The position numbers were made by a program, and so were the translations under genes. Positions 1-56,413 of a stretch of 56,413 nt of DNA are shown here, piece by piece. Numbering within the stretch: position 1 is the first letter of the stretch; the number at the start of each line of letters is the position of its first letter. The stretch is taken from the NCBI GenBank assembly GCA_963848545.1, contig CAWKEZ010000037.1, positions 1 through 56,413 on the forward strand, in the 5' to 3' direction. The DNA is from an uncultured Thermoleophilia bacterium (GTDB lineage Bacteria; Actinomycetota; Thermoleophilia; UBA2241). Below the pieces are notes generated by a model. It did no database searches. It was not told where the DNA came from and saw nothing but the letters and a program-made list of their open reading frames with translations.

Positions 1-30
1 CCAGATGTCTTCGGTTGCAGCACTGTCTTG

Positions 31-106
<76 letters not shown>

Positions 107-187
107 CGGCGCGGGCTTCTTCGCCCCTAACGACCGAAGACAGACGACAGAGCACAGCCTCGGCCCTCTGCCCCGGCGACCCGCAAG

Positions 188-264
188 TGGAGCGGGTGAA
201 GGGACTCGAACCCTCGACCTTCTGCATGGCAAGCAGACGCTCTAGCCGACTGAGCTACACCCGC
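188..264 (-). tRNA. tRNA-Gly (anticodon GCC)
   Basis: Reverse complement is GCGGGTGTAGCTCAGTCGGCTAGAGCGTCTGCTTGCCATGCAGAAGGTCGAGGGTTCGAGTCCCTTCACCCGCTCCA. The acceptor stem GCGGGTG/CACCCGC is perfect, the anticodon loop is TTGCCAT, the T-loop is TTCGAGT, and CCA is encoded. Confidence 0.95.
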
Positions 265-275
265 AGCAGAGGCGG

Positions 276-305
276 ATGATAGCAGAGTGGAGGGCGGCGG
301 CGCAA
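276..305 (-). promoter_or_regulatory. candidate promoter for the tRNA-Gly/tRNA-Cys unit
   Basis: On the minus strand: TTGCGC (300..305), an 18-nt spacer, then TATCAT (276..281), about 12 nt upstream of the mature tRNA-Gly 5' end at 264. Hexamer match only. Confidence 0.3.
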
Positions 306-463
306 TTCGAGGAAGGCCGGCGGTCGAAGTCTTCAGCGGCCGCTGCCGGGGCCGGCCGCTGGAGCTGCCGTCAACGCACCAGCCGCGCCCCGCGTTTGTC
401 CGTCCGCTCGATCACAACGAGCGTCGCGAACGATCACCGGCCAGACCTGGGGCCGAGAACCAA

Positions 464-500
464 CCACTGAGTGGGTAGAATTTACCCACTGAGTGGGTAA
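464..500. repeat. two tandem palindromes (CCACTGAGTGG core), probable hairpin terminators
   Basis: CCACTGAGTGGGTA occurs at 464..477 and 486..499. The second copy extends to a perfect 19-nt palindrome, TTACCCACTGAGTGGGTAA (482..500). Centres are 22 bp apart. The repeats start 7 nt after the TAG stop of the RNase H gene (507..509). Confidence 0.6.
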
Positions 501-506
501 TCCTCG

Positions 507-1070
507 CTAGTTCGTCGCGGCGTCGATCGCCTGATTCACGAGGGCGTCGGCGGCAGCGTTCTGCTCGCGGCGCACGTGCCGCACCTCGGTCTCGTGGAAC
601 TGGTGGAGGAGTCGCACGACCTGGCCGTGCATGGCCTTGAGGGTCGCGTCTTTGACCTTGTACTGGCCGTTGACCTGGCGCACCACGAGCTCGCTGTTGA
701 GGAAGACATTGAGGCGCTGCACACCACGGTCGAGCGCTAGCTCGAGGCCGCTCAGCAGCGCCTGGTACTCGGCCACGTTGTTGGTGGCCTCGCCGATGTA
801 GTCGGCGAGCTCGTCGACGACGTCGCCCGCGGCGGTGAGGAGGCGCGCGCCTATCCCGGCAGGGCCAGGATTGCCCCGCGCGCCGCCGTCGGTGTAGAGG
901 TGGTAGCGCTCATCGTCACGGTTGACCGAGTGGACGGCAGACGATGCCTGCGCCGGGGCGGGCCCGGCTGACGGCGCCGCGGCCGCTGCCCCGGCGGCCA
1001 CGCCGGCGGCAACCGTCGCGCCGCCAACCGAAGGCCCGGCCGCGGCCGGCAGCGACGCATCTCGCCACAC
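507..1070 (-). CDS. RNase H (type 1) family protein
   Basis: The C-terminal ~135 aa of the 507..2228 ORF carry RNase HI motifs: YTDGGARGNPGPAGIG, TNNVAEYQALL, NSELVVRQVNGQYKV, REQNAAADALVNQA. The stop is TAG at 507. The start is not fixed: GTG at 1070 is the first in-frame start after the nif3 stop at 1097, and the N-terminal extension is Ala/Gly-rich. Confidence 0.75.
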   Translation of the reverse strand: MWRDASLPAAAGPSVGGATVAAGVAAGAAAAAPSAGPAPAQASSAVHSVNRDDERYHLYTDGGARGNPGPAGIGARLLTAAGDVVDELADYIGEATNNVAEYQALLSGLELALDRGVQRLNVFLNSELVVRQVNGQYKVKDATLKAMHGQVVRLLHQFHETEVRHVRREQNAAADALVNQAIDAATN

Positions 1071-1096
1071 GTGTATGCCAGGCTGACCGAAGGTCT

Positions 1097-2228
1097 CTAC
1101 GCACGCCGGCGCCGCAGGGCATCGGCGAGCGTCTCGCTCCAGCGCAGCATCGCCGCCTGCTCGGTGACGCCGTGCGGCGCGTCGATGAGCGCGAGGCCCT
1201 GAACCTGCGCGCCGCGCGCCTCGTGGTACTTCACGTCGCCGGTCACCAGCACATCGGCCACCTGCGCGACTCCGCGGGCGATGGCCTCGGCGCCCGCGCC
1301 GGGCAGGCAGGCGACGCGCTTCACTAGGCGCTCGCTGTCGCCGGCGTAGCGGACCGACGGCAGGCCGAGCACGGCGGCCACCTCGGCCGCAAGCTCCGCT
1401 AAGGCATGGCGGACGGCAGCTCGCCCAGCCGGCCCAGGCCGATTGTGGCGATCTCGTTTTCCACCGGGTACACGTCAAAGGCCGGCTCCTCGTAGGGATG
1501 CGCAGCAACGTAGGCGCCGGCCACGCGGCAGCGCAGCCGCCGGGGAATATTACCTCGAGGCGCAGCTTGTTGGCGGTCTCGTCGCGGCCGGCACGGCCCA
1601 GCGCGGGGTCTGTGCCCTCGCGTCCGAAGAAGGTGCCCTGGCCCTCGGTGGCCCACGAGCAGTGCTCGTACTCGCCGATCACGCTGGCGCTGGCCGCGAA
1701 CAGGGCCTTGCGCACCAAGTCGGCGTCGTCGGCCGGCACGAAGCCCACCAGCTTGAGCGCGTCGGCGGCGGCCGGCGCCAGCGGCACCAGCGCCTCCAGG
1801 CCGAGCATGCCGGCCACAATGTCGGCCATGCCGCCGTGCGCCTTGTCCAGGTTAGTGTGGGCGGCGATCACGGCTATACCTTGGCGCGCCGCGCGCAGCG
1901 CCAGGCGCCCGGCCTCGCTGTCGTCGCTGAGGCGCTCCAGCGGGTCGAAGATCAGCGGGTGGTGCACCACCAGTAGCCCGCAGCCGAGGCGCATGGCCTC
2001 GTCCAGCGCCACGTCGTCGACCTCCAGGGTGACCAGCACGGCCGGCGTGCCTGCAGCCGACGTGCCTGCGGCCGAGGTGTCGGCGGCGGCGCCTCGGGCG
2101 GCGGCGCCTCCCGGCGCCCCCACTTCCTCGTCGGGCGCCCCCACCTGCAGACCCACGTGGTCCCAGGGCTCGGCCAGGTCGAATGGGGCGAGGCGGTCGA
2201 CCGCTGCGATGACGTCACGTACCAGCAT
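1097..2228 (-). pseudogene. Nif3-like dinuclear metal centre protein (frame disrupted)
   Basis: The N-terminus MLVRDVIAAVDRLAPFDLAEPWDHVGLQVG...VVHHPLIF...IAAHTNLD lies in the frame of ORF 507..2228. The protein continues as AHPYEEPAFDVYPVENE in the ORF 1399..1656 frame. It then continues as VACLPGAGAE...VLVTGDVKYHEARGA...LIDAPHGVTE in the ORF 1097..1381 frame. Frame switches lie near 1545 and 1403. Confidence 0.85.
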
Positions 2229-2279
2229 GGCCGGGATTCTACCCCACGGCGGCCGGCGAAAGGCCGTCGGCGCTCTCGC

Positions 2280-3188
2280 CTACGCGTCCGCCTCGACGCG
2301 GTTGCGGCCGTTCTCCTTGGCCCGGTAGAGGGCCGCATCGGCGCGCTTGAACAGGTCGTCGGCCGTCTCGCCGGGGCGGTACTCGGCCACCCCGGCGCTC
2401 ACCGTGACGCTACCGACCGTGGCGAAGGCGTGCGCCTCTATGCTCGCGCGCATGCGCTCGGCACCCTCGGCCGCGCCCCGATGCTCACGCTGGGAGACAG
2501 CACCACGAACTCCTCGCCGCCCCAGCGCGCCAGGCTGTCGGTGCCGCGCAGTCCCGCACACAGCAGATCGGCAATGCCCGTGAGCACCTGGTCGCCGGCT
2601 TCGTGCCCGTAGGTGTCGTTGACGGCCTTGAAGTGATCGATGTCGAGGATGAACAGCGAGAGCGGCTGAGAGTATCTGTCGCTGCGTCCCAACTCGGCGA
2701 GGGCGAGCTCGTTGAACTTGCGCCGGTTGAACACGCCCGTGAGCACGTCGGTGATGGCCAGCTCCTTGAGCCTGCGAGCGGCCTCCCGCAGATCCTCGTT
2801 GGCACGAGCCAGCTCGGTGCGCGCTTCGTCGAGCGCAATCACCATGCTGTTGAACGCCTCCGAGAAGTCGCCCATGAAGTCGACGCGCTGGCTGAAGTCT
2901 CCGGCCGCCACCCGCTGCGTCTGCCAGGTGAGGTGCCGCAGGGAGGCGTGCAGCGTCTTCAGCGCCCCGGCCACTGCGCCGCGACGGGGCAGTGCCTGCG
3001 CAGGTCGCCTTGAAGAGTGGCCAGCGTGAAACGGTAGAGGCCGGCGAGCTCGTCCAAGGATCGCTCAGCTCGGCGGCGCCCGCCTCGTCCAAGCCGGGCG
3101 GCAGCGGCGCGGGCCGCCCGCTGGTCAAGGTCGCCCGCACGGCCGCCAGAGCCTCCGGCACAGCGGGCGTCTCGGCCCCTTGGCTCAC
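2280..3188 (-). pseudogene. HAMP-GGDEF diguanylate cyclase (frame disrupted)
   Basis: The GTG at 3188 overlaps the V4R stop (GTGA). A HAMP-like segment ([28 protein letters not shown]) and a GGDEF domain ([40 protein letters not shown]) lie in the ORF 2438..2974 frame. The C-terminus (TVSAGVAEY...[16 protein letters not shown]) lies in the ORF 2280..3236 frame. Frame switches lie near 3055, 2975-3000 and 2480. Confidence 0.8.
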
Positions 3189-3708
3189 GCCGCCGCGAGG
3201 TCGGCCGTGAACCGGCATGTACGGTCGCCGGTGCACCAGCAGTCGACCTCCTTCACCACGAAGCGCTTCCCCGTATAGCTTTCCAGAAGCGCGGCGATAA
3301 AGCCTTCGTCGTACACGCAGATGGAGTCGCCCGTCTCGGGCAGCCCGGAGCAGTCGAGATCCTCCGACACGGTTACCACGAAGCGGCCCTTCTCTACATC
3401 GGCCTCCTCAACGCGCAGAATGCCGATGCTCATCTCGCGCAGCACGCGTTGCAGCTCGGCGACGAAGTCTCCGAGGTCGTCGGGGTGCGTGAGGATATGC
3501 TGGGCGAACTCAAAGCCGGCGAGCTTCCCGGCCTAGTAGAAGAGATGGTCGGCCGCCTCAGTGCCGTACTGCTTCTCCAGCACGTCGCGCAAGGTGAACT
3601 GCATGAGCCGTATACTTCGAGGCGCGTCGAGTTGCCCAGATTGGGCCGGCCCCAGCTCATGTCGCCCAGCAGATCCCACGAGAAGGCGTACTTGGCCTTG
3701 CTGCCCAT
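3185..3708 (-). pseudogene. V4R (4-vinyl reductase) domain protein with one frameshift and one in-frame TAG
   Basis: MGSKAKYAFSWDLLGDMSWGRPNLGNSTRLEVY reads from the ATG at 3708. A 1-nt shift at about 3609/3610 gives RLMQFTLRDVLEKQYGTEAADHLFY. TAG (3533..3535) follows, then [45 protein letters not shown]...[14 protein letters not shown]. This is the typical V4R family layout. Confidence 0.75.
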
Positions 3709-3792
3709 CTCAACTCCTTTGTCGCCTGCTCTCTGCTTCCCCGTTGGGCGCAGCACCAAGCGCCGGCAGGTGCGCTTCCGTACACTCCGGCA

Positions 3793-5494
3793 ATGTTTGG
3801 CGGCCCTGACCCATTACCTGCACCGGCGCCGTCGGAGCGCGCCGGATTGGTGCTGCTCGCCGTCTTCCCAGGCGTCTTCATCACGCTTGCCGACACCACC
3901 GTCATGAGCATCGCCGTGCCGCAGATCATCCGCACCCTGACGGCCTCGGTGCTCAGCGTGTCGTGGGTGATGAACGGCTACAACCTGGTGCTCACCGTGC
4001 TGTTTCTCACTATGGGCCGGCTGGCCGACCGCTTCGGCCACAAGCAGCTGTTCCTGGTCGGCCTGGCGGTGTTCACCCTGGCCTCGCTAGGCTGCGCCCG
4101 GGCCGGCGGCATCGACCAGCTCATCGCCTTCCGGGTGCTTCAGGCCACGGGCGCCGCGGCCGTGATCCCCGCCTCTCTCGCCTTGCTCATGCAGGCGTTC
4201 CCGGCCGCGCGGCAGGGCCTTGCGGCCGGGCTGTTCGGAGCGCTCAGCGCCGCGGCGGCGGCCCTTGGTCCGGTGCTCGGCGGCGTGCTGGTGCAGCGCT
4301 GGGGCTGGCCGGCCATCTTCTGGTTCAACCTGCCGGTGGAGCGCTCGGGGTGGTTCTGGCGCTGAGGCTCGTTGTGGAGCCCCGCCGCGCGACCGAGGCC
4401 GGGCTGGACCCGGCGCCGGCCGAGGGAGGGCGCCAAGCGCTGGCGGCGGCGCCGGCCGGCGCGCGACTGGACTGGCCGGGTGTGGGCCTGAGCTGCGCGG
4501 GTCTCTTCTGCCTCACCCTGGCGCTCATCCAGGCCAATACCTGGGGCTGGACGAGCGCCGCCGTGCTAAGCCTGATCGCCGTCGCCGCGGTCTTCGCCGG
4601 CGGTTTCGTTGCGCCGGTGATCTGCGCCGCCCCGAGCCCCTCTTTGACTTGCGACTCTTCCGCAATCGTGCCTTCGCCGCTGCCGGCGCCACCATCATGA
4701 CCGTCGATACCGCGATGATGGGCACCGCGTTCATGCTGGTCATCTTCATGGTCGCGATGATGAATTACTCGGAGACCAAGGCCGGACTCGTGATCGCCGC
4801 CCTGCCGGCCGCGATGTCGCTGCTGACCCCGCTCGCCGGCCGCCTCGCCGACCGTGTCGGCCCGCGGCCGTTAGCCGTCACGGGCGCCCTTCTGGCGGCC
4901 GCGGGCCTCTTTGCGCTTGGCCATCTCGCCCGCAGCGCGGCGGTTGACCAGGTGGTGTGGCGTGCCGCGCTGGTGGGCGCCGGGCTGGGCCTCTCGCTGC
5001 CCGCGCTCACCTCCGCCGGCATGACTGCCGTGCCCAGCGACCGCAGGGGCACCGGCGCCGGCATGCTCAACACCGCCCGCCAGCTCGGCTTTCTGGCCGG
5101 CGTGGCCATCCTGGTGGCTGTGTTCGCGCACACCATGCACTCCGCCATGAACCGCTCCACCGACCAGGCTCAAGCGCTGACCAGGGCTCAAACTGCCCTC
5201 TCGCCGCCCGTGAGGCGCGACATCGTCGCGGCCCTGAACAAAGCCCGCACGATCGATGCCACCGCCGGCATGAGCGAGATCCGCAAGATTGCCCACCCTT
5301 TGGCGGCCGTCATCGCGCCACGGGTAGGCTTCGTCGAAGGACTCGCCCTGCTGCAGCTCAAGGACCGCCTGGAGGCGATCTTCGGGGATCAGGTGTCGGC
5401 GGCCTTTCGCTGGCCGTTCAACACGGCGGGGCTGGCCGCGCTGCTGGGGGCCGCCGCCGGGGCGCTGTTGCCGGGACGGCTTCGCGGGCGATAG
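3793..5494 (+). pseudogene. MFS transporter, DHA2 (EmrB/QacA)-like (frame disrupted)
   Basis: Three ORF fragments (3793..4365, 3963..4700, 4220..5494) join into one 14-TMS-type MFS protein. Motifs include LADTTVMSIAVPQI, GRLADRFGHKQLFLVGL, FRVLQATGAAAVIP, LFRNRAF and GRLADRVGPRPL. Frame switches lie near 4335 and 4610-4635. Confidence 0.8.
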
Positions 5495-5619
5495 GTGGCG
5501 CGCGGCCTGGCCCTACGACCGGCGGCCCGACCAGCAGCCGGCGCCCGGACATCGCGGCCGGACCCTGCTGGCCGGACCCTGCGGCCGGACGCCCGGAGTG
5601 CTGCCTTGTGGCTCGCCAA

Positions 5620-6301
5620 TCAGAACGTGAAGCCCAGCTCGAACTGTTCCAGGGTCTCATCGAACAGCCGGATGTAGTCTACCGGCGGTTCAAGGGCGGT
5701 GAAGTACACGCCGCCGAGCGCCCCCACGAAGGCGCCGGCGAAGGTGCGTACCGCGATGTCGTCTGCCGGGGCGGCCGGCACGCTTGCCGACCATCTCGGC
5801 GATAAGCCCATGCCGTTGACGAACTCGTCCATCATGCGGGCGCGCAGCTCGGGCACCTCGCGGACCAAGTCTTGGCGCTCCTGCTCGCGGGCAAGCTCCT
5901 CGGGCGACATCTGCGCATATACCTCGTGAATGGCGCGGCGCAAGGCAGCGATGAATCCCAACTCGGGCGGTTGCTGGGCCAAGAGCCGAGAACATGAGCG
6001 GGTCGGTGGCGTCGAAGAGCACCACGTCTTCCTTGGACGGGAAGTAGCGGAAGAAGGTGCTCGGCGAGACCTCGGCCGCGGCGGCGATCTGCTCCACTGT
6101 GGTCGCGTCGTAGCCCTGCTCGCGGAAGAGCCGCAGGGCGTGTTCCTGAATCGTCGCGCGCGTCTTGATCTTCTTGCGCTCGCGCAGCCCCAGGGGAGTG
6201 CGCGAGGATGCCACCAGTGGCTCCCTCGGGCGTCCGGACGATGGTTCTGGCGGCGTCCTCGGGCGTGCGGACGATGGTTCTCGCGGCGACGACGGTTTCA
6301 T
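5620..6301 (-). pseudogene. TetR/AcrR family regulator (frame disrupted)
   Basis: The HTH region [54 protein letters not shown] lies in the ORF 5690..6301 frame. The C-terminal ligand domain lies in the ORF 5620..5982 frame. The switch is near 5975, with a possible compensating pair near 5780-5810. The N-terminus carries a 33-bp tandem repeat. Confidence 0.75.
6224..6289. repeat. 33-bp tandem duplication inside the TetR N-terminus
   Basis: The units are cctcgggcgtccggacgatggttctggcggcgt (6224..6256) and cctcgggcgtgcggacgatggttctcgcggcga (6257..6289), 30/33 identical. They encode the repeated SS(A/G)RPR(T/E)PPEP segment. Confidence 0.9.
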
Positions 6302-6349
6302 GAACCCGATTCTGACCCCTCCAGCGCGGGTTCCGCAAGGTCGGGGCCG

Positions 6350-7105
6350 TCACGGTACCGTCTTGGCCGCCGCATCGTCTCGCCAGCACGACAACCTGCA
6401 GCGTGCGCGAAGTGCACGAGCCGCCGGCGCGGCCTGAGCGGGACCGTCGATACGGTGAGCGGAATCGCCTACTGGCGGTGCCCAGTTGCTAATACACTGA
6501 ACGTCCGCGCGCAACAGCCGGTCGGCCAGGGCCGCCACCGCCGCGTGGTGGTCGTACCACGTGGCCCACACGGCGTTCGCCCACTCCCGCACGGCGGTGG
6601 CGTGACCGGCCACCGAGCCGGCGCGAGCTCCCGCGCGAGCGACGTCGAGCACGGTGAGCGTGGCCGGGCTTGGTGTGGCCTGACCGGCCGCGGCCCGACC
6701 GGTCGCGGGAGCAAATTCGGGCCACGCGGCGGTCGGCTTGCCCATGAGCTGGTGTGCCTTCCGCACGCCGGTGCCCAACACACCTCGCTCGAGAGCCAGG
6801 TACAGCCCCACCAGGGAGTAGGCTACGTAGATCCGGGGGGTGGGCTCGCCGGCGTGCGCACCGTAGGCGTCAACGGTGAGCTGATGACAGCTGCGCACCA
6901 GGCCGGGGTGCGCCATCTCGAACCCCACCACCTCATCGCGCACCTGCGTGCACTCGGGGGAGGCGTTGAGCTTGCGCGTCGGCCGCCAGCCCGAGGCTGT
7001 GAGCACGAGGCCGCATCCCGGGCAGGTGATGAACTCGGTGGTCTCTGGCCGCTCCGCCACTCGCCGCTCCACCATGCGCTCCGCCACTCGTCGCTCCGCC
7101 GTCAC
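6350..7105 (-). CDS. hypothetical protein (N-terminal CPGC motif; loosely resembles the DUF5946 family)
   Basis: Intact 251-aa ORF. Its GTG start at 7105 overlaps the stop of the upstream GGDEF gene (GTGA). Coding-like composition. The family name rests on memory of the motif pattern CPGCG...DAYG.H only. Confidence 0.5.
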   Translation of the reverse strand: MTAERRVAERMVERRVAERPETTEFITCPGCGLVLTASGWRPTRKLNASPECTQVRDEVVGFEMAHPGLVRSCHQLTVDAYGAHAGEPTPRIYVAYSLVGLYLALERGVLGTGVRKAHQLMGKPTAAWPEFAPATGRAAAGQATPSPATLTVLDVARAGARAGSVAGHATAVREWANAVWATWYDHHAAVAALADRLLRADVQCISNWAPPVGDSAHRIDGPAQAAPAARALRARCRLSCWRDDAAAKTVP

Positions 7106-9577
7106 CCGCCGTCGAGAGCGCTCTCGCCGTACACGCAGGTCCGGTTCTTGCCCGCCCGTTTGGCCTCGTAGAGGGCCTTGTCGGAGTTCGAGATCAGCTC
7201 GCCGCCCGAGGCGCCGTGCGCAGGGTACGAGGCGACGCCGATGCTCACCGTCACCTGCACGGCGGCGTGCCCATCTTCGCCCTCGAACCGCTGGCCGGCC
7301 ATGGCGCCGCGGATCTGCTCGGCGACCGCCGCGCCGCTGCGCTGGGCAACGCCGACCGCTTGGCGCAGGCGGCCGGCCAGACTCCGGGCGCCGGCCGCCG
7401 CCGTGTTGGGCAGCACCAAGACGAACTCCTCACCGCCGTACCGTGCCACCAGATCGACCTTGTCGCGAGAGCCACTCCGCAGTATCTGCGCCAGCACCCT
7501 CAGCAGGTCGTCGCCTCGCGGATGGCCGTAGCGGTCGTTGAACTGCTTGAAATCGTCTATGTCGAGCATCAGCACGGAGAGCGGCATGCCGAACCGCTGC
7601 GCCTTGGCGACTTCATCGTCGAGGCGATCAAGCACATAGGTGTGGTTGTAGAGGCCGGTGAGACCGTCGCTGCGCGCCTGCTCGGCGAGGCGCTCGTTGA
7701 GACGCCGCAGCTCAACGTCGGCGGCCGCCTTGTCGGCGAACACCTCGATCTGGTGCACCACGTCTTCGCTAGGCAAGCGCCGGTCCAGTGGGTCGTACGC
7801 CTCGAGGTAGCCGATCAGGTCGCCATGCTCGCCCACCATCGGCACAAACAGGCAGTCGAGCGGATGCCACTCACCCCTCAGCGCGGTCGCCGAGATCGTC
7901 GGGTGGCAGCACGGCGAGCTCTCGGTTGGTCCAGCGGTGATTGCGGTGATCGACGAAGTACGAGGCCGAGATGCGCGTGGCATCGTCGAGAAGGCTGCGC
8001 AGCATCGCGGCCGGCACCACCAGGCCGTCGTAGTGCTCGTCGTCGTCGTCGTTGCGGTTGGGCCCGGAGCGGCTGACCACGCGAAAGATGTCGGCGTCGG
8101 CGCCGGCCTCGTGCAGATAGACGAGCGCCTTGTTGAAGGCCAGCGCCTCGGTCACCACCCTCCCCACCAGGCCGAAGAGCTCGTCCTCGCCGGTCAGGCC
8201 GCGCATCTGTGTCGATAGGTCGACGAGCGCCGTGAGCGTGCGGTTGCGCCGCGCGATGCGCTCGCGCTCGTGACGCACGCGGGCAAAGGCGCGAGCGGTC
8301 TCGATGGCGGCGGCCGACTGAGCGGCAATGGTGGTGGCCAGCCGCAAGTCTTCCTCGCCGAAGCGCCGGAACTCGCGCACCTCACCGGCATACAGCAGGC
8401 CGACTACCTCGCCACCGTAGGCCATGGGCACATAGAGCTGGCACAGGTCGCCGCAACGTCGCATGTCGGCCATGTCGCCCGGCAGCAGGGTTCCGTCGTC
8501 GCCATACAGCGACGTGACCCGGTTCTGCTGCACGGCATCGCCCATGGCGGGCACATCGGCCAGCGAGACCAGCGGCTGCCACAGGCTCGATTCCTTCTCC
8601 ACGCAGGAGTGCGCCGCCAGCCTGAGCAGGCCGGCATCGGCGTCGTAGTCGTAGGCGGCGCACCAGTACACGCCCAAGGCCTCCATGAGCGTGCCCGCCA
8701 CCAGTGAGAGCACGGCGGCCACATCAATCGCCGACGTGAGCGCCGCGGCTATCTTGAGCAGTGCCTCGAGCTCTCGGTTGCGGCGTTGCGCCACCTCGTA
8801 CAGATCGGTGTTGTGCGCCGTGAACGCGTTGGCACGTTCCACCGCCCTCTCCAGGTCGCGGTTGGCGGCCTCGGTTTGCTCCTTCGCCGCGCGAAGGGCC
8901 TCCTCGGCCTGCTTGCGGTCCGAGATGTCGCGCGCGAAGGCGAAGTTGTACTCCTGGCCGTTGTGCTCGACGTAGTTGGCCACGATCTCAAGCGGAAAAA
9001 CGTCGCCATCCTTGGTATGGTGCACGGTCTCAAAGACGGCCGAGCCCCGCTGCTTGATGTCAGCCCAGTGCTGCCGCCACGCCTCCGGGGTTAGCCGTGG
9101 GTCGAGGTCGAAGACAGTCATGGCCAGCATCTCTTCTCGCGAGTAGCCGTGCCGGTGGCAGTTGGAGTCGCTCACGTACAGCAGGCGCCCGTCGGGCGTG
9201 ATCCAGTGGATCAGATCGGCCGCCCGATCCACCGAGAGCTGTGTGAGGCGCAGGGCGTCTTCCGCCTTCTTGCCCTCGGTAACGTCGAGCGCGTACACGA
9301 GCACTCGCTCGCGGTCGGGGCTCACGTGGGTGCGGCCGTGGTAGGTGTGGCCGCCGATCTCGACCTCATAGGAATCGTGCGCGACGTCGGCAGACACGCC
9401 GCGATCGTCTGGCAGGAAGGCACGGAGGTCGTCGATTCCGCTCGCCGCGGCCGCCGCGAGGGCCGCGGGATTGGCGTAGAGAAGCTCGCCGGCGACGGCG
9501 AACGCGAGAAACGGCCAGGGACTCGTGTCGCCCAGAAGCGAGATGCGCGCCAGCTCCTCGGCGGTCAGCTCGCTCAT
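7102..9577 (-). pseudogene. PAS-PAS-GAF-GAF-GGDEF sensor diguanylate cyclase (one frame switch)
   Basis: ORF 7871..9643 holds PAS-like modules (LIHWITPDGRLLYVSDSNCHRHGYSREEM, FETVHHTKDGDVFPLE), a coiled linker and two GAF-like modules. ORF 7102..7983 holds the GGDEF domain (GLTGLYNHTY, LDIDDFKQFNDRYGHPRGD, ARYGGEEFVLVL, SDKALYEAKRAGKNR). The switch is near 7890. The start is ATG 9577 or TTG 9643. Confidence 0.85.
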
Positions 9578-9764
9578 CGGCCGTCCCCGCCTTGTGCTGC
9601 TCTTGCCAGGCTCATATTCGCTCTCGTCCGCCGGTGCGCGCAAAGACCCCGGTCCGATGCTGGGCGCCTCCTAATTATCGGCACCCTGAGCATCTGAATA
9701 AACGTGAGCAGCGCGCACTCGGCAGGCGAGCACGCTACGCCGGTCTCGTCAGGCGCCGCCTACT

Positions 9765-12162
9765 TCAGTCGCCCTCGCTCTCAGCCGCCGGCCGGTACGC
9801 GCGGGGCGGCTCGTGCTGCGCGCCGTGCGGCGCGCCAGGTTGTGCCGCCGCGCCGGCCTCGGGCAGGGCTCGGTAGCCATGACCCTCCATGCTCACGTTG
9901 GGTAGCCATTGCAGCCAGCGCGGCAGGTACCAGTTCCAGTCGCCCAGCAACTCCATGGCCGCCGGCACGATGATGGTGCGCACCACGGTCGCGTCGATGA
10001 GGATCGCGACCGCCAGGCCGAAGCCCATCTGCTGGAACATCACGAGCTGCCCGCTGGCCATGCCGGCAAACACGCAGACCATGATGAGCGCGGCGCCCGT
10101 GATGATGCCAGCCGTACGGCCCACCCCGTGGGCTACCGCCTGACGCGTGTTGCCGGTTTCGTCGTAGCGCTCCTTGATGCGGCTGAGCAGGAACACCTGA
10201 TAATCCATGCTCAGTCCGAAGAGCAGGCTGAAGAGAAAGAGCGGCACCCAGGCCTCGATGGTGCCCACCTTGGTGAAGCCGAGAAGGCCGGCGCCCACGC
10301 CCTTCTGGAAGACCAGGACCATGAGGCCGTAGGCGGCCCCCACGCTGAGCAGGTTCATGGCGATCGCCTTGGCCGGAATGACCACCGAGCGGAACGCCAC
10401 GAGCAGCAGCACGAAGCTGAGGCTCAGCACCATGACGAGGGCGATCGGCAGCCACTTGTGAAAGAAAGCCAGGTAGTCGACCACGCCGGCGGTATTGCCT
10501 GTCACGTACACCTTGGCGGGGCTGCCGGCGAAGGCCGGGGCACTATTTCGTGGCGCAGGTGCTGCACCACGTTCTGGGTGGCGGCGCCGGCTGGGTCGCC
10601 GGCGAGAGTGGTGGAGACGACCGTGAGGGTAGCTGCCTTGTTGACCACGACCTGCGAGGGTCCGAACCTGCCGTCGGCCCGCAGGGCCGCCACGAGCCGC
10701 GTCACAGCCGGCTTCACCTGCGGTGAGCCGGCAGGCCCGTCTACCACGATCTGCAGCGGGTTGGCCTTGCCCAGCGAGAACTCGCGGCCGAGGACGTCCC
10801 AGCCCTGCTTGGCATACTGACTGTCGGGCAGATAGGTCGCGCTCGTGAAGCTGCTGCCCGTCTTCATCACCAGCACCGGCGACGCCAGCACAAGCAACAC
10901 CGCCACCGCCACCGCGAGCCAGATCACCGGCCGCTGCATGATGTTATGGGCGAGGCGCTCCCACACGCTCACATGCCCCTCGCCGCGCATGACGTAGCGC
11001 CCCAGAAGGGGCACGCGCAGCGCGTTCACGCGGTCGCCGAGCAGGCCCATGACGGCAGGCAGCAACACGAGCGCCGTGAGGAGCGTAGTGACTACCACCA
11101 GCATCACGCCGAGTCCCATGCCGATGGTTATGTCGAACGGCACGATCACCATGCCCACCATGGCGAGCACGACGGTCATGCCGCTGAAGAAGATGGCCCG
11201 GTTGGCCGTGGCGCCGGTGGCGGCGATGGCGTCTATCTCGACGAGGCCGCGAGCGCGCTCCTCGCGGTAGCGGGAGATCACGAACAGCGTGTAGTCGATG
11301 CCCACGGCCAGCCCCATCATCGTGAGCACGTTCAGCACGAACGTGCTCATGGGGTAGACCTGGCCGATCACTGCGGTCAGCGCCAGCGCCAGGACGATGC
11401 TGATGATACTCAGCACGAGCGGCATGCCGGCGGCGAGCAGAGCGCCGAACACGAACACGAGCACCACGAGCGCCGCGGGCACGCCGAAGATCTCGCCGCG
11501 CTCGAGGTCTGACTTGGAGACCGTAGAGAACATCGCGTTGATGCTGGCGTCGCCTGTCTCGAAGAGCTTGAACCCGTGGCCGCCGCGGCGAGCACCACGG
11601 CGTGCAGCAGGTGCACGTTCTTGACGGCGGCGTCCACGCCTCCCGCCATGACCACCTGGACAAGCGTTGCGCGCCTGTCTTTGGAGACCAGGGTGGGGTC
11701 GCCGGTCTGGTAGTAGCCCGCGGCACTCTGCACGATGCCGGGGCCGAGGGCGTCGATCTTGCCCACCAGCCTGGCGACAAACGCTTTGTAGGCGGGCTCG
11801 CCAACGGTCGCGTCGGCCGACTGGACGATGACGAAGTCGCTGAACTTCTGTGGCCCGGTGAGGCGCGCCTGCATCAGCTCGAGACCCCTGGTACTGTCGG
11901 GCGGGGTGCCGTGAAACTTCATGTCGGAGGTCAGTCCGCTGCCCAGCAGCGTGACCACGGCGACCAGGCCCAGGACCATCACCACGCCCCAGATGCCCAG
12001 CGTGCGCCAAGGGTGTGTAGCGCTCGCGCGCGCCAAGCGCTCGGTGAACGAGCGGCCGATCGCCCCCTCGCGCCCGGCCCCGTCGCGCCCGGCCCCGTCG
12101 CGCCCGGCCCCGTCGCTCTCGGCGTTCGTCACGGCCCTCACCCCATTCGTGCTTCGCGGCAC
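9765..12162 (-). pseudogene. MMPL family (RND superfamily) transporter (frame disrupted)
   Basis: Three fragments (11410..12162, 10502..12010, 9765..10511) join into an MMPL protein. Motifs include GIDYTLFVISRYREE and GLSMDYQVFLLSRIKERYDE. Frame switches lie near 11580 and 10530. Confidence 0.85.
12068..12112. repeat. 15-bp perfect tandem repeat x3 in the MMPL N-terminus
   Basis: tcgcgcccggccccg occurs at 12068..12082, 12083..12097 and 12098..12112, plus a partial fourth unit. It encodes (DGAGR)x3 on the minus strand. Confidence 0.95.
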
Positions 12163-12364
12163 CCCACTTTAGAGGTCTTGTGTGACCAACCCATTAAGCC
12201 TGCGGCGTCGGGTGCGGCCACGCCGCGCGGCCAGGCGTACACTCACGGAGAAGACAAGAGGGGGCGGGGCGGGCCGGAGAACAAGGGGGGGCCGGCCCGG
12301 CCCGGGCTACCGCGGCCAGAGGCATGCCGGCGGTATGCGGTCGCCGCCGCCCCGCGGCGAGACT

Positions 12365-12399
12365 TGGTGCATGGCGGGCGGAGTCTGGTGCACGGCGGG
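12365..12399. repeat. 14-nt direct repeat with 21-bp phasing in the serA-mmpL intergenic region
   Basis: TGGTGCATGGCGGG (12365..12378) and TGGTGCACGGCGGG (12386..12399), 13/14 identical. A G-tract cluster (G5, G4, G3 ... G7) lies at 12260..12291. Confidence 0.5.
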
Positions 12400-12401
12400 G
12401 A

Positions 12402-14000
12402 CTAAAGCTCAACTCCCTTGCCGTCTTCGAGGCCACAGCTCTTCACGAGCTCGTCGAGCTGGCCGGCCGAGAGCGGTTCGTCCAGCGTGAGAGCCATCAC
12501 GGCCTCGTTCTCCACCGCTCCACGGCCCACCGACATGTGGCCGATGTTCACGCCCCACTGGCCCAGCAGGGTGCCCACAGCGCCACCCACGCCCGGCCGG
12601 TCGGCGTAGCGCAGGAACAGCATGTGGGGTGCCGGTTCAATGTCGATGTCTTCGCCGAAGGCCCTCACCAGACGGGGCTTGTGCTGCGCTCCCAGCGAGG
12701 TGCCCGATACAGACAGGTCGCCGTGGGCGCCGGACGCCGACACAGTGATGATCCACGGGAAATCCGGTACATCCGTCTGGCGCGTCTCCTTGGCGATCAC
12801 GCCGCGCTCGTCGGCAATGCTCTGTGCGTTCACGAAGTTGACGCGTTCGTGCACGGCATCGTGGAGCACACCCGCCAGCACCCCGAGGGTCAGGATCCGC
12901 GTGTCGTAGTAAGCGAAGCTGCCCCCGTAGCGGATCTCCACGGAGCTCACCGGGCTGCCGGCTAGATGCACCACCAGCCGGCCGAGCTGCGTGCAGAGCC
13001 CCATGTACGGCATGAGCTCGGCGGCGTCGTCGCCCAGGGCCAGGGGCACATTGACCGCGTTACTGGCGACCTGCCCCCTCACCGCCGCCGCGACCTGCTC
13101 GGCCACGGCCATGCCCGCGCGCAGCCGCGCGTCGACCGTGGAGGCGTCGAGGTGCGCTGCGAACAGCACGTTCTCGCGGCTCGCCAAGGGGTCACCATCG
13201 ACCGCATCGCCCTCGAAGACCATCACCGCCGACGCCGCCACCTTGCCGCTCTCGAGCGCGGCCAGCCACGCCTTGCGGTCAACAACCCCTGGCCGCGACA
13301 GACTGATGACCCGCACTCCGTCTCTCATGCGCGCGAACGCGTCGCGGCCCACGAATCCCTGGGCGTCGGCAGAGTCAGGCAGATGCACCACGATGAAATC
13401 GGCGGCGGCGTAAACGCGCGCGGGATCGTCTACCCGCATCAGGGGAAGCTCGTGAACGTGCTCGGGCGCCATCGCCGGGTCGTAGGCGACGACGTCCATC
13501 CCCAGGGCACGCGCGTCATGCGCGAGCCGCGCGCCAACCCGACCGAGGCCGATGATGCCCAGGGTCTTGCCGCGCACCTCCACGCCGGTGCCCGCCCATT
13601 TGTCTTCGTCCCAGCGGCCGGCCTTGAGGTCGGCGTGAGTCTGCGCCAGGTTGCGCGCGCAGGCCAAGAGCAGGGCCATGGCCTGCTCGCCCGCCGAGAC
13701 CACGTTGCTCTGCGGCGTGTTGACGACGACGATGCCGAGTCTGGTCGCCGTGGCGACGTCCACGGCATCGACGCTGGCCCCCGTGCGGCCCACCACCTCG
13801 AGGTTCGCAGCGGCGCGCAGGAGGTCTGCCGTGACTCGGGTGGCCGGCCCTACGATAAGGCCCTGGCAGCTGGCGATACGCTCTCGCACCATGTCTTCGT
13901 CCCAGCCGACGGCCGAAACCACCTCCAGCCCCGCGCCCTCGAGATACTCGAGAACCTCCGCGGCCAGATCTTCCTGAACGATGATCGTCTTCGCGCTCAT
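12402..14000 (-). CDS. serA: D-3-phosphoglycerate dehydrogenase, long (type I) form
   Basis: Intact 532-aa ORF. It has 2-hydroxyacid dehydrogenase catalytic and NAD domains (GKTLGIIGLGRVGARLA). The C-terminus has ASB and ACT-like domains (HMLFLRYADRPGVGGAVGTLLGQWGVNIGHMSVGR). Confidence 0.9.
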   Translation of the reverse strand: MSAKTIIVQEDLAAEVLEYLEGAGLEVVSAVGWDEDMVRERIASCQGLIVGPATRVTADLLRAAANLEVVGRTGASVDAVDVATATRLGIVVVNTPQSNVVSAGEQAMALLLACARNLAQTHADLKAGRWDEDKWAGTGVEVRGKTLGIIGLGRVGARLAHDARALGMDVVAYDPAMAPEHVHELPLMRVDDPARVYAAADFIVVHLPDSADAQGFVGRDAFARMRDGVRVISLSRPGVVDRKAWLAALESGKVAASAVMVFEGDAVDGDPLASRENVLFAAHLDASTVDARLRAGMAVAEQVAAAVRGQVASNAVNVPLALGDDAAELMPYMGLCTQLGRLVVHLAGSPVSSVEIRYGGSFAYYDTRILTLGVLAGVLHDAVHERVNFVNAQSIADERGVIAKETRQTDVPDFPWIITVSASGAHGDLSVSGTSLGAQHKPRLVRAFGEDIDIEPAPHMLFLRYADRPGVGGAVGTLLGQWGVNIGHMSVGRGAVENEAVMALTLDEPLSAGQLDELVKSCGLEDGKGVEL

Positions 14001-14095
14001 CGGCGGCCCCCACTCACGGACGTGTTGCTTCCCGGGATACTTGACGACAGGCTAGAGCACGTTAGTGGCAACAGTCCACCTTGGGCTCGGCTGAT

Positions 14096-15479
14096 CTAGG
14101 CCTCCGCACAAAACTCATCGAGCTGGCGGAGTACCACGGTGTCCAGATCGTCCGGCGGTTCGTAGGCCGCCAGACGCTCCGCGACGGCGCGCGTGGCGGC
14201 CCGCGACACGTTCATGGCGTCGCGCGCGCGGCGCGCCGCGGCGGGGTCTCTGCCGAACAGCTCCTCGCGGCCGAACGCGGCGGCGTGGGCGCGGGTGTGC
14301 TTGCACCCCAGGAAGGTGCCGGCGGGGCCCACCGCGGCGATTACGTCGAGGGCCTCCGACAGGTCGTCGATGGAGAGGCCGGCGTGATGCTGCAAGGCCA
14401 TCTCGATCAGATGCTCGTCGAGCACGAACTTCTCGGCTGAGAAGCCGTTGAACGAGCTCAGCATGCCGGCGGCGTGCAGCACAAAATCGACGCCTTCACG
14501 CAAGACCACGAGCATATCGGCAGCCGATTCGGCACCGGCCTGGTAGTCGACCGAATGGGCATCGGTGAGACATCCGCCGGCGCGCACGGGCAAACCGAGC
14601 TCGTGCCCGAGGCGCACAGTCTCCTCCATGAGCAGCCAGTGTGCGGCAGTGCCGAGCAGCAGTCCGCCGTCGCGCATGGAAGACACCGCCGACGTACCGC
14701 CGTAGAGCACCGGGCTGCCCGGCCTGTACGAGCTGGGCCAGGGTGATCTCGGCCAGCGATTCGGCGTGCTGCTGGGCGAGGATGCCGGCCAGTGACAGCG
14801 GCCCCGTGGTGCCGCCCATCACGCAGGGCGTGGCACACACCACCTGCCCCAAGCGGGCAAGGGTCTCGATGCTGGTGCAGACCTCGGCCGAGAGCTGTAG
14901 CGGAGAGGTGGGGTTCATTACCGCGATCACACGTGGCTCGTTTGCCCACGACTCGCCGAACACGATGCCGGCCACGGTGAGCGCATCGCTGAGCTCATCG
15001 GGCGTAGACACGTACGACTGCACCAGCTTGTCGCTCAACGCGTGCGCCGTGCAGAGAACGATGCGTTCGCGCCGCTCCACCGGCAGGTCGAGGGCCGAGG
15101 GCCCGTTGCCGTGCACGTGAACCACCGGCGAGCCGTAGCCGAGCTTCACGGCGGCCTCGAAGTCGGCGAACGTGGAGGGCCGCACCGTCTCGCCCGCGAC
15201 GGTAAACGTGGCCCCCGAGGCGGAGGCCAGGACGGGGGCCGCCCCACCGAACTCGAGGTCGCGAGCGGGCCGACGCCCGCGCACCGTGAAGGTGCGCGGA
15301 GCGTCGGCCAGCGCCTGTTCGACCATCGTGACCGGGAGGAACACGCGCCGCCCGTCTACACTGGCCCCGTGCGCGGCGAACACACTCAGAGCGCCGTCGC
15401 CGAGGACGTCTACCCCTACCTTCGCCAGGAGCTCGAGCCCTGCGCTGTGTATGCGCAGCGTGTCCTCCGCGCCGGTCAT
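14096..15479 (-). pseudogene. MttB-superfamily (trimethylamine methyltransferase-like, non-Pyl) methyltransferase, paralogue 2 (one frame switch)
   Basis: ORF 14496..15479 is the N-terminal part (MTGAEDTLRIHSAGLELLAKVGVDV...). ORF 14096..14710 is the C-terminal part (LYGGTSAVSSMRDGG...FVLDEHLIEMA...VGPAGTFLGCKHT). The switch is near 14710. There is no in-frame TAG. Confidence 0.8.
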
Positions 15480-15483
15480 GCCG

Positions 15484-16939
15484 TCAGGCCTCGGCGGCCG
15501 GCTTGAAACCCTCGACGCACTCGTTGAGGAACTGGTTCACCTCGGCGGCCAGCGGCGCCACCTCGTGCGTGGCCAGCAGCTCCCGAGCCTTCACCTTGGC
15601 GCGGACGTCCATGTCGAGACTGCCGTCGCGCTCCCAGCGGCTGAAGCCGTTGCGGTTCATGATCGTCGGTCGCCACTGCGCGGCCCGCTGGTGGCGCTTC
15701 ATGTGCTTGGTCACCATGTGGTTGCCGCCCGGCCCTACCTCGGCGATAGTGTCGACCGCCATGGTGTCGCGCGTCACCTCGACCCCGCCGAGCACGCGGC
15801 GCGTCATGCCGACGACCTCGTCGACGATAACGAGCTGCTCCGGCGCCCCGCTGAGCCCGAAGTCGAGGTAGCCGCAGTCGTGGTTTAGGTTGGAGCCCAT
15901 GAGCAGGCTCAGCATGATGACCTCGGTGATGTCGATGCCGGCCTGGACATCGACCACCGGCGAGTCGGTCATGCCTGAGTAGCCGAAGTTGGGCAGCCCG
16001 AGCCACTTGGCCATCTCGACGATACAGGCGTACGAGGTGAGATGCTCGGGCGAGGTGTAGGTGTGCTGGGCGGTCATGAGGTCGAGCACCGACGGTCCCA
16101 TGCCGAACAGGAACGGCGAGCCCGGCCGCCGGAGCTGGTGGATGACCAGCCCGAAGAGCGATTCCGCGGTGCCCTGCACCACGTGGCCGGCGCGCGTAAT
16201 GGGGGCGGTGGCCCCGGAGACGGGGGCCGGCGAGTAGATGCACGGCACGCCCCAGTCGGCGCAAAGGAGGAGCTTCTCAAGGGCCGTGTCGCTGTGCGAC
16301 AGGGGGCTCGAGGGCTCGCTGTAGATGACGAAGTATGGCTTGGCGCGCAGCGCCTCGACGCCGCCGCGGATCTGGCACGACACCTCCCACATGGCGCGCA
16401 GGTCTGCGCCGCCCTCGGCGGTCATCACCAGCGGTTTGGTGGTGTTCTGGACCATCACGCGGAACTCTTCGAGGTACGCGTGGTGCGGGTCGAGCTCGTT
16501 GGGGTAGGCGCCCGACATGACGAAGTCGAAGTTGGGCAGCGCGTCGCAAAGCCTCGCCACCCGGGCGACATCGTTCAGCGTGCTCGGGCGATGCTCGCCG
16601 GTCTCGAGGTCCCACGTGCTCATGAGGTCGGAGCCGGTGCCGAAGTAGCTGTTGAACTCGCCCAGCTCCATGGCGAGCACGCCGTTGCGATCGTAGACAG
16701 GAATCATCGGCGGGAGCGCTGGTGCGCGCCTTCTCGACCATCGCCCTGGGGATGCAGATGCGGCCGTCTGCAGCCTCGATGGCGCCCCCGGCCAGGAGCA
16801 GCGCGCGGGCCTCGTCGTGCTGCACTACCATGCCCACGCGGCCGATGATCTCGATCGCGGCGGCGTAGATCTCGCTCTTCTGCTCGTCGGTCAAGAAGCG
16901 CGGCCTGCCGACCATCGACGAGTGTCCAGTGTCAGTCAT
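15484..16939 (-). pseudogene. MttB-superfamily (non-Pyl) methyltransferase, paralogue 1 (one frame switch)
   Basis: The N-terminus (FLTDEQKSEIYAAAIEIIGRVGMVVQHDEARALL...) lies in the ORF 16277..16939 frame. The remaining 407 aa lie in ORF 15484..16707, with the typical C-terminus LVIVDEVVGMTRRVL...VGPGGNHMVTKHM. The switch is near 16715. There is no in-frame TAG. The stop is 4 nt from the start of paralogue 2. Confidence 0.85.
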
Positions 16940-16991
16940 GTTTGGTGCTCTCCATGTGAACGCGTTTGTGTTAACGAAGGGCGGGCACGGC

Positions 16992-17643
16992 TCAGCCGAC
17001 CCCGAGGATCTCCTTGGCCGTGGCCACGGCCTCGATCGCGTCTTCGGCGTAGCCGTCGGCGCCGATCTCGTCGGCCCAGGCGCGCGTCGTGGGAGCGCCG
17101 CCGATCATCACCTTGACGCCCTCGCGCAGGCCGGCGGCCTTCAGCGCCTCGATCGTCTTCTGCTGGTTGGGCATGGTGGTGGTCAGCAGGGCGGAGAGCA
17201 GCAGCAGGTCGGGCTTGAGCTCGCCGACCTTGGCGACGAAGGTCTCGACCGGCACGTCGCAGCCCACGTCGGTGACCGTGAAGCCGGCCGCACTGAGCAT
17301 GGAACTGACGATCGTCTTGCCGATCTCGTGGATGTCGCCGGCGACCGTGCCGGCCACGGCCACGCCGAGTCGCCTTGCGGCCGCCGCCGGCGGCGTCCAG
17401 GGAGGGCTGCAGCACGGCCACGGCGGCCTTCATGGCCTCGGCGCCCTGGACCAGCTCGGGGAGGAAGAACTCGCCGCGCCCGAAGAGGTCGCCGACCTCC
17501 TCGATGCCCTTGACGAAGCCGAGGTCGAGGATGTCGGCGGGCGGCAGGCCGGCCGCGAGGCCCTGGGCCGCCAGCTCTTCGGCGATCTCGACCTCACCGT
17601 CGATCACGCTTTGCTTCATCTGATCGTAGAGCTCTTCTGGCAC
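16992..17643 (-). pseudogene. cobalamin-binding corrinoid protein (MtbC/MtgC-like) (one frame switch)
   Basis: The B12-binding-2 cap domain (MPEELYDQMKQSVIDGEVEIAEEL...GEFFLPELVQGAEAMKAAV) lies in the ORF 16936..17643 frame. The Rossmann B12 domain lies in ORF 16992..17363, with DxHxxG (GDIHEIGK), SxL (LSALL) and GG (MIGGAP). The switch is near 17365. A strong SD (AAGGAGG) precedes the GTG at 17643. Confidence 0.85.
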
Positions 17644-17751
17644 TGGATCCTCCTTCGGCTCCCTTTGCGGGAACCTTTCGCGACTCCATCGATGTCAACG
17701 GGTTGAAGACGCCGCGGGCGGCCGTGCGCAGCGACCTGCCCCCGCCGGGCG

Positions 17752-18966
17752 TCAGCTCTCCAGGAACGTTTTCAGACGCTTCAGCCCCTCCTCGATCTCG
17801 CTGGTGCCGATGCCCCCGTAGGCCACCCGCAAGTAGTACCGCGTCTCAGCGTCGAGCGCGGGACCGAAGTGGGCGCGCGTGCACATCGACACGCCGGTCT
17901 CGCGGAGGACGACACGCCGGAACGCCTCGTAGTCCGTGAGCCCCTTGCGCTGCATGGCGCCGGTTACGTCGGGATAGAGGTAGAAGGTGGTGTTGGGCCG
18001 CAAACAGGTGACCCCGGCGGTTGAGTCGAGGATGTCGGCCGCCACATCGCGGCGCTCGCGCAGCACCGTGGTGATGTAGTGCGCTCCGCGCTGGTCACCG
18101 GTGAGGGCCTCCAGACCGCCCCACTGCACGAACTGGTTGGTACACGACTCGAGATTGGTGTTGAGCTTTACGATCACATCGATGACGGCCTCGGGCCCGA
18201 TCGCCGCACCCAGCCGCCAGCCGGTCATCGCGTACTTCTTGGAGAATGTAAAGAGGATCACGCAGCGGCTCTGCATGCCGGGCAGCGAGGCCAGCGAGCG
18301 GCTGCGGCCGCCGTCGAGACGCACGTCGAAGTAGGCTTCGTCGCAGAGCACCTGCAGGTCGTGCTCGAGCACCAGCTCCGCCAGCCGTTGCAGCTCGGCC
18401 GGGGTGCACTCGGCCCCGGTGGGGTTGTGCAGATCGTTCAAGATGAGCAGCCTGGTGCGCGCCGAGATGCTCCGCTCGAGGCCGTCGAGGTCGATGGCAA
18501 AACCGTTGGCGCCCTGATGCAGGGTGTAGGGCACCGCGGTGCCACCCAGGTACCCTATCAGCGAGCTGTAGATGGGAAACCCGGGGTTGGGGTAGAGCAC
18601 CTCGTCGCCGCTGTTCATCATGGCCATCAGGAACTTGCCGATCACGGGCTTGCCGCCCGGCTGCACGGCCACGTTGTCGGCGCCGTAGCTCAGCCCGCGA
18701 GCCTCGCCCACCTGCGCGGCGAGCACATCGCGCAGCTCGGGAAGGCCCGCGTTGGGGCAATACATGGTCTTGCCGTCGCGCATCGCCTTGCAGGTGGCCT
18801 CGACGATGTTCTCGGGCGTCGGCAGGTTGAGGTCGCCGAGGTGGAACGGGTACACGCGATGCCCTTGCGCCGCGAAGGCGTTCGCCTCGGCGGCCGCCGT
18901 GAACGCGTTCTCGGTGCCGAGACGATCGGTTCTACGCGCCAGCGACGCGGTCGCCACGGCAGCCAT
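17752..18966 (-). CDS. PLP-dependent aminotransferase, class I/II
   Basis: Intact 404-aa ORF with fold-type I aminotransferase pattern: YPNPGFPIY, NDLHNPTG, and the lysine motif FSKKYAMTGWRLG. The specific substrate cannot be assigned. Confidence 0.85.
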   Translation of the reverse strand: MAAVATASLARRTDRLGTENAFTAAAEANAFAAQGHRVYPFHLGDLNLPTPENIVEATCKAMRDGKTMYCPNAGLPELRDVLAAQVGEARGLSYGADNVAVQPGGKPVIGKFLMAMMNSGDEVLYPNPGFPIYSSLIGYLGGTAVPYTLHQGANGFAIDLDGLERSISARTRLLILNDLHNPTGAECTPAELQRLAELVLEHDLQVLCDEAYFDVRLDGGRSRSLASLPGMQSRCVILFTFSKKYAMTGWRLGAAIGPEAVIDVIVKLNTNLESCTNQFVQWGGLEALTGDQRGAHYITTVLRERRDVAADILDSTAGVTCLRPNTTFYLYPDVTGAMQRKGLTDYEAFRRVVLRETGVSMCTRAHFGPALDAETRYYLRVAYGGIGTSEIEEGLKRLKTFLES

Positions 18967-18968
18967 GA

Positions 18969-19814
18969 TCAGTGTGCCGCCCAGGCGACGAACTTGTCGT
19001 GCTCGCCCTCGAGCATGCGGTAGCAGTGCGCCTCTTCGGGGAAGACGCCGCCGCGCACGTCTTTGACGTACTCACGGAGAGCCGCGGTGGCCACCCCGGC
19101 CAGATCGGCGTACTTCTTCACGAACTTGGGCGTGAACGCCTGGAACGTGCCCAGCACGTCGCTCACGATGAGCAGTTGACCGTCGACCGACTCACCGGCG
19201 CCGATGCCGAGCACGGGAATAGGCAGCTCGGCCCTGATGAACGCGGCCACCTCGGGCGGCACGGCCTCGAGCAGCAGCAGCTGCACGCCTGCCTGGTAGA
19301 GGGCGCGGGCGTCTTCGACGACCAGCTTGGCGCTCTCCAGCGTGCGACCCTGGGCCTTGTGGCCGCCGAGCTGCCCCGAGCTCTGCGGCGTGAGGCCGAT
19401 GTGGCCGCAGACCACGATGCCGGCGTCGAGGATGGCCTTCACGCGGCTGATCACGCGCACCCCACCCTCGAGCTTGATGGCGTCGACGTCCGCCTCCTTC
19501 AGGAAGCGGCCGGCATTACGCACCGCCTCTTCATCGGACACCTGGTAGCTCATGAACGGCATGTCGCCGACGACGAACGCGCTGGGAGCGCCGCGACGCA
19601 CCGCCTCGCAGTGCACGATGCACTGGTCCATGGTCACCGGCACCGTGCCGGGATAGCCGTACACGCACATGCCGAGTGAGTCGCCCACCAGGATCATGTC
19701 GATGCCGGCGGCCTCCTCGAAGGTGGCCGTGGGGTAGTCGTAGGCGGTGAGCCAGGTAATCTTCTCGCCCCGGCGCTTCATCTCGTGAAGGTCGAGAACG
19801 CCCTTCTTCGGCAT
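18969..19814 (-). CDS. panB: 3-methyl-2-oxobutanoate hydroxymethyltransferase
   Basis: Intact 281-aa ORF with PanB family motifs: TAYDYPTA, LVGDSLGM, GDMPFMSY, AIKLEGG, GHIGLTPQS, IGIGAG...DGQLLV. Confidence 0.9.
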   Translation of the reverse strand: MPKKGVLDLHEMKRRGEKITWLTAYDYPTATFEEAAGIDMILVGDSLGMCVYGYPGTVPVTMDQCIVHCEAVRRGAPSAFVVGDMPFMSYQVSDEEAVRNAGRFLKEADVDAIKLEGGVRVISRVKAILDAGIVVCGHIGLTPQSSGQLGGHKAQGRTLESAKLVVEDARALYQAGVQLLLLEAVPPEVAAFIRAELPIPVLGIGAGESVDGQLLIVSDVLGTFQAFTPKFVKKYADLAGVATAALREYVKDVRGGVFPEEAHCYRMLEGEHDKFVAWAAH

Positions 19815-19894
19815 GTCGCTTCTCCTCTTCTTCTCGTGATCTTGGACGGTGGAAGGGCTTGGCTCGCCCCCCAGACCGTCCGCCTAGACGTGAC

Positions 19895-20392
19895 TCATCC
19901 GCCGTTCGGGAATACCGGCCAGCCTTTGTCTGACACCGATTCGGCGAGCACCAGAAGCGTCTCGAACTGCATTACACCGGGGATCTTGGCCAGGTCTACC
20001 CGCACCATCTGGGCGAGATGGTCGAGGTCGCGGACGGCGAGAAGGATGATCATGTCGAACTGCCCGGTGACGTGGTAGCAGACGCGCACACCCAGAACGT
20101 GTTTCACCGCCTCTTCGAAGGTGCGGATGGCCTCCTGGTTGTGCTCGCGCAGCTTCGCCATCACCACGGCCTGCACGCCGATGCCCAGCGCCGCCGGGCT
20201 GGCGATGGCGCGGTACTCGCGGATGGCGCCGCTGTTCTCCAGCCTGCGCACGCGGCCCAGCATGGCCGACGGGGAGAGGTTGAAGCGGCGCGCCAGGGCC
20301 AGGTTCGAGATACGCCCTTCGCGCTGCAGTGCCTCCACTATGTCTCTGTCCAGTGAGTCCAACTCTTCCTCCAGGGTCTCCGAGAGGCGCAA
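19895..20392 (-). CDS. Lrp/AsnC family transcriptional regulator
   Basis: Intact 165-aa ORF. It has an N-terminal HTH (LDRDIVEALQREGRISNLALARRFNLSPSAMLGRVRRLENSGAI) and a C-terminal RAM/AsnC_trans_reg domain. Confidence 0.85.
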   Translation of the reverse strand: MRLSETLEEELDSLDRDIVEALQREGRISNLALARRFNLSPSAMLGRVRRLENSGAIREYRAIASPAALGIGVQAVVMAKLREHNQEAIRTFEEAVKHVLGVRVCYHVTGQFDMIILLAVRDLDHLAQMVRVDLAKIPGVMQFETLLVLAESVSDKGWPVFPNGG

Positions 20393-20498
20393 TCAGCCTA
20401 TGGCCGAAAGTTCAGGCTGTCAACACGGAATGTGAATTTCATGCCGCCATATCGCCGCTAGACACTCCTTCTTATCGATTGCGAGATGGCAATACAGT

Positions 20499-21486
20499 TC
20501 ATTTGCCCTCGGCAACAACCTCGGCCAGAGCCTCCACAGTGGCCACGCCATCGTCTACCACCGCGACGTCGGCGTTGCCCATGATCGCCGCCTGCTCGTC
20601 AAGGTTGATGGCCACGATGAACGCCGCCTTCTCGATGCCCCAGTGCAGCGCCGCCGCCCCCGAGGCCCCGGCGACGACACAGACCACCGGTGCCACGCGC
20701 GCGCCGGAGACCCCGACGAGGCGGTCCATGGGGGCCCAAGCGTTCATCGCCACTGGGCGCGTCACGCCAAAGGCGGCGCCCATGCGCCGCGCGGCCAGGG
20801 CGATGCGCTCCACCCCATCGCGGCTCCCCGCCCCGTACCCCGCCACCACCACAAACCGGCTGCCGGCGAGGTCGCCGGCGCCCGGCAGATCGGTGAGCTC
20901 GAAGGTCTTCGAACGGCGCCGGGGCCGCCTCTGCCGACCCCGCGGGCACGGCCTCGTCCTCCACCTCGCCCAGGATGCGGTGCTCACCTGGGGCGGGGGC
21001 GGGGCCGTCGTTCCAGCTGGCGTCGATGCTGACGCACCACGGCCGGGCGCGCAGGGCAAAGCGCCCCATCAGGTGGTTGGAGTAGACGCTCTTGCGGCAG
21101 AGGAGGCGCTCCGGGCCCGCCTGCGCGCGCAGCACGTCGGTGAGCAGCGCTCCGCCGCGGCGCACAGCAAGCCGCGCGGCCAGCTCGCTGCCGGCGCAAC
21201 CGGGGGCGCATACGTGGAGCGCCACGTCGCCGAGCGACGTCGCGTCGCACGCCGCGGCCGCCAGCGCGGCCAGGCGCTCTGGCCGCCGCGCCGCCGTGCG
21301 CACCAGCCGCACGTCGCGAGTGGGCGCCAACCCCACGAGGCGCCCGCGCTCGCGCGCATCCGTGTAGAGGATCAACGTCTCCCCCACCAGCTCGCCGCTC
21401 AGGCCCTCGGCGAGAAAGCTGCCCAAGGCCCGCGCCTGCCGCGGCGCTCCGGCGATCGTCCCGTCGACGATGGCGACGAATCTCAT
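20499..21486 (-). pseudogene. etfA: electron transfer flavoprotein alpha subunit-like (one frame switch)
   Basis: The ATG at 21486 overlaps the etfB stop (ATGA). The N-terminal domain lies in the ORF 20599..22269 frame (MRFVAIVDG...). The FAD-binding C-terminus lies in ORF 20499..21059 (VVVAGYGAGS...VTRPVAMNAWAPMDRLVGVSGARVAP...VAGASGAAALHWGIEKAAFIVAINLDEQAAI). The switch is near 20905. Confidence 0.8.
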
Positions 21487-22328
21487 GACGGCCCGGTCAT
21501 GCCTGCCAGCAAGCCTTTCAGATGCGCGTCGTAGACCGTCTCCGCCTTCTCGCGCGGCGTATCCCCGGCGGCGATCACGCCGCGCCGGCCGCGAGCGATG
21601 GCCTCGAGCCCCGCGAGGACGCCGCCGGACTCGCGGCCCACCTCGGCGGTAACGTCTACGCCCAGCTCCCGCGGCGTCAGAGTGGCGATGACGTGGTCGC
21701 GGCGCGCGAGGCGCGCCGCCAGGGTGGGCACGCGCAGGTGCGATACCACGGCATTGCCCACTGCCAGCACGCAGGGGGGTCGCAGCGTGAGACGCAACAG
21801 GCCATCGCCCGTCACGCAGGCCACCCGCAAGCGCCCCGCGGGCTGCGGCTCTACCTCGGTGACCTCCGCCAAGCAGGGCCAGCCCAACGCCTCCGCCACG
21901 AAGAACGGCACGGCGCCGCTGTCGCCAGGGCCACAACGCTCGCCGAGCAGCAGCAGATCGCTGTGATCTATCGCGCGCGCGTAGCTTGCCAGAAGCGCCG
22001 CGGTGACGGCCGGCGCGAAGTCGAGGTTCACCTCCGGGTGCACCCGGGCCACGCGCTCGTATCCCAGCGCCGACAGCGTCTTCAGGAACGGCTCGGCCCC
22101 GCGACCGCCCACGGTGACGGCACCGAGGTCGAGCGAACCGCCGGCCGGGCCGCCGCCGGCCGTTGCTTCCGCCAGGCGCAGCGCCAACTCCAAGGCACTC
22201 TCGTCGAAACAGTTGAGCACGCGACGCACGTAGGCGATGTCTGCGCCGTGCGCCGCGGCGGCGACCCACGCGGCATCGCGCAACGCCTCGTAATCAGGGG
22301 TGACCTTGAAGCACACGAGGATCTTCAT
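21483..22328 (-). CDS. etfB: electron transfer flavoprotein beta subunit-like
   Basis: Intact ORF. MKILVCFKVTPDYE... is a typical ETF-beta/FixA-like N-terminus. The start is taken at ATG 22328; GTG 22337 is also possible. Confidence 0.8.
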   Translation of the reverse strand: MKILVCFKVTPDYEALRDAAWVAAAAHGADIAYVRRVLNCFDESALELALRLAEATAGGGPAGGSLDLGAVTVGGRGAEPFLKTLSALGYERVARVHPEVNLDFAPAVTAALLASYARAIDHSDLLLLGERCGPGDSGAVPFFVAEALGWPCLAEVTEVEPQPAGRLRVACVTGDGLLRLTLRPPCVLAVGNAVVSHLRVPTLAARLARRDHVIATLTPRELGVDVTAEVGRESGGVLAGLEAIARGRRGVIAAGDTPREKAETVYDAHLKGLLAGMTGPS

Positions 22329-22349
22329 GGCGCTCACCCTTCATAGGGC

Positions 22350-23792
22350 TCACTTCGGCAAGATCGTACCCTTGTTCATGATGTCGTTGGGGTCGAAGGC
22401 CTTCTTCAGGGTCTCCAGGATGAAGTACGACGACCCGTACTCGTCTCTCACCCACGGGGTGCGCGCTTTGCCCAGACCGTGATGGTGGACGATAGAGCCG
22501 CCCAGGCGCAGCGTCTCCCCACAGATGATCTCGTTGATGGGGGTGTGGTATTTGGTGATCTCCTCCTGGGGCTCGCAGTCGACCACGTTGTAGTAGTAGA
22601 CGAAGTACATGTTGGTGCCGTTTATGTAGCTGTGGGAAGAGTGACCGCCGGCCATGGTGATGTCTGGGATCTCGGCGATGATGCGGCACCGGGCGCTCTC
22701 GTAGATGTCGTAGATGCAGTCCCAGCAGCCGGAGACCTCGGTGGTGAAGCCGACGTTGCCGGTCTGCGCGATCTCTTCACGCTCCTCGGCGATCTTGTCT
22801 GGACCCCAGTTGAGGTCGGCGAACCAGGTGGCGATGAGCTTACCATCGACCTCCCGGCACTCGGGGTGGCGCGCCACGATGGCCGCGATGCCCTCGGCCG
22901 TGGCCCGGGCCACGCCCGCCGCGCCCTCGGCCATGAAGATCAGGATGCAGTCGTCCTCGGCCGCGAAGTGGGAGAAGTGGAAGGCGCCGTCGTCGGGGTC
23001 GTAGAGACGCGCCACCGAAGGCTTGTAACCGTTCACCATGACCTCGCGCAACACCTCGAAGCCGGTCTTCATGCTCTTCAGAGTGTAGCCCAGGAAGGCG
23101 TTGTTCTCGGGCAAGTAAGGATACAGCTTCACCGTGACCTCGGTGATGTAGCAGAGAGCGCCCTCGTTGCCGATCACCACATGGCGGATGTCGGGGCCCG
23201 CCGCGCGCCGCGGGACGTTCTTGATGCGCGTCACGGTGCCGTCGGGGAACACCGCCTCCAGGCCGACCACCATGTCTTCGATGCCGCCGTAGAGGGTCGA
23301 GAACTGGCCGATGCTGCGCGTCGCCACGAGGCCGCCCATCTGCGCCAGTGGTTTGGACTGCGGCGAGTGCCCGGTGGTCAGCCCTTGCTCGCGGGCGCGG
23401 TCTTCCAGCACCTGCAGCGGCGCGCCGCACTGTGCGGTGGCCTGCATGTTGTAGGCGTCGATCTTGAGAATCTGGTTCATGGGCGAGCCGTCGAGGACGA
23501 TGGAGTCGGCCACCGCCGTCTCGAGACCGCCCTCGGTGGCCGTGTGCCCCGTGCGGGGCACCACGTTGATGCCGTGCGCGTTGGCGAACTTGAGCACCGC
23601 GGCGACCTGCTCGGTGCTGTGCACCATGACCACCGCGGCGGGGAGCGGCTGAGTATAGACACCGTGAATCTCTTCGAACTTGCGGTAGCGGTCGACGCTG
23701 CTCTCCTGGAGCACGCGATGGTCGGTGATGACGGCCTCCGGGCTCAAGATGCTCTGCAGACCTGCGACGATGTCTTCTCTCTTCAAGTGCAT
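22350..23792 (-). CDS. FAD-linked oxidase (VAO/PCMH fold), alkyl-DHAP-synthase/YgcU-like
   Basis: Intact ORF from ATG 23792 (MHLKREDIVAGL...). The FAD_binding_4 region is VVMVHSTEQVAAVLKFANAHGINVVPRTGHTATEGG. The C-terminal part carries HSSHSYINGTNMYF and the tri-His motif VHHHGLGK. Confidence 0.85.
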   Translation of the reverse strand: MHLKREDIVAGLQSILSPEAVITDHRVLQESSVDRYRKFEEIHGVYTQPLPAAVVMVHSTEQVAAVLKFANAHGINVVPRTGHTATEGGLETAVADSIVLDGSPMNQILKIDAYNMQATAQCGAPLQVLEDRAREQGLTTGHSPQSKPLAQMGGLVATRSIGQFSTLYGGIEDMVVGLEAVFPDGTVTRIKNVPRRAAGPDIRHVVIGNEGALCYITEVTVKLYPYLPENNAFLGYTLKSMKTGFEVLREVMVNGYKPSVARLYDPDDGAFHFSHFAAEDDCILIFMAEGAAGVARATAEGIAAIVARHPECREVDGKLIATWFADLNWGPDKIAEEREEIAQTGNVGFTTEVSGCWDCIYDIYESARCRIIAEIPDITMAGGHSSHSYINGTNMYFVYYYNVVDCEPQEEITKYHTPINEIICGETLRLGGSIVHHHGLGKARTPWVRDEYGSSYFILETLKKAFDPNDIMNKGTILPK

Positions 23793-23832
23793 GACGGCAC
23801 TCCCTGGTATGTGTTCGCGGCTTGCGATGGAA

Positions 23833-25263
23833 CTAGTGAAAGATCGGATACGAACGCTCGAGGACCCCATCGGTGGTGTCGCGGATGGTTCTGTAGACGG
23901 CGTTCATGCGCGCGTACAGGTCGGCGTTCGGCGGATCTGGGGAAAACGTCTCGCGCTGCTTCGTCATGGCGGCCACGGCGGTAACGAAGTCGGGGTAGAC
24001 GCCGGTGGCCACGGCCGCACAGATCGCCGACCCCAGGCCGGCACCGCCGCCGGCCACGCTGCGCGACGACGGAATGCCGAACACGTCAGCGAAGATGCGC
24101 ATGAAGAGCGGGCTGCTGGCGCCGCCACCCGAGACGACGATCTCGTTCAGCACGATGCCCAGCTCGGCGCACATCGCATCGACCCGGCTCTTCATGGTCA
24201 AGGCGATGGCCTCGAGGATGGAGCGGTAGATGTGGGCCCTGGTGTGGCGCGCGTCGAAGCCGAGCATGACGCCCTTGCGAAACGGGGCCTCGGCGGGAGC
24301 GAGCCAGTCCAGGACGGTCATCAGGCCGTCGCTGCCCGCGGCGACCGACTGTGCCTCGCGTTCCAGGTACTGCTCCCGCGAGAGCCCCTGCGCCCGGGCC
24401 GCCTTGGCCACGTCGTCGCCGAGGATGTCCAGGAACCAGCTCACCGTCCACATGCCCCGGCGGATGCCGTGACTCTCATAGAGATACTGGTTCGGCACGC
24501 AGGCGAAGTTTGTCCAGAACTCCCTGGGCGTCTTCAAGTTCTGGCGGCCGTGCACCATGGAGGCTATGTAGGTGCCCAGCGAGATGAGGGCCGTCTTCTC
24601 GGAGAGCGAGCCCGAGCCCAGGGCCTCCACCGCCTTGTCGTTGGCGGTGGCCACCACCGGGATCCCGCTGGGCATGCCGGTGGCCGCGGCCGCGGCCGCC
24701 GTCACGTGCCCAGCGACGCTGCCAGGCATCTGCAGGTTGAACAGCATCTCGCGCGGGATGGCCCACCGCTCGAGGACGGCAGGATCGTTGCTCCACTGCC
24801 ACGTGTCGGTATCGATCGGCCATTGCCCCTCGATGTAGTTGGCGACCGTGTCGCTGAACTGCCCCGTGAAGCGATGCGTGATGTAGCCCGAGCTCGTGGT
24901 CACGTAGGCGACGGCCGGGTTGTCGGCCACGTAGGGCTCATACGCCCGGGTGTCCATCCAGCTCATCGCCGGCGACGCCAGGGAGCCGTCTTCTTTGAGG
25001 AAGGCGCGCTCGCAGCGTATGGTGCAGACGCCGACGCCGACGATCTCGTGCGGATCACCGCCGAACTGCGCCATCGCCCGGCGGCTGGCGGCGGCGATGG
25101 AGTCCCAGAGATCGTCGTCGGGGTGCTCGACGACCCCGTTTCGTGGGCGGCTCATGGGGCGCAGCGCCTGCCTGCTCTCGCAGACGACGCTGCCTTCGCG
25201 GTCGTAGATGGCCACCTTGGAGCTCTGCGAGCCGCCGTCTACGCCGATGATGTAGGTGCCCAT
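23833..25263 (-). CDS. FGGY-family carbohydrate kinase
   Basis: Intact 476-aa ORF. N-terminus IGVDGGSQSSKVAIYD; C-terminal domain VVSGGGASSPLFMRIFADVFG...GAGLGSAICAAVATGVY. Confidence 0.85.
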   Translation of the reverse strand: MGTYIIGVDGGSQSSKVAIYDREGSVVCESRQALRPMSRPRNGVVEHPDDDLWDSIAAASRRAMAQFGGDPHEIVGVGVCTIRCERAFLKEDGSLASPAMSWMDTRAYEPYVADNPAVAYVTTSSGYITHRFTGQFSDTVANYIEGQWPIDTDTWQWSNDPAVLERWAIPREMLFNLQMPGSVAGHVTAAAAAATGMPSGIPVVATANDKAVEALGSGSLSEKTALISLGTYIASMVHGRQNLKTPREFWTNFACVPNQYLYESHGIRRGMWTVSWFLDILGDDVAKAARAQGLSREQYLEREAQSVAAGSDGLMTVLDWLAPAEAPFRKGVMLGFDARHTRAHIYRSILEAIALTMKSRVDAMCAELGIVLNEIVVSGGGASSPLFMRIFADVFGIPSSRSVAGGGAGLGSAICAAVATGVYPDFVTAVAAMTKQRETFSPDPPNADLYARMNAVYRTIRDTTDGVLERSYPIFH

Positions 25264-25275
25264 CGCGTCGCCGCC

Positions 25276-26052
25276 CTAGCGAACCCGGTATCCGCCATCC
25301 ACCACCACGAGGTGGCCGTTCACGTAGTCGGATGCCCGGCTGGCCAAAAAGACGACGGCGCCCATCAGGTCGAGGGGCTCGCCCCAGCGGCCCGCCGGAA
25401 TGTGGTCTAGCACGCGCTGGTTGGTCTCGGGGTTGCTGCGCGTCGCGCTCGTGATCTCGGTCGCGTAGTAGCCCGGCGCGATGCCGTTGACCTGGATGTT
25501 GTACTGGGCGAGTTCGTCGCAGTAGGCCTTGGTGAAGCCGGCGAGGCCGTGCTTGGTGGCCGCATAGGCCGGCGACCACTGCCCGCCGAGGTACGAGAAG
25601 AGCGAGCAGGTGTTGATGATCTTGCCGCTACGCTGCGGGATCATGTGCTTCGCGGCCTCGTAGCTCAGCTCGAAGGCGGCGGTGAGGTTGACGTCGATCA
25701 TTGGGTCCCACTGCGGTCTGCCGAAGTCGAGTACCTCGGCGAGCTTGCAGATGCCGGCGCTGTTTACCAGGATGTCGATCGCGCCGAGCCTCGCCACGCA
25801 CGCGTCGATGATCTCCCGGCAGGCGCCCGGCGCGGTGACGTCTATCTTCAGGAACTCGTAGCGGCCGCCGGCGGCCTCGATCATCTCCCTGGTCTCGCCG
25901 TCGTCGTCCATGATGCTGGGGACGAAGACGTTGGCGCCGCCCTTGGCGAGGGCCAGCGCGAACGCCTGGCCAAGCCCCGTGTTGCCCCCGGTGACGATGC
26001 TGTTTCTGCCCTCCAGGGAGAAATAACCCATGGCGAAATCTGTGATGCCCAT
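25276..26052 (-). CDS. short-chain dehydrogenase/reductase, KduD/YgcW-like
   Basis: Intact from ATG 26052 (MGITDFAMGYFSLEGRNSIVTGGNTGLGQA). It has the TGxxxGxG motif, NSAG, and the catalytic YAATKHG (YxxxK). Confidence 0.9.
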   Translation of the reverse strand: MGITDFAMGYFSLEGRNSIVTGGNTGLGQAFALALAKGGANVFVPSIMDDDGETREMIEAAGGRYEFLKIDVTAPGACREIIDACVARLGAIDILVNSAGICKLAEVLDFGRPQWDPMIDVNLTAAFELSYEAAKHMIPQRSGKIINTCSLFSYLGGQWSPAYAATKHGLAGFTKAYCDELAQYNIQVNGIAPGYYATEITSATRSNPETNQRVLDHIPAGRWGEPLDLMGAVVFLASRASDYVNGHLVVVDGGYRVR

Positions 26053-26099
26053 CGTAGACTGTCTCCTTAGCTGCGGATTAGGCGGCCGCGTGCGACGCG

Positions 26100-28265
26100 C
26101 TACGCGTTGCTCGTGGCGACGCCGTCCGCTGCGGTCTGGAGCTGAAGCAGCTCTTCGGGAGGAATATGGCACTTGTACTGGTGCCCTGTTACGCCCTGCT
26201 GAACCGGCGGCTCCTGCTCCGCGCAGATATCGCCGAGGAAGCGGTGGCAGCGCGTGTGAAAGCGGCAGCCCGAGGGCGGCTCGCTGAGGCTCGGCATGGT
26301 GCCGCGCAGGGGGATGCGCCGCCGCGTTTCCGCGAAGTTCAGCGTCGGGATAGAGGAGAGCAGCGCCTCCGTGTAGGGATGGTGCGGCGGGTTGAAGACC
26401 TCTTCGGCGGAGCCGACTTCTATGAGCTCCGCCAGGTACATGACGCCGATGCGGTCGGAGATGTAGCGCACCACCGCCAGGTCGTGGCTGATGAAGATGT
26501 ACGACACCGCCTCGTTGGTCTGCAGCTCAACGAGGAGGTTGAGGATGCTGGCCTGCACCGAGACGTCCAGGGCGGAGGCGGGCTCGTCGCAGACCACCAG
26601 GGTGGGGTCGCCGGCGAAGGCGCGGGCGATGGCGATGCGCTGCTTCTGACCGCCCGAGAGGTCCATGGGCTTCTGCAGCAGAAAGCGCGGCTCCACGCGC
26701 ACGTCGGCGGACAACTTGTCGACCTTGGCCCGCACCGAGCCGGCTTTCGCCCCGGCCAGCTTGCGCACCGAGCGCGTGAGGATGGCGCGCGTGCTCCAGG
26801 CGGGGTTCAGCGTTGAGTCTGGGTTCTGGAAGACCATCTGGATGGCGCGCAGCGCCTCCTGCGAGCGGCGACCGGCCGTGGGGCGCAGCCGTTTGCCCTC
26901 GAAGGTGATGGCGCCGGAGTCGGCGGCGATGAGGCCGGTAACGCACTTTGCCAGGGTGGTCTTGCCACTGCCCGATTCGCCCACCAAGCCGAACGTCTCG
27001 CCCCGCCGCAAGTTGAGCGACACGTCGTGCACGGCGGTGAGCTTCTTGCGCCCGTCTTTGAACGTGCGTCTCACGGTGTCGATCTTGAGCACGTCGCCCT
27101 CGGTTGCGCCCCTGGCCGCCGCGCCGCTGGCCAGCACCGGCACCATGCGCGGCATCTGTGGCACCTCGGCAGCGAAATAGCAGCGCGAGTAGCGGGTGGC
27201 GTCGCCGACCGGCGCGGCGTGATGCGGCGAGTAGGCCTCCGGGTCGGGCGGCATGGACTCGGCCTGCGCACGTCCCTGGGGACCTTCGTCTCCGGGCCAC
27301 GCGTAGAGGTCTGGCTCGCGCCTGGTACACACCGGCTTGGCCACTGGGCAACGCGCCGAGTAGACGCACCCCTTGAGGGGTTCGCCGAGGGCAGGCAGCG
27401 TGCCGGGGATGGTTTGCAGCGCCGCGTCCGACTTGTTCATGCCGAAACGCGGCACGCAACGCAGCAGGCCCATGGTGTACGGGTGTCTCGGGTCGGTGAA
27501 GATCTCGCGCGCCGGGCCCTCTTCAACGAGGCGGCCCGCGTACAGCACACCCACCCGCTCGCAGAGCCGGGCGACGAGGCCCAGGTTGTGCGTGATAAGG
27601 AGGATAGCCGAATGGATGCGGCCACGCAGCTCCTCGATAAGGTCGAGGATCTCGGCCTCCACCGTGGCGTCGAGGCCGGTGGTGGGCTCGTCGAGGATCA
27701 GAAGATGCGGGTTCACGGCCAGCGCCATGGCGATGACCACGCGCTGCTGCTGGCCGCCCGACAACTCGAACGGGTAGCGATTCAGGGTCGCCGCGGGGTC
27801 GGGCAGCGCCACCTTGCGCAGGGCCTCCTGGGCGCGCTCCAGGGCCTCGGCCTTGCTGAGGCCCTCGTGGTAGCGGAACACCTCGGCGACCTGGTCGCCG
27901 ACCTTCATGGCGGGGCTCAGCGCGGTCGCCGGATCCTGGTAGACCATGGCCACGGCCTCACCACGCCACTTGCGCAGGGCCTCTTCGCTCAGCGTGCTGA
28001 CGTCGCGGCCCTCAACCAGCACCTGGCCGGCGTCGACCGTGCCGTTGCGCGCCAGAAAGCGTAGCGCCGCCATCGCCAGCGTGGTCTTGCCGCAGCCCGA
28101 CTCGCCGACCAGGCCGTAGGCCTCGCCGGGTTGAATACGCAAGGTGACACCCTTGAGCACCGGCAGGTCGCGGCCGCGACGGTGGAAGGTCACTTCCAGG
28201 TCGCGGACGTCGAGCGCGGCCGGCGCGGGCTGTGAGGGGGTAGTCTGGTAATCCACGGCGCTCAC
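26100..28265 (-). CDS. fused double ABC ATPase of a peptide/opine-type (Dpp/Opp/GsiA-like) importer
   Basis: Intact 721-aa ORF with two ATPase modules. Walker A: GESGCGKT and GESGSGKT. Signature: LSGGQQQR and LSGGQKQR. Walker B: LLILDEPT and LVVCDEPA. The start overlaps the upstream permease stop. Confidence 0.9.
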   Translation of the reverse strand: MSAVDYQTTPSQPAPAALDVRDLEVTFHRRGRDLPVLKGVTLRIQPGEAYGLVGESGCGKTTLAMAALRFLARNGTVDAGQVLVEGRDVSTLSEEALRKWRGEAVAMVYQDPATALSPAMKVGDQVAEVFRYHEGLSKAEALERAQEALRKVALPDPAATLNRYPFELSGGQQQRVVIAMALAVNPHLLILDEPTTGLDATVEAEILDLIEELRGRIHSAILLITHNLGLVARLCERVGVLYAGRLVEEGPAREIFTDPRHPYTMGLLRCVPRFGMNKSDAALQTIPGTLPALGEPLKGCVYSARCPVAKPVCTRREPDLYAWPGDEGPQGRAQAESMPPDPEAYSPHHAAPVGDATRYSRCYFAAEVPQMPRMVPVLASGAAARGATEGDVLKIDTVRRTFKDGRKKLTAVHDVSLNLRRGETFGLVGESGSGKTTLAKCVTGLIAADSGAITFEGKRLRPTAGRRSQEALRAIQMVFQNPDSTLNPAWSTRAILTRSVRKLAGAKAGSVRAKVDKLSADVRVEPRFLLQKPMDLSGGQKQRIAIARAFAGDPTLVVCDEPASALDVSVQASILNLLVELQTNEAVSYIFISHDLAVVRYISDRIGVMYLAELIEVGSAEEVFNPPHHPYTEALLSSIPTLNFAETRRRIPLRGTMPSLSEPPSGCRFHTRCHRFLGDICAEQEPPVQQGVTGHQYKCHIPPEELLQLQTAADGVATSNA

Positions 28266-29154
28266 TTCGAGAACACCGAGCTGAGGCCGTCGGCGATGAG
28301 GTTCACGCCCACCACCAGCGAGGCCAAGGCCAGGGCCGGGAACACCACCGTCCAGGGGGCACCCTGCAGGTTGGCTCTCTCGCTGGCGATAACGAGGCCC
28401 CAGTCGGGCGACGGCGGCTCGAGGCCAAACCCGAGGAACGACAGCGTGGCGGCGGTGAACACGGCGTAGCCGAGGCGCACGGTTCCCTCTACGATGATCG
28501 GCTGCGTGATGTTGGGCAGAATCTCGCGGGCCATCACGAAGGCGGAGCGCTCGCCGCGCAGGTTCGCCGCCATGACGTACTCGCGCTCGCGCTCGCCGAT
28601 GACGGCCGAGCGGATGGTGCGCGAGACGACCGGCGTGAACAGCGCGCCGATGACCAGGATGAGGACGCCGTACGAGCGGCCGAGCAGCGAGATGATGAGG
28701 ATCGAGGTGATGATGATCGGCAGCGCCAGGAAGGCGTCGACGATACGCATGATGATGTCGTCGGTGATGCCCCGGTAGAAGCCGGCGACGAGGCCGACGA
28801 TGGCGCCCCAGAGCAGCGCCAGCATGGTGGCCAGCGGTGCAATGATGAGCACGGTGTAGGCACCGGCCATGGTGCGCGCGAAGACGTCGCGCCCGAGATC
28901 GTCGGTGCCAAACCAGTGGGCGCTGCTGGGCCCACCCAGTATGGTCCCTGTGGGCGTCGTGGGGCTCTGCGTGATGTGCGTGGAGACGAGGGCCATGAAG
29001 ATCCAGAAGAGCACGATGCAGAGACCGACCAGGAAGGTCGGCTGCGAAACAGTGCCCTGACGATGAAGCGCCGCTGACGCCGCTGCTCCGCCGCCGCGGC
29101 GGCGTCTGCCTGCAGCTCCTCCGTGTGGCGATCGGGTGTGATAGCAGTGGCCAC
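28262..29154 (-). pseudogene. ABC transporter permease, DppC/OppC-like (one frame switch)
   Basis: ORF 28262..29014 is the membrane domain with the EAA-type loop (YVMAANLRGERSAFVMAREILPNI). The N-terminus (MATAITPDRHTEELQ...RRFIVRALFRS) lies in the ORF 28534..29154 frame. The switch is near 29040. Confidence 0.8.
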
Positions 29155-29158
29155 CGCG

Positions 29159-30103
29159 TCAGGCCGCCTTGCGGATACGCGGGTTAAGCAGAGCCACCAC
29201 GATGTCGGCGGTCAGGTTGGAGATCATGTAGATCACCGCGATGACGAGCACGCAGGCCTCGAGCAGAGGCTGGTCGTGGTTGAGCGCCGCATTGACCGAG
29301 TAGTTGCCGATACCGGGGTACGTGAATAGCGTCTCGACCACCACGAGACCGCCGATCAGCCAGCCGATCTGGCTGCCGATCACCGTGACGGTGGGCACGA
29401 GGCAGTTGCGCAGCACGTGGCTGAAGACGACGCGACGCATCGGCAGACCTTTGAGGATCGCCGTGCGGATGTACGGCATGTTGAGCACTTGCACGGTACC
29501 CACGCGAGCCATGCGCGCGATGTAGCCGAGCTCGATGAGCATGAGCGGGATGGCCGGTAAGATGAGGTAGTAGAAGCGGTCGATGAACGGCCCGCCCGCC
29601 GGCATGGCGTACGACGGTAACCAGTGCAGCGTGACCGAGAAGATCACGATGAGGATGACGCCGCTCACGAACTCGGGCATCACGGTCATCGACAGCGCGA
29701 AGATGGTGATCGCCCGGTCGGCGATGCTGTCGCGATGCAGACCGGCGAACACCCCCACGAAGATCGACGTGGGCACGATGATCACGAGCGCGAAGCCGGC
29801 CAGCAGAAGTGAGTTGGCGAGAGCGTGCCCCACGATGGAAGAGACCGGCAGGTTGTACTGGTACGACGCTGCCCCAGTGACCGGTGATGAAGTGGCCGGC
29901 CCATCGACGTAGCGCACGTAGATCGGCTTGTCGAGGCCCATCTTGCGGTCGAGCTGGTTGACAGCCGATTGCGTGGCGTAAGGACCCAGGATGACCCGCC
30001 CCAAGTCGCCGGGCAGCACCTCGGAGAGGGCGAACACCAGGATCGATACCAGGATCAGCGTCGGCACGATGAGCAACAGTCGACGACCGATGAAGCGTGC
30101 CAT
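29159..30103 (-). CDS. ABC transporter permease, DppB/OppB-like
   Basis: Intact 314-aa ORF. It begins MARFIGRRLLLIVPTLILVS and contains YIRTAILKGLPMRRVVFSHVLRNCLVP. Confidence 0.9.
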   Translation of the reverse strand: MARFIGRRLLLIVPTLILVSILVFALSEVLPGDLGRVILGPYATQSAVNQLDRKMGLDKPIYVRYVDGPATSSPVTGAASYQYNLPVSSIVGHALANSLLLAGFALVIIVPTSIFVGVFAGLHRDSIADRAITIFALSMTVMPEFVSGVILIVIFSVTLHWLPSYAMPAGGPFIDRFYYLILPAIPLMLIELGYIARMARVGTVQVLNMPYIRTAILKGLPMRRVVFSHVLRNCLVPTVTVIGSQIGWLIGGLVVVETLFTYPGIGNYSVNAALNHDQPLLEACVLVIAVIYMISNLTADIVVALLNPRIRKAA

Positions 30104-30112
30104 CCCGGGTCC

Positions 30113-31834
30113 CTACGTCAGTTTCTTTCTGTGATGGTCTGTAAGGCCGTTCCTTACTTCGTGATGTAGGCCATGGCTGACGTCGAAGTAGAACGAGCCC
30201 GGACCCTCGATGCCGTGCACGGTCTTCTTCTGGGTGCGCAGCTGCGAGATGAAGAACGCTACTACGATCGGCGTCTGCTCCTGCTGGATCGACGACAGCT
30301 TGGTGGCCAGCGTCTTGCGCGTCGCCACGTCGGCGGTCGACTCGTACGAGTTGAAGGTGTTGAGCGAAGGTCGGGTTGTTCCAGTGCGAGGAGCTCCAGG
30401 CGCTGGTCGGCAGCAGCATCGCCTGCCGCGAACTCGCCGGGCGTGGGCCGGCTGCCCCACTCGACGATGATCATCGGCGCGTTGAGCCACGGCGTGGTGG
30501 CGTTGCTGCCGGCGTAGATGGCGTCGTAGCTGATCTCGTTGAGCGTGACGTTGATGCCGGCGGGCTTGCACTGCGCCTGGATGAGCTGCGCGTACGGCGG
30601 GTTCTCGAGGTAGTTGGCCACGGTCAGCGTGACGTCGACACCGTTGGGATGACCGGCGGCGGCGAGCAGCGACTTGGCCTTGGCGTAATCCTGGGCACGG
30701 GTCGCCGGGGTGGGGCTGCCCGGGAACACCGTGGGCTCCCAGAAGGTGTCGTAGCCGAGGTTGCTGCGCCCGCCGTAGAGCGCCTGGTTGATGGCCGGAC
30801 GGTCGAGGCAGTAAGCCACCGCCTGGCGCACCCGGTAGTCCTGCCAGGGGGCCTTGTTGACGTTGAAGGCGAGCTCGCGAATGCCGGTAGACGGATACAC
30901 GTCGACCCGCAGGTTGGGATCGCTCAGCACCGAGGCGCCGCCCTGGAAGACCGTCTGCGGCTGCACATCCACGGCCCCCGACTCGAGCTGCAGGTTGGCC
31001 GCCGAGGTGTCGGTGACGAAGGTGAAGTCGAGCTCGTCGAGGTAGGGAAGCTGACGCCCCTGGGTGTCTTTGCCCCAGTAGGTCGGGTTCTTGACCATGG
31101 AGCAGCGCTGGTTGGTGACGAAGCTCTTCATCATCCAGGGGCCGGTGCCCACGGCCTTGGCCTGGAAGTCGCCGCTGTAGTTGCGCGGCAGGATGGCGGT
31201 GTTGTAGTTCCCGGGGGCTCACCAGGTACGGGAAGTCGGCGAACGGCTTCTCGAGGTTGAACTCCACCGTATGCGTGTCGAGCGCCTTGGTGCCGCCCGC
31301 CGAGAGAATCCCGCCCAACTGGGACAGGGCGCCCGAGCCGCTCTTGGGGTTCAAGACGCGATCGAAGCTGGCCACCACGTCGGCCGCCTCGAAGGGGCTG
31401 CCGTCGTTGAACGTGACGCCCTGGCGCAGCTTGAAGGTCCACACATCGCCCTTGGTGTTGGGCGCCCAGCTCACCGCCAGCTTCGGCCTGAGGGCGTTCT
31501 GGTTGGTCAGGTCGACGAGGTACTCGGCGATCTGGTAGACGAGGACGATGCCGCCCTGGTCGTAGATCGTGACCGGGTCGAGGGTCTTGAGGGGCGGCGG
31601 GATGACTGCCTTCATGGTGCCGCCCAGCACTACCGCCGGCATACCGCTGGCGGTCGGCGAAGCGGAGGGCGACGTTGAGCTGCCGCCACAGGCGGCCAGC
31701 AACTGCCCGATGACGGTGGCCGAAAGGCCGAAGACCGAGGCGCGAATGAGCAGCTGGCGCCGCGTCATCCTGCCGTTCACCACCTGCTCGACCAGGTGCT
31801 GCCCGTACTCCCTTGCGTACTGCTCGTCAGCCAT
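30113..31834 (-). pseudogene. ABC transporter substrate-binding protein, family 5, Tat/lipoprotein signal (frame disrupted)
   Basis: The ATG at 31834 is preceded by GGGGGAG. The signal is RRQLLIRASVFGLSATVIGQLLAACGG. The body is split over the frames of ORFs 30113..31903, 30262..31152 and 29184..30419. Frame switches lie at the G5 run 31213..31217, near 30420 and near 30370, with a possible fourth near 30170 (alternative stop TAA at 30154). Confidence 0.85.
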
Positions 31835-31923
31835 ATCGCTTCTCCCCCTTGGTGAACGCCTGCGAAACGACACTAACCGTGACGGCGCCGGCCGGAGCCT
31901 CACGGTCCCAACACATTGCGGCC

Positions 31924-31952
31924 ACGATACACAGGCGCCGTCAAATTAGCAA
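31924..31952 (-). promoter_or_regulatory. candidate promoter of the solute-binding-protein/ABC/ygc-like array
   Basis: On the minus strand: TTGCTA (31947..31952), a 17-nt spacer, then TATCGT (31924..31929), about 90 nt upstream of ATG 31834. Hexamer match only. Confidence 0.3.
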
Positions 31953-32164
31953 GAGAAGATTGACCGGTTAGTTAGCAGTGAGGAGGCCATCAAGCACGGA
32001 ATAATTCTGTCTCGGGCCGCCGGATCAGCACGAAGACGCTATCTGGCGGCCAGCGCTAACATATGTGCGATTACGGGCTTCAGTGTTCAGAGCGCTCCGA
32101 CGACGGCCCGCCGCCGGGCTGAACCGGCACCGCATATGCTACCCTTGCATGGTCCGTCTGCAAG

Positions 32165-33004
32165 GTGTTCGGTGGATTCTCTTCTTCGTTGTCGCGGAGG
32201 GTAGTCAGGGTGGAGAAAAGGCGCCGCGCGCCGGCTCGGTCGAGCCCGCTGTACCTGTGGGTCGCGTCGCTGGTGCGCGACCAGATCGAGGCCGGGCACC
32301 TGGAGCCGCACGTCTCGATCCTGTCCGAACGCGCCCTCAGCGAGCGCTACCAGGTCAGCCGCATGACCGCCCGCCACGCCGTGGAGACCCTGACGCTCGA
32401 GGGCTACGTCTATCGCAGCCCTCGCAAAGGCACGTTCGTCGCCGAGCCCCGCCTGCGCTTCAGCGTGGGGAGCTTCACGCGCATCATGAGCGAGACGGAT
32501 CACCTGCCAGGTACCAGGGTCCTCTCGGCCGGCACGTTAGACCCCGACCCCCTCATCGCGAAGCTGCTCGACGTACCGCCCGGGGGCCAGGTGCACCTTC
32601 TGCAGCGCCTGCGCACGGCGAACGGCGAGCCCATCGCCATCGAGAACATCCACGTCTCGGCGGAGCGCTTTCCGGACCTCCTGGATCACGACCTCACCGG
32701 CTCGCTATGGGAGCTCCTGCGGGCCCGCTACGACGTCCACCCAATGAGAGCCGACGCCCGCGTCGTCGCCGTCACCCTCGACCGCTTCGAGGCAGAGACT
32801 CTCGGGGTGAGACCGGGGAGCCCGGCGATCGTCCTCACCCGTACCGTATTCGACGCCGACGACGAGATCGTGGAGCTGGCCCGCGACGTGTACCGCGGCG
32901 ACCGCACCGAGTTCTACGTGACCGCGCCGGTGGAGAGCATCCCGGCCGCGCTGGGCGAGCGGGCCGTCGCGTACCCGGGCGACGACCCGGCAGACGACGT
33001 CTGA
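32165..33004 (+). CDS. GntR family regulator, HutC subfamily (UTRA effector domain)
   Basis: Intact ORF. The winged HTH is PLYLWVASLVRDQIEAGHLEPHVSILSERALSERYQVSRMTARHAVETLTLEGYVYRSPRKGTFV. A UTRA-like C-terminus follows. The true start may lie downstream, for example GTG near 32207. Confidence 0.85.
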   Translation: MFGGFSSSLSRRVVRVEKRRRAPARSSPLYLWVASLVRDQIEAGHLEPHVSILSERALSERYQVSRMTARHAVETLTLEGYVYRSPRKGTFVAEPRLRFSVGSFTRIMSETDHLPGTRVLSAGTLDPDPLIAKLLDVPPGGQVHLLQRLRTANGEPIAIENIHVSAERFPDLLDHDLTGSLWELLRARYDVHPMRADARVVAVTLDRFEAETLGVRPGSPAIVLTRTVFDADDEIVELARDVYRGDRTEFYVTAPVESIPAALGERAVAYPGDDPADDV

Positions 33005-33020
33005 GCGCCGCCCGGCGCCC

Positions 33021-34379
33021 TCAGAAGAGACGCACCCCCTGCCTCTGCAGCGCCCGCTGCAGGCGAGGAATGTCTACCTGGGAACTGGTCGTGCCGTCCC
33101 TGAGCGAGACCGCGGCGGCCACGCCGGCGGCCTGCCCGGTGACCGCACAACACATCTGGTTGCGAGTCGCGCCGTGCGAAACTTTGTCGCCGGCCACGCA
33201 GCGCCCCGCGACGAGCAGGTTCTTCGACGCCACGCGGGACGAGGATCCCGTAGGGAACCTGGAAGTAGCGGCCCGTGGTCGGCAGGATCAGCACGCCGTA
33301 TCCGTCGATGAACTCCGGGAAGATGCCAATGGAATCGTCGAACCGGGCCTGGCTGCGCACGTCGTCGCCGGTCAGGGTGTAGCGGCCGCTGATCTTCCTC
33401 GAGTCGCGCGTGCCCAAGGTCATCCCGAAGTTCCGCAGCCGGGCATTCTCGAACCCCGGCAGGTAGCGTCGCAGCGCCTCGACGGCGAGCAGCGCCTGAG
33501 CCCTTCCGTCGATCTCCGCCCGCGTGAGGTCGCGCACCTCCGTGCAGTCCACGTTGGCCAGGCTGATCAGGTTGAGGCCCGTCGCCTGCCCGTCCTCGGA
33601 GACGCTGCTCCAGGTGCCGGCGATGCTCTTCATGCCGGTGGAATAACGCCGTCGCGACGCGCCTCCTCGAACGGCTTCTCCAGGTAAGGGCTGAAGAGCG
33701 CGTCCTCTTTGCCGCCGGTCGTCGTGCTCCAGCTCTTGCCCCAGTCGGCGTAGGTGGCGGGATTCTCCCGCACGTGAGTCATGAAGCGCCGCCGGTTCAC
33801 GCCGGAGCACGAGAACATGACGGTGACGCCCATCATCTCCGCGACGGGCGTCTTGCGGTAAGGAGCCCCCGCGCGCACGGCGATGTCGGCGTCGCCGCTG
33901 GCGTCGATGACGCGCGCCGCGAGGATCGCCTGGCGTCCGGACTTGCTCTCGGTGACCACCCCCCGAATGGTGCCACCGTCCATGATCGCGTCGACCGCCA
34001 GGCAGTGCAGCAGAGGCTCAACGCCCGCCTCTCGCACGAGCTCGTCGGCGACGCATTTGAAGAGCTCGGGATTGAGCGCCTCGCTCTCTGACTGAGGCTC
34101 GCGCTGCGTACCGCCCATGGCCTTCGCCCGGCGTTCGAACTCGAGCCCGATGCCCTCCACGTCAACCGTGCCTGCGTGGCGATACCAGGCGATGCTCTCG
34201 ACGCCCACCTGCGTGATGACGCCGCCGAAGCACCCGTAGCGGTCGACGAGCATGGTGGCGGCCCCTTCGCGGGCGGCGGCCACGGCGGCCGCCAAGCCGC
34301 CCGGGCCGCCGCCGACCACGAGCACGTCGGTCTCACCCAGCACAGGTGTGGTCTTGGGGCCCTCCACTATGTGTCGCAT
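33021..34379 (-). pseudogene. FAD-dependent oxidoreductase (GIDA/PF12831-like) (frame disrupted)
   Basis: The ATG at 34379 follows GGGAGG. The dinucleotide-binding motif is DVLVVGGGPGGLAAAVAAAREG. The protein is split over ORFs 33630..34484, 32914..33810 and 33021..33233. Frame switches lie near 33645 and 33235. Confidence 0.8.
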
Positions 34380-34449
34380 GTGACCTCCCATCGCCTTCCC
34401 TGCACCAAGCGCTTCAGACCTGCATTTGACAAAGCATAGCGCGAGGTCC

Positions 34450-34484
34450 ATGGTACATACCAGAAACCCGATGGTACATACCAT
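34450..34484. promoter_or_regulatory. two tandem palindromic operator-like sites (TGGTA-CA-TACCA)
   Basis: ATGGTACATACCA occurs at 34450..34462 and ATGGTACATACCAT at 34471..34484. The arms ATGGTA/TACCAT are inverted repeats. Centres are 21 bp apart. The sites lie 18-52 nt upstream of the glpD GTG (34502), in the 122-bp divergent intergenic region. Confidence 0.55.
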
Positions 34485-34501
34485 CGCCGTGGAGGTGGGA
34501 A

Positions 34502-36259
34502 GTGAAGCCGAACGTGCGAACCAGCGCCGCCCAAGAGAGCCGGCGCCGCTCGCTCTCCGATCTGGCCGGGCAAGTCTTCGACCTACTCGTTATCGGCGGT
34601 GGCGTGACCGGCGGCGGCGTGGCCCTCGACGCCGCCAGCCGCGGTCTCAGCGTGGCGCTCGTGGAGAAGCGCGACTTCGCCGCCGGCACATCCAGTCGCT
34701 CGAGCAAACTGATCCACGGTGGCCTGCGCTATCTCCAGAACCTCGACCTCGTGCTGGTGCGAGAGGCCCTTCACGAGCGCAAGGTACTCGCGCAGAAGAT
34801 CGCGCCGCACCTGGTTCATGCCATGCCTCTCCTCTTCCCCCTGAAGCACAAGGTCTGGGACCGTGTCTACATGGGCTCGGGGCTGCTTCTCTACGACGCG
34901 CTCGCCGGTCTGCACCCCGCCCTGCCGCGCCACCGGCACCTCTCGCGCGGGGCCTGCCTGCGGGCGGCGCCGGCTCTTCGCGAGGACGCCCTGACGGGCG
35001 GCATCCGCTACTACGACGCGCAGGTCGACGACGCCAGGTTCGCCCTGATGCTGGCGCGCACGGCCGCCGCCCACGGTGCGCTCTGCATCCCCGCCATCGA
35101 CGTCACGGCCATCCACCCTCGTGAGGCGGGAATCTCCAGGGTCGCCGCGCGCGACCTCGAGTCTGGCGACGACTTGTCCGTGCAGGCCAGGGTCATCGTC
35201 AATGCCACCGGCGTGTGGACCAACGAGGTGGAGCGACTGGCCGGCGCCACGCCTACCATGACGGTGCGACCCTCGAAGGGCGTACACGTCGTCGTGCCGC
35301 AGGCACGCATCACGTCCGAGTACGCGCTCATCCTGCCCACCGAGAAGAGCGTGCTGTTCGTCTTGCCGTGGGGCGAGCAATGGATCATTGGCACCACCGA
35401 CACGGACTGGCATTACGGCATGGATCACCCGGCCGCGACCCACCAGGACATCCAGTACCTGCTCGCGCACGTGAACAAGATTCTCCGAGACCCCTTGACG
35501 TTCGCCGACATCATCGCCGTGTACGCCGGCCTGCGTCCGCTGCTGGGCGGCACAAGTGCCGAGACGGCCAAGTTGTCGCGCCGGCACGCCGTCTGGCGCA
35601 GCGCGCCGGGGCTCGTGAGCGTCGCGGGCGGCAAGTACACCACCTACCGGTTGATGGCCAGCGACGCCGTCGACCTGGCGGCCCGTGAGCTGCCCTTCGC
35701 GGCCGACGCCAGCCGCACCGCCGACATCCCCCTGCTCGGCGCCGTCGGCCTGTCGGGCGCCGTGTCGAGAGCCGCCGGGCACCCGGGCGCCGCGCGCCTC
35801 TCGAGCGGGCAGGTGCACCATCTCGTGGCACGGTTCGGAACCCTGGCGCAGGAGGTTCTCGACCTGCTGGCGGCTGAGCCCGAGCTGGCCGAGCCGCTGG
35901 TGGGCGCCGAGCGTTACCTTGCCGCCGAAGTGCGCTACGCGGCCCTGCGCGAGAGCGCCTTGCATGTTGACGACGTGCTCACGCGACGCACCCACATCGC
36001 CTTCGAGACGCCCGACAGAGGGTACCGCGCGGCAGAGAGCGTGGCGCGCCTGATGGCTCCCGCGCTGGGTTGGGACGAGGCGGCCGTTGAGCGCGAGATC
36101 ACCCACTACCGAGCGCGCCTCACGGCGGAGCTCGCCGCGCAGGCGATGCTCGATGACGCCGCCTCGGACTCCGTCCGCTCGGTGGTGCGCGACCTGCGGC
36201 TGTCGGGCACGCCTCCCACCCCGACGGTGCACGCCGGGCCCCATCGGCGCGCCGTTTGA
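34502..36259 (+). CDS. glpD: FAD-dependent glycerol-3-phosphate dehydrogenase
   Basis: Intact 585-aa ORF. It has the DAO N-terminus DLLVIGGGVTGGGVALDAASRGLSVALVEKRDFAAGTSSRSSKLIHGGLRYL and a GlpD-type C-terminal domain. Confidence 0.9.
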   Translation: MKPNVRTSAAQESRRRSLSDLAGQVFDLLVIGGGVTGGGVALDAASRGLSVALVEKRDFAAGTSSRSSKLIHGGLRYLQNLDLVLVREALHERKVLAQKIAPHLVHAMPLLFPLKHKVWDRVYMGSGLLLYDALAGLHPALPRHRHLSRGACLRAAPALREDALTGGIRYYDAQVDDARFALMLARTAAAHGALCIPAIDVTAIHPREAGISRVAARDLESGDDLSVQARVIVNATGVWTNEVERLAGATPTMTVRPSKGVHVVVPQARITSEYALILPTEKSVLFVLPWGEQWIIGTTDTDWHYGMDHPAATHQDIQYLLAHVNKILRDPLTFADIIAVYAGLRPLLGGTSAETAKLSRRHAVWRSAPGLVSVAGGKYTTYRLMASDAVDLAARELPFAADASRTADIPLLGAVGLSGAVSRAAGHPGAARLSSGQVHHLVARFGTLAQEVLDLLAAEPELAEPLVGAERYLAAEVRYAALRESALHVDDVLTRRTHIAFETPDRGYRAAESVARLMAPALGWDEAAVEREITHYRARLTAELAAQAMLDDAASDSVRSVVRDLRLSGTPPTPTVHAGPHRRAV

Positions 36260-36410
36260 CCCGTCTGATAGGATGCCCATAATCAGCTAATCGACCGGTC
36301 AGTCAGTCACCCCTGGGGGCCACTGAGACAGGCGCTGCGGACTCGTTGAAAGCGAGTGAGCAGGGCGGCACAGTTCGGGGTACCGCTGATCGCCGGGAGG
36401 TGAAGGAATC

Positions 36411-37108
36411 GTGACGTCGGATGATCGCCCACAGGCGCCTGCCTGGGCGGCGACGTCGGCGCGCTCGGGCCGGGCGCGTGCGGCCTTCGAAGACCCCCTT
36501 CATCCTTGCCGGAGACAGCTCGCAAGCTGCTCATCGCCGGCAAGGAGATCGTGGCCGAGGAGGGCTTCGCAGCCCTCACGCTCAAGGCCGTCAGCGCACG
36601 CGCCGGCGAGAACAAGGCGATGGTCTCCTACTACTTTGACAACAAGGCCGGCCTCATCGCCGCTGTGCTGGACTCGGTGATCCACGACGAGTACGTTGCC
36701 TCAGTGGAACGCCTGCGAGGCGTCGCCCCCGGCGAGCGCCCCCAGAGCCTGGTGGAAGAGATGAGGCGCATGGACGCCGCCATGGAAGACTTTCAGGTGT
36801 TCTTCGAGCTCCTGCCGCACGTGCTGCGCGACGGCGTGCTGCGGCAGCGCTTCGCCACCTTGTACCGCTGGCATTGGAGCCTCAAGTTGGAGTGGCTGGG
36901 AGCCACCGACGGGTCGCGGGCGCTGGCCGACCCCGATCTGCTGGGCCTCGCTCAACTGCTCAGCGCCGTCACCGACGGGCTCGCCATTCAGGCTGCCGTC
37001 GACCCCGATCTCGACCTGGCGAACCCATATCGCGTTCTCGCCAGAATGCTTAAACGCACCCTCACGGTGCCCCTCGACGGCAGCGGACCGCCGCGCGGCT
37101 CCACCTGA
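36411..37108 (+). pseudogene. TetR/AcrR family regulator (probable frame switch at a C5 run)
   Basis: The HTH is ARKLLIAGKEIVAEEGFAALTLKAVSARAGENKAMVSYYF in ORF 36506..37108. The GTG at 36411 has a strong SD (GGGAGGTGA). Its frame joins the TetR frame if the C5 run at 36494..36498 gains one C. Alternatively the gene starts at TTG 36506. Confidence 0.7.
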
Positions 37109-37402
37109 TGATCACCTCGATCCGCTTCATCTCGCGCTCCTCCGCTCGCTGCTCTACCTCTTGGAGGCTTTAGAGCCTGTCCCGATAGGCTCTTAGCCGC
37201 GAGGCCCTTGACAGCGCCCCGCGTATCAGCAAAGGGCCGCTGTCGAGCGCGGACGGAAGTCGGCTAGTCAAACAAAAACGGTCCCGTTTGTCTCGATAGT
37301 CCTCCCGCCGGGGACATACCGAGCACCGGTCGGTTTCGGCCGAGGCCCAGGGAAGAGGTAGTTCGATGGCCCCTGGACCACGTTTCACAGGGAGGTTCCA
37401 GA

Positions 37403-38125
37403 ATGTCACGCACCGCATTGGTGTTTCCGGTGTTACCGGGCAAGGACGCGAGGGATATCGCCAACGAGTTGAAGTCCCGTCCGCGCGAGTACGAGCAGTC
37501 GCGCAGGCGCCTCGGAATCACTTTGGAAAGGGCGTACTTGCAGCACACCCCCATGGGGGACTACGTCATCGCCTACACCGAGGCCGAAGGCGACTGGCTG
37601 GAGAAGTTCGGCAAGCTGCCGTCGTCAGTTCTCGACATCGACCGCTACTTCGTGAAAGCCGCCAAGGAGATCCATGGCGCCGACCTGACGCAGCCCATGC
37701 CTGATCCCCTGCCTGAGACGGTGGCCGCATGGCTCGACCCGATGGCCAAGGGCCGGGGCCGGGGTATGGCCTTCTGCGCCCCGCTCGCCCCAGGCGAGAC
37801 TGAGAGGGCAAGGGCCTTCGTCGCCGACGCCTACCACCGGGACGAGTTCACGGCGTCACGCCGGAGGCTGAACGTGTCCGTCGAGCTGATCACCCTCCAC
37901 TCGACGCCGCAGGGTGACATCGTCGGCATTTACGTCGAAGGCGACGATCCCGTGAAGGGCAACGCCGGCTTCGCCGCATCCAAGGACCCCTTCGACCTGT
38001 GGTTCAAAGAACAGCTGACGAAGATCTTTCCATCGTCGATCGACTTCTCCAAGCCCGTCGAGGGTGTGGAGGAGATCTTCGACTCGACCCAGGTCGCTGA
38101 TTTAAGCTTGGGCAAAGCGGCCTGA
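37403..38125 (+). CDS. hypothetical protein with an internal tandem domain duplication
   Basis: Intact 240-aa ORF with SD GGGAGG 7 nt upstream. The two ~110-aa halves align: ALVFPVLPGKDARDIA...SRRRLGITLERAYLQHTPMGDYVIAYTEAEGD against AFCAPLAPGETERARA...SRRRLNVSVELITLHSTPQGDIVGIYVEGDD. I do not recognise a family with confidence. Confidence 0.6.
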   Translation: MSRTALVFPVLPGKDARDIANELKSRPREYEQSRRRLGITLERAYLQHTPMGDYVIAYTEAEGDWLEKFGKLPSSVLDIDRYFVKAAKEIHGADLTQPMPDPLPETVAAWLDPMAKGRGRGMAFCAPLAPGETERARAFVADAYHRDEFTASRRRLNVSVELITLHSTPQGDIVGIYVEGDDPVKGNAGFAASKDPFDLWFKEQLTKIFPSSIDFSKPVEGVEEIFDSTQVADLSLGKAA

Positions 38126-38392
38126 GGCAATCGCAGACAGCGGAGCCGGCGGCGCCGGCGGCGGGCGTCGCTTGGCCGTCGCCGGCGCCGCGGCTGCGAC
38201 CCGACCGGCTGACTCACCAGCGACTCGGCCCGCGCGACGGCCACGCGCGTCGCTCTTAGGGAACCCTCTGACCCCCCCGAGGCGCCGCAGCCGGCGCTGC
38301 CGGCGCTCAGTGCACTGGAAGCCGACGAGCTACAGACCAAGTGCCGTCCGCGGCGAGCGGCCCGCGCCCGTGGTGTACGCCCCGGCCGCGGG

Positions 38393-40031
38393 CTACGAGA
38401 TGGACGTCCTGGTGAGGTCGAGGTAGATGGAGCCGTTGCCGCCAACGTTGTGCACTCTCTTGCGCACCGCACGCAGCTGGGCCAGCCAGTAGGCGACGAT
38501 CACCGGCGTCTCCTCTTGCTGCAGGGCGGCGATCTGGGCGGCGATGCTCTTGCGGGCCAGGAGGTCGATGGTGGCGTCGTACTTGCTCACGAGAGCGTCG
38601 AAGCGCGGATTCTGCCAGTGAGACGAGTTCCAGATGCCGGTCGACGTGAGCATGGGTAGCATGAACTGCTCGGGCACGGCGCGCGGCGCCCAGTCGGTGA
38701 AGCCCATGGGCGCCTCGAGCCACGGCTGGCTGCCGTTGGGGCCGCTGTACCAGCCTGAGTACGATACGAGGTTGACGTCGATGGTGATGCCGGCGGGCTT
38801 GCACATCTGCTGCAAGAGGGTCGCGTACTGAGGCACCTCGAGGTACTGCTCCGCGGTGCAGGTGACGGCGATGCCGCTGGGGTGGCCCGCCGCCGTGAGC
38901 AGTGCCTTGGCCTGAGCAATGTTCTGCCGGCGCTGGGCCGGAGTCGCCGGCGACGCGGGGTACGAGGGCGCGAACATGTGGTCGTTACCCACTTGCCCCT
39001 GGCCGCCGATCAGGCCCTTGATCAGGGCCGGGCGATCGACGCACAAGGCCACCGCCTGGCGCACACGCTTGTCGTCGAACGGCGCCTGGTCGACGCGCAT
39101 GGCGAGCTCGCGAAACCCGGTTGAAGGAAACGCGAGCACGTCGATGTTGGCATCGTGAAACAGTGCCTCGGAACCCGAGTAGACCGTCTGCGCCTGCACG
39201 TCGATGGTGCCGGCCTGCAGGGAAGCCACCTGGCTGCGGTCGCTGCCGTACAAGAAAACCACGCCGTCGAGGTGTGGCAGGCCGCCCTGCCAATAGGTGG
39301 GATTCTTCTTGAGCGTCGCGCTCTGCCCCGCCACGTAGCCGGTGAGCACGAACGGACCAGTGCCCACGGGCTGCTTGACAAAATCACCGGCGAAGTTCCT
39401 GGGCAGAATGACGGTGTTGTAGGAGCCTGACGACACCAGGTACGGAAAGTCGGCGAAGGCAACATCGAGATTGAAGGCCACCGTGTGGTCGTCGACTTTG
39501 ACCGTGCCACCGGGCGACAGGATGCCCTTGAGGGCCGACAGGGCCGCCGAGCCGCTCTTAGGGTCGAGCAGGCGCGAACGTCGCCACCACGTCGTCGGCG
39601 GCGAAGGGCGAGCCGTCGTTGAACTTGACGCCCTGGCGCAGAGTGAAGGTCCACGTCTTGAGCGTCGCGTCCGGCGTCCAGGATTCGGCCAGCACCGGAC
39701 GCAGGCTGAGATCGTTCTCCACCCAGGCGGTACTCACCGATGGCATCGACGGTCACGACACTTCCCGCGTCGTACATGGTCACAGGGTCGATGGCGGTGA
39801 GGGGTACGGGTCCCCCACGGTCAGGGTGCCGCCGGGTGCCGCGGCGGAAGCGGTTGGCGTCGGCGATCGCCGCCGGCGAGCCGCCGCAAGCAGTCAACAA
39901 CGAGCCCAGGGCGGTAGCCCGAGACCGAAGACGAAGGCCCGCACGAGAAGCTCACGCCGCGTCAGGCTCCCGCTGAGCACCTCGTCGACGAGGTGTTGAC
40001 CGTACTCCCTGGAAAGTCGATCGTCACTCAC
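38393..40031 (-). pseudogene. ABC substrate-binding protein, family 5, paralogue of 30113..31834 (heavily frame-disrupted, orphan)
   Basis: The GTG at 40031 is preceded by AAGGAG. The N-terminus MSDDRLSREYGQHLVDEVLSGSLTRRELLVRAFVFGLG parallels the other binding protein. ORF 38393..39481 is the intact C-terminal 362 aa. The N-terminal 550 nt need at least 6 frame switches, for example at CCC 39918..39920 and GGGG 39801..39804. Confidence 0.85.
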
Positions 40032-40119
40032 GTCGACTCCTTCCCCGACAGTCGATCGTGTGACTCAAGACGTATAGGAATCCACCACCTCCACGTTCGT
40101 GGAGACCTACCGAGACAGC

Positions 40120-40148
40120 ATTATAGGAGCGAATATGCCGAGTATCAA
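40120..40148 (-). promoter_or_regulatory. near-consensus sigma-70/SigA-type promoter for the orphan binding-protein gene
   Basis: On the minus strand: TTGATA (40143..40148), a 17-nt spacer, then TATAAT (40120..40125), in a visibly AT-richer island. The predicted ~85-nt leader contains the hairpin CTCCAC-GTTC-GTGGAG (40089..40104). Confidence 0.45.
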
Positions 40149-40688
40149 GAGAATTATATTCGCGGCACGTGCGCCACTGCAGACGAATGTTCAGCGTCTG
40201 CGCTCTCCTCTCTGTCTGCCACGTTTTCGTCGCAGAACGCAGCATTATGCACAATGCGCCGGCGAGCACTCAGCCGCGACGGCCGCAAGACAGAGAAGTT
40301 CCGCAGATCTGCGGACGAGACTCTGAGCGGTGGTCGCTGGGGGGTGAGGACGGTCGCTCCAGGGCGCGCGCCTCGGGGTTCGCCTCGAACGAACGGGAAG
40401 GTGGCCGGTGAGCGCCCAAAGCAGGCACCGCGAGGTACGTAGAGGTCTGGAGTCGAGCATGACCATAGTTGCCGCGGACGGAGTCGGAGGGTACGTGCGC
40501 CAGCACGGCGAGGCGGACGCTGTCGTCGGCGACCGACCATCGCTGCTGCGGGGCCGGCTTACCCTCCTCGATGCCGCCACCACGCCGCCGCCACGGCAGC
40601 GGAGCGACTTCGTCCTGACGATGCCGGCGGCTCGAGGTATTGCTCGCGGCCGGCGCGCGCAGCGCGCCGGCCGAGCTCGCCCTGGAGC

Positions 40689-41984
40689 TCACAGGGCGAC
40701 GGCGGCGAAGTGGCACGGGCCTTCTGGAACGGCTGCGCCTACGTGGGCTGACCGTGCCTCAGTGGCGTGCGCCTCAGAGCCAGCGGCGCGCGCGGCAACC
40801 GCGGCGATCGCCGCGCGCAGCGCGGCCAGGCCGGTCATGAGTTCGTCGTGCGTGATGTTCAAGGCCGGGAACACGCGTATGCCGGTGCCCTGGGTCTGAC
40901 GCACGAACACGTGCTGCGCGAGGCATTGGGCGGCGACTGCGGCCGCGGCGGCTTCGGTGTGGAACTCGACCAGCAGAAGCAGGCCGCGGCCGCGCGCGCC
41001 GACCACCATGCCGGGGTACATCTCGCGCCAGCGCGCCATCTCGGCGAGCGCCTCGCGACCAAGCTGCGCCACATGCGTCGCGATCTGGGCGTCGAGCAAG
41101 TAGCGGACGACGGCGTAGCCGACCGCGCAGGCCAGCGGATTGCCACAGTAGGTGCCGCCGTGGTCGCCGGCCTCCAGCTTGGCCGACACGTCTTCCGACA
41201 GCGCGAAGGCGCCCAGCGGAAAACCGCCCGCGATCCCCTTGGCCATGGTCAGGAAGTCGGCCGCGCCCCGGCGGCGGCCGTCGCGAACATCGGTCCAGTG
41301 CGGCAGAAGCCAGTCTGTACCTCGTCCACGATGAGCAGGGAGCCGTTGGCCCTGCACAGCTCGGACACCCTTCTCAAGTAGTCGTCCGCCGGAATGCGCA
41401 CGCCGCCCTCACCTTGAATGGGTTCCACGATGACCGCGGCAACGCCGGCGTCGAGGGCCTCGCCGAGGGCGCTTACGTCGTCGAACGGCACATGTCGATA
41501 ACCGGGCATCTGCGGCCGGAACTTGTCGCGATGCTTGGCCTGGCCGGTGGCCGAGACCATGCTGATGGTGCGCCCGTGGAAGCTGCCCTCCATGGAGATC
41601 ACGTCGTCGCGCCCGGTGACCTTGCGGGCCAGCTTCACGGCGGCATCGTTGGCCTCGGCGCCGCTGTTGGTGAAGAAGACGCGCGTGAGGCCGGCCGGCA
41701 GGATGCCGGCGAGAAGCCTGAGAAGCCGCGCCCGGGGCGGCGAGTAGTGAGTCCCGAGTCGGGGTTTGCAGAATGCGCCCGCCCTGCTCGGCCAGGGCTG
41801 CCTGGATGACCGGGTGGGCGTGGCCGATGCTGGTCACGCCCCAGCCGGCCGTGAGGTCGAGGTACCTCTGCCCCTCCTCGTCCCACACCCACACGCCTGC
41901 GCCGCGGGCAACAGAGATTCGGCGCTCGGCGAAGAACGGCGGCATGTGCGCGTTCTCGGTGGCGATCGTCTCAGCGGTTCCCAT
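40689..41984 (-). pseudogene. class-III PLP aminotransferase (acetylornithine/GABA aminotransferase-like) (frame disrupted)
   Basis: The fragments are 41409..41984 ([18 protein letters not shown]), 41249..41638 ([23 protein letters not shown]...SFHGRT...[10 protein letters not shown]...LLIVDEVQTGFCRTGPMFA) and 40689..41357 (LTMAKGIAGGFPLGA...GGTYCGNPLACA). At least 3 switches are needed, near 41770, 41745 and 41270. The true stop is uncertain. Confidence 0.8.
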
Positions 41985-42080
41985 GGTTTCCTCTTACGTC
42001 GTCGCCCTGCCATGCTCGGGCTCTCCGCCGGCGGGGTATGGTCTATCCGCCAATGCGCAGCGTCCTAGGGAGTCTGGCGA

Positions 42081-42769
42081 GTGCCAAGCAGTACGCCGAG
42101 CAACAAGACCAACCAGGCCGGTACAGAACCTCATCCGGTGGCGGTCACCTTCGTGACCACGGAACACTTTACCCTCCAGGGGTGCGTTCCTCAACGATCG
42201 CCGAGTCGACCGGCCGTGCGAGCATGTTCCTCAGCTCGGTCACCGGCGGCCTCGTGGCGCTCGGCCTCATGGCTACCGCGGCCCATGTCGGCGCCGCCTT
42301 CTACGCCCTCGGTCTCGTCCTCCTCCCTACGCTCGCCTTCCTGGGATTGGTCACGTTCGACCGGGTGCTGCAGTCGGGCATCGAAGACCAAGGCTACGCG
42401 CGCCGCATCGCGCGGCTGCGCGGCTACTACTTCAGCTACGCTCCGGACCTTACCGGCCACCTGCTCAGCGTGCCGCCAGCCGGCCGGCTCAGGGTGCAGG
42501 GTCTTCAGGGTGGACGCTGGCAGCCGTTTCTGACAGTCGCCGGCATGGTCGCCGTGATCACGGCCGTGCTCGCCGGCTCGTCGGCCGGATTGCTCGGCGC
42601 CGTAGTGCTCCACCACTCGCTGGTCGCCGCGCTGGTCGCCGGTGGTGTGGTGGGGGTCGCCTTCCTCGTCGCGTTGATGCGCTACCAGCACAGCGCCTGG
42701 GCGCGAGCGGCAAAGGCGGCGCTCTTCGTCGACGAGAACGAGCCGTACCCCGACGAGCTCGGCCGTTGA
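42081..42769 (+). pseudogene. hypothetical membrane protein (one frame switch)
   Basis: The N-terminus ...VAVTFVTTEHFTLQG (ORF 42081..42533 frame) continues as RSSTIAESTGRASMFLSSVTGGLVALGLMA... in ORF 42038..42769. There are about 4 hydrophobic segments. The switch is near 42185. Confidence 0.5.
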
Positions 42770-42827
42770 CGAACAGCGCTCTGCGCCCGCCTGATCCCAC
42801 CGCGCAGGCGACGCCCGGGCGCTTGGA

Positions 42828-43520
42828 TCACGGATGGCACCCACCGCGGCCCTTGTGCTGCCGCAGAGCTTTGTCGAGCTGCTCGAAGCTGAGAGCGGGC
42901 ACCGGGAGGGCGCTGGGCCCTTCGCGCCGGCTCGCGAGACCGTCGAGCACGAGGTGCAGGTAGCGGATCCACACGTCCGGCGCCACAGCCGCCGTGATGT
43001 CCATCACGCTGCCGATCATGGCGCCGATCAGCAGCAGGTCCTGGGCACTCAGATCGGCTCGCAGGGTGCCTTGCTGTTGCGCGCGAGTCGCGAGCTGACC
43101 GACGAGCGGCACGAGGCGATCACGCAACAGCTCGATCCGTTCGCGGCCGTGCGTGCGACTGGACACCAGGTCTTTCAGGCCCCGATCGGCCACCTGCATG
43201 CCCAGCGTCTGCTCGAGGAAACGGACCACGCCGCGCCAGGCGTCCTCATCCTCCAGAGCCTCCTGGCCGATCGCCACCAGTTGCTGTAGCTGATCCTCGA
43301 AGAGGGCATCGATGAGCATTTCCCGGTTCGGGAAGCGCCGGTAGAGGGTGCCTATGCCCACACCGGCGCGGCGCGCGATCTGCTCCAGCGGCGCCTCCAG
43401 GCCTTCGTCGGCGTAGACCTCACGCGCGGCGTTCAGGATGCGCTGCCGGTTTCTCTGCGCGTCGACCCGCAGGGGGGCGGCCTCTGCATCGCGCGACCGT
43501 GTGTCACCGTTCATGCACAC
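42828..43520 (-). CDS. TetR/AcrR family regulator
   Basis: Intact ORF. The HTH is RNRQRILNAAREVYADEGLEAPLEQIARRAGVGIGTLYRRFPNREML. It is divergent from the MMPL gene. The start is GTG 43520 or ATG 43514. Confidence 0.85.
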   Translation of the reverse strand: MCMNGDTRSRDAEAAPLRVDAQRNRQRILNAAREVYADEGLEAPLEQIARRAGVGIGTLYRRFPNREMLIDALFEDQLQQLVAIGQEALEDEDAWRGVVRFLEQTLGMQVADRGLKDLVSSRTHGRERIELLRDRLVPLVGQLATRAQQQGTLRADLSAQDLLLIGAMIGSVMDITAAVAPDVWIRYLHLVLDGLASRREGPSALPVPALSFEQLDKALRQHKGRGGCHP

Positions 43521-43531
43521 GATTATAACAA

Positions 43532-43613
43532 AGTGGACGCCAGCCTCCGGTTGATGCTACCCTGCGCGGAGGATTCGGAGCACTGCCTCCAAGCGCTCCC
43601 CATAGCGTCCACT
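43532..43613. promoter_or_regulatory. long-range inverted repeat in the tetR-mmpL intergenic region
   Basis: AGTGGACGC (43532..43540) pairs with GCGTCCACT (43605..43613), 64 nt apart. A nested pair is CCTCCG (43544..43549) and CGGAGG (43566..43571). The 3' arm abuts the SD AGGAG (43614..43618) of the TTG start at 43625. Confidence 0.4.
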
Positions 43614-43624
43614 AGGAGACTGCC

Positions 43625-45796
43625 TTGGCCTCATTCGCCCGCTGGTGCTACCGCCACCGTGTCATCGTCGTCATCGCCTGGCTCGCCGTGCTGTTCTCGG
43701 TGGTGGGCGTCGAGCGCATCGTGGGGAGCTCTTACGCCAACCAGTTCAGCTTGCCGGGCACCGAGTCATCGCACGCGCAAGACCTCCTCACTGCGGCCCT
43801 GCCCAAGCAGGCCGGCGACTCCGACACCATCGTCTGGCACGTGCGCAGTGGGTCGGTGAACGCCCCGGCGGTGCAGGCTCGCATCAAGGCGCTGCTCGCC
43901 CTAGTGGCCAAGGTACCGACGGTCGCCGGCGTTGCCAGCCCCTACGTGCCCAGGGGCGCGGCGCAGATCAGCCGCGACGGCAAGACTGCGTACGCCACGG
44001 TGGCCTTCAGCAAGCTGGCGCAGTCGCTGCCCAAAAGCGATGTGCGCCACGTCATCAGCCTGGTGAAGAGCGCCGGCACCTCCACGCTTCAGGTGGAGAT
44101 CGGCGGCCAGGCCATCGAGCAGGTGAGCATGACGCCGCCCTCCAACAGCGAGGCCTTCGGGCTCATCGCCGCGGCGATCATCATCCTTCTGGCCTTCGGC
44201 TCGCTGCTGGGCATGGCGCTGCCCCTCATTGCGGCTGTGGTGGCGCTGGGCACCGCGACCTTCGCCATCGACCTCTTCTCACACGTCGTCAGCATCGCCG
44301 TGCTCGCGCCCACGCTGGCCGCGCTCATCGGTCTCGGCGTGGGCATCGACTACGCCCTGTTCATCATCACCCGTCACCGCGACGGGCTGCGGGCAGGGCT
44401 CTCGCCGGAAGAAGCGGCCGTGCGTTCGCTGAACACAGCCGGTCGGGCCGTGCTCTTCGCCGGCGGCACCGTGTGCGTGGCGCTGCTCGGCCTGCTCGTA
44501 CTCAGGCTGAGCTTCCTCGACGGTATGGCCTACGCGTCGGTGCTGACCGTGGTGCTCACCATGGCCACGGCCCTCACCCTGCTACCCGCGCTGCTCGGTT
44601 TCATGGGCGTGCACGTGCTCAGCCGCCGCGAGCGCCGGCGGCTGGCCGAGAATGGCCCTCAGGACGGCCACACCACGGGCTTCTGGGCCCGCTGGGCGAG
44701 GTTCATCTGGCGGCGGCCCGCCGTGCTCGCCCTGGTCGCCATCGCCGTAATGCTGACGCTCGCCAGCCCCGTGCTCAGCCTGCGCCTCGGACTCTCCGAC
44801 GCCGGCAACGACGCCGCCTCCAGCACCACGCGCAAGGCCTACGACCTGCTCGCCGCTGGTTTCGGCCCGGGCTCCAACGGGCCGCTGCTGCTGGTCGCCC
44901 AGGTCGGCTCGCCGGCCGACACCGCGGCCCTGGCCAAGCTCGCGCAGACGCTGCCGCACGTGCCCAACGTGGCCGCCGTGGTCCCGTTTCCCTCCAAGCC
45001 CGGTGCCAAGGTGGCCGTCGTCGAGGTGATACCGACCACCTCCCCGCAGGACGTGAAGACCAGCAATCTCATCAACCATTTGCGCGACACCGTGATCCCC
45101 ATGGCCGAGCGGGGCACCAATCTACACGTCTACGTCGGCGGCGCCACAGCCATCTTTGACGACTTCGCCGCCATCATCACCGGCAAGCTACCGCTGTTCA
45201 TCGGCGTCATCGTGGGCCTGGGCTTCGTGCTGCTGCTCATCGCCTTCCGCAGCCTCGTGGTGCCGGCGACCGCGGCGGTCATGAACCTCCTCGCCGCCGG
45301 TGCCTCGTTCGGCGTCGTGGTCGCTTTCTTCCAGTGGGGTTGGGGCTCCGACCGCTTCGGGCTGGGCAGAGCCGGGCCGGTGGAGGCCTTCCTGCCGGTG
45401 ATCATGCTCGCCGTGCTCTTCGGTCTCTCCATGGACTACCAAGTGTTCCTCGTGAGCCGCATGCACGAAGAATGGGTGCACACCCGCGACAACGCTCACT
45501 CGGTGATCCTCGGGCAGGCCACCACCGGGCGCGTCATCACGGCCGCCGCGGCCATCATGATCAGCGTGTTCGCGGCCTTCGTAATCGGCGGCCAGCGCGT
45601 GATCGCCGAGTTCGGCATCGGCCTGGCGGCGGCGGTGTTCCTCGACGCCTTCATCTTGCGCACCGTGCTGGTGCCGTCGGTGATGCACCTCTTCGGCCGA
45701 GCCAACTGGTGGCTGCCGCGCGCCGTCGACCGGCGCATGCCGCATCTCTCGGTGGAGCCGACGGCCGACGCCGAAGAAGGTGCTACGGCGCCCTGA
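43625..45796 (+). CDS. MMPL family (RND superfamily) transporter
   Basis: Intact 723-aa ORF with TTG start. It has two MMPL halves, with GIDYALFIITRHRDG and GLSMDYQVFLVSRMHEEW. Confidence 0.9.
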   Translation: MASFARWCYRHRVIVVIAWLAVLFSVVGVERIVGSSYANQFSLPGTESSHAQDLLTAALPKQAGDSDTIVWHVRSGSVNAPAVQARIKALLALVAKVPTVAGVASPYVPRGAAQISRDGKTAYATVAFSKLAQSLPKSDVRHVISLVKSAGTSTLQVEIGGQAIEQVSMTPPSNSEAFGLIAAAIIILLAFGSLLGMALPLIAAVVALGTATFAIDLFSHVVSIAVLAPTLAALIGLGVGIDYALFIITRHRDGLRAGLSPEEAAVRSLNTAGRAVLFAGGTVCVALLGLLVLRLSFLDGMAYASVLTVVLTMATALTLLPALLGFMGVHVLSRRERRRLAENGPQDGHTTGFWARWARFIWRRPAVLALVAIAVMLTLASPVLSLRLGLSDAGNDAASSTTRKAYDLLAAGFGPGSNGPLLLVAQVGSPADTAALAKLAQTLPHVPNVAAVVPFPSKPGAKVAVVEVIPTTSPQDVKTSNLINHLRDTVIPMAERGTNLHVYVGGATAIFDDFAAIITGKLPLFIGVIVGLGFVLLLIAFRSLVVPATAAVMNLLAAGASFGVVVAFFQWGWGSDRFGLGRAGPVEAFLPVIMLAVLFGLSMDYQVFLVSRMHEEWVHTRDNAHSVILGQATTGRVITAAAAIMISVFAAFVIGGQRVIAEFGIGLAAAVFLDAFILRTVLVPSVMHLFGRANWWLPRAVDRRMPHLSVEPTADAEEGATAP

Positions 45797-45840
45797 AGGC
45801 AGGCGCCCACGCGAGGTGCGGGCCGCCGGAAGTGTCAGGT

Positions 45841-47142
45841 TCACTCTCCGGCGCCGGCGCTGGCACGCACGAAGCGCCGCGCCGCGTAGCCGCCGAAGGC
45901 GGCGGCCAGCAAGCACACGACCCCGCCGACCACGATCGGCGCCCGCCCACCGAGGATGTCGGCGAGCCCGCCCAACAGGGGGGCGCCGATCAGCGTTGTG
46001 CCGCCGATGACTACGGTCTGCAGGGCGAGCACCCGCCCGTGCATCTCGGGCCTGGCCTCGACCTGCACGATCGCCGTCGTGGCGGTCAGGTAGAGGATGC
46101 AGGCCATGCCCACCAGGAACACCTCCGGCACGGCGACCGCCACCCCGGGGGCGGAGGCCAGCAGTAGCATGGCAAGGCCGAGGGCGAGGGCGCCCATGAC
46201 GGCGTGGCGTAGGCGCACCAGCCCTCTGTGGGCCACGATCAGGCCACACACCACGGCACCGCCGCCGAAGACCGAGTAGAGGATGGTGAAGACGCCGCCA
46301 GACCTGTGCAGGGCACTGGTGACGAAGAGCGGCAAGGTGACGGTGAAGTTGTACGACAACATCTGGATGGCGATCAGCATGACGAAGCTGATCCAGAGCG
46401 ACGGCATGCTCATCACGTAGCGCAGGCCGGCCCGCACTTCACCTTTGGCTCGCGGCGCGCGCGGCCGCCGGTAGAGCTCGGCCGACCGCATCATCACGAG
46501 GCAGAGCAACACGGCAATGTACGTGACGGCGTCGGTCGTAAAGCACCACCCGTAACCCACGGTCACCACCAGCAGGCCCGCCAGCGCGGGCCCAAATATG
46601 CGTGCCAGGTTCACGATGATGCTGTAAAGCACCACGGCGTTCGGGCGGTCCTCGGCCGGGACCATCTCGGTGACGAAGGAGCGCCGCAACGGGTTGTCGA
46701 AGGCCAGCAGGGTCCCTCCGGTGAGGGCCAGCGCGTAGAGGCCGGCGAGTGGTGGATGCGGCAAGAAGGCGAGGATCGCCAGCCCCATCGACTGCGCCAT
46801 CTCGAGGCTCTGGGTGAGCAGCAGCAGACGCCGCTTGTCTGCGCGGTCGGCGATCGCCCCCGCCCACGCAGACAAGAGAAGAATCGGGCCAAACTGACAA
46901 GCGGCGAGGATGCCAACCGCCAACCCGCTGCCGGTGATCTTGAGCACCAGCAGGACGAGGGCCACGTTGGTGAGCCAGTTGCCCGTGTTGGAGATCACCT
47001 GACCGCTGAAGTACAGGCGGAAGTTGCGGTTTCTCAGTGAGAGAAAGGTCTTCCCCAGCCTCTGGCTGAGCCACGCTGCCACGGGCTTGGCAGGTGGGCC
47101 TGTGCTCAGGCGCAGGTTCGCGGATGTAGGAGTTTCGTGCAT
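45841..47142 (-). CDS. MFS transporter (EntS/MFS_3-like)
   Basis: Intact 433-aa ORF with 12 predicted hydrophobic segments. The N-terminus LRNRNFRLYFSGQVISNTGNWLTNVAL is typical of this MFS branch. Confidence 0.85.
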   Translation of the reverse strand: MHETPTSANLRLSTGPPAKPVAAWLSQRLGKTFLSLRNRNFRLYFSGQVISNTGNWLTNVALVLLVLKITGSGLAVGILAACQFGPILLLSAWAGAIADRADKRRLLLLTQSLEMAQSMGLAILAFLPHPPLAGLYALALTGGTLLAFDNPLRRSFVTEMVPAEDRPNAVVLYSIIVNLARIFGPALAGLLVVTVGYGWCFTTDAVTYIAVLLCLVMMRSAELYRRPRAPRAKGEVRAGLRYVMSMPSLWISFVMLIAIQMLSYNFTVTLPLFVTSALHRSGGVFTILYSVFGGGAVVCGLIVAHRGLVRLRHAVMGALALGLAMLLLASAPGVAVAVPEVFLVGMACILYLTATTAIVQVEARPEMHGRVLALQTVVIGGTTLIGAPLLGGLADILGGRAPIVVGGVVCLLAAAFGGYAARRFVRASAGAGE

Positions 47143-47241
47143 GAGGCGTTCCTCGCGCTCAGTGCTTCATGCCCCCGTGGGCGCGCGCAGACGTTCCGCC
47201 ACGAGCATGCCAGAGGGCTAGGCGTCGGCGCCGGCCTGAAG

Positions 47242-47955
47242 TCACGCCGTGGCGCGGATCTTCTCGAGGCCGTCGAGGATCAGATCGAGCCCGAAGGCGA
47301 ACTCATCGGCGTAGACGTAACCGGAGCTCATGAACTCCAAGACGACGGCTGTGAGGTGGGGGTACGCATCGCCGAGAGACTGCCGAAGCATCATCTCCCC
47401 CACATCCGAGAGCTCCTCTGGGGTCGCGAACGGCAGGCTCGTCTCCTGCAGAGCGAAGCCATAGACGTAGCTGTCCAGGACGTTGTAGGCGCGAGTGGCC
47501 GTGAGGCTCGTCGTGAAGCCGGCCGCGCGCAGATAGCCGAGCAGCGCGTCGTGGTGACGGAGGTTCGCGGGGCCGGCCCGACTGCGCGATTCCATGAAGA
47601 CGATCACCCACGGGTGCCTGGTGAGAGCCGCGCGGACCGAGATCGCCCAGTCACGCATGGCCCTTCTCCAGTCGACACCGTCGGCAGGTAGCTCGATCTC
47701 GGCGAAGACGAGATCGACGATGCCGTCGAGCACGTCCTCCTTATTGTGCACGTGCCTGTACAGCGACATCGCCTCGACCCCGAGCCGCTCACCGATCTTG
47801 CGCATGGTCAGGGACTCGATCCCGCCCTGGTCGGCGAGCGCCATGGCGGCGCGCAGCACCTGCTCCCGGCTGAGCCGCGCCCTGCGCCCTGTCCTCGAAT
47901 CGGTCCCTGAGCTCATCTGCGATCCCCCGTGCCGTGCAGTTGACATGTTTATCAT
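47242..47955 (-). CDS. TetR family regulator (TetR_C-type C-terminal domain)
   Basis: Intact 237-aa ORF. The HTH is SREQVLRAAMALADQGGIESLTMRKIGERLGVEAMSLYRHVHNKEDV. Confidence 0.85.
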   Translation of the reverse strand: MINMSTARHGGSQMSSGTDSRTGRRARLSREQVLRAAMALADQGGIESLTMRKIGERLGVEAMSLYRHVHNKEDVLDGIVDLVFAEIELPADGVDWRRAMRDWAISVRAALTRHPWVIVFMESRSRAGPANLRHHDALLGYLRAAGFTTSLTATRAYNVLDSYVYGFALQETSLPFATPEELSDVGEMMLRQSLGDAYPHLTAVVLEFMSSGYVYADEFAFGLDLILDGLEKIRATA

Positions 47956-48022
47956 ATCGCGCTAGCGTACATTGTAAGTTTACATCATAAGCTTACCCCG
48001 TACGCAACCCAGGAGGAACACC

Positions 48023-48805
48023 ATGAAGGCCATCATGCACGAGGGAGAAGACGCCACGACCTCAACGAAGCGTCTCGCCAGAATCGCCGGCGCCCTCTAC
48101 CTGCTGAACGGCATCTTCGGCGCCTTTGCCCTGCTTTTTGTGGACCACAAGGTGTACGTCGCCGACAACGCGACGGCCACAGCCGGGAGGCTGATCGCGC
48201 ACTCCGGACTGGTCCGTTTGGGCGTCGCCGCCGATCTGACCCAGGCGACGCTCTGGGTCTTTCTGGCCATGACCCTCTACCTGCTGTTCAAGAACGTGAG
48301 CAGGAGCGCGGCGAGCGCGCTGGTGGTTCTCGTCGCGATCGGGACCGGCATCGTCTGTCTCAACGCGGTCTTCCGCTTCGAGGCCTTGCGTGTGGCGACC
48401 GGCCAGGTTGGATCTGCCGCCCTTGGCAGCACCACTTCAAACGTATTGGCGCTCCTGCTGCTCGACACCCAGCACTACGGCATCCTCGTCGCGCAGATCT
48501 TCTTCGGCCTGTGGCTGGTGCCGCTGGGGTACCTCGCCTACACGTCGGGGATGTTCCCCAAGTGGCTTGGCGGCCTGCTCTTCGCGGGAGCCGCCGGCTA
48601 CCTCGTCGACACGCTGGCGCTGTTCCTGGCGCCCGGCCTTGGCCAGAAGATCAGCACGGTGGTCGTCATCCCGTCTACAGTGGCCGAGATCTCGATGGTC
48701 GTGTACCTGCTCGTGATCGGTGTGAAGACGGCGCGGCCGGAGAGGCGCGTCCCGCCCGTCCCCTCCCCCGGCATCCAGGCTGCGCCGCGAGGTGGCACGC
48801 GATGA
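48023..48805 (+). CDS. DUF4386-like membrane protein
   Basis: Intact 260-aa ORF with SD AGGAGG. The LARIAGALYLLNGIFGAFALLF start and a multi-pass hydrophobic profile match my memory of DUF4386. Confidence 0.7.
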   Translation: MKAIMHEGEDATTSTKRLARIAGALYLLNGIFGAFALLFVDHKVYVADNATATAGRLIAHSGLVRLGVAADLTQATLWVFLAMTLYLLFKNVSRSAASALVVLVAIGTGIVCLNAVFRFEALRVATGQVGSAALGSTTSNVLALLLLDTQHYGILVAQIFFGLWLVPLGYLAYTSGMFPKWLGGLLFAGAAGYLVDTLALFLAPGLGQKISTVVVIPSTVAEISMVVYLLVIGVKTARPERRVPPVPSPGIQAAPRGGTR

Positions 48806-48822
48806 AAGCGACCGGCGGCCCC

Positions 48823-49401
48823 TCACGAGACGCCGCGCCACTCCTGGCGCGCCAAGACGAAGCGCGCCGAAGGGTCTGTCCCTCGAGACGGCATAAGGGC
48901 GAACACAGGACGCCCGTCTTCGCCCGGCTGCCCATGGGTCGCCCACCCGGCAGTCCTCTCGACATCCGCGACGGCGAGAGCCTTTGCCGGGCACGCCGCC
49001 ATGCAGACGGGGGAGCGGCCGGCGGCGCGCAGCTCAGGGCAAAGGTCGCACTTGCGAGCGAGGTTGCGCACCGTGTCGAGGACGATAGCCCCGTAGGGGC
49101 AGCCCTCGACGCAGGCGCCGCACCCCGTACACTTCTCGCTCACCACCAGCCTGACGCCGTCCTGGTCTCGGACGATGGCATCTTCAGGGCACGAGTCGGC
49201 GCAGGCGGGCGTACGGCACTGCTGGCAGGTCACCGGGGCGTAGTACATGTTGAGGTCGGGGAAGCGGCCGCTGGGTCCCACCTGTACCACGCGGAGGAAG
49301 GACAGGCCGAGCGGCATGTCACGCTCCTCCTTGCAGGCCGCCACGCAGGACAAGCAGCCGGTACAGCGGTCCACATCGGCGATGATCGCGAGCTGCGTCA
49401 T
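48823..49401 (-). CDS. 4Fe-4S dicluster/ferredoxin-type subunit (DmsB/NrfC-like)
   Basis: Intact 192-aa ORF with four Cys groups: CTGCLSCVAAC, CQQCRTPACADSC, CTGCGACVEGC, CDLCPELRAAGRSPVCMAAC. The ATG at 49401 overlaps the stop of the upstream molybdoenzyme gene (ATGA). Confidence 0.85.
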   Translation of the reverse strand: MTQLAIIADVDRCTGCLSCVAACKEERDMPLGLSFLRVVQVGPSGRFPDLNMYYAPVTCQQCRTPACADSCPEDAIVRDQDGVRLVVSEKCTGCGACVEGCPYGAIVLDTVRNLARKCDLCPELRAAGRSPVCMAACPAKALAVADVERTAGWATHGQPGEDGRPVFALMPSRGTDPSARFVLARQEWRGVS

Positions 49402-51902
49402 GATGACCCCACCTCCCGCGGTTTGGTGGTGCCATAGTAGGGCGGCTCCCAGACGAAGGGCGGCTCCTCGGCCCTAAAGATCTTACAGAGTTGTGATCGG
49501 GCGCCGGGGACACCCAGGGCCGGGTCGTGATCGTCCCCCGAGATAAGCACGTTGGCGTTGGCGCCGTCCCAGCCGTACCCAGGCAGGTCCAGCTCCTTGC
49601 AGCCCTGCCACCAGCCGTGTGCCGTTGACACCACGCCGGGGAGGATGCCGGCGGTCACCTTCGCCTGCATCCTGGTCTTGCCCGTCGTGGTCTCTATCCA
49701 GATCCAGTCGCCGTCGGCGATGCCGTGCTCTACTGCCGTGTCACCATTAACCTCAGCCTGAGGGTGAGGGAATAGCTCTCGCTGGAGCGAGTTGTTGCGA
49801 TGCTGAGAGTGGTAGAACACCGGCAGGCGTGCCCCAGTGGTGAGGACCAGCGGGTAGGCGGCGGCGAGCTCAGGCGTCGAGTAGGGGCTCTGTGCAGGCT
49901 CCTTGTAACCCGGCAGAGGATCCACGCCATGCTGGAAGGCGGTGACGCTGTAGAGCTCCAGGCGCCCCGTCGGCGTGGCGAACCCGACCGGGCGGCCGGT
50001 GGCCGGGTCGGCCTGCGCGTAGAAATCGAGCGGCGGAGCCACCGCTCCTCTCTCCACGGCGAAGCCTGCCGCACGCGCTGCCTGGAGGTCCCGAGCGCGC
50101 GTGGCCGCCGCCCACTCCTGCCACTCTTCCACGCTGGCCCACGGCCACATCGCGGGGTTGAGCCTGTGCCCAAGCTCTACGTAGAACTTCTCGTCTGCCC
50201 ACCGTTCGTACAGCGGGTCGATGCATTTCTCGGAGCCCTTCTCGAAGGGGCCCAAGGCGGCCGGCAACACGATGTCTGCCAATGAGTTCGTGGGCGTAAT
50301 GTAGAGGTCCATGTCGACTAGAAAGTCCAGCGCCAGGAGCCCTTCCCGCACGGTCTTCTGATCCTCGCACCACCCGCCCAGCGGGTTGCCTTGCACCATT
50401 ACATAAGCCTTGATCGGGTACGGACTACCGCTCTTCATGGCGCGGAACCCGTCGATCATCGCGGTGAGACCAGGCTGCAAGGGGTACTCGCCCAACGCGG
50501 GCTCATGCGGGTGCGGACCTTCCATGACGACGTCGAAGTCGTCGCCCGGGGCGCCCCATGGGCTCATGGTGCGCGGGCCACCCTCCCGCTGCCAGGAGCC
50601 GCTGATCCAGCGCCAGTGAGGCGTTCCCACCTCTCCCCCGGTCCGGTTGATGTTGCCCGTAAGGGCCGCCAGGCAGAACTGCGCGCGGAGGATGTCGAAG
50701 GTGTTGGTGTGGCCGCCCTCCAACCCCTGGATCCCGAAGCTACCGAGGTCGGTACAGGCGCTGGCACTGGTGGCATAGAGGCGAGCCGCCTCGCGGATCT
50801 TCTCCGCCGACTTCGTCCAGCAGATCTCTGCGGCCCTCTCAGGCGCGTAACGGGCAGCGCGCTCGCGCAGCAGCTGGAGCACTGTCGCGCACGTCCGCCC
50901 GCCGACCTCGAAGGCGCCGAACAAGGCCGGCTCAACCCCCGGCGACGAGACCGACCGCACCCCCTCGCTGCTTGCGTCCCACACCATGAGCGGGCGGCGG
51001 TTCCGCCGGTCGGCGACCGATTGCGGGTACGGCAGAAAGTCACGGTCGTCTCCACCCTTGCGGACCTCGGCTTCTTTGACGAGCGCGAGGGTGTCGGTCC
51101 ACACCAGGGCGGGCCCGTTGGTCCACCTGGTCACGAAGTCCGCATCGTAGAGACCCTCCTCGAGGATCACATGGATCCAGCTCAACATCAAAGCCGCGTC
51201 TGAGCCAGGCCGCACGGGCAGGTACACGTCCGCCTTGTGGGCGAGGGGATGCTCGTAGCGGGGATCGACGACGATGACCTTGGCGCCGCGTTCCATGATG
51301 GCGTCCATCACCATCCCGGTGAGGAAGGCCGGGTGAGCCCAGGGCTCGTTGCGGCCCCAGTAGACCTGGCACGCGGCGCGGGGGTAGTCGCCGCGCAGAT
51401 GGTGACCGACGGAGAGAGTTGTGCTGGCCGCCATCGGTCCACGGCAGATGTGATTGGGCCCGATCGTGTTGGGCGTACCGAGCGAGTTCCTGAGCCGCAG
51501 GTGCTGGGCGACGGTGCCGCGACCGGTCCCCTGACCGATGGCGATGGCACGCGCACCGTGCTCAGCCTCAACCTCTTTGAGCTTCGCGGCGATCCTGTCG
51601 AGGGCCTCGTCCCAGGTGATCCGCACCCAGCCCGGGTCGTCGTCGCCCTTTGGGCGGGTGCGCATCAGCGGGTAGTTGAGGCGCTCCGCATGGTACAGGT
51701 TGCGCAGGCTGGCGAACCCCTTCACGCACAGCGCCCCTTGGTTGACGCACGTGGGGTCGCCCTCGAGCTTGACCACCTTCCCGTCGCGCACGTGAACCAG
51801 CATCCCACACTGGACGTGGCACTCGTGGCAGCGGCCCGGGACTACTCTGCTTTCGTCTGCTCCACGATGGCCCGTAGCGACGGTAGGTTCGGCTGACGAC
51901 AT
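49398..51902 (-). CDS. molybdopterin (bis-MGD) oxidoreductase catalytic subunit, no Tat signal
   Basis: Intact ORF. The N-terminal Fe-S motif is CHECHVQCG...(27)...CVKG. MopB-type domains follow. The start is taken at ATG 51902 (SD GAGG upstream); the ORF extends to 51953. There is no RR twin-arginine motif. Confidence 0.85.
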   Translation of the reverse strand: MSSAEPTVATGHRGADESRVVPGRCHECHVQCGMLVHVRDGKVVKLEGDPTCVNQGALCVKGFASLRNLYHAERLNYPLMRTRPKGDDDPGWVRITWDEALDRIAAKLKEVEAEHGARAIAIGQGTGRGTVAQHLRLRNSLGTPNTIGPNHICRGPMAASTTLSVGHHLRGDYPRAACQVYWGRNEPWAHPAFLTGMVMDAIMERGAKVIVVDPRYEHPLAHKADVYLPVRPGSDAALMLSWIHVILEEGLYDADFVTRWTNGPALVWTDTLALVKEAEVRKGGDDRDFLPYPQSVADRRNRRPLMVWDASSEGVRSVSSPGVEPALFGAFEVGGRTCATVLQLLRERAARYAPERAAEICWTKSAEKIREAARLYATSASACTDLGSFGIQGLEGGHTNTFDILRAQFCLAALTGNINRTGGEVGTPHWRWISGSWQREGGPRTMSPWGAPGDDFDVVMEGPHPHEPALGEYPLQPGLTAMIDGFRAMKSGSPYPIKAYVMVQGNPLGGWCEDQKTVREGLLALDFLVDMDLYITPTNSLADIVLPAALGPFEKGSEKCIDPLYERWADEKFYVELGHRLNPAMWPWASVEEWQEWAAATRARDLQAARAAGFAVERGAVAPPLDFYAQADPATGRPVGFATPTGRLELYSVTAFQHGVDPLPGYKEPAQSPYSTPELAAAYPLVLTTGARLPVFYHSQHRNNSLQRELFPHPQAEVNGDTAVEHGIADGDWIWIETTTGKTRMQAKVTAGILPGVVSTAHGWWQGCKELDLPGYGWDGANANVLISGDDHDPALGVPGARSQLCKIFRAEEPPFVWEPPYYGTTKPREVGSS

Positions 51903-52163
51903 GACTGCCTCATTCACTCGAGATTCGCCTGAGCCCGGCTTGACCACTTCCATGATAGCCCCGTCGCGGCGTCTGCGTGGTTACCGCCGGCCGACTGGCC
52001 AAGCGCCTGCCGTTTGCGGCGGCAGACGTTTTGCGCCCTGGCGGGAGGGGATGCTTGCGCCAGCGAGCGAAGTGCGGCGTGACGACTCGCTCGCTCTCGG
52101 CACGAGATCCAGCTGAGCATCACGGTCGCATGGACGGCGTCGCAGAGGAGGCAGTGCCAAGCA

Positions 52164-52976
52164 ATGGAGATCGCCAGGTCTGAACAGCAGGCTCAGGTCG
52201 TGTACCTCTCGCACGGCGGCGGGCCCCTTCCCATCCTCGGGGATGCCGGCCACGCCGCCATGATCGAGTTCATGCACAAGCTCGGCACTCAGCTGCGCCG
52301 GCCAGACGTCATCCTGGTGGTCAGCGCGCACTGGGAGGAGAGGGTTGCCACCGTGCAGGGCAGCGCCGCGCCGCGGATGTTCTACGACTACTACGGGTTC
52401 CCTGCCGCGGCGTACGACATCGTCTATCCTGCGCCGGGCAGCGCCGACACGGCTGCACGGATCGTCGAGATGCTCAGCGCCTGCGGGCTTCCCGGCGGCG
52501 TCGACCGGGAGAGAGGGTTCGACCACGGGCTGTTCATCCCGCTGAAGATGATGTTCCCCCAGGCCGACATCCCGGCGCTGCAGCTCTCGCTGCTCAGCAG
52601 CCTGGATGCTCAGTCCCACCTCCAACTGGGCGAGGCGCTCAGCGGCCTCATGGCGGAGAACATCCTGGTCGTGGGATCCGGCTTCTCGTTCCACAACCTG
52701 GGAGCGTTTGACTGGCGAGGGCGGGACGCCCCCGACCCACACAACGACGCCTTCCAGGACTGGCTGATCGAGGTCTGCAGCGGTGCCGCTACTTGGCCTG
52801 AACGCAAACGGCGCCTCGTCGAGTGGCAGACAGCACCGTCGGCGCGCTACTGCCACCCACGGGAAGAGCACCTGCTGCCTCTGCACGTCTGCATGGGCAT
52901 GGCGCGCAGACCGGCCGAGGTCGCGTTCGACGACTCCATCTTTGGCAAACGCTCGGTCGCGTTCCGGTGGTCTTGA
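52164..52976 (+). CDS. class III (LigB-type) extradiol dioxygenase, 4,5-DOPA dioxygenase/YgiD-like
   Basis: Intact 270-aa ORF with motifs YLSHGGGP, VVSAHWE, FDHGLFIPL, VVGSGFSFHN, EEHLLPLHV. Confidence 0.85.
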   Translation: MEIARSEQQAQVVYLSHGGGPLPILGDAGHAAMIEFMHKLGTQLRRPDVILVVSAHWEERVATVQGSAAPRMFYDYYGFPAAAYDIVYPAPGSADTAARIVEMLSACGLPGGVDRERGFDHGLFIPLKMMFPQADIPALQLSLLSSLDAQSHLQLGEALSGLMAENILVVGSGFSFHNLGAFDWRGRDAPDPHNDAFQDWLIEVCSGAATWPERKRRLVEWQTAPSARYCHPREEHLLPLHVCMGMARRPAEVAFDDSIFGKRSVAFRWS

Positions 52977-53047
52977 CCTGCCTCGGCGAGCCCGAAGTGC
53001 CGCCCCACGCTGCTAGCCGCTGTCTGGTGGATATCGGCGTGCACCTT

Positions 53048-53542
53048 CATGGCGTTCCGGGTACGGCCAGGTCCTCCGACCTGCGCTGGGCGACGCGGAA
53101 GAGTCGCCGTGGGAGATCGCCCTCCTCGAACTCGACGATCTCGAGCAGCGTGAAGCCCTGAGCCAGCCGCTGCACCAGCTCGTGACTGAAGAAGTGCACG
53201 ACGAAACCACGCGCTCGACTTTGCCGAATCCGGCGCCGCGGCTATTCGTGCCAAGTCCGGGGACGCGGCGCTTGCCGGGTCGCTGCACGCGGTGGTGCAC
53301 GACACGTGCATGCCAAGGCGAGCGAAGTACACACTGTCGCGCCCCTGCCCCGCACCCAGCTCGAGCACGTCTCGCGCGCCATGCTCCTGGAAGAACCCGG
53401 CAGCCCATCGGGCCGGCGCACTAGGCTCGCGGCCGTAGCGGTCGCCTCGGCTGGCAAGCACGCCGCTCCAGTGCCGCCGTTGATTCGCGCTAAGACCCAC
53501 CGCTTGACGCAGGGCGGCGAGCAGGAGCTCGTCGGGAGGCAC
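53048..53542 (-). pseudogene. class I SAM-dependent methyltransferase (frame disrupted)
   Basis: From the GTG at 53542: ...GARDVLELGAGQGRDSVYFARLGMHV (motif I). The C-terminus FVVHFFSHELVQRLAQGFTLLEIVEFEEGDLPRRLFRV lies in another frame and ends at TGA 53048. At least 2 frame switches lie between 53200 and 53330. Confidence 0.6.
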
Positions 53543-53575
53543 GCCGCCAGATCCACCGGGGCCGACGTAGGTCCG

Positions 53576-53802
53576 TCATCCGAGGCCGTAGTCGGCCGGC
53601 GCTCCCGCGGCCGGCGGCTCGATGTCCCGCCCCTCGATGAGAATGGTGGGCGAACCGCGAAAGTACCGGGCCACCGCTTCGCCGAGGCCATCGATACTCG
53701 TCTCGTTGACCACGACCGGGATGCTCTCGTCGCGAGCTAGCGCGTCTATGCGCTGGCGGACTGCCGGCCAGTGAGGCCAGGTGGGTGTGTGGAGGATTCC
53801 AT
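53576..53802 (-). pseudogene. small thioredoxin-fold-like protein (tentative)
   Basis: The frame ending at TGA 53576 reads ILHTPTWPHWPAVRQRIDALARDESIPVVVNETSIDGLGEAVARYFRGSPTILIEGRDIEP. This resembles small actinobacterial thioredoxin-fold proteins (GCPxW ... FRGSPTILIDGRD). The only ATG (53802) joins this frame if an A-run near 53797 gains 1 nt. Confidence 0.35.
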
Positions 53803-53973
53803 CTCGCGCTGTCCCATGGCTCCTCAGGCGATTCGGCCCGCTCTCATGATAGCGGTCTGCGAGCTACCGAGACCCGGAGCCGCCCGACAAGCTCCCGCGG
53901 GCCAAGGACTGGAAACGGAAGGATGCCTAGAGGTCACGCGGACCTTTCTCGGTCGCCAAACCGCGGACCCACA

Positions 53974-54753
53974 CTACTGATCTGCCCCCCTCATCGAGGA
54001 GGTCACTTCGTCGATCACCCGCAGCGCGTTCAGGGTGCGGGGATAGCCGATGAAAGGCAGCAGCTGGGTCACGACGCTGAGGAGCACCTCACGGTCGTTG
54101 CCCACGTTGAGGTTGGCGGCCACATGGCCCCTGGCCTGCGGCTCGCAGCCTCCGAGCGAAACGAGCATGGCGAACGTGAGCAGCTCTCGCGTCCTCACGT
54201 CGACGCCGGTGCGTGTGTAGTGATCGCCGAAACAGTTCGCCGAGAGCAAGCGCTGGATGTGGAGCTCGTCGTCGGGCGCGGAGGCGTAGAGCTGCTCGAC
54301 GACGTCGGCGCCGACGATCTCCTTCTCGACCGCCAGGCCCTTCTCCGCGCGGGTCTCCGGGCGTCGTCGTCGACTGCCCCTCGAGCGGCAACTCGACGCC
54401 ACGCTCGGTGAGCACCTCGTTGGTCGCGTGGATGAAGTCGAAGACCTTGGCCATGCCGACGTAGGGCACCGCCTGATAGACGATCTCTTTGACCTCTACC
54501 GGCGTGACGCCCACGGTGAGCGCCGCGCCGAGCATGACCCGGAACTCGCTCAGGGCCTGGCAGGCGATCAGCGACGCGAGCTGCACCATGAGACGGGTCT
54601 TGCGTCCAGATTGCCATGCTGGAGCACCTCGTCGAAGGCGAAGTTGTCGAAGGTCTCGATGAGCTCGGGGTCGGTGACCTTCAGAGTCGAGACGTGACCC
54701 GGGAACAACTCATCGTGGTTCTGCTGGGCTCGTTCGCTGATAGCCATCGTCAC
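53974..54753 (-). pseudogene. carboxymuconolactone decarboxylase (AhpD-like) family protein, two CMD domains (frame disrupted)
   Basis: The GTG at 54753 follows GGAGG. The fragments 54568..54753, 54089..54589 and 53974..54402 join into ...TRLMVQLASLIACQALSEFRVMLGAALTVGVTPVEVKEIVYQAVPYVGMAK... and ...TRELLTFAMLVSLGGCEPQARGHVAANLNVGNDREVLLSVVTQLLPFIGYPRTLNAL. Frame switches lie near 54580 and 54370. Confidence 0.75.
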
Positions 54754-54761
54754 CTCCTCGT

Positions 54762-56413
<1,652 letters not shown>

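Follow-up and report, generated by a model that had tools for sequence, protein, structure and literature searches.

The stretch of DNA analysed here (the window, 56,413 nucleotides), from a soil Thermoleophilia actinobacterium, carries seven consecutive minus-strand genes at 12402–20392, coding for an Lrp-type regulator, PanB, an aminotransferase (AT), a corrinoid protein (CoP), two methyltransferases (MttB1 and MttB2) and SerA (Table 1). From the end of the Lrp gene to serA the gaps are 80, 2, 108, 52, 4 and 95 nt, with 2 nt between the panB stop and the AT start and 4 nt between MttB1 and MttB2, confirming the compact same-strand arrangement described in an earlier note on this DNA. The run does not end at Lrp as that note had it, since it extends upstream on the same strand to 31903. 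This upstream block contains EtfA (frameshifted), EtfB, a FAD_binding_4 oxidase, an FGGY kinase and a KduD-like SDR, followed by a double ABC ATPase, two permeases and a SBP_bac_5 binding protein (Opp-type ABC transporter). The SDR-FGGY-FAD oxidase-EtfBA genes were found 5′ of Lrp-panB in about nine MAG loci and several metagenome contigs; they are absent in L081 and L082.

Table 1. Genes and frame breaks of the locus (positions in the window).
Feature	Position	Strand	Basis
Lrp/AsnC-family regulator, 5′ of panB	19895-20392	-	PF13412, PF13404, PF01037
PanB, 3-methyl-2-oxobutanoate hydroxymethyltransferase	18969-19814	-	Pfam Pantoate_transf, E=2e-106
AT, class I/II PLP aminotransferase, AspAT / aromatic-AT-like, 404 aa	17752-18966	-	PF00155 Aminotran_1_2
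CoP, corrinoid (B12-binding) protein, ~214-216 aa after repair	16992-17643	-	PF02607 (E=7e-19), PF02310 (E=1e-28)
MttB1, 'A-type' non-Pyl MttB-superfamily methyltransferase, 484 aa after repair	15484-16939	-	PF06253 (MTTB)
MttB2, 'B-type' non-Pyl MttB-superfamily methyltransferase, 460 aa after repair	14096-15479	-	PF06253 (MTTB)
SerA-type D-3-phosphoglycerate dehydrogenase with ACT domain	12402-14000	-	Pfam 2-Hacid_dh / PGDH_inter / ACT
Upstream co-directional block, EtfA to SBP_bac_5	20499-31903	-	Pfam, NCBIfam
Single extra base, C on coding strand, splitting CoP gene	17369		alignment to intact L001 gene
Single extra base, G on coding strand, splitting MttB1	16708		L001 = ...SAPAMIPVY...
Single extra base, A on coding strand, splitting MttB2	14725		L001 = ...QLVRPGSPVLYGG...

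The CoP combines a B12-binding Rossmann domain with a B12-binding_2 cap, and its translation contains the canonical motifs already noted, GDIHEIGK (DxHxxG), S-A-L (SxL) and MIGGAP (GG). Its orthologue in the close relative L001 is intact (216 aa, 92% identity), and identities of 79–87% were found in other panB-type loci. When the profile search suggested in the earlier note was run, B12-binding_2 and B12-binding matched the CoP and Pfam MTTB matched both methyltransferase ORFs; these matches, those in the PDB and the absence of any in-frame stop within repaired MttB1 or MttB2 show both to be MttB-superfamily members without pyrrolysine. Neither pyl genes nor tRNA-Pyl were found in the window.

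The identity of MttB1 to MttB2 is just 25%, which does not fit close paralogues. MttB1, which shares 93% identity with P0001, an intact protein of 484 aa, scored 174 bits against MtgB and 172 bits against Pyl-MttB; it has Met at the Pyl position, lacks MtgB residues Y97, R312 and F356, and of the residues compared has only H348 in common with MtgB. At the R312 position the A-type MttBs carry Phe or Trp, whereas R312 is kept in all characterised non-Pyl MttB members (PMC13080624). MttB2, whose L001 orthologue is intact (460 aa), gave 245 bits and 34% identity with MtgB and retains R312, H348 and F356, with Ser or Gly at Y97. Phylogenetic placement, also proposed earlier, was run against MtgB in a neighbour-joining tree without bootstrap support that took in only two characterised reference sequences: the B-type (MttB2) was the sister group of MtgB, and the A-type (MttB1) formed a separate clade, expanded in Thermoleophilia and without a characterised member.

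Each of the three core genes (CoP, MttB1 and MttB2) contains one frame switch, as had been reported, but the site placed near 14710 lies at about 14725. Judging from the alignments, these switches are single-base insertion errors of long-read assembly and not decay, since each sits among more than 20 frame breaks, insertions and deletions alike, found in unrelated genes throughout the window (MMPL, EtfA, SBP and Aminotran_3 among them). The relatives are MFD MAGs with Flye-style 'contig_N' names. A break in all three core genes would also be expected if the CoP and both MttBs were true pseudogenes of a decaying remnant, a reading of the frameshifts that the earlier note had entertained. We consider this barely credible, given that every break is a single extra base with no further lesions and no stops, that similar breaks affect the unrelated genes, that the core genes of L001 are intact and its AT and SerA are split instead, and that GC3 is 0.84–0.95 across the fragments.

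The order Lrp-panB-AT-MttB is not confined to this genome: about 20 Thermoleophilia/Actinomycetota MAG species share it, as do 26 of the 40 metagenome contigs that were informative. Conservation of the array holds to this extent and does not include serA, whose adjacency to the module is restricted to the window and its nearest relative, L001. A SerA homologue with 54% identity is located at another position in L030 and L054, and SerA reached 473 bits with TIGR01327 (PGDH equivalog cut-off 454); with adjacency in two genomes only and a score above that cut-off, it could not be retained as a member of the array. The trio of A-type MttB, B-type MttB and CoP was found in the orders CoP-A-B, B-CoP-A, A-CoP-x-B and A-B-CoP. 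An MttB gene follows the AT in all 19 informative contigs with an AT after panB, and an AT lies within 4 kb of 18 of the 20 MttBs of the A_PanB clade. In other MttB1-family loci the place of this AT is taken by another class-I AT or by MIO-type ammonia-lyases with Hut genes.

The best PDB matches of the AT were aspartate and aromatic aminotransferases, and no NCBIfam cut-off was reached. The panB and AT genes are translationally coupled: the panB stop and AT start, 2 nt apart in the window, overlap in L081 and L082, and in L002 both genes were called as a single 693-aa product. This coupling and the Lrp-type regulator would suit an operon leading from valine through 2-oxoisovalerate to ketopantoate, behind which an unrelated MttB/CoP cassette had landed. 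Such an origin appears decidedly unlikely, as the AT after panB is always followed by MttB (19/19), L083 lost the AT along with the MttBs, unrelated class-I ATs (28–31% identity) lie directly 5′ of other MttB1-family genes, and an AT is missing beside 14 of the 40 close panB orthologues. In agreement with the demethylation-then-deamination idea of the earlier note, the constant AT-MttB pairing fits an amino-acid-type methylammonium substrate; the panB/serA wiring that went with it is not supported. Against demethylation followed by deamination stands that an aminotransferase requires a primary amine and that two MttBs are unable to remove three methyl groups; to our knowledge, demethylation of tertiary or secondary amines has been described for no non-Pyl MttB.

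PanB gave 311 bits with TIGR00222 (equivalog cut-off 207.55), 348.7 with NF001452 (cut-off 272) and 221 bits with M. tuberculosis PanB (PDB 1oy0). Among 40 contigs with panB orthologues of 86–92% identity, 14 have no AT downstream and 13 of these also no MttB, and the AT is absent beside all 22 more distant orthologues. In L083 Lrp-PanB is intact, and MttB and AFOR genes are present only as remnants. Lrp-PanB is the wider ancestral pair, and PanB looks like a housekeeping anchor gene, since 14 of 40 contigs have its orthologue but not the module, and since it persists in a locus from which the module was deleted; the equivalog score and these same two observations argue against the role earlier proposed for it as the folate enzyme of the pathway.

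PanB could still be an integral folate-linked step, with the MttBs demethylating an N-methylated amino acid, the AT transaminating it, and PanB, using (methylene-)THF, and a SerA-type dehydrogenase handling the 2-oxo acid, for example from homoserine betaine through homoserine and 4-hydroxy-2-oxobutanoate to pyruvate and CH2-THF. The translational coupling is consistent with such a step, as are the several independent orders in which MttBs flank panB (MttB-PanB-AT in L082, PanB-MttB in L118, CoP-PanB-MttB in L149 and MttB′-Lrp-PanB in L084) and the THF/C1 genes near MttB modules (Fae in L081, FTCD and Pterin_bind in L003). A glycerol-type block also adjoins the module (FGGY kinase, SDR, GlpD and a flavoenzyme with alkyl-DHAP synthase as best PDB match), and P. 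putida PanB, a candidate 4-hydroxy-2-oxobutanoate aldolase, gave partial growth (bioRxiv 10.1101/2025.02.17.638773). We nevertheless regard this pathway as unlikely: besides the equivalog scores, the orthologues without AT, the retention of PanB in L083 and the restriction of SerA adjacency to two genomes, the AT is missing in L067 and L118 although MttB follows PanB there, and MttB genes are very abundant in these genomes, so that they are more likely to end up beside panB by chance. The panB-AT coupling and the MttBs beside panB in L082, L084, L118 and L149 are a counterpoint to a purely housekeeping PanB; since MttBs adjoin panB in several arrangements, some functional link with PanB may exist.

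As stated in the earlier note, neither MtgA/MtqA nor RamA is encoded in the window: Pterin_bind (MtgA/MtqA) and RACo/RamA domains were not found by Pfam among its coding segments, and searching its six frames with a profile of 40 MtgA-like proteins gave nothing (best E=4.2). None of the panB-type loci has an MtgA-like gene within 10 kb, and the best 120 homologues of the L003 MtgA include none from the contigs known for panB-type MAGs. That this absence is a special feature is not supported: in the related MAG FR_37, L003 has Pterin_bind, and the MttB locus L023, about 23 kb away on the same 4.6-Mb contig, has none. By analogy, trans-encoded MtgA and activase partners are assumed for the panB-type lineage. 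Fixed A+B+CoP trios without cis Pterin_bind in about 20 loci, and the lack of a close MtgA homologue on those known panB-type MAG contigs, would also suit a methyl shuttle without MT2, in which one MttB loads the carrier and the other runs in reverse to methylate an acceptor amine, with no folate methyltransferase. This is highly improbable: in the Hut-type loci the B-type is not an MT2 replacement, because B-like MttBs coexist there with Pterin_bind, the cis absence of MtgA was judged from 20-kb windows only, and we know of no MttB member acting in the methylating direction.

The best explanation, in which as a whole we place moderate confidence, is that the locus is built around a corrinoid-dependent methyl-transfer module, with one carrier and two substrate-side MttB methyltransferases, that operates with the AT and with trans partners behind a housekeeping Lrp-panB pair, the frame breaks being errors. 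Each MttB would bind a methylammonium compound, from which the Co(I) CoP would take one N-methyl group. In MtgB, an Arg/His pair (R312, H348) holds the carboxylate and two aromatic residues hold the quaternary nitrogen; MttB2 probably acts on an acidic betaine, because it retains the pair along with one of these aromatics. MttB1 probably binds a different substrate or methylation state, possibly non-acidic, because Phe/Trp replaces the MtgB-type Arg. An MtgA-type enzyme would pass the methyl group of methyl-Co(III) CoP to tetrahydrofolate, and an activase would re-reduce the CoP; the genes for these two enzymes presumably lie elsewhere in the genome, as in related Thermoleophilia. The adjacent AT would deaminate the substrate or its product at the amino-acid skeleton. 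Lrp-panB would be an ordinary ketopantoate gene pair with the module behind it, and serA a lineage-specific neighbour.

The glycine betaine:THF methyltransferase system MtgB/MtgC/MtgA of Desulfitobacterium hafniense (MtgB structures 2QNE, 9YCE) likewise pairs a TIM-barrel MT1 of the non-Pyl MttB superfamily with a small corrinoid protein, some 215 aa long. MttB2 resembles MtgB in tree position, identity (34%) and the three retained residues (R312, H348, F356) and differs from it at Y97, whereas MttB1 (26% identity) shares only H348. As a system, the locus differs in having no cis MtgA or RamA, two divergent MT1s on one corrinoid protein, an AT belonging to the unit, and a soil Thermoleophilia host instead of a Firmicute.

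In Eubacterium limosum, MtpB (proline betaine), MtcB (carnitine), MtyB (gamma-butyrobetaine) and MthB (phosphocholine) work with MtqC/MtqA and RamA. The likeness is that MttB paralogues of differing quaternary-amine specificity feed common corrinoid, MT2 and activase parts, possibly encoded elsewhere. Compared by reported residue, MtpB, MtcB, MtyB and MthB keep the R312-equivalent Arg (PMC13080624), which MttB1 lacks. The trimethylamine Pyl-MttB/MttC of methanogens (7XCL), nearly equal to MtgB in its score with MttB1, resembles the A-type in carrying an aromatic side chain where MtgB has R312 (Tyr in Pyl-MttB, Phe/Trp in the A-type); it differs from MttB1, in which Met occupies the Pyl position and an in-frame TAG is absent, in a window without pyl genes or tRNA-Pyl.

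The Hut-linked Thermoleophilia clusters (L003, L008, L012, L013, L015) contain members of the same A-type clade, at 57–60% identity with MttB1, alongside a corrinoid protein and B-like MttBs. They have three MttBs and an in-cluster Pterin_bind MT2, as against two MttBs and no MT2 in the window, and a MIO-type histidine ammonia-lyase with HutU, HutI and FTCD in place of the aminotransferase; in both, the MttB module is tied to an amino-acid-deaminating enzyme.

The seven ORF sets on the minus strand between positions 20392 and 12402 of the window (G+C about 68%) are listed in the table below. The intergenic gaps from Lrp to SerA were 80, 2, 108, 52, 4 and 95 nt, and the gene calls of the earlier note for this array proved correct in family, coordinates and spacing.

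Genes of the Lrp-to-SerA array in the window
Gene	Coordinates	Strand	Basis
Lrp/AsnC	19895-20392	-	Pfam
PanB, ketopantoate hydroxymethyltransferase	18969-19814	-	Pfam, E=2e-106
AT, class I/II aminotransferase	17752-18966	-	Pfam
CoP, corrinoid protein, B12-binding_2 + B12-binding domains	16992-17643	-	Pfam PF02607, PF02310
MttB1 (A-type), MTTB family	15484-16939	-	Pfam PF06253
MttB2 (B-type), MTTB family	14096-15479	-	Pfam PF06253
SerA-type dehydrogenase, 532 aa, PGDH_inter + ACT domains	12402-14000	-	Pfam

The CoP translation contained GDIHEIGK (DxHxxG), SAL (SxL) and GG, and with its B12-binding_2 cap and motif-bearing B12-binding domain it is a corrinoid protein of the MtgC/MttC/MtqC type. 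AT resembled, in NCBIfam and PDB comparisons, broad Asp/aromatic aminotransferases, and the Lrp gene product matched only general Lrp/AsnC family domains, its score against the NF008370 equivalog being below the cut-off (99.8 vs 233 bits). A promoter and terminator scan of positions 12000-20700 gave nothing above chance and no hit in the intergenic regions. No cobalamin riboswitch or other RNA element was found in the window besides two minus-strand tRNA genes at its start, tRNA-Cys(GCA) at 31-105 and tRNA-Gly(GCC) at 188-264; no tRNA-Pyl was found there.

The CoP, MttB1 and MttB2 genes are each split across two frames, and the earlier note had allowed that this might reflect decay. The closest relative, MAG MFD04492.bin.1.102 of the class Thermoleophilia (locus L001, the same as L005), shares the order of the genes, with nucleotide identity of about 84%; intact genes there encode a CoP of 216 aa and MttB proteins of 484 and 460 aa; in this genome the AT, SerA and Etf genes are split instead. 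Alignment with the intact genes located one surplus base in each window gene, at 17369, 16708 and 14725, respectively. More than 20 comparable breaks (about 0.4 per kb) were present in unrelated, otherwise well-conserved window genes, including MMPL (two), EtfA, both SBP_bac_5 genes, Aminotran_3 (two), TetR, MFS, GGDEF, CMD and ADH (for example at 9765-12162, 20499-21552, 30113-31903, 40725-41993 and 53977-56333), about nine being of insertion type and six of deletion type. The contig has the appearance of an unpolished long-read assembly, and the MAGs of the relatives are Flye-style long-read assemblies. Pseudogene decay of the three genes was rejected in view of the single-base nature of the breaks, the intact L001 genes and the window-wide indels. 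Programmed +1 frameshifting was considered, since each of the breaks is a +1 shift, and was rejected: no motif is common to the three, both indel types occur in unrelated genes and the L001 genes are unbroken at these positions. Given the intact L001 genes, the window breaks of both types and the long-read assemblies of the relatives, we conclude that the three frame switches are to be read as assembly indels, and the suspicion of decay is not supported. Frameshifted "pseudogenes" in long-read MAGs are thus no sign of decay by themselves. An ORF at 507-2279 encodes NIF3/DUF34 at its N terminus and RNase H at its C terminus, with an Arg/Pro-rich, seemingly out-of-frame stretch between the two domains. 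Since the same fusion, of 573 aa, was called in L001, it is probably real, the middle of the window copy being garbled by indels.

With fragments combined, MttB1 and MttB2 alike covered positions 33-493 of the 500 of the MTTB profile, and they matched the structures of MtgB, the glycine betaine methyltransferase of Desulfitobacterium hafniense, with E=7e-50 and E=9e-72, respectively. The repaired ORFs contained no in-frame stops, so there is no UAG at the pyrrolysine position, and the MttB1 residue opposite Pyl of the methanogen Pyl-MttB structure 7XCL is Met. Both are therefore non-pyrrolysine members of the MttB superfamily, as proposed earlier. They are not close paralogues; after repair they share 25% identity and are of different kinds. 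Against D. hafniense MtgB the scores were 245 bits for MttB2 and 174 bits for MttB1, the latter reaching 172 bits with Pyl-MttB. In a neighbour-joining tree without bootstrap support, built from 159 clustered MttB sequences of 80 related loci, MttB2 and the other B-type proteins formed the sister group of MtgB, and MttB1 with the other A-type proteins formed a separate clade, apart from both MtgB and Pyl-MttB.

The glycine betaine site of MtgB is composed of Y97, R312, H348 and F356. All characterised non-Pyl members (MtgB, MtpB, MtcB, MtyB and MthB) retain R312 or its equivalent, the Arg that makes a salt bridge with the acidic group (PMC13080624). At these four positions MttB2, which is 34% identical to MtgB, has Ser, Arg, His and Phe (three of four matching), and MttB1 has Ser, Phe, His and Gly (one of four). 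The B-type proteins retain R312, H348 and F356, the R312 site reading PVRAG in all of them. In MttB1, as in each of the 94 A-type sequences, the Arg is missing (PN[W/F]G); the A-type proteins keep only H348 of the four residues and have Phe/Trp at R312, where Pyl-MttB has Tyr, and Met/Thr at the Pyl position. Retention of R312, H348 and F356 makes an acidic betaine the probable ligand of MttB2. Judged by its site residues, MttB1 is not an MtgB and fits no characterised specificity.

A scan of GTDB species genomes with MttB gave 76 loci, nearly all from Thermoleophilia or Actinomycetota MAGs, and the window proteins were compared with related loci by tblastn. Orthologous A-type genes (54-57% identical to MttB1) were found beside AT in 18 of 20 cases, PanB in 16 and Lrp in 14, the shortfalls including contig ends. 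They were usually accompanied by a B-type gene (47-50% identity to MttB2) and by a CoP 79-87% identical to that of the window. The Lrp-panB-AT-MttB arrangement thus recurs in related genomes and is not peculiar to this one. The order of the trio varied, being CoP-A-B in the window and L001, B-CoP-A in L006, A-CoP-OCD-B in L041 and L047, and A-B-CoP in L081 and L129. SerA, which the earlier note had counted into the array, is adjacent in the window and L001 only and scored over the cut-off for type I D-3-phosphoglycerate dehydrogenase (TIGR01327, 473.4 vs 454 bits), so that its place in the array is not supported. The OCD genes (ornithine-cyclodeaminase/mu-crystallin family) between CoP and the B-type gene lie at 12448-13425 in L041 and 14233-15357 in L047. 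Other neighbours were a homologue of the formaldehyde-activating enzyme Fae, divergent from Lrp, in L081 (6684-7178), and a DUF1638 protein on the opposite strand about 2 kb downstream of CoP in L123 (13239-13982).

The place of panB was examined separately. The window PanB, which resembles that of M. tuberculosis, scored over two equivalog cut-offs (TIGR00222, 311 vs 207.55 bits; NF001452, 348.7 vs 272 bits). In a PanB-based sample of 80 metagenome contigs, AT lay directly downstream in 26 of the 40 informative contigs with PanB of at least 81% identity and was absent in 14, PanB being equally conserved with and without it (83-92%); at 74-78% identity AT was found in none of 22 informative contigs. 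MttB came next after AT in all 19 contigs that had AT and at least 700 nt beyond it. In L083 Lrp-PanB is whole, MttB is cut to fragments of 51 and 80 aa and AFOR to one of 124 aa, the AT-MttB-MttB-AFOR module downstream being reduced to short remnants. MttB follows PanB directly, without AT, in L067 and L118, and the order in L082 is MttB-PanB-AT. Lrp-panB is read as a housekeeping anchor to which an accessory AT-MttB(-CoP)-MttB module is attached. The wiring of PanB into the pathway proposed earlier is disfavoured by its equivalog status, its occurrence without AT and its retention in L083; neighbouring panB or serA need not share a pathway with the module. A functional link of panB to the module may exist all the same, as panB and AT lie so close together and MttB is placed around panB in several ways. 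Near the L083 remnants, in a region given as 10914-12748 and 16022-19588 for the two together, a Dimeth_Pyl (MtbB-family) gene was called in two pieces (346 and 124 aa), alongside fragmented MttB genes; an in-frame UAG (pyrrolysine) or errors of assembly may explain the split.

Upstream of Lrp the minus-strand array runs on to 31903, with genes for EtfA/EtfB, a FAD_binding_4 oxidase, a FGGY kinase, a KduD-like SDR and an Opp-type ABC transporter. The co-directional SDR-FGGY-oxidase-EtfB/EtfA block (20499-26097) is conserved upstream of Lrp-panB in about nine MAGs and missing in others; it was seen in L038, L042, L056, L058, L059, L080, L095, L111 and L129. The best PDB match of the oxidase was alkyl-dihydroxyacetone-phosphate synthase (E=4e-42), and a GntR-FAD_oxidored-GlpD trio (window 32126-36256) also adjoins the cluster in L056. 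These genes may serve the catabolism of glycerol or glyceryl ethers. A DGTS or homoserine-betaine substrate was suggested by the FGGY kinase, SDR, alkyl-DHAP-synthase-like flavoenzyme, GlpD, AT and PanB; the absence of the block from several panB-type loci (those with the MttB module beside Lrp-panB) weighs on this idea. A Fer4_11 protein and molybdopterin oxidoreductase pair at 48928-51896 of the window was found again near MttB in L025 (12730-15255), and L002 (16815-18851) has the molybdopterin oxidoreductase without Fer4_11.

Beyond the panB-type loci, five Hut-linked loci (L003, L008, L012, L013 and L015) contain an MttB1-family gene, CoP and two B-like MttBs together with HutU, HutI, FTCD, cyclodeaminase, Pterin_bind and a histidine ammonia-lyase with the MIO motif GASGDLAPL. 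In L003 (3890-20605) the cluster has HutU and, further on, CoP, the A-type MttB, the histidine ammonia-lyase with MIO intact, the two B-like MttBs and an Fe-S protein, followed by HutI, FTCD, cyclodeaminase and Pterin_bind; the other four are similar. The cluster looks like a B12-dependent route that feeds trimethylhistidine (hercynine) into histidine catabolism. Other MttB1-family loci carry further Lyase_aromatic variants, unrelated class-I or class-IV aminotransferases or, in L082, Pro_racemase, BKACE and an MtmB-family gene. Because the partner that recurs acts by removing an alpha-amino group, the family points to amino-acid-derived methylammonium compounds as substrates. The L082 cluster (962-10075: CoP, MtmB-family gene PF05369, Pro_racemase, BKACE, Aminotran_3, MttB, PanB, AT) suggests proline-betaine- or carnitine-like metabolism beside the panB-AT pair. 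Two unusual groups of Lyase_aromatic homologues adjoin MttB genes, in L004 (13955-15400), L026, L065, L066, L072 and L075 beside the Fe-S protein, and as divergent forms in L007, L017, L024 and others. One group, of 15 loci, has Ala-Cys-Gly in place of the Ala-Ser-Gly of the MIO triad. The second lacks the Gly (GSLG[E/A]S-DLAP) and so probably cannot form MIO; its members may be betaine (trimethylamine-releasing) lyases.

The partner enzymes were sought in the window and in related genomes. No PF00809 (Pterin_bind) domain, the mark of MtgA/MtqA-type methylcorrinoid:THF methyltransferases, was found among the coding segments of the window, the best hit of an MtgA-like profile in a six-frame search was E=4.2, and no RACo/RamA Pfam domain occurred in the scanned coding segments. 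The three-component methylamine:THF methyltransferase system is thus incomplete within the 56-kb window, lacking this methyltransferase and the RamA/RACo activase, as first noticed from the sequence. No MtgA-like gene lay within 10 kb in any panB-type locus. Of the best 120 MtgA homologues none was on a known contig of a panB-type MAG, the matches being to Hut-type contigs only. On a 4.6-Mb contig of MAG FR_37, L003 has Pterin_bind, and L023, at a distance of about 23 kb, has MttB and CoP but no such gene; sharing of partners encoded in trans accordingly occurs within Thermoleophilia and may hold for the panB-type lineage, and the weight given earlier to their absence is not supported. A protein of 330-350 aa with a C-terminal 2x[4Fe-4S] ferredoxin domain is encoded directly beside MttB1-family genes in about 15 loci (L003 15816-16811; L004 12868-13911), and its N-terminal stretch of about 260 aa matched nothing in Pfam, NCBIfam or the PDB. 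The protein is a candidate for corrinoid activation or electron input. As a substitute for RamA here it was rejected, its N-terminal domain being unrecognisable and the protein missing from the window.

Taken together, the locus is a real and probably functional module of CoP, A-type MttB, B-type MttB and AT, belonging to an uncharacterised MttB lineage expanded in Thermoleophilia. Demethylation of an amino-acid-type substrate followed by deamination, as proposed earlier, is plausible in view of the alpha-amino-removing partners, but would require a primary amine to arise from a betaine with only two MttBs. A wider reading, which we consider unlikely, is that divergent non-Pyl MttBs acting on one CoP remove all N-methyl groups of amino-acid betaines, the freed amino acid then passing to a dedicated deaminating enzyme. 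The set would comprise an A-type and one or two B-types in soil Thermoleophilia. In the Hut-linked clusters hercynine would be converted to histidine and then met by the MIO-type histidine ammonia-lyase, and in the window the betaine product would pass to AT, whose 2-oxo acid might be taken up by the translationally coupled PanB. Homoserine betaine, for example, might be converted via homoserine and 4-hydroxy-2-oxobutanoate to pyruvate and CH2-THF. Were this correct, MttB-family demethylation of tertiary or secondary amines without pyrrolysine would be required, and the Arg-less A-type clade would be a new specificity class.

Actinobacteriota of soil and peat are already reported to carry numerous mtxB genes and to express them, the peat members among them (PMC10805028). 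In the searched literature MttB was not connected with hercynine, panB, an aminotransferase or Thermoleophilia in any paper, and no account was found of the A/B pairing, the Arg-less A-type clade, the AT/HAL coupling or a B12-dependent hercynine-to-histidine cluster. The locus stands for a large uncharacterised MttB clade that has expanded in Thermoleophilia of soil and peat. In it the Arg-less A-type usually accompanies an MtgB-like B-type and one CoP, the set being linked to amino-acid-deaminating enzymes. To our knowledge, substrates are established for very few MttB-superfamily enzymes, all of them from methanogens or anaerobic Firmicutes. Should amino-acid betaines such as hercynine be the substrates, the clade would provide a B12-dependent turnover of abundant methylated soil nitrogen compounds and extend the known chemistry of the family.

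Follow-up and report, generated by a model that had tools for sequence, protein, structure and literature searches.

An orphan ygc-type module beside a peptide-type importer and methylamine genes in a Thermoleophilia bacterium: a possible route for splitting a glycerol-linked betaine

We identified a nine-gene array on the minus strand (20499–31834) of contig CAWKEZ010000037.1 (assembly GCA_963848545.1), from an uncultured Thermoleophilia bacterium; the stretch studied, positions 1–56,413 of this contig, is referred to below as the window. On sequence evidence, the array is a Thermoleophilia (Actinomycetota) version of the orphan ygc-type catabolic module, containing orthologs of YgcW, YgcE and YgcU together with a dedicated, divergent electron transfer flavoprotein (ETF; YgcR/YgcQ). 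This orphan pathway is widespread, and in this soil actinobacterium its five enzymes are joined to a peptide-type importer and to methylamine genes (Table 1). Its setting suggests that the ygc-type pathway cleaves a betaine-linked, glycerol-like compound. The best explanation of the data as a whole, to which we assign a probability of about 0.5, is that a glycerol-linked betaine would be converted to a 1-substituted dihydroxyacetone phosphate (DHAP) and then cleaved, by a module that is probably functional.

Table 1. Positions of the array genes, the divergent regulator and neighboring genes in the window
Product	Position	Strand	Basis
SBP_bac_5 solute-binding lipoprotein (SBP), Opp/Dpp-type ABC importer	30113..31834	-	Pfam SBP_bac_5 split across two frames
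ABC permease B, DppB/NikB-like	29159..30103	-	BPD_transp_1 + BPD_transp_1_N
ABC permease C, DppC/NikC-like	28262..29158 (first in-frame start 29014)	-	BPD_transp_1
Fused OppD-OppF-type double ATPase, 721 aa	26100..28265	-	2x ABC_tran + 2x oligo_HPY
SDR, YgcW ortholog	25276..26052	-	76% identity, reciprocal best hit
FGGY kinase, YgcE ortholog	23833..25263	-	51% identity over 474 aa, reciprocal best hit
AGPS-like FAD enzyme (FAD_binding_4/FAD-oxidase_C), YgcU ortholog	22350..23792	-	69.5% full-length identity, reciprocal best hit
ETF beta, YgcR-type	21483..22328	-	Pfam ETF; best K-12 match YgcR
ETF alpha, YgcQ-type	20499..21486	-	ETF + ETF_alpha domains in two frames; best K-12 match YgcQ
GntR + UTRA (GntR/HutC-type) regulator, divergent	32165..33004	+	Domain searches
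AsnC/Lrp regulator, directly downstream	19895..20392	-	Domain search
PanB	18969..19814	-	Co-directional continuation
Class I/II aminotransferase	17752..18966	-	Co-directional continuation
Corrinoid protein	16992..17363	-	Co-directional continuation
MttB	15484..16707	-	Co-directional continuation
MttB fragment	14096..14710	-	Co-directional continuation
Half of PF12831 FAD oxidoreductase	33630..34484	-	Context gene
GlpD-like glycerol-3-phosphate dehydrogenase	34502..36259	+	Context gene
BetI-type TetR	36506..37108	+	Context gene

Domain and profile searches bore out what a sequence-only reading of this DNA had described: nine genes on one strand, their coordinates and families, the divergent GntR/HutC regulator, the HHHGLGK motif (residues 436–442 of the 480-aa flavoenzyme) and the ATGA overlap between the ETF genes (21483/21486). 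What that reading missed is that several genes are frame-shifted as assembled. Its gaps of 47 nt or less were found at seven junctions (9, −4, 47, 12, 40, 21 and −4 nt), the exception being the junction between permeases B and C, which, owing to the out-of-frame N-terminus of permease C, measures 144 nt when counted from the first start codon in frame. The SBP has, as read by eye, a twin-arginine-like signal and an LAAC lipobox. Permease B is 93% identical to its ortholog in the related locus L017, and the double ATPase is also fused in relatives (single HSPs of 702–712 aa). The GntR/HutC regulator adjoins the importer in L017 (88%), L028 and L029 as well.

All five enzymes were reciprocal best hits of E. 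coli YgcW, YgcE, YgcU, YgcR and YgcQ when the K-12 chromosome and the source genome were searched against each other. The separation from the next K-12 match was wide for YgcU (767 versus 44 bits, the latter at 3127140–3127859), YgcE (546 versus 78) and YgcW (443 versus 226); the ETF subunits scored 76 versus 25 bits (YgcR; next match at 42403–43056) and 83 versus 51 bits (YgcQ). Because all five are reciprocal best hits, neither outcome that had been named as counting against the ygc analogy was seen: the best K-12 hits were the Ygc proteins, and the five-gene order was kept in 11 of 12 same-genus loci, the twelfth being cut by a contig end. As had been claimed, the window lacks FixCX; a FixC/FixX pair and a second ETF are located on contig C51 of the same genome.

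The frame breaks raise the question of whether the cluster is decaying, with real breaks in the SBP, permease C and ETF-alpha genes and consequent loss of uptake and electron transfer. At least seven indel-type breaks occur within 11.3 kb, and a homopolymer run was present at only one of the eight break sites examined, both of which would fit decay. The SBP gene lies in three frames (−1/−2/−3/−1 relative to the intact L017 ortholog), with shifts near 31212, 30438 and 30364 and a middle part 88% identical to L017. Permease B has a compensated out-of-frame stretch of 11 codons (29903–29869), and approximately 50 N-terminal codons of permease C are out of frame relative to its closest relative, the L017 protein matching from residue 51 only (tblastn). 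The 988-nt span of ETF-alpha is not divisible by 3, and its frame changes near 20903; the gene is a single frame in L014 and L017. Against decay, the displaced frames contain no stops and retain a GC3 near 0.9 and 84–88% protein identity to the orthologs. The window has truncated or split genes throughout its length, and assemblies of relatives break the same genes at other positions. We therefore consider decay improbable; the breaks are most likely assembly errors, and the module is thus probably functional in the organism.

We further checked the occurrence of the flavoenzyme and found it in 16 of 24 other genomes of the genus, but in none of 16 genomes from other families of the class. The genome collection contained at least 588 relatives; loci were analyzed for the best 80 of these (68–81% identity), which belonged to Actinomycetota, Pseudomonadota, Bacillota, Desulfobacterota and Acidobacteriota, and since these are the top of the set and include many kin, the counts below are not independent. 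Among the 63 long loci (at least 12 kb), which span at least six phylum-level groups, an SDR was adjacent to the flavoenzyme in all 63 and a kinase in 62. The SDR-kinase-flavoenzyme triad is the conserved heart of the module. The ETF pair followed it in 35 of 63 loci and was missing beside it in the other 28, suggesting that net oxidation may not be obligatory. A GlpP-like YgcP was present in 14/15 Enterobacterales and 7/7 Bacillota long loci.

By sequence and predicted fold, the flavoenzyme is closer to AGPS, an ether-lipid enzyme, than to lactate or glycolate dehydrogenases. AGPS was its best PDB sequence match (E 3.6e-42, compared with 2.7e-28 for glycolate oxidase and 3.1e-24 for LctD) and occupied the top 29 ranks of a fold search with the predicted model (TM 0.78–0.79). 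The fold margin is small (AGPS, E 7.6e-26 and TM 0.78; D-lactate dehydrogenase, 2.5e-23 and 0.74), and pLDDT falls below 50 at residues 143–173 and 195–211. R262, Y396 and H436–438, which align with AGPS Arg419, Tyr578 and His615–617, were invariant in 73 of 73 relatives; this set is not kept in a second GlcD-like oxidase of Bacillota loci. We take the AGPS residues to have catalytic roles. Arg419His and Tyr578Phe mutants of AGPS are named in the titles of PDB entries.

Two other assignments of the flavoenzyme appear very improbable, to a similar degree. One is a D-2-hydroxyacid dehydrogenase with a bifurcating ETF, like LctBCD or GlcD. The LctBCD lactate dehydrogenase-ETF complex (PDB 7qh2) likewise has a VAO-fold flavoenzyme encoded beside an ETF pair, with the same two Pfam domains, and LctD is among the PDB matches. 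However, the E-value of AGPS is 18 orders of magnitude lower than that of LctD, LctD does not have the Tyr and HHH pattern, and the K-12 search singled out YgcU. The ETF subunits match Paracoccus ETF and generic ETFs, LctC is not their top hit and LctB is not matched, and the constant SDR and kinase partners, absent from LctBCD, would be superfluous in a lactate system. The other assignment, a biosynthetic AGPS making bacterial ether lipids, would explain why AGPS is the closest solved relative (PDB 4bby, 2uuu) and why the aligned catalytic residues are kept. Yet the protein aligns with AGPS residues 204–654 only, the region 1–203 being absent. It is always paired with the kinase and SDR, usually with importers and catabolic regulators, and no acyltransferase occurred among the recurrent neighbor clusters scanned.

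The MttB genes of the window belong to the same co-directional array as the module, the array continuing beyond ETF-alpha as AsnC-PanB-aminotransferase-corrinoid-MttB-MttB. In the same-genus loci, AsnC/Lrp follows ETF-alpha in 9/12, PanB lies downstream of the module in 9/12, and PanB plus the aminotransferase in 8/12. L017 also has a PF12831 gene next to the importer, as do 5 of the 20 long loci from Actinomycetota. The GlpD-like gene had been read as echoing a glycerol-phosphate link, but this hint is weak: no GlpD homolog was detected in the flanks of the 63 long or the 12 same-genus loci.

Across five lineages the triad is found amid MttB, MtbB, sarcosine-oxidase, OpuA or BCCT genes. In long loci, MttB was nearby in 12/20 Actinomycetota, 9/12 non-enteric Gammaproteobacteria, 2/7 Bacillota and 1/1 Desulfobacterota; MtbB in 12/20 Actinomycetota; sarcosine oxidase in 9/12 Gammaproteobacteria; OpuAC in 8/12 Gammaproteobacteria, 4/7 Bacillota and 1/1 Holophagaceae; and BCCT in 3/7 Bacillota. 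Genes for BetI-type TetR, a DMGDH-like enzyme and a GMC oxidoreductase also occurred in long loci. Neighbors that may handle aldehydes included an aldehyde dehydrogenase directly after the ETF (two Desulfobacterota loci and one Acidimicrobiia), a glyoxalase-like gene (two loci) and AFOR (two loci). No methylamine genes were detected nearby in the 15 Enterobacterales or 7 Acidimicrobiia long loci; the betaine link is lineage-specific. In a quick tree, the MttBs adjacent to the triad did not form one orthologous group, possibly reflecting different amines or mere co-location.

The sequence-only reading had proposed a phosphorylated polyol or sugar acid as substrate. This is too plain, because the neighboring genes in several phyla favor a compound in which a glycerol-like moiety is joined to a methylated amine or betaine. 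In the plain version, the importer would take up a free small polyol or sugar acid, the SDR and kinase would yield a phosphorylated ketose, the flavoenzyme would be an ordinary ETF-linked dehydrogenase of the phosphate ester, and the methylamine genes would be simple neighbors. Its appeal lies in the SDR, whose top NCBIfam model is KduD (NF005390, 319.7 bits, below the model cut-off of 369), in the best kinase models (xylulokinase, AI-2 kinase and ribulokinase), and in the 15 Enterobacterales long loci, which have sugar-type MFS carriers and no amine genes; amine genes are likewise missing from the 7 Acidimicrobiia long loci. We nevertheless regard it as unlikely, although less so than decay: the invariant Arg/Tyr/HHH set is AGPS-specific and not of the GlcD/LDH pattern, genes for OpuA/BCCT carriers and MttB/Sox run in the same direction as the triad in at least four phyla, and no typical aldolase, isomerase or epimerase occurred among the recurrent neighbor clusters scanned.

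For the glycerol-linked betaine, we propose the following route. The Opp/Dpp-type importer would feed the module with a compound that has a free glycerol-like end (-CHOH-CH2OH) and carries a methylated amine or betaine group on its other primary carbon. The SDR may turn the secondary alcohol into a ketone, a reaction that KduD, the family nearest to it, carries out beside a terminal CH2OH, and the kinase would phosphorylate the terminal CH2OH to give a 1-substituted DHAP. The AGPS-like flavoenzyme would then break the bond at C1, probably oxidatively, passing two electrons to its ETF, from which they may reach the FixCX/ETF-QO-type enzyme encoded on contig C51. Demethylation of the freed betaine would fall to the neighboring MttB/corrinoid system.

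Several known systems share parts of this arrangement. The substrate of AGPS is itself a 1-substituted DHAP, which the SDR and kinase could make from a substituted glycerol; AGPS is biosynthetic, whereas the ygc-type module is located with importers and catabolic genes, and the flavoenzyme is only 22–24% identical to AGPS. AGPS is not known to have an ETF partner or to catalyze a net redox reaction. The window MttB and corrinoid protein belong to the same families as MtgB/MtgC-type quaternary-amine:corrinoid methyltransferases, and this MttB is as far from the solved trimethylamine enzyme (7xcl, E 1.7e-43) as from the solved glycine betaine enzymes (9yce and 2qne, E about 2e-42). In P. aeruginosa, GliR (PA3027) activates PA3026-PA3024, which encode an FAD-binding oxidoreductase linked by the authors to alkylglycerone phosphate, a GlpD homolog and an FGGY kinase. 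This operon is similar in its kinase, oxidoreductase and glycerol-3-phosphate-dehydrogenase-type enzyme, but has the GlpD homolog in place of the SDR, an AraC-type regulator and no ETF pair, and its deletion gave no growth or Biolog phenotype (PMC8151288).

The closest counterpart is the E. coli K-12 ygc cluster (ygcN-ygcO-ygcP/ygcQ-ygcR-ygcS-ygcU-ygcW/yqcE-ygcE), every member of which is annotated as putative; a literature search found no assigned function for members of the ygc-type pathway. In E. coli the genes are accompanied by two MFS carriers, a GlpP-like antiterminator and FixC/FixX, whereas their neighbors in the window are an Opp/Dpp-type ABC importer, GntR and AsnC regulators and, downstream, MttB, corrinoid and PanB genes, without FixCX nearby. 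YgcW, YgcE and YgcU orthologs are contiguous in the window, while the E. coli kinase is encoded in a divergent operon. Both share the five orthologous enzymes, a W-U core followed by the ETF beta-alpha pair, and the HHHGxGK motif.

Window proteins were compared with the annotated ygc region of E. coli K-12 by BLASTP, the whole K-12 chromosome was searched with each of them, and a reverse search was carried out in this genome. The five enzymes that a sequence-only reading had likened to Ygc proteins were each reciprocal best matches of those proteins, which ranked first by a wide margin in the K-12 chromosome. The SDR matched YgcW (76% identity), the flavoenzyme YgcU (69.5%, full length), the FGGY kinase YgcE (51%), ETF-beta YgcR (29–34%) and the C-terminal half of ETF-alpha YgcQ (46–47%). 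The flavoenzyme grouped away from GlcD and D-lactate dehydrogenases, and the ETF away from LctBC, its PDB matches being generic, with Paracoccus ETF the best for the beta subunit. A 2-hydroxyacid dehydrogenase of the LctBCD (lactate dehydrogenase-ETF complex) or GlcD type was considered for the flavoenzyme and ETF and rejected, because the best matches lay outside the GlcD/LctD and LctBC groups. Judged from these protein comparisons, the ygc orthology is firmly supported, and the window array is a variant of the orphan ygc module. FixC and FixX were absent from the window, as had been claimed; the sole FixC/FixX of this genome were located on contig C51, together with their own ETF and an acyl-CoA dehydrogenase. 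In this 54%-complete genome, tblastn gave no match to YgcP and only a partial 28% match to YgcS, on contig C88.

The source assembly comprises 2.09 Mb in 112 contigs, and the window has a G+C content of ~68%. All nine genes of the proposed array were present and their families were confirmed by Pfam and NCBIfam, but the reading frames were not intact. Short intergenic gaps were likewise found at most junctions (9, -4, 47, 12, 40, 21 and -4 nt) but not before permease C, where the gap was 144 nt when measured to the first in-frame start. A regulator with GntR and UTRA domains was indeed divergent from the array, and short inverted repeats were present in the spacer between it and the solute-binding protein (SBP) gene. 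A promoter and terminator scan of positions 12300-32200 detected no promoter-like sites and five terminator-like sites (6.6 expected), all within genes. No riboswitch or leader was detected by Rfam, whose sole matches were two tRNAs. Coordinates are collected in the table, which includes two features of the window that are apparently unrelated to the module.

Coordinates of features in the window and in loci of its relatives
Feature	Sequence	Position	Strand	Remark
Nine-gene array	window	31834-20499	-	SBP gene to ETF-alpha gene
Flavoenzyme	window	22350-23792	-	YgcU-type
Surplus bases in SBP gene	window	31212, 30438, 30364	-	one near each position
Frame change in ETF-alpha gene	window	20903	-	approximate
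GntR+UTRA regulator	window	32165-33004		divergent from array
PanB	window	18969-19814	-
MFS gene	window	3793-4365		truncated or split; broken outside the cluster
MMPL gene	window	9765-12010		in two pieces; broken outside the cluster
MttB	window	14096-14710		C-terminal fragment; broken outside the cluster
PF12831 oxidoreductase	window	33630-34484		half only; broken outside the cluster
Second SBP_bac_5	window	38393-39481		start missing; broken outside the cluster
Aminotransferase-III	window	40689-41357		C-terminal third; broken outside the cluster
GlpD-like dehydrogenase	window	34502-36259
BetI-type TetR	window	36506-37108
DUF34/NIF3 protein fused to RNase H-like domain	window	507-2228	-	apparently unrelated to the module
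Molybdopterin oxidoreductase with 4Fe-4S subunit	window	48823-51953	-	apparently unrelated to the module
FixC and second ETF locus	L106 (contig C51)	17000-27803		this genome
MtbB-type gene	L026	5197-6600	-	Actinomycetota MAG
GDSL-type lipase/acylhydrolase	L034	3461-4483		cluster c63
Second GlcD-like FAD oxidase	L014	14414-15832		same genus
Second GlcD-like FAD oxidase	L023	2667-4085		same genus

The importer parts formed an Opp/Dpp set according to Pfam (SBP_bac_5, two BPD_transp_1 permeases and an ATPase with an oligo_HPY tail), and none of these proteins reached an NCBIfam equivalog cut-off. When the intact SBP orthologue was searched against the PDB, uncharacterised binding proteins came out on top, giving no hint of a ligand. 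By its domain composition the importer is assigned to the Opp/Dpp (peptide/opine/nickel) family, and its substrate class is left broad. Third-position G+C switched frame inside two array genes, and we mapped the breaks by aligning the window to its closest relative (locus L017; ~89% nucleotide identity in the importer half) and by tblastn with the intact L017 proteins. The SBP gene passed through frames -1, -2, -3 and -1, with three surplus bases; the ETF-alpha gene, spanning 988 nt, contained a frame change, and was in a single frame in L017 and in L014, another locus of the genus. Permease B showed a compensated slip of 11 codons, and about 50 first codons of permease C were out of frame. 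These breaks are likely to be assembly errors, because the displaced frames lacked stops and retained a third-position G+C of ~0.9 and a protein identity of 84–88%, because many other genes of the window were also truncated or split, and because assemblies of relatives break the same genes elsewhere. Indel-type breaks were a pattern across the whole window. Just one of the eight break sites examined fell within a homopolymer. Contigs from one DNA run (0.05 of sampled words) reached no frameshift site and were mostly 90–95% matches to the ATPase gene; they probably come from other organisms.

We identified at least 588 relatives in a scan of a genome collection, the best 80 of which were 68–81% identical and spanned Actinomycetota, non-enteric Gammaproteobacteria, Enterobacterales, Bacillota, Desulfobacterota and Holophagaceae. 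Cultured carriers include Sporomusa malonica (L047), Caproiciproducens (L062) and Serratia fonticola (L083). Sixty-three of these 80 relatives occupied loci of at least 12 kb (long loci); they were drawn from the head of the ranking and many of them are kin, so their counts characterise the sample and do not amount to a test. The SDR was adjacent to the flavoenzyme in 63/63 and the kinase in 62/63 long loci, and the ETF pair in only 35/63, so the invariant unit is the triad of SDR, kinase and flavoenzyme and not the ETF. The pair was adjacent in 12/20 loci of Actinomycetota, 14/15 of Enterobacterales, 7/7 of Bacillota and the single loci of Desulfobacterota and Holophagaceae (1/1 each), and in 0/7 of Acidimicrobiia and 0/12 of Gammaproteobacteria MAGs. 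FixC adjoined the triad only in Enterobacterales (14 of 15 long loci).

Closer to the window, the flavoenzyme was found in 16 of the 24 other genomes of the genus and was not found in any of the 16 genomes searched from the other families of its class. The expected synteny was borne out: the order SDR-kinase-flavoenzyme-ETFbeta-ETFalpha was kept in 11 of 12 same-genus loci, the twelfth being interrupted by a contig end, and AsnC followed the module in 9/12. A homologous importer adjoined the module in only 2/12; upstream of the SDR, 9/12 had instead an MttB gene and a beta-hydroxyacid-dehydrogenase-like gene. The flavoenzyme was 70–76% identical to same-genus orthologues versus 69.5% to E. coli YgcU, a nearly flat divergence from genus to phylum for which extreme constraint, horizontal transfer or a combination of the two would account. 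That the flavoenzyme remains ~70% identical between E. coli and soil actinobacteria, Desulfobacterota or Bacillota indicates that its reaction is under strong constraint and widely distributed.

The best solved relative of the flavoenzyme by sequence was alkyldihydroxyacetonephosphate synthase (AGPS), an ether-lipid enzyme (E 3.6e-42); among PDB entries, glycolate oxidase scored 2.7e-28 and LctD 3.1e-24. A structure model, for which 12 sequences were used, had a mean pLDDT of 77.8 and was poorly predicted in two stretches. When it was compared with PDB folds, ranks 1–29 were all AGPS (TM 0.78–0.79), ahead by a small margin of D-lactate dehydrogenases (TM 0.72–0.74). Arg419, Tyr578 and the His615-617 loop of AGPS, which we take to be active-site residues, aligned to R262, Y396 and H436-438, and these were invariant in 73/73 full-length members; PDB titles name the AGPS mutants Arg419His and Tyr578Phe. 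The 480-residue protein aligned to AGPS 204–654 only, and a counterpart of AGPS residues 1–203 was absent. From these alignments we assign it a VAO-type FAD fold and call it AGPS-like rather than an AGPS, the enzyme that exchanges an acyl group for a fatty alcohol. The aligned residues were not conserved in a second, GlcD-like FAD oxidase of some Bacillota loci. Such a second oxidase, which lacks the Tyr/HHH pattern, followed the ETF genes in Bacillota loci L047, L053, L056 and L062 and likewise in two same-genus loci (L014 and L023); it was absent from the window.

We further clustered the neighbouring ORFs of all 80 loci and scanned representatives. In Actinomycetota, the triad was surrounded by methyltransferases of the MttB family and by an MtbB-type dimethylamine methyltransferase. 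Its neighbours in Gammaproteobacteria MAGs were an OpuAC-permease fusion, a TonB receptor, heterotetrameric sarcosine oxidase and a DMGDH-like enzyme; those in Bacillota comprised MttB and PanB, BCCT or OpuA carriers and a proline-racemase-like gene; and those in Desulfobacterota were MtbB, MttB and, immediately 3' of the ETF, an aldehyde dehydrogenase. No methylamine or betaine neighbours were detected in Enterobacterales or Acidimicrobiia loci. Continuing co-directionally, the window array itself was followed by genes for AsnC, PanB and a class I/II aminotransferase, and then for a corrinoid protein, two MttBs (one of them a fragment) and SerA. Upstream of it were the half PF12831 oxidoreductase and genes for a GlpD-like protein and a TetR of the BetI type. 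The GlpD-like dehydrogenase scored 333 bits, just below the NCBIfam cut-off of 360. Both this gene and the BetI-type TetR lay upstream of the regulator of the importer, and a BetI-type TetR also adjoined the module in L026, an Actinomycetota locus.

PanB of the window passed the NCBI panB cut-off. Among genus genomes with the flavoenzyme, PanB was present in 16 and not found in one; where the flavoenzyme was not found, PanB was present in three and not found in five, the last including one 100%-complete genome. PanB also adjoined the module in most relatives. There is thus a hint, from kin that are not independent, that PanB tracks the module within the genus, and the window PanB may work in catabolism and not in pantothenate synthesis. 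Two loci of Bacillota, L054 and L059, had PanB beside an MttB gene as well. In a quick tree, MttB formed several lineages with no single module-specific clade; PanB-adjacent MttBs of Bacillota and Thermoleophilia fell in one 11-row clade, an unsure grouping with long branches. The MtbB-type dimethylamine methyltransferase gene of L026, which adjoined the module, was interrupted at codon 355 by one in-frame TAG, as would be expected for pyrrolysine. Pairs of an MttB and an MttB fragment occurred in L028, L030, L033, L038, L064, L067 and L070, and the split MttB genes of relatives may reflect the same pyrrolysine TAG effect. A GDSL-type lipase/acylhydrolase adjoined the triad in L034 and L073, two Actinomycetota loci (labelled Thermoleophilia and Gaiellales) without the ETF pair; such a gene would fit a lipid-derived substrate, two loci being too few to weigh.

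The ETF proteins had the expected Pfam domains (ETF in the beta subunit; ETF and the ETF_alpha FAD-binding domain in the alpha subunit). The C51 locus of this genome (L106) contained a second ETF pair, FixC, a FixX match, an acyl-CoA dehydrogenase and two CoA-transferase genes, a layout reminiscent of the cai/fix carnitine genes. It is possible that this FixC/ETF set is the electron outlet for the ETF of the window.

KduD, to which the SDR is closest among families, oxidises a secondary alcohol beside a terminal CH2OH, FGGY kinases phosphorylate terminal CH2OH groups, and AGPS acts at C1 of 1-substituted DHAP. By analogy, the SDR and kinase would convert X-CH2-CHOH-CH2OH to X-CH2-CO-CH2OP, and the flavoenzyme would then break the C1-X bond. 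The presence of an ETF pair fits an oxidative cleavage that would yield a 2-oxoaldehyde phosphate, and so do the genes for aldehyde dehydrogenase, AFOR and a glyoxalase-like protein that occur in a few loci. In loci without ETF, oxygen or another acceptor might serve, or the reaction might involve no net redox change. Carriers of betaine type and genes for demethylation in the vicinity suggest a methylated amine or a betaine as X. Glycerophosphocholine was set aside by reasoning, since ordinary phosphodiesterases can open it; 3-(trimethylammonio)propane-1,2-diol, for which no natural source is known to us, was retained solely as a compound for testing.

The specific reading that we put forward, to which we give roughly one chance in eight, is that the whole co-directional array from 31834 to 12402 encodes a pathway for a deacylated betaine-lipid head, such as that of DGTS (glyceryl-O-trimethylhomoserine). 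This head, which we regard as the most concrete candidate substrate, is a glyceryl ether, and therefore no hydrolase could open it. The Opp-type importer would take up glyceryl-O-trimethylhomoserine, and the YgcW-type SDR and YgcE-type kinase would convert its glycerol end into an "alkyl-DHAP". The YgcU-type flavoenzyme would oxidise C1, the hemiacetal would collapse and electrons would pass to the ETF, so that ether chemistry would be run catabolically. MttB and corrinoid enzymes would demethylate the released homoserine betaine, the aminotransferase would yield 4-hydroxy-2-oxobutanoate, and the PanB-type enzyme, acting in reverse, would give pyruvate and methylene-tetrahydrofolate. If the DGTS reading is true, it would provide the first example of AGPS-type ether cleavage in catabolism, and the E. 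coli ygc genes would gain a chemistry, that of glyceryl ethers. Should the reading be right, ether or C-N bonds would be broken here in a new way, and betaine lipids would be recycled by soil and gut bacteria along a route that also feeds methylamine metabolism.

E. coli still has conserved gene clusters without a function, and the ygc genes form one of them. No function was assigned to ygcU, ygcW or ygcE in the abstracts and excerpts searched; the ygc names appeared there in promoter SELEX lists, in E. coli screens and, mostly, as the RNA motif YGCU. The same partial sources included nothing on how bacteria break down trimethylhomoserine or the DGTS head group, and the Citrobacter quaternary-amine proteomics among them concerned cai/fix genes, not ygc. 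The importer, the demethylation context and the AGPS-type active site reduce the field of candidate substrates to glyceryl ethers or glycerol-linked betaines, a short list of testable compounds.

A comparable gene set is PA3026-PA3024 of P. aeruginosa, described in the available portion of one report as an FGGY kinase, an FAD oxidoreductase linked to alkylglycerone phosphate and a GlpD homologue, whose deletion gave no phenotype (PMC8151288); it is related to the window module by this described gene content. Compared with the E. coli ygc genes, the window has GntR and AsnC regulators, whereas E. coli has the GlpP-like YgcP, and it has no adjacent FixCX. It adds two things that E. coli lacks: a peptide/opine-type ABC importer, where E. 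coli has MFS carriers (YgcS, YqcE), and a set of corrinoid methyltransferase genes for demethylation that is physically continuous with the module.
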